A stretch of 24,000 bases of DNA. It comes from Brunnivagina elsteri CCALA 953. GTDB taxonomy: Bacteria > Cyanobacteriota > Cyanobacteriia > Cyanobacteriales > Nostocaceae. Under the pieces are notes generated by a model, which ran no database searches, was not told where the DNA came from, and saw only the letters and a program-made list of their open reading frames with translations. Positions 1 to 24,000 of this stretch are shown one piece after another. Within the stretch, counting starts at the first letter, position 1. Every line of letters starts with the position of its first letter. The DNA is taken from assembly GCF_002289455.1 (NCBI RefSeq), contig NZ_NTFS01000032.1, positions 5,174-29,173 of the forward strand. The letters are read 5' to 3'. A program made the translations under genes and the position numbers.

Positions 1-1
1 T

Positions 2-1075
2 GCACAAAACATGAAAGCTAGCGCAAACGGAATATCTAAACGGGTTATAGAACTCGATATAGAGAAGTGCTTCGATAGAATTTCTCATTCCTCAATTATG
101 GAAAATCTGATAGCTCCTAAGAATCTCAAAATCGGCATATTCAGATGCCTAAAAGCAGGAACAAATCCAGAATTTCCAGAACAAGGAACATGTCAAGGGG
201 GAGTGGTAAGTCCATTACTAGCGAACATAGCACTAAATGGAATTGAAAGTATTCACAGGCATCATAAAGATGATTGTAGAATTACGGAAAAAACCAAAGA
301 AAAAGATATCATATACCCCAGCATAAGATATGCGGATGATATGGTAATCTTCCTAAGACCCCAAGACAAAGCAGAAGAAATACTTGAACAAATCCACGAA
401 TTTCTAGCAAAAAGAGGAATGAAAATAAGTGAGAAAAAGACCAAAGTAACACGCACGACAAACGGATTTGATTTCTTAGGGTGGAACTTTAAAGTCAAAT
501 CAAACGGGAAGTATCACTGCGTTCCGTCAGAAGAAAACTTTAAAAAGTTTCGACAAAAAGTAAAATCCATTGTAAACTGCTCCAATTATGGTGCTAAGGA
601 AAAAGCGAAAAAGCTTGCCCCAATAGTAAGAGGGTGGAGAAACTATCACAAATTCTGTGATATGTCAGGAACAAAATTCTCTCTATGGTTCATGAATCAC
701 AGAGCATTCAAGGTATTCAATAAAGAGAAGAAACAAACAAGATACTCTACCTTAGAACTAATAAAAAAAGCCTTTCCGACCGTACCTTACTCTCTAGCAG
801 GATACGTTAAAGTAAAAGGAAATAAATCTCCTTTCGATGGCGACGTGGGTTACTGGAGTAAAAGAAACAGCAAGATGTATGATGGCGAAAAAGCCAGATT
901 ACTAAACAAACAAAACCATACATGTGTTCATTGCGGTATGAAATTTATGAATGATGAACACGTTCATCTGCACCACATTGATGGAAACCATAATAACTGG
1001 AAGAAAGTCAATCTTGTGGTCATTCATGAATCCTGTCACGATTACATACACATGGGCAATAGGGTTATCCCTTGA
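2..1075 (+). CDS. Group II intron-encoded reverse transcriptase/maturase with C-terminal HNH endonuclease domain (N-terminus cut by window edge)
   Basis: The frame is open to the window edge. RT motifs are LDIEKCFDRISH, QGGVVSPLLANIAL and IRYADDMVIF. The maturase-like region has RGWRNYH. The C-terminus has CVHCG...HLHHIDGNHNNW...HESCHDYIH (HNH/zinc). Confidence 0.9.
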   Translation, partial: AQNMKASANGISKRVIELDIEKCFDRISHSSIMENLIAPKNLKIGIFRCLKAGTNPEFPEQGTCQGGVVSPLLANIALNGIESIHRHHKDDCRITEKTKEKDIIYPSIRYADDMVIFLRPQDKAEEILEQIHEFLAKRGMKISEKKTKVTRTTNGFDFLGWNFKVKSNGKYHCVPSEENFKKFRQKVKSIVNCSNYGAKEKAKKLAPIVRGWRNYHKFCDMSGTKFSLWFMNHRAFKVFNKEKKQTRYSTLELIKKAFPTVPYSLAGYVKVKGNKSPFDGDVGYWSKRNSKMYDGEKARLLNKQNHTCVHCGMKFMNDEHVHLHHIDGNHNNWKKVNLVVIHESCHDYIHMGNRVIP

Positions 1076-1084
1076 GAATATCGA

Positions 1085-1118
1085 GAGCCGGATGTAGCGA
1101 AAGTTACACGTCCGGATC
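1085..1118 (+). ncRNA. Group II intron domain V (catalytic hairpin)
   Basis: 34-nt hairpin with a GAAA tetraloop and a bulged stem. It matches the domain V consensus GAGCCGTAT...GAAA...ACGTACGGTTC in layout and in most positions. Confidence 0.8.
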
Positions 1119-1160
1119 GAACAGAGAGGTGCCCCGGATAATACCGGGCATCGACTCTAC

Positions 1161-1895
1161 CCTGGTACTGGGATTAAGTTACTTATTTTTGACGAGTTAG
1201 CAGCAGTTAATGCAGCCTTTGAGAATGTTAAGGGTGCAACTAAATGGTTGAAATTTAAAATGGTTTCCTATGCTTCAAGTGGTAGCAGTAGGGGAATTGT
1301 GGTATGGGGGATTAGTCAAAATGCCCATGTTTCAGGTATTGGGTTTGATGGGGGTGCTAGGTCAATCTTTAAGCCAATTATCTTAATCAGTGGGGATAAT
1401 GTCACAGCATCACAGCAAATTTTAGCTGCTGACATTATCCCTGGTGACAAGCGACTAAATTCTACCCAGATAGCTGCACTTTGTAAGAAGTCAACTGTCA
1501 ACCGTGCAGTGTTTCATGGTGCTTTAAATGAATGGTTCCCAATGCCAGAGTTACCAAATCTTTCTGGTTACAACAGGGATAAGCGAGAATTTATTAATGG
1601 TTTTAATCCTAAAACTAAAACTGTTGAAAATTTAGAACAGATGTTTAATTTAGGTGAGCAAGCTACTACCATACAACCTACAAGAGAAACAAATTGTAAC
1701 CCACAGTTACTAGACTGTATTGTAGATAAAATTATCTCAAGCACTGAACCAATTACTTATGAAGCAATCAGAGGACATATAAAAAGAACTCTTCCCAACA
1801 TGGCTAAGAAAGAACTGATAGAAGTAGCAATTAATAATCTAATAGAGTCAGAGATTATTCAGGGTGATGGTGAGCAAGGGTACACCACTACTTAA
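1161..1895 (+). CDS. 3' exon of the intron-interrupted element gene. Function unknown; a possible Walker-B-like segment (KLLIFDE) lies right after the intron.
   Basis: The frame of the listed ORF 1248..1895 (TTG start) stays open upstream to the predicted intron end: PGTGIKLLIFDELAAVNAAFENVKGATKW-LKFKMVSY... No ATG or RBS is needed if this is an exon. The exact 5' boundary is uncertain. Confidence 0.45.
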   Translation, partial: PGTGIKLLIFDELAAVNAAFENVKGATKWLKFKMVSYASSGSSRGIVVWGISQNAHVSGIGFDGGARSIFKPIILISGDNVTASQQILAADIIPGDKRLNSTQIAALCKKSTVNRAVFHGALNEWFPMPELPNLSGYNRDKREFINGFNPKTKTVENLEQMFNLGEQATTIQPTRETNCNPQLLDCIVDKIISSTEPITYEAIRGHIKRTLPNMAKKELIEVAINNLIESEIIQGDGEQGYTTT

Positions 1896-1919
1896 CATTA
1901 ACTACAATATTAACTACCC

Positions 1920-2100
1920 TTGACCATGACCATGACCACGAAAAATATCTTGACCTGGAGGCTGAAACCCTTTGACCTTCGTGGTCAGGTCATGGTCAAA
2001 CCGTGGTCATGGTCATGGTCAGGTCAAAACGTGGTCAAATCGCTGAAACCCCTTGAACTTCGTGGTCAAACTATAAAAACAGTCAAAAATGGTGGTCAAA
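1920..2100. repeat. TGACC/GGTCA repeat field with dyad symmetry plus a 27-bp direct repeat. Candidate iteron, origin or centromere-like site.
   Basis: Five TGACC units (1921, 1927, 1933, 1951, 1973) are followed by at least 10 GGTCA units (1983-2097), switching at the palindrome TGACCttcgtGGTCA (1973-1987). The 27-mer gctgaaaccctttgaccttcgtggtca (1961-1987) recurs at 2042-2068 with 2 mismatches. Confidence 0.7.
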
Positions 2101-2148
2101 CTTCACAACTGCTACAAAATCCACAATTACTATTAGGAACTAACTAAA

Positions 2149-2436
2149 ATGTACAACCAACTTGAGCAAAATCTTCGTAACTATATTTGTCAAGAATTTG
2201 AAAAAGACGGACTACCTAAAGAGCTAGGTGAATTTATATTTGATGGCATCACACAGGATATAGCTGAGAACTGGAATAATACCCGGTTTTTAAAATGGTG
2301 TGATGAAATGGAAGTAAAGTTTCCACAATTTACCCCAAAACAATTAATCACATGCCACGAGAAAGTTAACAATTTAACTGAAAAATATACAAGGGTGGTT
2401 AAAGCATTTACTTTTAAAGGTTTTGGTAAAAAATGA
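2149..2436 (+). CDS. Hypothetical protein (95 aa)
   Basis: ATG ORF directly after the repeat field. Its stop overlaps the next start (ATGA at 2433-2436), suggesting translational coupling. No recognisable motif. Confidence 0.55.
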   Translation: MYNQLEQNLRNYICQEFEKDGLPKELGEFIFDGITQDIAENWNNTRFLKWCDEMEVKFPQFTPKQLITCHEKVNNLTEKYTRVVKAFTFKGFGKK

Positions 2437-2867
2437 GAAAAACTAAATTACCACTTGTGACCGATGTTGATTATTTGGGGATAATGATTGGCAGCGATGC
2501 TTGGTTAAATTGGTTAGAACAAACTACCAGTTTTAGATATGAACCAAGACAGCAAGGTAAGTCGCTTTTATATGAGATTACAGTAAGGCAACGTGGTAAA
2601 TATTGGTACGCCTACAGGAAAGTAAACAACCGACTACGACAGTTTTATTTGGCTAAGTCTGAAAATTTGGATTGGGAGCGGCTACAGTTGGCAGTAGATT
2701 TTTTATCCCAAAGTGAGGCAGATTTTTACCGAAACCGTGAGACAGTTAGACAAAAAGTTTGTACAACCGAATCCACACCCGAACAATTACGATCGCGAAT
2801 AGTTGAACTTGAAGCTAAATGCCGAAAACTTGAAACTGAGAATTTTAAGCTGAAATCAGGTATGTAA
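2433..2867 (+). CDS. Hypothetical protein (144 aa) with C-terminal coiled-coil-like segment
   Basis: ORF overlaps the previous stop. It contains a W..WL....SFRY....YWYAYRK..N.LRQFYLAKSENL pattern. I recall this pattern from uncharacterised bacterial proteins, but that is unverified. The C-terminus LRSRIVELEAKCRKLETENFKLK is heptad-like. Confidence 0.55.
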   Translation: MRKTKLPLVTDVDYLGIMIGSDAWLNWLEQTTSFRYEPRQQGKSLLYEITVRQRGKYWYAYRKVNNRLRQFYLAKSENLDWERLQLAVDFLSQSEADFYRNRETVRQKVCTTESTPEQLRSRIVELEAKCRKLETENFKLKSGM

Positions 2868-2910
2868 TTCAGGCAGAAAGAAATTGTAAATAGGTTTACA
2901 AATAATTAAA

Positions 2911-2946
2911 ACCACTCAGGCTTAACGGCTTGGGTGGTTTTTTTTG
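2911..2946 (+). terminator. Rho-independent terminator-like hairpin between convergent genes
   Basis: accactcaggc-ttaac-ggcttgggtggt imperfect stem followed by a run of 8 T. Confidence 0.6.
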
Positions 2947-2989
2947 TGGTTTATTGCAGGGGTCTTGGGTTGGTTGTACAAAACTTTGG

Positions 2990-3421
2990 CTAACTGAGAC
3001 TATTGATAAATTGGTTCAAAGCTTTTTTAACCTTGCGTCGGTCGTTTGGTTGGCATTCCATCAAAATGCGATCGCGTAATTGTTCCAAGTTTTGGGCACT
3101 ATCGCTTTTTGGTGTTTTTTGTGGTTCTACTGCTGCAAAGTTATTTACTGTCTCATTTTTAGGCAAATTTAATAAAGTAATTTCCAAATCAGACAACCTT
3201 TCAAGAATTGGTGCGATCGCAATTGCAATCAGTTCGTTAGTTCCAGGTTCTCGAACTTGAGTCATTGTTAACTCACGTTGCAACTTTTCATCCAAGGCAT
3301 CACCAACAAAATCCACCAGCTTAACTTTATTAACAGTACAAAAATTCTTCACATCGTCCAATAATTCCGAACGATGGTCAAAGCGAATATTTAGTTGAAC
3401 CCTTCTATTTTCTTCGGTCAT
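2990..3421 (-). CDS. Hypothetical protein (143 aa), possibly with an N-terminal RHH-like fold
   Basis: ATG ORF. The N-terminus RRVQLNIRFDHRSELLDDVKNFCTVNKVKLVDFVGDAL has the strand-helix-helix pattern of CopG/Arc-type proteins. This is a weak call. Confidence 0.5.
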   Translation of the reverse strand: MTEENRRVQLNIRFDHRSELLDDVKNFCTVNKVKLVDFVGDALDEKLQRELTMTQVREPGTNELIAIAIAPILERLSDLEITLLNLPKNETVNNFAAVEPQKTPKSDSAQNLEQLRDRILMECQPNDRRKVKKALNQFINSLS

Positions 3422-4341
3422 AAATTAATCTAGTCAAAACTAGCTTGCAACTAGGTATATTGTACTAGTTTTAAGCCGCACGATTTACTAGGCATTTATG
3501 CTCAAAATTTATCTCATTTCTTACTATTTTGGAGGTTAGTAAGTAAAAAGTAAGAAATAGGGGTATATCTAAAATTCTAATAACGTAGCAGCAGTACTTT
3601 CAAGAGCTACAACCGCGCAAGGATTTTGCCCAGTCGAGGCTGCTAAGTTCCAAAAAACCTACCGTGGCTACGTTTTAATGATTTCTATAACTATCGTTCA
3701 AGCGTGATTCCTCTGTTTCGTACCCCAAATGTTTTTTTAGGAATACTTTTATTTTGGCTATCAATGGTTTGATTGGTGTAAAAATAAACATAAGTGTTCT
3801 CGTTAGTATTACTTACTCCTCCATCTTCTAATGGGTGAATCAGTAAATTATCTGAGAGAATAAAATGTGTTTTCACTTACTAAGTAATGAAGCTGCGAAT
3901 CCTATATCTTTTTACCAAAACTTTTCCTACGAACAAACCTGATGTCAACGTGGTTGGGTAGCAGAACTATAGTTCGATCTAGATTTACTTTCGTTACAAA
4001 ACTTAGCCAAAATCGTAGATTTAAAAACACCAGGTGTAGGACAGTTCATCCTAAAAACACCTGGTGTTTTTGTTTTATAGAAATTTGTTATAACCAAAAG
4101 CGATCGCACTAATTATTATAAGTGTGATTACTAAATCGGTTTGATTTCGGCAGATAATCGGTTTAGTTCTGAAAGTGCGATCGCTTTAGACTCACCAGGC
4201 ATTTGGCTAATAAACCTCGTCTACTTTGAGAACTGTAGTTTTCCACAAAGACCTTGAGATTGCTACCCTGCGGGTAGCCACTTTGTGTCTACCTTACGTC
4301 GCAATGACGGATTTGAATCTTAAAAAAAACTCCGGGTTTCA

Positions 4342-4695
4342 TCATGGACGAGGTTTAATCAAACCCACCTCAGATAAAACACGTTGTAACTCTTCATGTG
4401 ACATCGCATCAGCAATTCGTTCTTGTAATTCAAGTTTTCTGGTGGTTGCCAACTGCTGAAATGCCCCATTTTTAATTCTGGCTTGCGTCTCCACCAACCG
4501 ACGCTTTACCTCAACCAAGGCTACCAGTTCTTGTCGGTTGAAGTTCCCTGTTAAATCACCATTCTTCAGTAAACAACTAATTAGGCTGGAGATTAGGTAA
4601 ATTTCAGAATCTAACTCACAAACCGAGTATGAATCTTGGTGTCTTAGGAATAAATTCTTTAAATCGCGATCGGATAAATCTTGCTGATAACTCAT
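4342..4695 (-). CDS. Hypothetical protein (117 aa from the ATG at 4695)
   Basis: The ORF track starts at the TTG at 4710, but the ATG at 4695 is preceded by GGAGG at the right distance. It is the last gene of a three-gene minus-strand cluster. Confidence 0.55.
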   Translation of the reverse strand: MSYQQDLSDRDLKNLFLRHQDSYSVCELDSEIYLISSLISCLLKNGDLTGNFNRQELVALVEVKRRLVETQARIKNGAFQQLATTRKLELQERIADAMSHEELQRVLSEVGLIKPRP

Positions 4696-4700
4696 TGCTT

Positions 4701-4871
4701 TTACCTCCAAAGTGCATCATAAATTGCCGCTTGTGGAGTGGTTTCATCCCCAAAAAGCCGATACCTTATAAATTCTGTGCAAGTTAGATTCTGACTCTCA
4801 GCCATGATTTTCAATTGTTCGTGCTGGCGACGATTCAACCGTAAACTCAGCTTGATATGAAATTTCTTCAT
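4701..4871 (-). CDS. Ribbon-helix-helix (CopG/MobC-like) DNA-binding protein, 56 aa. Below the ORF-track size cutoff.
   Basis: Hand translation gives MKKFHIKLSLRLNRRQHEQLKIMAESQNLTCTEFIRYRLFGDETTPQAAIYDALWR. This has a beta-strand (IKLSLRL) followed by two helices, as in RHH proteins. Its ATG overlaps the upstream stop (ATGA at 4868-4871). Confidence 0.65.
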   Translation of the reverse strand: MKKFHIKLSLRLNRRQHEQLKIMAESQNLTCTEFIRYRLFGDETTPQAAIYDALWR

Positions 4872-5371
4872 GCAGCACCATCACTATTGTTTGTAAACAG
4901 GTTTACAACGTTTTTGTTTTGTATGAGTTCTCCAGATGCAATCATACGTGCCCTTTTTTCAGCCTTACGTTCTGCGAAGACTTTCTCCACATGGATTCTA
5001 AGCACCTCATGAATAACAATAACCTGGTTTCCATTCACAGAAAAAGTACTATGAATGTCGGCTGGCAACGAGAACCCTAAATATTCCAGACCATGCTCTT
5101 GTAAAATGCGATCGCCGCTCGAACCATTGAAATAAATTTGGCAAGCTAGATAATCGGCAATTTTGATTAACCTTTCTAAATCACGATTTTTAATGAGTTT
5201 TGAAAGTAAGTTAATTGCCTGACTTTTTTTAGCTTGCGCTCCTTCGACTGACTGCCAACAAGCGAGGAAATGGTTATAAAGTTCGTGCAATTCTAAGGGG
5301 TACTGCCCGTAAATCAGATCGAATAAATGAGGTAATGGTGTTTTAGGGCGTTTGCGAGAATCTAATGTCAT
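4868..5371 (-). CDS. Hypothetical protein (167 aa)
   Basis: ATG ORF and first gene of the 5371->4342 cluster. No recognisable motif. Confidence 0.55.
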   Translation of the reverse strand: MTLDSRKRPKTPLPHLFDLIYGQYPLELHELYNHFLACWQSVEGAQAKKSQAINLLSKLIKNRDLERLIKIADYLACQIYFNGSSGDRILQEHGLEYLGFSLPADIHSTFSVNGNQVIVIHEVLRIHVEKVFAERKAEKRARMIASGELIQNKNVVNLFTNNSDGAA

Positions 5372-5529
5372 TTTGCTTTACTTTTATAAAGTTGTACGTA
5401 CCTCCAATGTAGCAATTGTGTAAAAATCGACTTCTATTCGACACTATCAGTAGTACGTAAATACTAAAGGAGATAGTACGTTAGCTGTATTGGGGTTATT
5501 TTGAGGTTTAAGGTGTGTGATGTCGCGGT

Positions 5530-5568
5530 TGAGGGGTATAGGTCATTTTATAGAATTATCACCCCTCA
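5530..5568 (-). terminator. Hairpin just downstream of the primase/helicase stop
   Basis: tgaggggtata ... tatcacccctca inverted repeat, 20 nt past the stop at 5589. No clear U-run, so function is uncertain. Confidence 0.35.
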
Positions 5569-5588
5569 CTATGCCTTAATTTATGATG

Positions 5589-8216
5589 TCAAGACTTAGT
5601 AATGACAGCTTTCAATTGAATCAAATCTTTAGGGGTTAAAGTGCTGGTTTCCCAGTTACCCCACTCAATCAAGAAAGTATCTCCTTCCAAATCGCATTCA
5701 GTAACCTTGATTACAATCCCATCTTTTAATTCACAACCGTGACCAACCCCCTTTTCTAAATGAATCACATCACCCTTTTGGGGTTGAACATATTTGTAAA
5801 CTGGTGAGAATAAATCGTCCAGATTTGCGCTAAAGGGTTTACAAAAATTATTTAGGGGTTTACAAGATTCGTTCTCTTCATTTGTTAATTCACTTGTACT
5901 ATTTGCATTATTTAGGGGGGGTGTATCACTGAGGTGTATCAGGGGTGTATCAGAAACTAATACTTGCTGTGTAATACTTTCAGGCGTTTTTTCTTCAAGT
6001 GATACACCTGATACACCTTTTTCTATAAAAGGTTGATTTAATTCATTAATACTGAAATTAGATGTATCTTTTTTGTCTTCAGTACATGGTGTAGCTACCT
6101 CTTCCACAACCATTAAGCCATTTATGGTAGACACGGGTACTATTTTCCCCGTAGTCATTGTGTCACTTATCGAACATGGGATATTCAGTATTATTGATTT
6201 ATTTTCAGAAGTTTGGGAAAAAGGTGTATCAGGTGTATCACTATTAGTTGTAATGCTTGCTGCGTCTACGTTTGAACCCTGATACACCTCCTGATACACC
6301 CCCTGATACACCTCTAAAATATTTTCATTATTAATTTTTGGTGTCCAAACAAAAGTTCTAACCCCGTGTCGCATCTGTAGACTACTTGATTTAACCCAAC
6401 CGAGTGCTTTAAGAGCGTCGGAAGCTCTCATTTGTTCACGTTTACCCTGGTTTGCGGGTAAGATGTTCATTACCAGTGTGAGTATTTCCGCAATCGTTGT
6501 ATCCTTCAGCTTGCCCAATTCAATTGCTTGGGATATTACATCTGTCCACGAATCTTCCACAGTGTGCTGGACATTTAGTTGCTTCTGTTGAATTCCTTCC
6601 ATTGGGGTTAACCAGGAATTATATTGTTCACCACGTTTGTAGAGTTTCACCGCAGCAGACCAAATTAAATCTCGCTCTAGGATTAAAGTTTCGACAGGTA
6701 TTGTTTTTAAAACAGGGATTACCCAAAAACGCCTGTTGCCTTCAGGGTCATTCAAAAATTGATTTTGGTTCACTGTCCCTACAAAAGCACTCATTCTGGG
6801 GAAAGTTTCTATTTTTCGCCCATAAGGTGGTCTAAGCTTGTCGTGTTTGGTTGTCAATAAGTTGCGAAGTGTTGCCACATCATTTTTGCGGAACACAACT
6901 TCAATTTCACTTAAATCAATAATCCAAGCTGCACGTAGTTTTAGTTTGTCATCTTTATCGCTACCCCCCACAGCAACTTCTGCGTCATACCAAGATTTAT
7001 AGGGAACAAGGTTTTCCCAAAATTTACTTTTATTGATGCCCTGATGACCTTGCAACACGCAGGCTGTATCGTGCTGACCCCCTGGTTCATATATACGTTT
7101 GACTAAACCAACCAATGTTTTTTTGAGGTAAGTGTTGTACAAAGGTTCGCTTGTTCCGAAATACCGTTCTGCAATATTATCCAATAAATTTTCGTTAACA
7201 TCGGGGTTCTGCCGTTCAACAGACTCAAGGTACGTTCTTACAGGGTGGTATGTTTGCTTTCTAGCTAAATAAGCGATTTTACGGGCAATTTCTTCATTTT
7301 TACCTCCATCATAATCAAATACATCAATCATCCACTCCTTAGCTCGTTCTACGTCAAGAACTTGGGTGTCATACTCAACCTCTAAAGTCATCTCATTAAA
7401 TTTAAGTTGACCACCAAAAATGTCATGAAAAGCTTGTTGCTGTTCCCTTGGGGATAATTCTTCGTCACCACCTTTTTTCGATTTGGGTCTACCACGTTTG
7501 CGATCAGAAGTTTTATATTCAGGGTTCTCATTCCGGCTCACCGTGTTTTGTATGTCAGAAGATGCACCATAAGCACGATTAAGGCTAGAAATATCAACCA
7601 TTTGGGGTAGTACCTCTTCAATAAATTTATTAGCACCAAAATGTAAAATAAAGTCGTCAATTCCTTTTGTGGAAACTTCACCATCACACGCTTCCCATTT
7701 ACCCGAAATGCTGTAAACCGGGTTGTTAGGGCTATGTAGCGCTTTAGCTAATGTTAATTCTGCTAATTTTACCGGGTGTTTTGTTGCAGCGTCGGCATCA
7801 AATCCAATAATGAAACCGAAATTTGCATCTTTAAACTTTTGTAAAGTCTTGGTAAGCTCCCGTTCTTTGGTGTGATTCTCGTGGCTGCTTAACCCTTGCT
7901 CAACACCCGGTAAACTCACACACGGCATTCCTGAATGAAGCGCTACAATCGCCTTCCAAAGTCCTTCTGTAACCAACAAACAAGGGATACCATCAACATG
8001 TATGCAAAATTTCTTTACCTTTTCCAAATCAGCCCAAAAGTTGATATCGCCTGGATGTCGGGGTAATGTTGCGTCATATTGAGCAATTTTCTTTTTAGAA
8101 GGAGATTGGTACTTTCTGATCCGTTTAGTGCCGTCATCCCTTAAGTCGGTATGTGGGAAGTCGGGCATTAATTGCGGATACCCGTCAGCACCCGTTAACC
8201 AAACACCCCCACCCAA
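5589..8216 (-). CDS. Primase/helicase-type replication protein: N-terminal Toprim (DUF3854-like) domain plus a VirE/P4-alpha-like P-loop NTPase domain. The start is unresolved (see findings).
   Basis: Toprim-like residues are LLVTEGLWKAIVA ... GFIIGFDADAATK. The VirE-type block is ACVLQGHQGINKSKFWENL (Walker A-like) ... AAWIIDLSEIE (Walker B-like) ... GTVNQNQFLNDPEGNRRFWVIPV. The frame stays open upstream of the TTG at 8216 as far as 8456. Confidence 0.8.
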   Translation of the reverse strand: MGGGVWLTGADGYPQLMPDFPHTDLRDDGTKRIRKYQSPSKKKIAQYDATLPRHPGDINFWADLEKVKKFCIHVDGIPCLLVTEGLWKAIVALHSGMPCVSLPGVEQGLSSHENHTKERELTKTLQKFKDANFGFIIGFDADAATKHPVKLAELTLAKALHSPNNPVYSISGKWEACDGEVSTKGIDDFILHFGANKFIEEVLPQMVDISSLNRAYGASSDIQNTVSRNENPEYKTSDRKRGRPKSKKGGDEELSPREQQQAFHDIFGGQLKFNEMTLEVEYDTQVLDVERAKEWMIDVFDYDGGKNEEIARKIAYLARKQTYHPVRTYLESVERQNPDVNENLLDNIAERYFGTSEPLYNTYLKKTLVGLVKRIYEPGGQHDTACVLQGHQGINKSKFWENLVPYKSWYDAEVAVGGSDKDDKLKLRAAWIIDLSEIEVVFRKNDVATLRNLLTTKHDKLRPPYGRKIETFPRMSAFVGTVNQNQFLNDPEGNRRFWVIPVLKTIPVETLILERDLIWSAAVKLYKRGEQYNSWLTPMEGIQQKQLNVQHTVEDSWTDVISQAIELGKLKDTTIAEILTLVMNILPANQGKREQMRASDALKALGWVKSSSLQMRHGVRTFVWTPKINNENILEVYQGVYQEVYQGSNVDAASITTNSDTPDTPFSQTSENKSIILNIPCSISDTMTTGKIVPVSTINGLMVVEEVATPCTEDKKDTSNFSINELNQPFIEKGVSGVSLEEKTPESITQQVLVSDTPLIHLSDTPPLNNANSTSELTNEENESCKPLNNFCKPFSANLDDLFSPVYKYVQPQKGDVIHLEKGVGHGCELKDGIVIKVTECDLEGDTFLIEWGNWETSTLTPKDLIQLKAVITKS
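5920..6312. repeat. Ten copies of the 9-mer GGTGTATCA in alternating orientation blocks (FFF RR FF RRR) inside the primase/helicase gene
   Basis: Forward copies are at 5920, 5933, 5944, 6223 and 6232. Reverse copies (TGATACACC) are at 6000, 6009, 6280, 6292 and 6304. All ten are exact. Confidence 0.85.
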
Positions 8217-8807
8217 TTGCGGACTTTTAGTAAATGCTGACGCTTCAAATTTATCAACAGAATAACAATTGTGTAGAACCCACTCTTCAGGTATTTTGCC
8301 TTGAAACCTTTCTATAACTAGCTTTTGGTGATGCTCTGCGGTTAAGCGGGGTACTTCTTTTTCAAATCTTTTTCTATAATGAAAAATTTCACTATCCCAA
8401 TTCCAATCCTCTTCCTTAAAAAACTCCCCTAATTTAATTTTTAGTGAATACTCACTTTATTGAGTACTCGTATTATTTGGTAGAGACTTCTTGAAACGCT
8501 TGTTAGGTACGAGTTGAGTTGTTGGGTATTCACTTTGTTGAGTATTGTTTACTGCCGATGTGTTAGACTCACAATCAGAAGTGGTCTGATTTTTGGCGAA
8601 ATCATTGACTGTTGAAGTATTTAATTCCATAATTTAGATATGTTTTATTTTTGAATCCCCTGTTTTGGTATGTAAACGGAAAGCCAACTCAGGGGGTTTT
8701 ACTTTTTGAAGCTAACAGGCACTAAATTTTTGGCACGAATCGCTAACCTCGGATGGTTTAATTAGTGCGATCGCTTTTTCATAGCACCCAAAATTTTGTA
8801 AACCTAT

Positions 8808-9995
8808 TTACAAGTTCGGTACTTTTGTGTTTGGTGTAATGCCTGCGTAGTGCTTATAAATGACTTCGGGTGAATTCCCTACCCAACTTGCAACGGTTTG
8901 CACTGGGATACCTTTTGAAAGGCACATAGTTATGAATGAATGTCTAGCGTTGTATGGAACTCGATAACGCTGCACTAGCCCCTTTTCCACAAGACTCGTG
9001 ACGATTCCTGGTATAAACTCCCCACGATTGTCATAACCTCGCCAGATACGAGTAAAACCACTAATTTTTATCTCTTTATGGTCAGTATGAGAAGGAAAAA
9101 CAAGCCAATTTTTGTTATATTCTTGGGTTCTACGGTTCAATAGCAACGTTTTTAGCTGCTCATTACAAGGAAACCTACGAAATTCATCAGTTTTCGTGCT
9201 TTTACGTCCATATAAATGTGAATATGACTCACGAAATGTAATCTCGGTGCAATCTGCGTTAATGTGTTCCCATTTAAGTGCGATCGCTTCTCCAATTCGG
9301 CAACCACTAAAAAATAGAAACTTTACAAAATCTGCATAACCCTTGTATAAAGTGTCAGATTCAAAAGCTGAAATTATCGCATCACGTTCTTGGGCTGTAA
9401 AAGGGTCAATTTTGCTCGTGTCCCACCTTTTAACTTTGATATCCGAACCCAAGTCAGTAAATGGGTTTTTTGTGATTAAGCCTGATTTTAAACCCCATAC
9501 ACAGCAAGCATTAATCTGCATTAGCAGTCTTTTCGTTGTCTTAGGGCTGTAATTTGCAACCAAATAGTCACGAATTACGATCGCACTACCTAAATCTTTG
9601 CTAGGTAACGCATTGATAATATTTTTGTATCTATTCTGAAAATCTTTGGTAAAAGTGGTATTTGCTAGTTGAGATTGTTTGAAGTCACAATACTTGTCCC
9701 ACAATTCAACTAAATCAAGACTTTTAACTTTTTGGCGAATCCTTCTTTGGTTAGTATGTAAGTCGGACAACGCATCTTTATAGATTTGTAGTGTTTGGTC
9801 AAAGCAACCGGATTCAGCGTCAGATTCAATAACTAATGCGACACTTTGCACCCTTCTTAAGTTATATGCCGTTGCTTCTAAACCGGAATAGATATATACC
9901 TGTTCTCCACACGTAAATCCACGAGGTAGACGTAAACGCCACCTGTTTTTGTAGGCAACAATGGTAACTTTTTTAATTACTCTTTGTACGTGCAT
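8808..9995 (-). CDS. Tyrosine recombinase / phage-type integrase with a DUF3596-like N-terminal arm-binding domain
   Basis: The N-terminus VTIVAYKNRWRLRLPRG...SGCFDQTLQIYK matches the pattern common in cyanobacterial integrases. The catalytic region has GCRIGEAIALKWEHI (Arg), ARHSFITMCL (His-x-x-Arg) and VIYKHYAG (Tyr). Confidence 0.9.
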   Translation of the reverse strand: MHVQRVIKKVTIVAYKNRWRLRLPRGFTCGEQVYIYSGLEATAYNLRRVQSVALVIESDAESGCFDQTLQIYKDALSDLHTNQRRIRQKVKSLDLVELWDKYCDFKQSQLANTTFTKDFQNRYKNIINALPSKDLGSAIVIRDYLVANYSPKTTKRLLMQINACCVWGLKSGLITKNPFTDLGSDIKVKRWDTSKIDPFTAQERDAIISAFESDTLYKGYADFVKFLFFSGCRIGEAIALKWEHINADCTEITFRESYSHLYGRKSTKTDEFRRFPCNEQLKTLLLNRRTQEYNKNWLVFPSHTDHKEIKISGFTRIWRGYDNRGEFIPGIVTSLVEKGLVQRYRVPYNARHSFITMCLSKGIPVQTVASWVGNSPEVIYKHYAGITPNTKVPNL

Positions 9996-10082
9996 ATACT
10001 AAAACTCACCTAGCACCTCAAGTGCAATAACATAGGCGAGAATAGTAAATTAAAGGGATGTCAATGGTTGTGTATGTAGTGA

Positions 10083-10150
10083 GAACCCCCGTTGGCTTGC
10101 ACCAAAACGCATTTCGAGTGCGTCACCATCAACCACTCGGACACCTCTCC
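10083..10150 (-). tRNA. tRNA-Ser(CGA), 5' 68 nt only. The gene breaks inside the T-loop at the element junction.
   Basis: The minus strand reads GGAGAGGTGTCCGAGTGGTTGATGGTGACGCACTCGAAATGCGTTTTGGTGCAAGCCAACGGGGGTTC. It has the acceptor 5' half, a D-arm, the anticodon stem ACGCA/TGCGT with loop CTCGAAA, and a long variable arm TTGG..CCAA. The T-stem 5' half GGGGG and TTC are present. No CCCCC or acceptor 3' half follows. Confidence 0.7.
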
Positions 10151-10342
10151 AGGCTTTTTTATTTTCCAGACTTCAATAAAACCATCACTTGTTAAAACAT
10201 AACATTATATCACGACTTTTTATATACATAAAACAAAAATTTCTCTGTCTTTACCAAAAATACACCTTTTGACAGAGGTTCATTTGTTCGTGTAAATCGT
10301 TTTGTGGGTATATAACCAATTAACCATTTACTCTTCATTTGG

Positions 10343-10432
10343 CGCGATCGCATCAGATAAATTTTTTACAGGTAAAGACTTGATGATGTTGTAATACCTG
10401 CTTTGAAAGTCTTTGCAATAAGTACTAAGAGT
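10343..10432 (-). pseudogene. Fragment of a second, diverged DUF3596-type integrase gene
   Basis: The translation ..STYCKDFQSRYYNIIKSLPVKNLSDAI aligns with residues TTFTKDFQNRYKNIINALPSKDLGSAI of the intact integrase. It is truncated on both sides, and a MITE-like repeat abuts one end. Confidence 0.65.
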
Positions 10433-10516
10433 AAGCCACAAAATGAATGATCCTGTGTTGTCATGCTGTAGCAAGCTACAGAATGACCGAAGAGCATTTA
10501 TTTCTGTGGAGTTCTC
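10429..10516. mobile_element. MITE-like repeat unit, same family as 18180-18784
   Basis: gagtaagccacaaaatgaatgatcctgtgttgtcatgctgtagc... matches the terminal repeat at 18180 and, in reverse complement, those at 18683 and 18784. Its right half matches the reverse complement of 18505-18552. Confidence 0.7.
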
Positions 10517-10580
10517 CAAAATCACTTGTTTATCGGTTCGCAGTCCAGAATGTATCTAAAATCCAAAATCTAAAATCTCT

Positions 10581-11978
10581 CTAACCAACTTCTCCCCCAA
10601 CAACAACATCACGTATTCTTAAACTTGGTCCCCCGCAACCCACAGGTAGACCATTCTGTCCACCTTTACCACAACCTCCCGACTCATCCCAATAAAAATC
10701 ATTGCCAATTCCTTCAATATCTGCCAGAGTCTGAAACACATTCCCCGATAGGGTGACATCTTTTACAGGTTCGCATATCTTGCCATTGCGAATCATCCAT
10801 GCTTCCCCAGCACTAAATGTAAACATTTCCCCATTCGTCATCCCACCCAGCCAATTCCGGGCATATACTCCTTCTTTAATGTCGGTAAACAAGTCCTCAA
10901 CGCTCGTTTTCCCCCGTTCAATCCAGGTATTTGTCATCCTGACAATGGGCATATGGTGATAATTTAGACACCTAGCATTCCCAGTTGGTGTTTCTGCTAG
11001 TTTTCCCGCAGTCTCTCGCGAATGTAACCTTCCCACCAAAACACCATCTTTAATTAATTGCGTGGTTGTCGCAGGTGTACCTTCATCATCGTAAAAATAA
11101 CTACCACGATGACCAACTGGAGCAGCACCGTCGAAAATCTGTAATTCTTCATTCCCAAAACGTCTTCCCAGAGCCATGACTTCGAGTAAGTCGGGATTTT
11201 CGTATGCCATGTCGGCTTCTGAGAGGTGTCCAAAAGCCTCATGGACAAATAAACCTGTCAAAATGGGGTCAATTACCACCGTATAGGTATTACCCTTGAC
11301 GGAGGGCAAAGATAAAGCGGAAATAGCTCGTTGTGCTGCGCTTTTAACTTGCTGATCCAATCCGATTAAATCTTCAAAAGCTTTGCGTGAACCCGTGGTT
11401 TCCCTTCCTGTTTGTACCATTTCGCCATTTTTTGCGGTTGCGGCAAAACGCATTTCCATATCTACCCAGGATTGTTCGATCAAAGTACCTTCGTTAGTGG
11501 CGATGATAACTCGTTGAGTGCTATCGGCATAGCGAACCGAAGTTGTGGTGATACGTCCATCTACACTTTTGAGGAGGTCAGTATAAAAGTCGCATAATTG
11601 TTTCTTTTGTAACAAAGGAATTTTTCGAGGGTCAGTTCCCGTTAATGGTAATTTGCAGATTGCTTGGACTGGGTTGATTGGTGCGAGTATAGTTTCTTCT
11701 TCTCCAACCATCCGTGCTGCTGCGATCGCTTCTTCAATCCGATCTATAATGGTTATCAAATTGTTAAAACTACTGAGTCCCCAGCCACCTTTATGACAAG
11801 CGCGAATATGTCCACCTATGGAAATGCCTTCGCTGAGGGTTTCTACTGTGTCTCCACGTAGTAATATATCGGTTCCTTCTGCTTCTTCGAGACGAATCAT
11901 TAAATAATCGACATGGGAAGAGTAGCGGGAAATCAGTTCGGAAAGTAGGTTTTGTGTGTCAGCGAATTGAGTCACCAT
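10581..11978 (-). CDS. tldD: TldD-family metalloprotease
   Basis: HEAFGHLSEAD (HExxxH) motif, with a length and C-terminal GG..GxG pattern typical of TldD/PmbA. The start is taken at ATG 11978 (MVTQF...) rather than the upstream ATG at 12029. Confidence 0.85.
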   Translation of the reverse strand: MVTQFADTQNLLSELISRYSSHVDYLMIRLEEAEGTDILLRGDTVETLSEGISIGGHIRACHKGGWGLSSFNNLITIIDRIEEAIAAARMVGEEETILAPINPVQAICKLPLTGTDPRKIPLLQKKQLCDFYTDLLKSVDGRITTTSVRYADSTQRVIIATNEGTLIEQSWVDMEMRFAATAKNGEMVQTGRETTGSRKAFEDLIGLDQQVKSAAQRAISALSLPSVKGNTYTVVIDPILTGLFVHEAFGHLSEADMAYENPDLLEVMALGRRFGNEELQIFDGAAPVGHRGSYFYDDEGTPATTTQLIKDGVLVGRLHSRETAGKLAETPTGNARCLNYHHMPIVRMTNTWIERGKTSVEDLFTDIKEGVYARNWLGGMTNGEMFTFSAGEAWMIRNGKICEPVKDVTLSGNVFQTLADIEGIGNDFYWDESGGCGKGGQNGLPVGCGGPSLRIRDVVVGGEVG

Positions 11979-12117
11979 TGTTGCTGTTGATTGGAAGAAC
12001 CATATATTATTTAACCCTATAAAATACATGATAAATTCATTGAATATTATACCCGGATGACTAACTAACGTTCTACAATTATTATTTCCCTACGCAAAAT
12101 TCCGGGGTGAGTGAGTG

Positions 12118-13788
12118 ATGCGAAATCTGCGGCAAGCTATGCGATCGCAAATCAAAGATGAATTGTCAAAAATCCCCAGTGGAAAATTTAGGTCGGATTT
12201 AGCAATTGGAGCGGTTTTACCTATTGCCGCAATCTTTTTTACTTTATGTCTCATCTTGGCATTACACCGTTATTTCAGCTTTTACGCTTCATTTGACCAA
12301 GGTATATTTAACCAGGTTTTCTGGAATAATTCACATGGTCGTTTTTTCCAAAGTTCCTTATCCTCCAGTCTCTCTACAAATGTCGTCCATGCTGGTGAAA
12401 TTCCCACGGTTTTCTATCATCGACTAGGGCAACATTTTACACCTGCATTGTTGCTTTGGTCGCCAATATATGCATTATTCCCCTCACCAGCAACGCTAAC
12501 AGTGTTACAAGTGACACTCATTACAATGGCGGGTATTGTTCTTTACATATTGGCAAGACAATATTTAGAACCGCGATTAGCTGTAATGATTTCTGCCAGC
12601 TTTTATGCGGCAAATGCGGTAATTGGTCCAACTCTGAGCAACTTCCACGATATCAGCCAAATTCCATTATTTATGTTTACGTTGCTGCTAGCGATGGAGA
12701 AACGCAAATGGTGGCTGTTTTGGTTAATGGCAATATTTATTTTGGCAGTACGGGAAGATGCTGGGGTGGGGTTGTTTGGTGTTGGATTTTATATGATAGC
12801 TAGCAAGCGGTTTCCCCGTGCTGGGTTTGCTACTTGTATCCTCAGTTTTGGCTACATGTTAGCGTTGACCAACCTAATTATGCCGATATTTTCGGCAGAT
12901 ATTTCCAAGCGGTTTATGCTGGAGCGTTTTGGACAATATGCAGACGGGAATGAAGCTTCAACCCTGGAAATTATTTGGGGAATGGTTAGTAATCCTTGGC
13001 GGTTATTTGTAGAATTAGTTACACCATTTGACCGCACAATTCGCTACTTAATTGGTCAATGGTTGCCGCTAGCATTTATACCTGCCATTTCTCCCGCATC
13101 TTGGGCGATCGCAGGTTTTCCTTTGCTAAAATTATTGTTAGGTCAAGGTGAATCTGTACTGGCAATTACGATTCGCTATGCTTTGACGGTTGTACCTGGT
13201 TTGTTCTACGGTGGGATATTATGGTGGTCAGAGCATCCCAAAAGCTTTAAACCAAGATTTCGTCGTTTTTGGATTGGTTGTATTTGTGTTTCCCTAATTC
13301 TCAGCTTTACATCCAACCCCAATCGGACATTTTATTTTGCGATTCCCGACTCTGTAAAACCTTGGGTACATGTCACTTTAGCGCAACAATGGAGTCATGT
13401 ATCTCAACTTCGTCCGTTAATCGGGCAAATTCCCCCCAATGCGAGTGTTTCCGCTACTACTTACTTAGTGCCCCATCTTTCCAGTCGTCGCGAAATTTTA
13501 CGTCTACCTAGTTTGGAATTGCGAAACGATAGACGGGAAGTTGTAAAGGTAGAATATGCGATCGCAGATTTGTGGCAGTTGCAGCGATATCAACCCGCAT
13601 TTAAGGGAGATGGAAGTCAATTGCGAGATTTTATTAAGTTGGTTAATGAATTAACTAATAAAGGCGAATATGGTATAAAAGGATTTACTGATGGGGTTGT
13701 TCTCCTTCAGAAAGGTGTTAATTCCGATTCCCAAGCTGCGATTGATTGGAAAAAATGGTCTAATGACGCATTTAGGAATGTGGATTAA
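12118..13788 (+). CDS. Polytopic membrane protein, DUF2079-like
   Basis: There are many hydrophobic segments. The N-terminal motif SFDQGIFNQVFWNNSHGRFF resembles the DUF2079 signature. The ATG at 12118 follows the GTG at 12115. Confidence 0.7.
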   Translation: MRNLRQAMRSQIKDELSKIPSGKFRSDLAIGAVLPIAAIFFTLCLILALHRYFSFYASFDQGIFNQVFWNNSHGRFFQSSLSSSLSTNVVHAGEIPTVFYHRLGQHFTPALLLWSPIYALFPSPATLTVLQVTLITMAGIVLYILARQYLEPRLAVMISASFYAANAVIGPTLSNFHDISQIPLFMFTLLLAMEKRKWWLFWLMAIFILAVREDAGVGLFGVGFYMIASKRFPRAGFATCILSFGYMLALTNLIMPIFSADISKRFMLERFGQYADGNEASTLEIIWGMVSNPWRLFVELVTPFDRTIRYLIGQWLPLAFIPAISPASWAIAGFPLLKLLLGQGESVLAITIRYALTVVPGLFYGGILWWSEHPKSFKPRFRRFWIGCICVSLILSFTSNPNRTFYFAIPDSVKPWVHVTLAQQWSHVSQLRPLIGQIPPNASVSATTYLVPHLSSRREILRLPSLELRNDRREVVKVEYAIADLWQLQRYQPAFKGDGSQLRDFIKLVNELTNKGEYGIKGFTDGVVLLQKGVNSDSQAAIDWKKWSNDAFRNVD

Positions 13789-13986
13789 ATAAAGTACATT
13801 CACTCTTGGTGTGTTAACCTGCGGAATAACACACCATCAAATATTCAAAGTGCTATTTTGTTGTGGACTAAATATCAAAAAATCAAAAATGCCAACTAAC
13901 CTTATTATCAACGTTGCCAAACTCTTATTTTGAGATCGACTTTTAATATTAGGGATAAATTAGCGACTTGTAGAGGTTAGGTACAG

Positions 13987-15174
13987 ATGAAAATATTAGT
14001 ATTGAGTTGGGAATTTCCACCACGAATTATTGGGGGTATTGCCCGTCACGTTGGTGAATTGTACCCGGATATGGTTAAGTTGGGACATAAGGTACATGTA
14101 ATCACCCCTGAGTTTGGGAATGCACCAATGTACGAAGTCGTTGAGGGAATCCAAGTGCATCGGGTTCCTGTCAATCCTGGAAACGATTTTTTTCACTGGG
14201 TAGTTAACCTCAATCAAAGTATGGGGCAGCATGGTGGTAAAGTCATGGCAGAGGAAGGGGATTTTGATTTAATTCATGCCCATGATTGGTTAGTGGGAGA
14301 TGCTGCGATCGCGCTCAAACACACTTTTAAAGTACCATTGATTGCCACCATTCACGCCACCGAATATGGTAGACATAATGGGATTCACAACGATATTCAA
14401 GATTATATTAATGGTAAAGAAGAGCTTTTAGCTTTTAATGCATGGCGAATAATCGTCTGTACCGATTATATGCGTCGTGAGGTGGAACATGCATTACATA
14501 GTCCTTGGGATAAAATCGACGTAATTTATAATGGGATTCGTGCAGAAAAGAAACTTCACCATCAAAATTTTCACGCTCAAGATTTTCGCCGTTTTTTTGC
14601 CGAAGATGATGAGAAAATAGTTTACTATGTTGGTCGAATGACCTATGAGAAAGGTGTTTCTGTCTTGTTAAATGCAGCTACTAAGGTGCTGTGGGAAATG
14701 GGTGGAAATGTCAAGTTTGTGATTATTGGTGGTGGTAATACTGAACACCTGAAAAAGCAAGCTTGGGATATGGGTATTTGGAATAAATGTTATTTCACTG
14801 GGTTTATTTCCGATGAGTACTTAGATAAATTTCAAACAGTTGCTGACTGTGCTGTATTTCCGAGTCTTTATGAACCCTTTGGTATAGTTGCTTTAGAGAG
14901 TTTTGCTTCTCGTGTACCAGTAGTTGTATCGGATACAGGTGGTTTTCCTGAAGTTGTTCAACACAGCAAAACGGGTATTGTGACTCATACAAATAATTCT
15001 GATTCCCTAGCTTGGGGAATTTTGGAAGTATTAAAACATCCAGGATACAGACAATGGTTAATTGATAATGCTTATCTGGATTTAGAGCGTCGTTTTAATT
15101 GGGCAAAAATCGCGAAACAAACCGAAGATGTTTACACAAGGGTTGTGGAAGAAAGACATCGAGTTGAATGGTAA
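13987..15174 (+). CDS. Glycosyltransferase, family 4 (GT-B fold)
   Basis: MKILVLSWEFPPRIIGGIARHV at the N-terminus. The C-terminal motif is PSLYEPFGIVALESFASRVPVVVSDTGGFPEVV (E-x7-E type). Confidence 0.85.
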   Translation: MKILVLSWEFPPRIIGGIARHVGELYPDMVKLGHKVHVITPEFGNAPMYEVVEGIQVHRVPVNPGNDFFHWVVNLNQSMGQHGGKVMAEEGDFDLIHAHDWLVGDAAIALKHTFKVPLIATIHATEYGRHNGIHNDIQDYINGKEELLAFNAWRIIVCTDYMRREVEHALHSPWDKIDVIYNGIRAEKKLHHQNFHAQDFRRFFAEDDEKIVYYVGRMTYEKGVSVLLNAATKVLWEMGGNVKFVIIGGGNTEHLKKQAWDMGIWNKCYFTGFISDEYLDKFQTVADCAVFPSLYEPFGIVALESFASRVPVVVSDTGGFPEVVQHSKTGIVTHTNNSDSLAWGILEVLKHPGYRQWLIDNAYLDLERRFNWAKIAKQTEDVYTRVVEERHRVEW

Positions 15175-15184
15175 TTACCCGTAG

Positions 15185-15214
15185 GGGCAAACGGTTGTTT
15201 GCCCTTTTATTTTC
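15185..15214 (+). terminator. Rho-independent terminator of the glycosyltransferase gene
   Basis: Perfect 8-bp stem gggcaaac/gtttgccc with loop ggtt, followed by ttttatttt. It begins 11 nt after the stop. Confidence 0.7.
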
Positions 15215-15293
15215 ATGATTTTTAATATATACATGATTTTTAATACATATAAGAGGGCGAACAGCCGTATCGCCCCTACGATAAAATATAATT

Positions 15294-15400
15294 ATACAGC
15301 ACTTCCGGCAGCTATGAGGTACATACTAAAAGCTGAAAGCTATGATTAGAATAGAACTGAGGGGAACAACTGTATTATGTAATAGCCGGAAGTGCTGTAT
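15294..15400. repeat. 107-bp unit bounded by perfect 16-bp inverted repeats (MITE-like or large hairpin)
   Basis: atacagcacttccggc (15294-15309) and gccggaagtgctgtat (15385-15400) are exact reverse complements. Confidence 0.6.
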
Positions 15401-15464
15401 TTGGGTGTAAATAATGATTGCCCATAATTAAAGAATAATTAATTTAGCGATCGCAATCCACTTC

Positions 15465-15715
15465 ATGCAATTATGTCAACGACCCAGGTCTAAAGACACT
15501 GGGCTTCCAGCCTAAGACTTAGATTACAGTTGACCAGATTAAGTCTTAACTGACTACGTTTAAGGTAAGAGTTAAAGACCTACAAAGGGATGCGAAGCTA
15601 GTTCCTTGCTCTAGAAATTGAGGGTTAAACAGATTTATTGGGTTAAGTCAGTGCCTTCAATATAGTACCGACCTTAAACATTATCGAAGCTAACATTACC
15701 CGAAAGGAGGGACTT
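15465..15715 (+). ncRNA. Candidate omega RNA scaffold of the IscB locus. The 5' boundary is approximate; the guide is expected just upstream.
   Basis: ORF-free and same strand as iscB, ending at its RBS. Local stems are the hairpin 15483-15503 (cccag-gtc-taaa-gac-a-ctggg) and a perfect 9-bp stem 15513-15521/15540-15548. Long-range complements are 15558-15565/15672-15679 and a crossing pair 15549-15555/15646-15652. Confidence 0.55.
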
Positions 15716-16999
15716 ATGTCCAAAATATTCGTATTAGATACTGAGGAACGACCATTAGACCCAATACATCCAGCACATGCTAGACAATTATTACGAAACA
15801 AAAAAGCAGCAGTTTTTAGACAATTCCCATTCACAATTATCCTCAAAGAATCAAGACCAGAATCAGCAGTTTCGTCACTTAGACTAAAAATAGACCCTGG
15901 AGCAAAGTTCACAGGGATTGCCTTAGTTAACGATTCAACTGGAGAGGTTATAAATGCTTTCGAGTTAAAACATAGAGGCTTTGCAATTAGAGATGCTTTA
16001 ACTTGCAGAAGACAATTAAGACGTTCTAGACGTGCTAGAAAAACTCGTTACAGAAAACCAAGATTTTTAAATAGAACTCGTCCAGACAGTTGGCTAGCTC
16101 CAAGCTTGCAAAGTCGGATTGATAATATCAAGACTTGGGTTGAGAAGTTGCGTAAATTTGCGCCAATTGAAGCAATTGCAAGCGAACTTGTACGCTTTGA
16201 TATGCAACTAATGGCGAATCCGGATATTCAAGGCAAGGAATATCAACAAGGAACTTTAGCAGGTTATGAAACGAGAGAATACCTACTAGAAAAGTGGGGT
16301 AGACGATGCGCTTACTGTGGCGTAAAAGACGTTCCCTTTCAAGTTGAGCATATTCATCCGAGAGCTAAAGGCGGTAGTAATTCAATTACAAACCTGACCT
16401 TAAGTTGCGAAAAATGCAACACAAAAAAAGGGACTAAAGATATCAAAGAGTTCCTCAAAAAAGACACTTCTAGATTAGAAAAAATCTTGAAACAAGCTAA
16501 ACGACCATTGGCAGATGTCGCAGCCGTAAACACAACTCGATTTGCGTTGTTAAAAACTTTAAAAGCTACCGGATTGCCAGTAGAAACAGGTTCAGGAGGA
16601 TTAACCAAGTTTAATCGCAGTCAACAAAAACTAGAAAAAACCCACTGGATTGATGCAGCTTGCGTTGGAGAATCAACTCCAATTCTCAATATTAAAGGGG
16701 TTAAACCATTGTTAATTACTGCGTCGGGGCATGGCACGAGACAATCATGCAGAACGGATAAATACGGTTTCCCAAGTCGTCACTGCTCTAGAACTAAATT
16801 CCATTTTGGTTTTCAAACTGGAGACATTGTTAAAGCTGTCGTAAAAACTGGCAAAAAAGTTGGTGAATATGTTGGAAGAATAGCAACTCGTGCTACCGGA
16901 AGCTTCAACATTTCTACGACTAACGGATTACTTCAAGGTATTTCCCATAGATATTGTAAAGCCATCCATAAAAAAGATGGTTATGGATATTCAAATTGA
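15716..16999 (+). CDS. iscB: IscB: IS200/IS605-associated RNA-guided RuvC/HNH nuclease (Cas9-ancestor class, also annotated as an RRXRR-domain HNH endonuclease)
   Basis: The domain order is: PLMP-like ERPLDPIHPAHARQLLRNKKA; RuvC-I LKIDPGAKFTGIALV; Arg-rich helix RRQLRRSRRARKTRYRKPRF; RuvC-II ASELVRFD; HNH CAYCG..VEHIHPRAKGGSNSITNLTLSCEKCNTKKG; RuvC-III HWIDAACVG. An AAGGAGGG RBS lies 5-11 nt upstream of the ATG. Confidence 0.9.
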   Translation: MSKIFVLDTEERPLDPIHPAHARQLLRNKKAAVFRQFPFTIILKESRPESAVSSLRLKIDPGAKFTGIALVNDSTGEVINAFELKHRGFAIRDALTCRRQLRRSRRARKTRYRKPRFLNRTRPDSWLAPSLQSRIDNIKTWVEKLRKFAPIEAIASELVRFDMQLMANPDIQGKEYQQGTLAGYETREYLLEKWGRRCAYCGVKDVPFQVEHIHPRAKGGSNSITNLTLSCEKCNTKKGTKDIKEFLKKDTSRLEKILKQAKRPLADVAAVNTTRFALLKTLKATGLPVETGSGGLTKFNRSQQKLEKTHWIDAACVGESTPILNIKGVKPLLITASGHGTRQSCRTDKYGFPSRHCSRTKFHFGFQTGDIVKAVVKTGKKVGEYVGRIATRATGSFNISTTNGLLQGISHRYCKAIHKKDGYGYSN

Positions 17000-17041
17000 T
17001 AAATATTCACTGCGGTTAAAACCGCTTGAGTCGTTTTTCCT

Positions 17042-17062
17042 CTCAGCGCTAAAGCGACTGAG
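17042..17062 (+). other. Hairpin downstream of iscB, structurally homologous to the hairpin at 15483-15503. Candidate IS right-end hairpin.
   Basis: ctcag-cgc-taaa-gcg-a-ctgag compared with cccag-gtc-taaa-gac-a-ctggg. Both share the TAAA loop, the bulged A and the 3' flank TTCCA. Every stem difference is compensatory. Confidence 0.6.
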
Positions 17063-17132
17063 TTTCCAAACATCCCAGGAGTTTTTATGACAACCCTGAT
17101 TTTTCTCTTCACGGGCTAATTACAGAAGGTAT

Positions 17133-18176
17133 ATGACGAAAATTGCGATGTTCCGTAAAATTATTTTCACAAATAGAAATCTCATTAACCCAGCAAAAAG
17201 CTGCAAAACTGCCGCAATTACTTTCATAACTGCCAGTTTTATCATATTTCCTGCGATCGCAACAGCTAAACCCTATCTCAAAGGTAATCCCGCAAATGTA
17301 AATCCTCCTTTGGCAGGTGCGGTTTACAATCTTGGTGGTGGGGGAACTGATGTAGATGGGGCAATTCAATGGATGATTAATAATGCACGGGGATGCGAAA
17401 AATGTTCCAGTAAGGTTGATGTTGTCATAATTCGTGCTGCTGGTAGTGATGCTTATAATCAACCTATTTCTGAAATGGATGGAGTTGATTCAGTAGAAAC
17501 CTTGGTAATTACAAGTAAATCGGATGCAAATACACCTAGTGTTGTGGAAGCGGTTAAGAATGCGGAAGTGATTTTTTTTGCTGGTGGTGACCAATGTAAG
17601 TACGTGGAGAATTTCCAAAATACTAAGCTAGAAAAGGCTGTAGAATCGGTTTCTGCCCGTGGTGGAGCGGTGGGTGGAACCAGTGCCGGAGCGATGATTC
17701 AAAGTGATTTTGTTTACAATTCTTGCCTTAGTAATATTGAATCACGGGATGCTCTGGATGACCCCTATCGTGATATTGATTTTACCTACAACTTCTTACC
17801 TTGGGTGAATTTAAAATATACCGTTGTTGATACCCACTTTGATAAACGCGATCGCATGGGTAGATTAATGGCTTTTACCGCTCGACAAGTTCAAGATGGG
17901 AAAGCAAAATCTGCCCTGGGAATTGGGGTTAGTGAAGCAACATCTGTAGTTGTCGATCGCAATGGAATAGCAAAGGTTATTGGTAAAGGTTCGGCATATT
18001 TTGTTTTAGCTGACCATTTACCGAAGGTTTGCGAAAAGGGGAAACCGTTGAGTTATGCGGATTTTAAAATTTGGAAAGTCAATAATGGTGAAACATTTAA
18101 CTTACGAAATTATCCCCAAAAAGGATATTATTTGCGAAGTGTCGATCGGGGAAGAATTGATTCTAATCCGTATTAA
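17133..18176 (+). CDS. Secreted peptidase S51 / cyanophycinase-like protein
   Basis: The N-terminal hydrophobic segment ends in AIATA. The motifs FFAGGDQ and GGAVGGTSAGAMIQ resemble the Ser-nucleophile region of cyanophycinase-type enzymes. Confidence 0.7.
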   Translation: MTKIAMFRKIIFTNRNLINPAKSCKTAAITFITASFIIFPAIATAKPYLKGNPANVNPPLAGAVYNLGGGGTDVDGAIQWMINNARGCEKCSSKVDVVIIRAAGSDAYNQPISEMDGVDSVETLVITSKSDANTPSVVEAVKNAEVIFFAGGDQCKYVENFQNTKLEKAVESVSARGGAVGGTSAGAMIQSDFVYNSCLSNIESRDALDDPYRDIDFTYNFLPWVNLKYTVVDTHFDKRDRMGRLMAFTARQVQDGKAKSALGIGVSEATSVVVDRNGIAKVIGKGSAYFVLADHLPKVCEKGKPLSYADFKIWKVNNGETFNLRNYPQKGYYLRSVDRGRIDSNPY

Positions 18177-18179
18177 TTA

Positions 18180-18784
18180 GAGTAAACCACAAAATCAATG
18201 ATCCTGTGTTGTCATTCTGTAGCTTGCTACTTACAGAAGCCGCTTGCGCGTCTACCCGCCTGACTTTTCACGGTAAGTCCTCAACCAACCAAACTACGTA
18301 GCTTTTTCCACTGGCTCATTCGCAAGAGTATTAAATTGATGACAATAGGTAACGGAAAAATAGGGGTTGAGAGAAAGCGCAAAATGACCTTTTCCACATG
18401 CCGTGAAAAGTCAGGTCTACCCGCAGGGTGGAACGTACGCGCTGAGTCGCAAAGCGACACGCTGCGCGAACGCGTTGCCGCAGGCTAGAATCTTGCGGAG
18501 ATGCTAGAGAACTCCACAGAAAGAAATGCCCAATGTCATTCTGTAGCTTGCTTCCCGCAGGGTGGAACGTAAGCGCTGAGTCGCCGACACGCTGCGCGAA
18601 CGCGTTACCGCAGGCTAGAATCTCGCGTAGATGCTTCGTTCCTCAGCATGACAACACAGGATCATTCATTTTGTGGCTTACTCCTACCCTTCGGGAAGTC
18701 TTTCGCCTACGTTCCTCAGCATCTCGCGTAGATGCTTCGTTCCTCAGCATGACAACACAGGATCATTGATTTTGTGGCTTACTC
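18180..18784. mobile_element. Cluster of nested or tandem MITE-like elements filling the whole intergenic region
   Basis: The left terminal repeat is gagtaaaccacaaaatcaatgatcctgtgttgtcat at 18180. Matching right ends (reverse complement) are at 18645-18683 and 18746-18784. An 80-nt internal segment is duplicated (18420-18505 and 18554-18635). A smaller inverted-repeat unit tgacttttcacgg...ccgtgaaaagtca (18261-18413) is flanked by gtctacccgc on both sides. Confidence 0.75.
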
Positions 18785-19939
18785 TTACTGTAATTGTCGC
18801 AAACTTTGCACAGTTGAAATAACCTGCTGTGCAACTATTTCTATCTCTTCTTCCGTATTAAATCTACCAATTCCAAAGCGTATCGATGCGTAAGCTAACT
18901 TTTCAGAATGTCCTAAAGCTGTGAGAACATGGGAAGATAAGGTATTTGTTGAAGAACAAGCTGAACCGGAAGAAACTGCCATTACCGACTGCAAACCCAA
19001 AAGTAAAGCTGCACCATCCACACTTTCAAAGCTAATATTTAAATTACCTGGAAGTCTTTGGGTTGGATGTCCATTGAGATGAATCCCTTCGAGTTGTGAA
19101 AGCAGTTTCCACAATTTTTCTCTGAGTTTAGTGATGCGATCGCTCTCTTTTTCTCGTTCTGCTAAGGCAATTTCTATCGCTTTGCCAAAACCGACGATTT
19201 GCGGTGTGTACAATGTCCCTGAACGCATTCCCCGCTCATGTCCTCCCCCATGTAGCTGGGGAGCTAATTTGACTCTCGGATTGCGACGACGGACGTATAA
19301 AGCTCCAATTCCTTTTGGTGCGTAGATTTTATGTCCTGTGAACGACATCAAGTCAATTTGCATTGTCTGGACATCAAGGGGAATCTTTGCGATCGCTTGC
19401 GCTGAATCAGTATGGAAAACGGTATTTTTTTTATGGCATATTCTGCCAATTTCTGCAAGTGGTTGTAATACTCCAATTTCGTTATTTGCTGCCATAATTG
19501 ATACTAAAATGGTATCATCACGGATGGTTTTTTCTAGTAAGTTTAAGTCAATTAATCCATCTTTTTCGACGGGAAGAATTGTAATTTCAAATCCGAGAGT
19601 TTCTAAATATTTACAAGGGTCAATTACCGCATTATGTTCGGTTGCTAAGGTGATAATATGTTGACCTTTTTGAAAATAAGCTTCAGCAATACCTTTAATT
19701 GCTAAATTATTTGCTTCCGTTGCTCCACTAGTAAATATAATTTCTTCTGGTGAAGCATTAATTGCATTTGCTAATATTTGTCGTGCATTTTTGACCGCAG
19801 CTTCTGCTTCCCAACCATATTGATGATTGATGCTAGATGGATTGCCAAAGTATTCTGTAAAGTAGGGAAGCATGGTATCAACAACCCTTTGATCGACTGG
19901 TGTGGTTGCCTGGTTATCGAGGTAGATGGGGCGATGCAT
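18785..19939 (-). CDS. Cysteine desulfurase, class V aminotransferase (NifS/IscS family)
   Basis: SFTGHKIYAPKGIGALY (PLP lysine), HGGGHERGMRSGT and SSGSACSS (catalytic Cys). Confidence 0.9.
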   Translation of the reverse strand: MHRPIYLDNQATTPVDQRVVDTMLPYFTEYFGNPSSINHQYGWEAEAAVKNARQILANAINASPEEIIFTSGATEANNLAIKGIAEAYFQKGQHIITLATEHNAVIDPCKYLETLGFEITILPVEKDGLIDLNLLEKTIRDDTILVSIMAANNEIGVLQPLAEIGRICHKKNTVFHTDSAQAIAKIPLDVQTMQIDLMSFTGHKIYAPKGIGALYVRRRNPRVKLAPQLHGGGHERGMRSGTLYTPQIVGFGKAIEIALAEREKESDRITKLREKLWKLLSQLEGIHLNGHPTQRLPGNLNISFESVDGAALLLGLQSVMAVSSGSACSSTNTLSSHVLTALGHSEKLAYASIRFGIGRFNTEEEIEIVAQQVISTVQSLRQLQ

Positions 19940-20158
19940 TTTGGATTTTGGGATTTTGGGGATAATAAAATGTTTGAAAATAAAATATTTGAAAATAAAA
20001 TGCTTTAAATCGCGCAGAGACGCAGAGGCGCGGAGGAGGAGTTAAGATGTTAATTTATCGTAGTATGTAGATTCTTTCTGCATTCTGAATCCTGCATTTT
20101 GACTTCTGCATTCTGAATCCTGACTCCTGACTCCTGCCTTCTGAATCCTGACTCCTGC
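19938..20158. repeat. Short tandem repeat tracts (STRR-like heptamers and a 15-mer)
   Basis: attttgg units at 19938-19961. tttgaaaataaaat x2-3 at 19964-20006. cgcagag-like units at 20012-20040. ctgaatc/ctgactc/ctgcatt heptamers at 20078-20158. Confidence 0.75.
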
Positions 20159-20159
20159 T

Positions 20160-21494
20160 TTATTGTACTAGTTTATTTATGATGCATTCGGCGATGCGTT
20201 GTGCTGCTCCTGGTTTTCCCATTCTGCGTAAGCCGTTTTCAGCAATGATGTGTAATTTGTCGGGGTAAGCGAGGAGGTTTTTTACTTGTTTGCCGAGGTT
20301 TTGTGGTTGTTCTACCAAGATTATGGAATCACCTAAGAGACGACTTTGTGCTTCGGCAAATCCTGGGTTAAATTGTGGTCCTTTTCCGGGTATGGTAAAT
20401 GCTGGTTTGCCTAAACCGACGAATTGCTCGGTTCCTGTTCCTGCCATTGCGATCGCAATATCTCCCATGTGCAAGCAGTCGTTATAGGCTTTTTGTGTTA
20501 GCAGAAAATATGCATTTTTTTGTTTAAATGTCAATGCTTGAGGGTCGGAAAATTTCAAAGGTAGTTCTTCGATGGGGGATGGTTTCCAGCCGTGGGAGGT
20601 GACAAATTTGGTGAGAATGCTACAGTCAAGATTGGGTGCGATCGCTCCTAAGAAAATCATCGGAGTTGAGGTGTTGGATAGGGAATTGCGAGACATATCG
20701 CACATGGTTTCCATTAGGGATGATGTTCCCAGCATTACTTGCTCCCAATTTTCATAGGCTTCGGGAATGCGGGAACCTGGTAATAAGGTTACGATTAATG
20801 GACGAATAGTTTCTTTACGTTCGGCATCGGTTTCATATAAACGATAAGTTGGAAAAGAAGGTTGTAAATCATCCATCATTGGGTTGCCTAAATCGAAGGC
20901 AGGAATCCCCATTTCTGCTAATATTTTTGTTGTTAAATAGTCTCTAGGAAAGATAGCTTTGCAGGGATTTTTAGTCATTAACCATCGTTCCCAAGGATGG
21001 TAAATTGAACCTGAAAAGTTTTCCCAATATGCACCTTTATTTTTGCGCTTCAATAATCCGAATTCATCGCGTACATAATACTCAGATTTTGCTGTTCCTA
21101 CAAATGCATAGTTGGTTCCGCTAACATATGCAAATAATAATGGGAGAATGTCACCGACGGCTAAAATAGCAGTGGGATTATCAGTTTGTTTTTGAGCTTT
21201 TACCCATTGTCTAACTACTTTGATTTGATTGAGAGTCAGTTTTATTAAACCTCCTTGAACATCCCGCATCAATTGCCGTCCATCCATATAAACGAATCCA
21301 CCTGATGGCATTGTTTTCACGGAACCAATCACGGGAATATTCAGTTTTTGATAAGCATATCCTTCTCCAACTAAGGGTAGTGCGAATATTTCTGGAGGAT
21401 TGGGTAATTGCAAAAGTTCGTGCAAAATCCTCACAGCGATTATATCTTCACCATGTCCGTTACTTAATACCAGTAGCTTTAATTGGGAGGTCAT
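20160..21494 (-). CDS. Lipid-A-disaccharide synthase-related protein (LpxB-like, cyanobacterial type)
   Basis: The N-terminus LKLLVLSNGHGEDIIAVRIL and overall size match my memory of the cyanobacterial LpxB-related family. The gene is divergent from Omp85. Not verified by search. Confidence 0.6.
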   Translation of the reverse strand: MTSQLKLLVLSNGHGEDIIAVRILHELLQLPNPPEIFALPLVGEGYAYQKLNIPVIGSVKTMPSGGFVYMDGRQLMRDVQGGLIKLTLNQIKVVRQWVKAQKQTDNPTAILAVGDILPLLFAYVSGTNYAFVGTAKSEYYVRDEFGLLKRKNKGAYWENFSGSIYHPWERWLMTKNPCKAIFPRDYLTTKILAEMGIPAFDLGNPMMDDLQPSFPTYRLYETDAERKETIRPLIVTLLPGSRIPEAYENWEQVMLGTSSLMETMCDMSRNSLSNTSTPMIFLGAIAPNLDCSILTKFVTSHGWKPSPIEELPLKFSDPQALTFKQKNAYFLLTQKAYNDCLHMGDIAIAMAGTGTEQFVGLGKPAFTIPGKGPQFNPGFAEAQSRLLGDSIILVEQPQNLGKQVKNLLAYPDKLHIIAENGLRRMGKPGAAQRIAECIINKLVQ

Positions 21495-21507
21495 ATTTAT
21501 AGATATA

Positions 21508-21551
21508 GGGAATTGGGAATTGGGAATTGGACATTGGGCATTACGGATTGG
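21508..21551. repeat. STRR-like heptamer tract
   Basis: gggaatt x3, then ggacatt, gggcatt, acggatt. Confidence 0.75.
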
Positions 21552-21729
21552 TTCTAGTACTGACTTTCTACTCCCTTGGTAAATTTAAGAAACAAAAATA
21601 CATAAGTCATAGTCTCATTAGTTACGAGGAATGATAAATGGGGGAGAAGAACCTTGGTGCAGGAAGTTGTGTTATCCCCATTCTGTTACCTCGCTACAAC
21701 TAATCCCCGGTGAAATCAGGCTAATTTTT

Positions 21730-24000
21730 ATGCGAGTTTCTAAAGTTGCAATTATGACACTTGCCAGTGTTACTGCTGGCAATCTTTCTGAGTCGGTAAT
21801 AGCTGCACCAACAAATACTGACATACCAGCGAAAACTACTAGTAATTTCGTTGTACCTGTAATTGAAGTCAACAGGGAACGGATTGAGACAATTGCCCAA
21901 CCTGAAACCGGAGATTCCCCCCAATTCTCCCAAAATACAGTCAATGTGCAAAGTCATTCCGGCAACAATTCGACTGCGATCGCAAAGAATGGGGAAATTG
22001 GCAGACAAGGCAACGATGAGAAAGCTCCTGTACCTATTCCTGTTCCAATGTTTTCTGCTGTACGTGAGAAAACACCTGTACAAATTCCCGTACCGATGTT
22101 TTCTGCTCGGCGTGAAAAAGCACCCGTACCTATTCCCGTTCCTGCGATCGCAAACCGTACTCCAACAAAACCAGCTACTTCCAAAAAACCACCTGTTGCT
22201 GCAAAACCCTTAATACCAGCGAAAAAACCTGCTCAGGTTATTCCTCCGACTCCTGCAATTAACGATGAAAATTTAGTGGTTCCGGCTATTGATATTCAAA
22301 TAGTTGGTGCTACCCAAGAATTGCAAGATATAATTCGCCAAGTAATTAAAACTCAAGTTGGTGGTGAAACTAGTAAAGCCCAACTTCAAAAAGATATAGC
22401 CGCAATATTAGAGACAAAATTATTTATAAGTGCCCGTGTAAATAGTAACACTACAAAAGATGGCTTACGGGTTGTGTATCAAGTACAGCCATTAGTGGTG
22501 CGATCGCTCCAATTATCGGGGGCAAAAGCATTAACATATAAAGTCGTTCTCGAACCGTTCCAAAGTCAAATTAATCAACCTGTGAGTCCATCTCAGTTGG
22601 AAAATGCTGTTAAAAAGATTAATAAATGGTACAAAGATAACGGTTACAGTCTCGCAAGAGTAGTTTCGATTTTGCCTGATGAACAGGGTATTTTGACGGT
22701 GAATGTTGCTGAAGGGTTGGTTAGCGATATCAAATTCAAATTTGTGAGTGAAAATGGTGAAGACGTTGACGCTAAAGGGAAACCAGTCACAGGAAGGACT
22801 AAAACAGACTTTATCCGCAAGCAATTAAAATTAAAAACGGGTGACATATTTAAAGATGACGTGGTGCGAAAAGATATTCAGCAATTGTACGCATCCGGTT
22901 TATTTGAAAGTGTGAATATTAACCTCGAAGGGGATGCCACCAAAACTGATGTTGTTTACCAACTCAAAGAAACTGGAGCCAGAGCGATTAATGTCGGAGG
23001 TAGCTATAATGCCGATCAAGGTATTTTAGGTACTTTAAATTACCAAGACAGAAATGTCGGTGGGATTAACGATACATTGAATGCTAACGTTCAAGTTGGT
23101 AGACGGGATTTCCTCTTTGATAGTAGCTTTAATAGTCCTTACCGCACCACCGACCCCAACCGCAACGGTTATACCATCAACGTTTTCCGCAAACGGGGAC
23201 TTTCCGACACCTTCGATGGGGATATTAAACTCCTAAATGGCGATCGCATTCGTGAAGGTAAAGTCGGAGCAAGCGTTAGTTTTCAGCGTCCCATCGATGA
23301 TTGGGATGCTTCCCTCGGTTTTAATTATACCAGGGTAAGTATACGCGATCGCGATGGCAAAATCTCCCCCACCGATGAACAAGGCAATCCTCTCACCCTC
23401 AGTGGTTCGGGCATTGATGACCTGGCAACGGTATCATTTGCAGCCACAAAAGACCAGCGCGACAACCCACTCAATCCCACCAAAGGCTCGATTCTCAAAC
23501 TCAGTACCGAGCAATCAGTACCCATTGGCAACGGAGCCATTTCCATGAACCGTTTCCAAGCCAATTACAGCCAATACACACCAGTTCAAGTCTACAAAAG
23601 CAAACAACCCCAAGTCTTTGCTCTCAACGTCCAAGCGGGAACCGTTTTAGGCGATTTACCACCCTACGAAAGCTTTAATATTGGTGGTCCCAACTCAGTA
23701 CGTGGTTACGATTCCGGCGACATTGGCAGTGGTCGTAGCTACGTACTTGCCTCCGCCGAGTATCGCTTCCCCATCCTCCAAGCATTAGGAGGTGTGGTCT
23801 TTGCTGATTTCGGCTCAGACTTAGGCTCTGGTGATACTGTCCCAGGTAATCCTGCTGGAGTTCGCAACAAACCAGGAATCGGTTTTGGTTATGGCGCAGG
23901 TGTCAGATTTGACTCGCCCCTGGGTTTACTCCGTGCCGACTACGGCATCAACGATCAAGGTGAAAGTCGCTTACATTTTGGGGTTGGACAAAGGTTCTAG
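21730..24000 (+). CDS. Omp85/BamA-family outer-membrane protein (Pro-rich N-terminus, POTRA repeats, C-terminal beta-barrel)
   Basis: The start is taken at MRVSKVAIMTLASVTAG (signal-like). The Pro-rich region is followed by POTRA-like segments, then a barrel with NIGGPNSVRGYD and a terminal ...LHFGVGQRF aromatic end. The stop falls at the last base of the window. Confidence 0.85.
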   Translation: MRVSKVAIMTLASVTAGNLSESVIAAPTNTDIPAKTTSNFVVPVIEVNRERIETIAQPETGDSPQFSQNTVNVQSHSGNNSTAIAKNGEIGRQGNDEKAPVPIPVPMFSAVREKTPVQIPVPMFSARREKAPVPIPVPAIANRTPTKPATSKKPPVAAKPLIPAKKPAQVIPPTPAINDENLVVPAIDIQIVGATQELQDIIRQVIKTQVGGETSKAQLQKDIAAILETKLFISARVNSNTTKDGLRVVYQVQPLVVRSLQLSGAKALTYKVVLEPFQSQINQPVSPSQLENAVKKINKWYKDNGYSLARVVSILPDEQGILTVNVAEGLVSDIKFKFVSENGEDVDAKGKPVTGRTKTDFIRKQLKLKTGDIFKDDVVRKDIQQLYASGLFESVNINLEGDATKTDVVYQLKETGARAINVGGSYNADQGILGTLNYQDRNVGGINDTLNANVQVGRRDFLFDSSFNSPYRTTDPNRNGYTINVFRKRGLSDTFDGDIKLLNGDRIREGKVGASVSFQRPIDDWDASLGFNYTRVSIRDRDGKISPTDEQGNPLTLSGSGIDDLATVSFAATKDQRDNPLNPTKGSILKLSTEQSVPIGNGAISMNRFQANYSQYTPVQVYKSKQPQVFALNVQAGTVLGDLPPYESFNIGGPNSVRGYDSGDIGSGRSYVLASAEYRFPILQALGGVVFADFGSDLGSGDTVPGNPAGVRNKPGIGFGYGAGVRFDSPLGLLRADYGINDQGESRLHFGVGQRF

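Follow-up and report, generated by a model that had tools for sequence, protein, structure and literature searches.

IscB nucleases and related RNA-guided systems

Among the systems to which the locus described here can be compared, GstIscB is encoded by ISGst5 of Geobacillus stearothermophilus, a non-autonomous IS200/IS605 element with an iscB gene, and its TAM was determined experimentally as TTCAT, or ATGAA when read along the iscB strand (Meers et al. 2023, 10.1101/2023.03.14.532601). A second point of reference is the OgeuIscB-omega RNA complex (PDB 7UTN, 7XHT and 8CSZ), for which PMC12660989 gives the TAM as NWRRNA. IsrB and type II-D Cas9 (Cas9d) have the PLMP/RuvC core and the logic of an omega-like guide RNA in common with IscB; IsrB, by published description, is devoid of an HNH domain, and Cas9d possesses a REC lobe and CRISPR arrays. 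The TAM of AwaIscB may be ATGA, a value that was set aside in the present analysis. On the RNA side, the HEARO family is said to have been described by Weinberg et al. in 2009. The corresponding Rfam motif, RF02033, stands 5' of HNH/IscB ORFs. Downstream elements are reported to be missing from it (Meers et al. 2023, 10.1101/2023.03.14.532601).

We analysed a window of 24,000 nucleotides (the whole stretch of DNA from position 5,174 to 29,173, forward strand, of contig NZ_NTFS01000032.1) from the cyanobacterium Brunnivagina elsteri CCALA 953. The segment at 15475-17086 of this window is, very probably, an intact non-autonomous insertion sequence of the IS200/IS605 family and of the IscB type, with a mode of action presumably corresponding to that of OgeuIscB and GstIscB (Table 1). 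As a mobile element it is ordinary and well described, and its IscB type is already known, not new.

The likeness to the GstIscB element extends to the ends. [quoted passage not shown] The upstream host gene is co-oriented with the element, in line with the published orientation bias. On the other hand, the present element resides in a different phylum, and the fifth position of its presumed TAM is not fixed in this lineage. In domain order and catalytic residues the protein agrees with OgeuIscB (profile E-value 1e-58), but the two are only ~21% identical, ours is shorter (427 versus 496 aa), its C-terminal domain cannot be aligned at the sequence level, and the presumed TAM is ATGA in place of NWRRNA. 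The HEARO motif is matched over its full length and in its standard position; however, this lineage has a further hairpin on the 3' side, which extends to the ribosome-binding site of iscB and lies outside the Rfam model. IsrB and Cas9d give weaker sequence and fold matches: unlike IsrB, the protein contains an HNH domain, and the REC lobe and CRISPR arrays of Cas9d are absent.

Table 1. Features of the element, its RNA and its protein (nucleotide positions refer to the window, residue numbers to the IscB protein).
Feature	Position	Strand	Motif or residues	Basis or remark
Candidate guide segment	~15459-15474	+	CACTTCATGCAATTAT	host flank directly 5' of scaffold
Omega RNA scaffold (HEARO RNA)	15475-15715	+		Rfam RF02033 and covariation
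iscB gene, 427 aa	15716-16999	+		NCBIfam, Pfam and PDB matches, AF2 model, dN/dS
PLMP-like N-terminal domain	residues 1-116		PLDP at 13-16	aligned to OgeuIscB-like and TbaIscB N-termini
RuvC-I			KIDPG, D60	
Arg-rich bridge helix	residues 98-117		RRQLRRSRRARKTRYRKPRF	
RuvC-II			SELVRFD, E157	
HNH			VEHIHP, H212; CxxC pairs C198/C201 and C231/C234	inserted in RuvC
RuvC-III			THWIDAA, H310 and D313	
Beta-rich C-terminal domain	residues ~332-426			confidently predicted in AF2 model
Transposon left-end region	17000-17086	+ (iscB strand)		conserved in 24 loci (nhmmer)
Left-end hairpin 1	17008-17030		core GCGG-TTAAAA-CCGC	
Left-end hairpin 2	17042-17062		CTCAGCGC-TAAA-GCGACTGAG	
Terminal AGGAG	17077-17081		AGGAG, then TTTTT	
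Transposon-adjacent motif	17087-17090	+	ATGA	TCAT on transposon top strand; flanking DNA

Extent of the element and insertion site

The insertion, 1612 bp long, was delimited with the help of 80 related cyanobacterial loci and two empty sites. When joined to each other, the flanks of the element in the window are colinear with the empty sites (L082 and L083), and in Calothrix NIES-4101 the same intergenic position holds only a 64-bp spacer. Since the orthologous site is empty in relatives, the element represents a recent insertion rather than a conserved host gene. The insertion is discrete and free of terminal inverted repeats, and inspection of its junctions (ATTAT/GTCAAC and TTTTT/ATGAC, the slash marking the boundary) reveals no target-site duplication. 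An earlier reading of the window, made from the sequence only, had placed the unit between a glycosyltransferase and a peptidase gene, and both genes were found at the flanks: a GT4 glycosyltransferase gene at 13987-15174, in the same orientation as iscB, and a peptidase S51 gene at 17133-18176. That reading had the unit run from 15465 to 17075; the unit itself stands, with its start shifted to 15475 and its end to 17086.

Within the 24-kb window, the element is present in a single copy with a single left end. Anabaena azotica SJ-1, for its part, carries five copies with nearly identical element ends in different flanks; the left end is also common to three of them, where the upstream regions were read. 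These copies speak for mobility of the family. Decayed relatives are known as well, among them one with an internal stop (L020) and three that are truncated (L068, L070 and L071). A 16-bp inverted repeat at 15294-15400 has no copy among the related loci that were fetched.

Omega RNA and candidate guide

The Rfam model RF02033 matches positions 15475-15699 over its entire length (model 1-211/211; 151 bits versus a threshold of 83; E-value 3.5e-32). The match stops at 15699, upstream of the iscB start codon (ATG at 15716, same strand), and a conserved 3' hairpin beyond it continues up to that codon. This last hairpin (CCC...GGG, ~15701-15712) and the Shine-Dalgarno sequence of iscB, GGAGGG, overlap. 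In an alignment of 20 sequences, for which RNA covariation was analysed over nested pairs only, compensatory changes were detected in 19 of the 33 consensus pairs; 98.8% of the alignment cells were paired, compared with 28-41% in slid controls, and none of 500 shuffles reached the observed values. The fold of the single sequence was not significantly better than that of shuffled controls (z = -1.07).

The first bases of the scaffold, GTCAA, also form the right-end boundary of the transposon. Among 26 related loci, similarity begins sharply at 15475, and the sequence 5' of this position is unrelated between loci. As the copies cease to resemble each other precisely where the scaffold begins, flanking DNA would be the source of the guide. 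The length of 16 nt given to the candidate guide is an assumption by analogy with OgeuIscB; the corresponding flank is also found in both empty sites, and the window contains no second match to the guide.

The sequence-only reading had proposed precisely such an arrangement, with an omega RNA directly upstream of iscB on the same strand and a 5' guide taken from the DNA flanking the element. The full-length HEARO match, above threshold in the covariance-model search and backed by covariation, agrees with it, as does the boundary at 15475; aligning the copies, as that reading had suggested, fixed both the element end and the position of the candidate guide. The structured RNA, which had been drawn from 15465, is indeed present but starts at 15475.

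Left end and transposon-adjacent motif

The left-end hairpins show compensatory changes in 13 of their 17 pairs, and 84% of the hairpin cells in the alignment are paired (25-41% in slid controls), values again reached by 0 of 500 shuffles. Subterminal hairpins are found at both ends, those of the right end being the 5' stems of the omega RNA. From what is known of IS200/IS605 biology, we infer that the left-end hairpins are TnpA-binding palindromes.

In all 48 non-redundant relatives with both ends defined, the element is directly followed by ATGA (45 cases) or GTGA (3 cases) and then by unrelated sequence; the base after ATGA varies in this lineage and can be A, T, C or G. By analogy, ATGA is presumed to serve both as the TAM for IscB and as the target and cleavage motif for TnpA, which suggests a short, 4-nt TAM for this compact 427-aa nuclease.

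The IscB protein

The protein matches the IscB equivalog model NF040563 of NCBIfam from end to end (model 1-314/314; 451.8 bits versus a cut-off of 175; E-value 1e-135), and NCBI already names the identical protein "RNA-guided endonuclease IscB [Brunnivagina elsteri]". Pfam RRXRR is matched over the whole profile (positions 1-174/174, E-value 2.8e-70) and Pfam HNH at residues 198-240 (E-value 5.8e-13), and the sequence matches in the PDB are TbaIscB, OgeuIscB and HfmIscB. An AF2 model built from a diverse alignment (pLDDT 88.5) has OgeuIscB (8csz_D) as its fold match, with an E-value of 3.5e-27 and a TM score of 0.72. The bridge-helix region is made up of arginine and lysine to 45% over residues 95-125, and a helix is predicted at 88-107 in the AF2 model.

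Residues D60, E157, H310 and D313 align with the IDPG, LELNRF and HYLDA motifs of an OgeuIscB-like PDB chain, and H212 likewise occupies a catalytic position. All five are invariant or nearly so in close relatives (at least 90% conserved in the case of the four RuvC residues), and E157, H212 and D313 are kept at 90% or more in an alignment spanning 40-88% identity; conservation among relatives also extends from H212 to the four cysteines C198, C201, C231 and C234. The 427-aa ORF had been read as possessing the complete IscB domain order with all expected catalytic residues, and every motif named was found, with D60, E157, H212, H310 and D313 confirmed. A profile comparison, suggested at the time as a check, had the same outcome: the protein passes NF040563, and the solved IscB structures align with it over the RuvC and HNH catalytic residues.

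Profile alignments with the solved IscB chains end near position 349, and a sequence comparison of residues 319-427 with the PDB returned only a chance match and no solved TAM-interacting domain. The beta-rich C-terminal domain seen in the AF2 model is presumably the TAM-interacting domain. The dN/dS ratio against nine relatives is 0.07-0.12, and such low values argue for function in the lineage. The iscB ORF is under purifying selection and has a complete catalytic set.

Proposed mode of action

The steps proposed here are modelled on what has been published for OgeuIscB and GstIscB. Transcription from the upstream flank would yield an omega RNA whose 5' ~16 nt (CACTTCATGCAATTAT) correspond to the host DNA beside the right end. 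Together with this RNA, IscB would recognise guide-matching DNA with the TAM ATGA 3' of the target and cut both strands, the HNH domain acting on the target strand and RuvC on the non-target strand. Such a target would exist only where the element is missing, namely at the scarless donor joint in which CACTTCATGCAATTAT directly precedes ATGA after excision by TnpA or, alternatively, in an empty sister or homologous copy. Repair of the break from the element-bearing copy would then lead to the element being retained or copied. Judged by analogy, the likely function of the system is cleavage of the donor site once empty, by which the element would be kept or copied. Transfer to new ATGA sites would require a Y1 TnpA acting in trans, supplied from elsewhere in the genome.

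Transposase, expression and alternative readings

No Y1 (HUH) TnpA is encoded within the element, which is therefore non-autonomous. That tnpA is lacking had already been noticed from the sequence, and this holds for the ORFs of the window and for the surroundings of relatives: a Pfam scan of the 15 other large ORFs found no Y1 transposase in the window, and a tblastn search with an approximate IS200 TnpA query, weak evidence by itself but in agreement with the Pfam scan and with a clustering of neighbouring ORFs, gave no match in the window or in the 80 loci. Within 4 kb of these 80 related loci, no recurrent neighbour gene serves as an IscB partner; the neighbour clusters that do recur were rejected as partners, being common signalling, ABC-transporter and antiporter paralogues. 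An iscB gene without tnpA is the norm: a neighbouring tnpA accompanies about 1.5% of iscB genes (Meers et al. 2023, 10.1101/2023.03.14.532601).

The copy might nonetheless be stranded, that is, intact in sequence but silent and immobile, with no promoter and no cognate TnpA, its decay not yet begun. A terminator-like hairpin (15183-15206) follows the glycosyltransferase gene and thus separates it from the element, and a sigma-70 consensus scan of the + strand before the guide detected no promoter-like site, although a consensus scan is weak evidence in cyanobacteria. The lack of tnpA in the window, the single copy and single left end within 24 kb, and the existence of decayed relatives point the same way. 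We nevertheless consider this reading unlikely, given that the ORF, at 427 aa, is of consensus length with all catalytic residues present and that the low dN/dS speaks for a function within the lineage. It concerns, in any case, the activity of the element and not its identity.

Recruitment of the nuclease-RNA pair to a host role, such as RNA-guided regulation or defence, in which it no longer serves a transposon, would be compatible with the lack of a nearby tnpA and with the strong purifying selection on the gene. It is very improbable, however, because both transposon ends, the TAM and the flank-derived guide position are kept exactly as in mobile relatives, the orthologous site in relatives is empty, indicating a recent insertion, the catalytic residues are intact, and nothing else in the window matches the guide.

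The two remaining readings concern the nuclease itself, and we give practically no credence to either. A free-standing HNH enzyme (McrA-like), either a restriction or a homing endonuclease, with an incidentally structured 5' UTR is what the JGI label of many relatives ('5-methylcytosine-specific restriction endonuclease McrA') and the Pfam HNH matches would suggest, but HNH covers only residues ~198-247, the remainder being RRXRR/RuvC, the complete protein clears the cut-off of the IscB equivalog model and agrees with IscB structures in sequence and fold, and the 5' region belongs to a specific RNA family, RF02033; this reading was accordingly rejected. A minimal type II (II-D-like) CRISPR-Cas9 effector, to which weak matches to Cas9d and Cas9 models and structures might point, was rejected likewise: the scores fall below the cut-offs (53 bits versus 375 for Cas9d, 25 versus 100 for Cas9), the protein has no REC lobe and only 427 aa, the window contains no CRISPR-like array, and none of its ORFs scanned with Pfam matches a Cas protein family.

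Understood as an intact, non-autonomous IscB insertion sequence, the locus offers a fully delimited natural example, in which guide position, scaffold, nuclease, left-end hairpins, TAM and reconstructed target can all be assigned. The locus is a further intact IscB-omega RNA unit in a population of at least 905 clusters (50% identity) and is already picked up by standard pipelines.

Related elements at host stop/start junctions

Elements related to the present one are often found precisely where two host genes meet in an ATGA stop/start junction. In half of the 48 non-redundant relatives (24/48), the flanking ATGA or GTGA provides the start codon for an ORF that runs in the same direction and has at least 60 codons, and many of these downstream ORFs were confirmed as real host genes by their Pfam domains. 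On the other side, 17 of the 48 relatives directly follow the 3' end of an upstream ORF in the same orientation, always in the single frame in which the first base of the element completes the last codon of the upstream gene; both features occur together in 12. The first bases of the element, GTAA in many copies, can restore the stop codon of the upstream gene, and its last bases, GGAGG followed by 4-6 nt, constitute a Shine-Dalgarno-like motif before the downstream start codon. The Brunnivagina copy is not placed in this manner: the succession of AGGAG, TTTTT and ATGA in the window gives an ORF of only 10 codons, at a distance of 46 bp from the peptidase gene that follows.

It is possible, if somewhat doubtful, that in this cyanobacterial IscB lineage both ends are adapted to a damage-free fit in the ATGA stop/start junctions of host operons. 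At such insertions, host transcription would make the omega RNA, with the end of the upstream gene as its guide. If the ends do preserve the stop codon and the ribosome-binding site, this would explain how promoter-less guide RNAs get transcribed, as well as the tolerance of insertions inside operons, and the pattern seen at the level of the family could, if true, matter more than the present copy.

Boundaries of the element and its insertion site

By sequence comparison, the element is 15475-17086 (1612 bp), since shared similarity ends there and empty sites align colinearly with the joined flanks; the ATGA that follows (17087-17090) belongs to the host. Across 185,579 species genomes, the scan detected 80 related loci, almost all of them in Nostocales or other cyanobacteria. 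On the 5' side, nucleotide similarity to the window starts no earlier than 15474/15475; in the multiple alignment it begins exactly at GTCA(A/G), at 15475, and the sequence 5' of this point is different in every locus. On the 3' side, similarity spans two hairpins (compensatory changes in 13 of 17 pairs) as far as ...TTTT; ATGA or GTGA comes next, and beyond it the sequences are unrelated. A spacer of 64 bp separates the two flanking genes (glycosyltransferase and peptidase) in Calothrix sp. NIES-4101, and the left (to 15474) and right (from 17087) flanks of the element, once joined, are colinear with the empty site CCACTTCATGCATAAATATTAGATAGCAATCCTAAATTTCTCTTCAAGGGC of two metagenome contigs, in which the peptidase is 86% identical. 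The sequence-only reading, which had placed an IscB gene and omega RNA at 15465-17075, identified the right object but missed both ends by some 10 nt. Its proposal that the guide is taken from flanking DNA agrees with the point at which homology between copies stops; with 15474 as its last base, the putative guide would read CACTTCATGCAATTAT if 16 nt long.

Calothrix NIES-4101, with its 64-bp spacer, lacks the ~300 bp that separate the element from the stop codon of the glycosyltransferase gene in the window (15175-15474). A copy of the 16-bp inverted repeat lying there was sought in the fetched loci and none was found.

Features of the element and of the remainder of the window
Feature	Position	Strand	Remark
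ORF with reverse transcriptase and maturase domains	11-1075	+	
Group II catalytic intron, Rfam RF00029	1083-1160	+	51.7 bits vs 40; presumably domains V/VI
Inverted repeat, 23-nt	2880-2902 / 8795-8817		
VapE-like/DUF3854 primase-helicase-type protein	5589-8216	-	
Perfect inverted repeat, 26-nt	5998-6242		
Tyrosine integrase	8808-9995	-	
Imperfect inverted repeat, 22-nt	15167-15293		
Terminator-like hairpin	15183-15206		after upstream glycosyltransferase gene
Perfect inverted repeat, 16-bp, 75-nt spacer	15294-15400		
GCGATCGC octamer	15447-15454		just 5' of the putative guide; presumably the cyanobacterial HIP1 palindrome
Conserved 3' hairpin of omega RNA, CCC-loop-GGG	15698-15715		overlaps iscB Shine-Dalgarno GGAGGG
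iscB ORF, 427 aa	15716-16999	+	ORF call
PLDP	IscB residues 13-16		motif inspection
KIDPG, D60	IscB		motif inspection
Arg/Lys-rich stretch	IscB residues 98-117		motif inspection
SELVRFD, E157	IscB		motif inspection
CAYCG and CEKCN	IscB		motif inspection
VEHIHP, H212	IscB		motif inspection
THWIDAA, H310 and D313	IscB		motif inspection
Left-end hairpin	17008-17030		covaries
Left-end hairpin	17042-17062		covaries

The omega RNA

As the sequence-only reading had claimed, the region upstream of iscB is free of ORFs: none of at least 50 aa was found on the + strand in 240 nt. Over its full length, the Rfam HEARO model (RF02033) aligns to 15475-15699 with 151 bits, above its gathering score of 83; later work identified HEARO as IscB's omega RNA (Meers et al.; Goltsman et al.). 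When the window sequence was aligned with 19 relatives and folded with RNAalifold, compensatory double changes were observed in 19 of the 33 predicted pairs, and 98.8% of cells were paired, versus 28-41% with slid partners; none of 500 shuffles reached the observed values. Folded as a single sequence, the window omega RNA was not significant. The three pairs of the 3' hairpin are nearly invariant among 20 relatives and lack compensatory changes, so that covariation is neutral on this hairpin, which could couple omega RNA folding to iscB translation. Insertions of 30-110 nt, several of them starting with TTCGCGCAGCGTG, are present within the omega RNA of some relatives (L003, L008, L009, L014, L031) and are possibly nested small repeats.

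The IscB protein

Every motif named from the sequence alone was found in the 427-aa ORF, and profile searches agree: the NCBIfam equivalog 'RNA-guided endonuclease IscB' scores 451.8 bits (cut-off 175), and Pfam detects RRXRR (2.8e-70, full profile) together with HNH. Scores for Cas9d and Cas9 fall far under the NCBIfam cut-offs, and these identities were rejected. Among solved structures, TbaIscB, OgeuIscB and HfmIscB are closest, with IsrB and type II-D Cas9 next. In the alignment with an OgeuIscB-like chain, IDPG, LELNRF, HH and HYLDA lie opposite D60, E157, H212, and H310 with D313; we take the aligned residues to be the catalytic D61, E193, H247, H340 and D343 of OgeuIscB. An AlphaFold model built from an alignment of 58 relatives (39-88% identity) reached pLDDT 88.5 and pTM 0.81 (pLDDT 35.5 with a shallow alignment), and Foldseek against the PDB placed OgeuIscB-omega RNA-DNA complexes on top (8csz_D, E 3.5e-27, TM 0.72), with other IscB, IsrB, Cas9d and Cas9 structures ranking lower. 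The C-terminal 109 residues, likely the TAM-interacting domain, gave no significant match in a sequence search of solved chains. The dN/dS of iscB against nine relatives is 0.07-0.12, and the lineage therefore encodes a functional protein.

The identification of IscB and its omega RNA is correct but already known: at NCBI the identical protein carries the name 'RNA-guided endonuclease IscB [Brunnivagina elsteri]', and Rfam has a curated family for the RNA. The family is a large one, with at least 905 clusters (50% identity, E 1e-30 or better). Many near-identical proteins (hits P0123-P0238) are named '5-methylcytosine-specific restriction endonuclease McrA' at JGI, a misnaming based on the HNH domain alone.

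Transposase and mobility

The claimed lack of tnpA held in Pfam scans of 15 other ORFs in the window, which revealed no Y1 transposase, and no partner gene recurred when all the ORFs lying up to 4 kb from each of the 80 related iscB genes were clustered. Such a state is usual, since tnpA is found near ~1.5% of iscB genes (Meers et al.). Five copies in Anabaena azotica SJ-1 have near-identical element ends and differing flanks (left end read for three), which shows that the family has recently been mobile there. Decayed relatives also occur: L020 has an internal stop, and the ORFs of L068, L070 and L071 are truncated.

Other features of the window

The segment 11-1160 (+), with the reverse transcriptase-maturase ORF and the RF00029 match, is a group II intron truncated at its 5' end by the window start. 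The region of about 2880-9995 (-), which encodes the tyrosine integrase and the VapE-like protein of the table along with several ORFs that lack a Pfam match, is a probable integrated mobile element. MITE-like repeats are present at 18174-18790, where terminal inverted repeats of 40-43 nt (AGAGTAAACCACAAAATCAATGATCCTGTGTTGTCAT...) flank internally duplicated sequence in the peptidase-cysteine desulfurase interval, and at 10423-10523, where a further copy of this end is found; small ORFs called in them are probably spurious. Five overlapping 28-nt repeats with 14-nt spacing (TTCTGCATTCTGAATCCTGC-like; 20076-20159) precede the ORF at 20160-21494, and three tandem 48-nt repeats (22017-22160) lie within an Omp85/POTRA gene.

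Stop/start junctions in related elements

Elements at the related loci (L001-L080, e.g. L005:3769-5433, L034, L047, L014 and L018; empty sites L085:2421-2560 and L087) very often occupy the exact ATGA stop/start junction between co-oriented host genes, and their flanking ATGA/GTGA frequently serves as a host start codon. At 22 of 53 non-redundant sites it opens an ORF of at least 100 codons, compared with 10.6% of background ATGA sites (p = 6e-9). In the shikimate dehydrogenase, GT2, AAA_23, response-regulator and homoserine dehydrogenase examples the Pfam domain starts from profile position 1, within the first 5-13 residues; in the HicB and metallophosphoesterase examples it starts close to the profile start (positions 3-4). 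On the other side, 23 of 71 loci (not de-duplicated) have a co-oriented upstream ORF of at least 60 codons that reaches the element and takes the element's first G as the final base of its last codon, versus 7 and 0 loci in the other two frames (p = 1.5e-6). Where both ends are defined (n=48), 17 elements have this upstream feature, 24 a co-oriented downstream ORF of at least 60 codons that starts at the flanking ATGA/GTGA, and 12 both.

Ends of the relatives supply a TAA stop (from GTAA-type ends) and a Shine-Dalgarno-like GGAGG motif. The Dolichospermum circinale copy lies inside the mrpC/mrpD ATGA overlap, intact in D. compactum: the GTAA at the start of the element turns CCA-TGA of mrpC into CCG-TAA, the ATG of mrpD is retained behind the element-supplied GGAGGAGG, and neither protein is changed. 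The window element has neither junction feature, with 10 open codons per side; in 17077-17119, its terminal AGGAG-TTTTT and the flanking ATGA create a 10-codon ORF (MTTLIFLFTG*) that stops 13 nt short of the peptidase start at 17133, also an ATGA. The junction pattern may be an adaptation of related IscB elements, or may result from nothing more than selection on where an ATGA site is tolerated.

Likeness to GstIscB and a proposed cycle

GstIscB has its guide beyond the element boundary and its TAM, TTCAT (ATGAA as read along the iscB strand), next to the left end; the right-end motif is unlike the TAM at positions 3 and 5, and the upstream host gene is co-oriented (Meers et al.). The window element matches this architecture in its putative flank guide, presumed left-end TAM and co-oriented upstream gene, and its right-end motif (TTGAC vs TTCAT) differs at the same two positions.

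We observe scaffold, gene, ends and flanks of the element directly; the cycle proposed here draws on the literature. Expression at this locus is uncertain: the upstream gene is followed by the terminator-like hairpin, and a simple scan found no promoter-like site before the putative guide. Transposition proper would need TnpA in trans. Read-through transcription would yield an omega RNA with a flank-derived guide, and the IscB-omega RNA complex would cut DNA in which ATGA comes after a guide match, a target formed by the empty donor joint CACTTCATGCAATTAT|ATGA; recombinational repair after the cut would then restore or copy the element.
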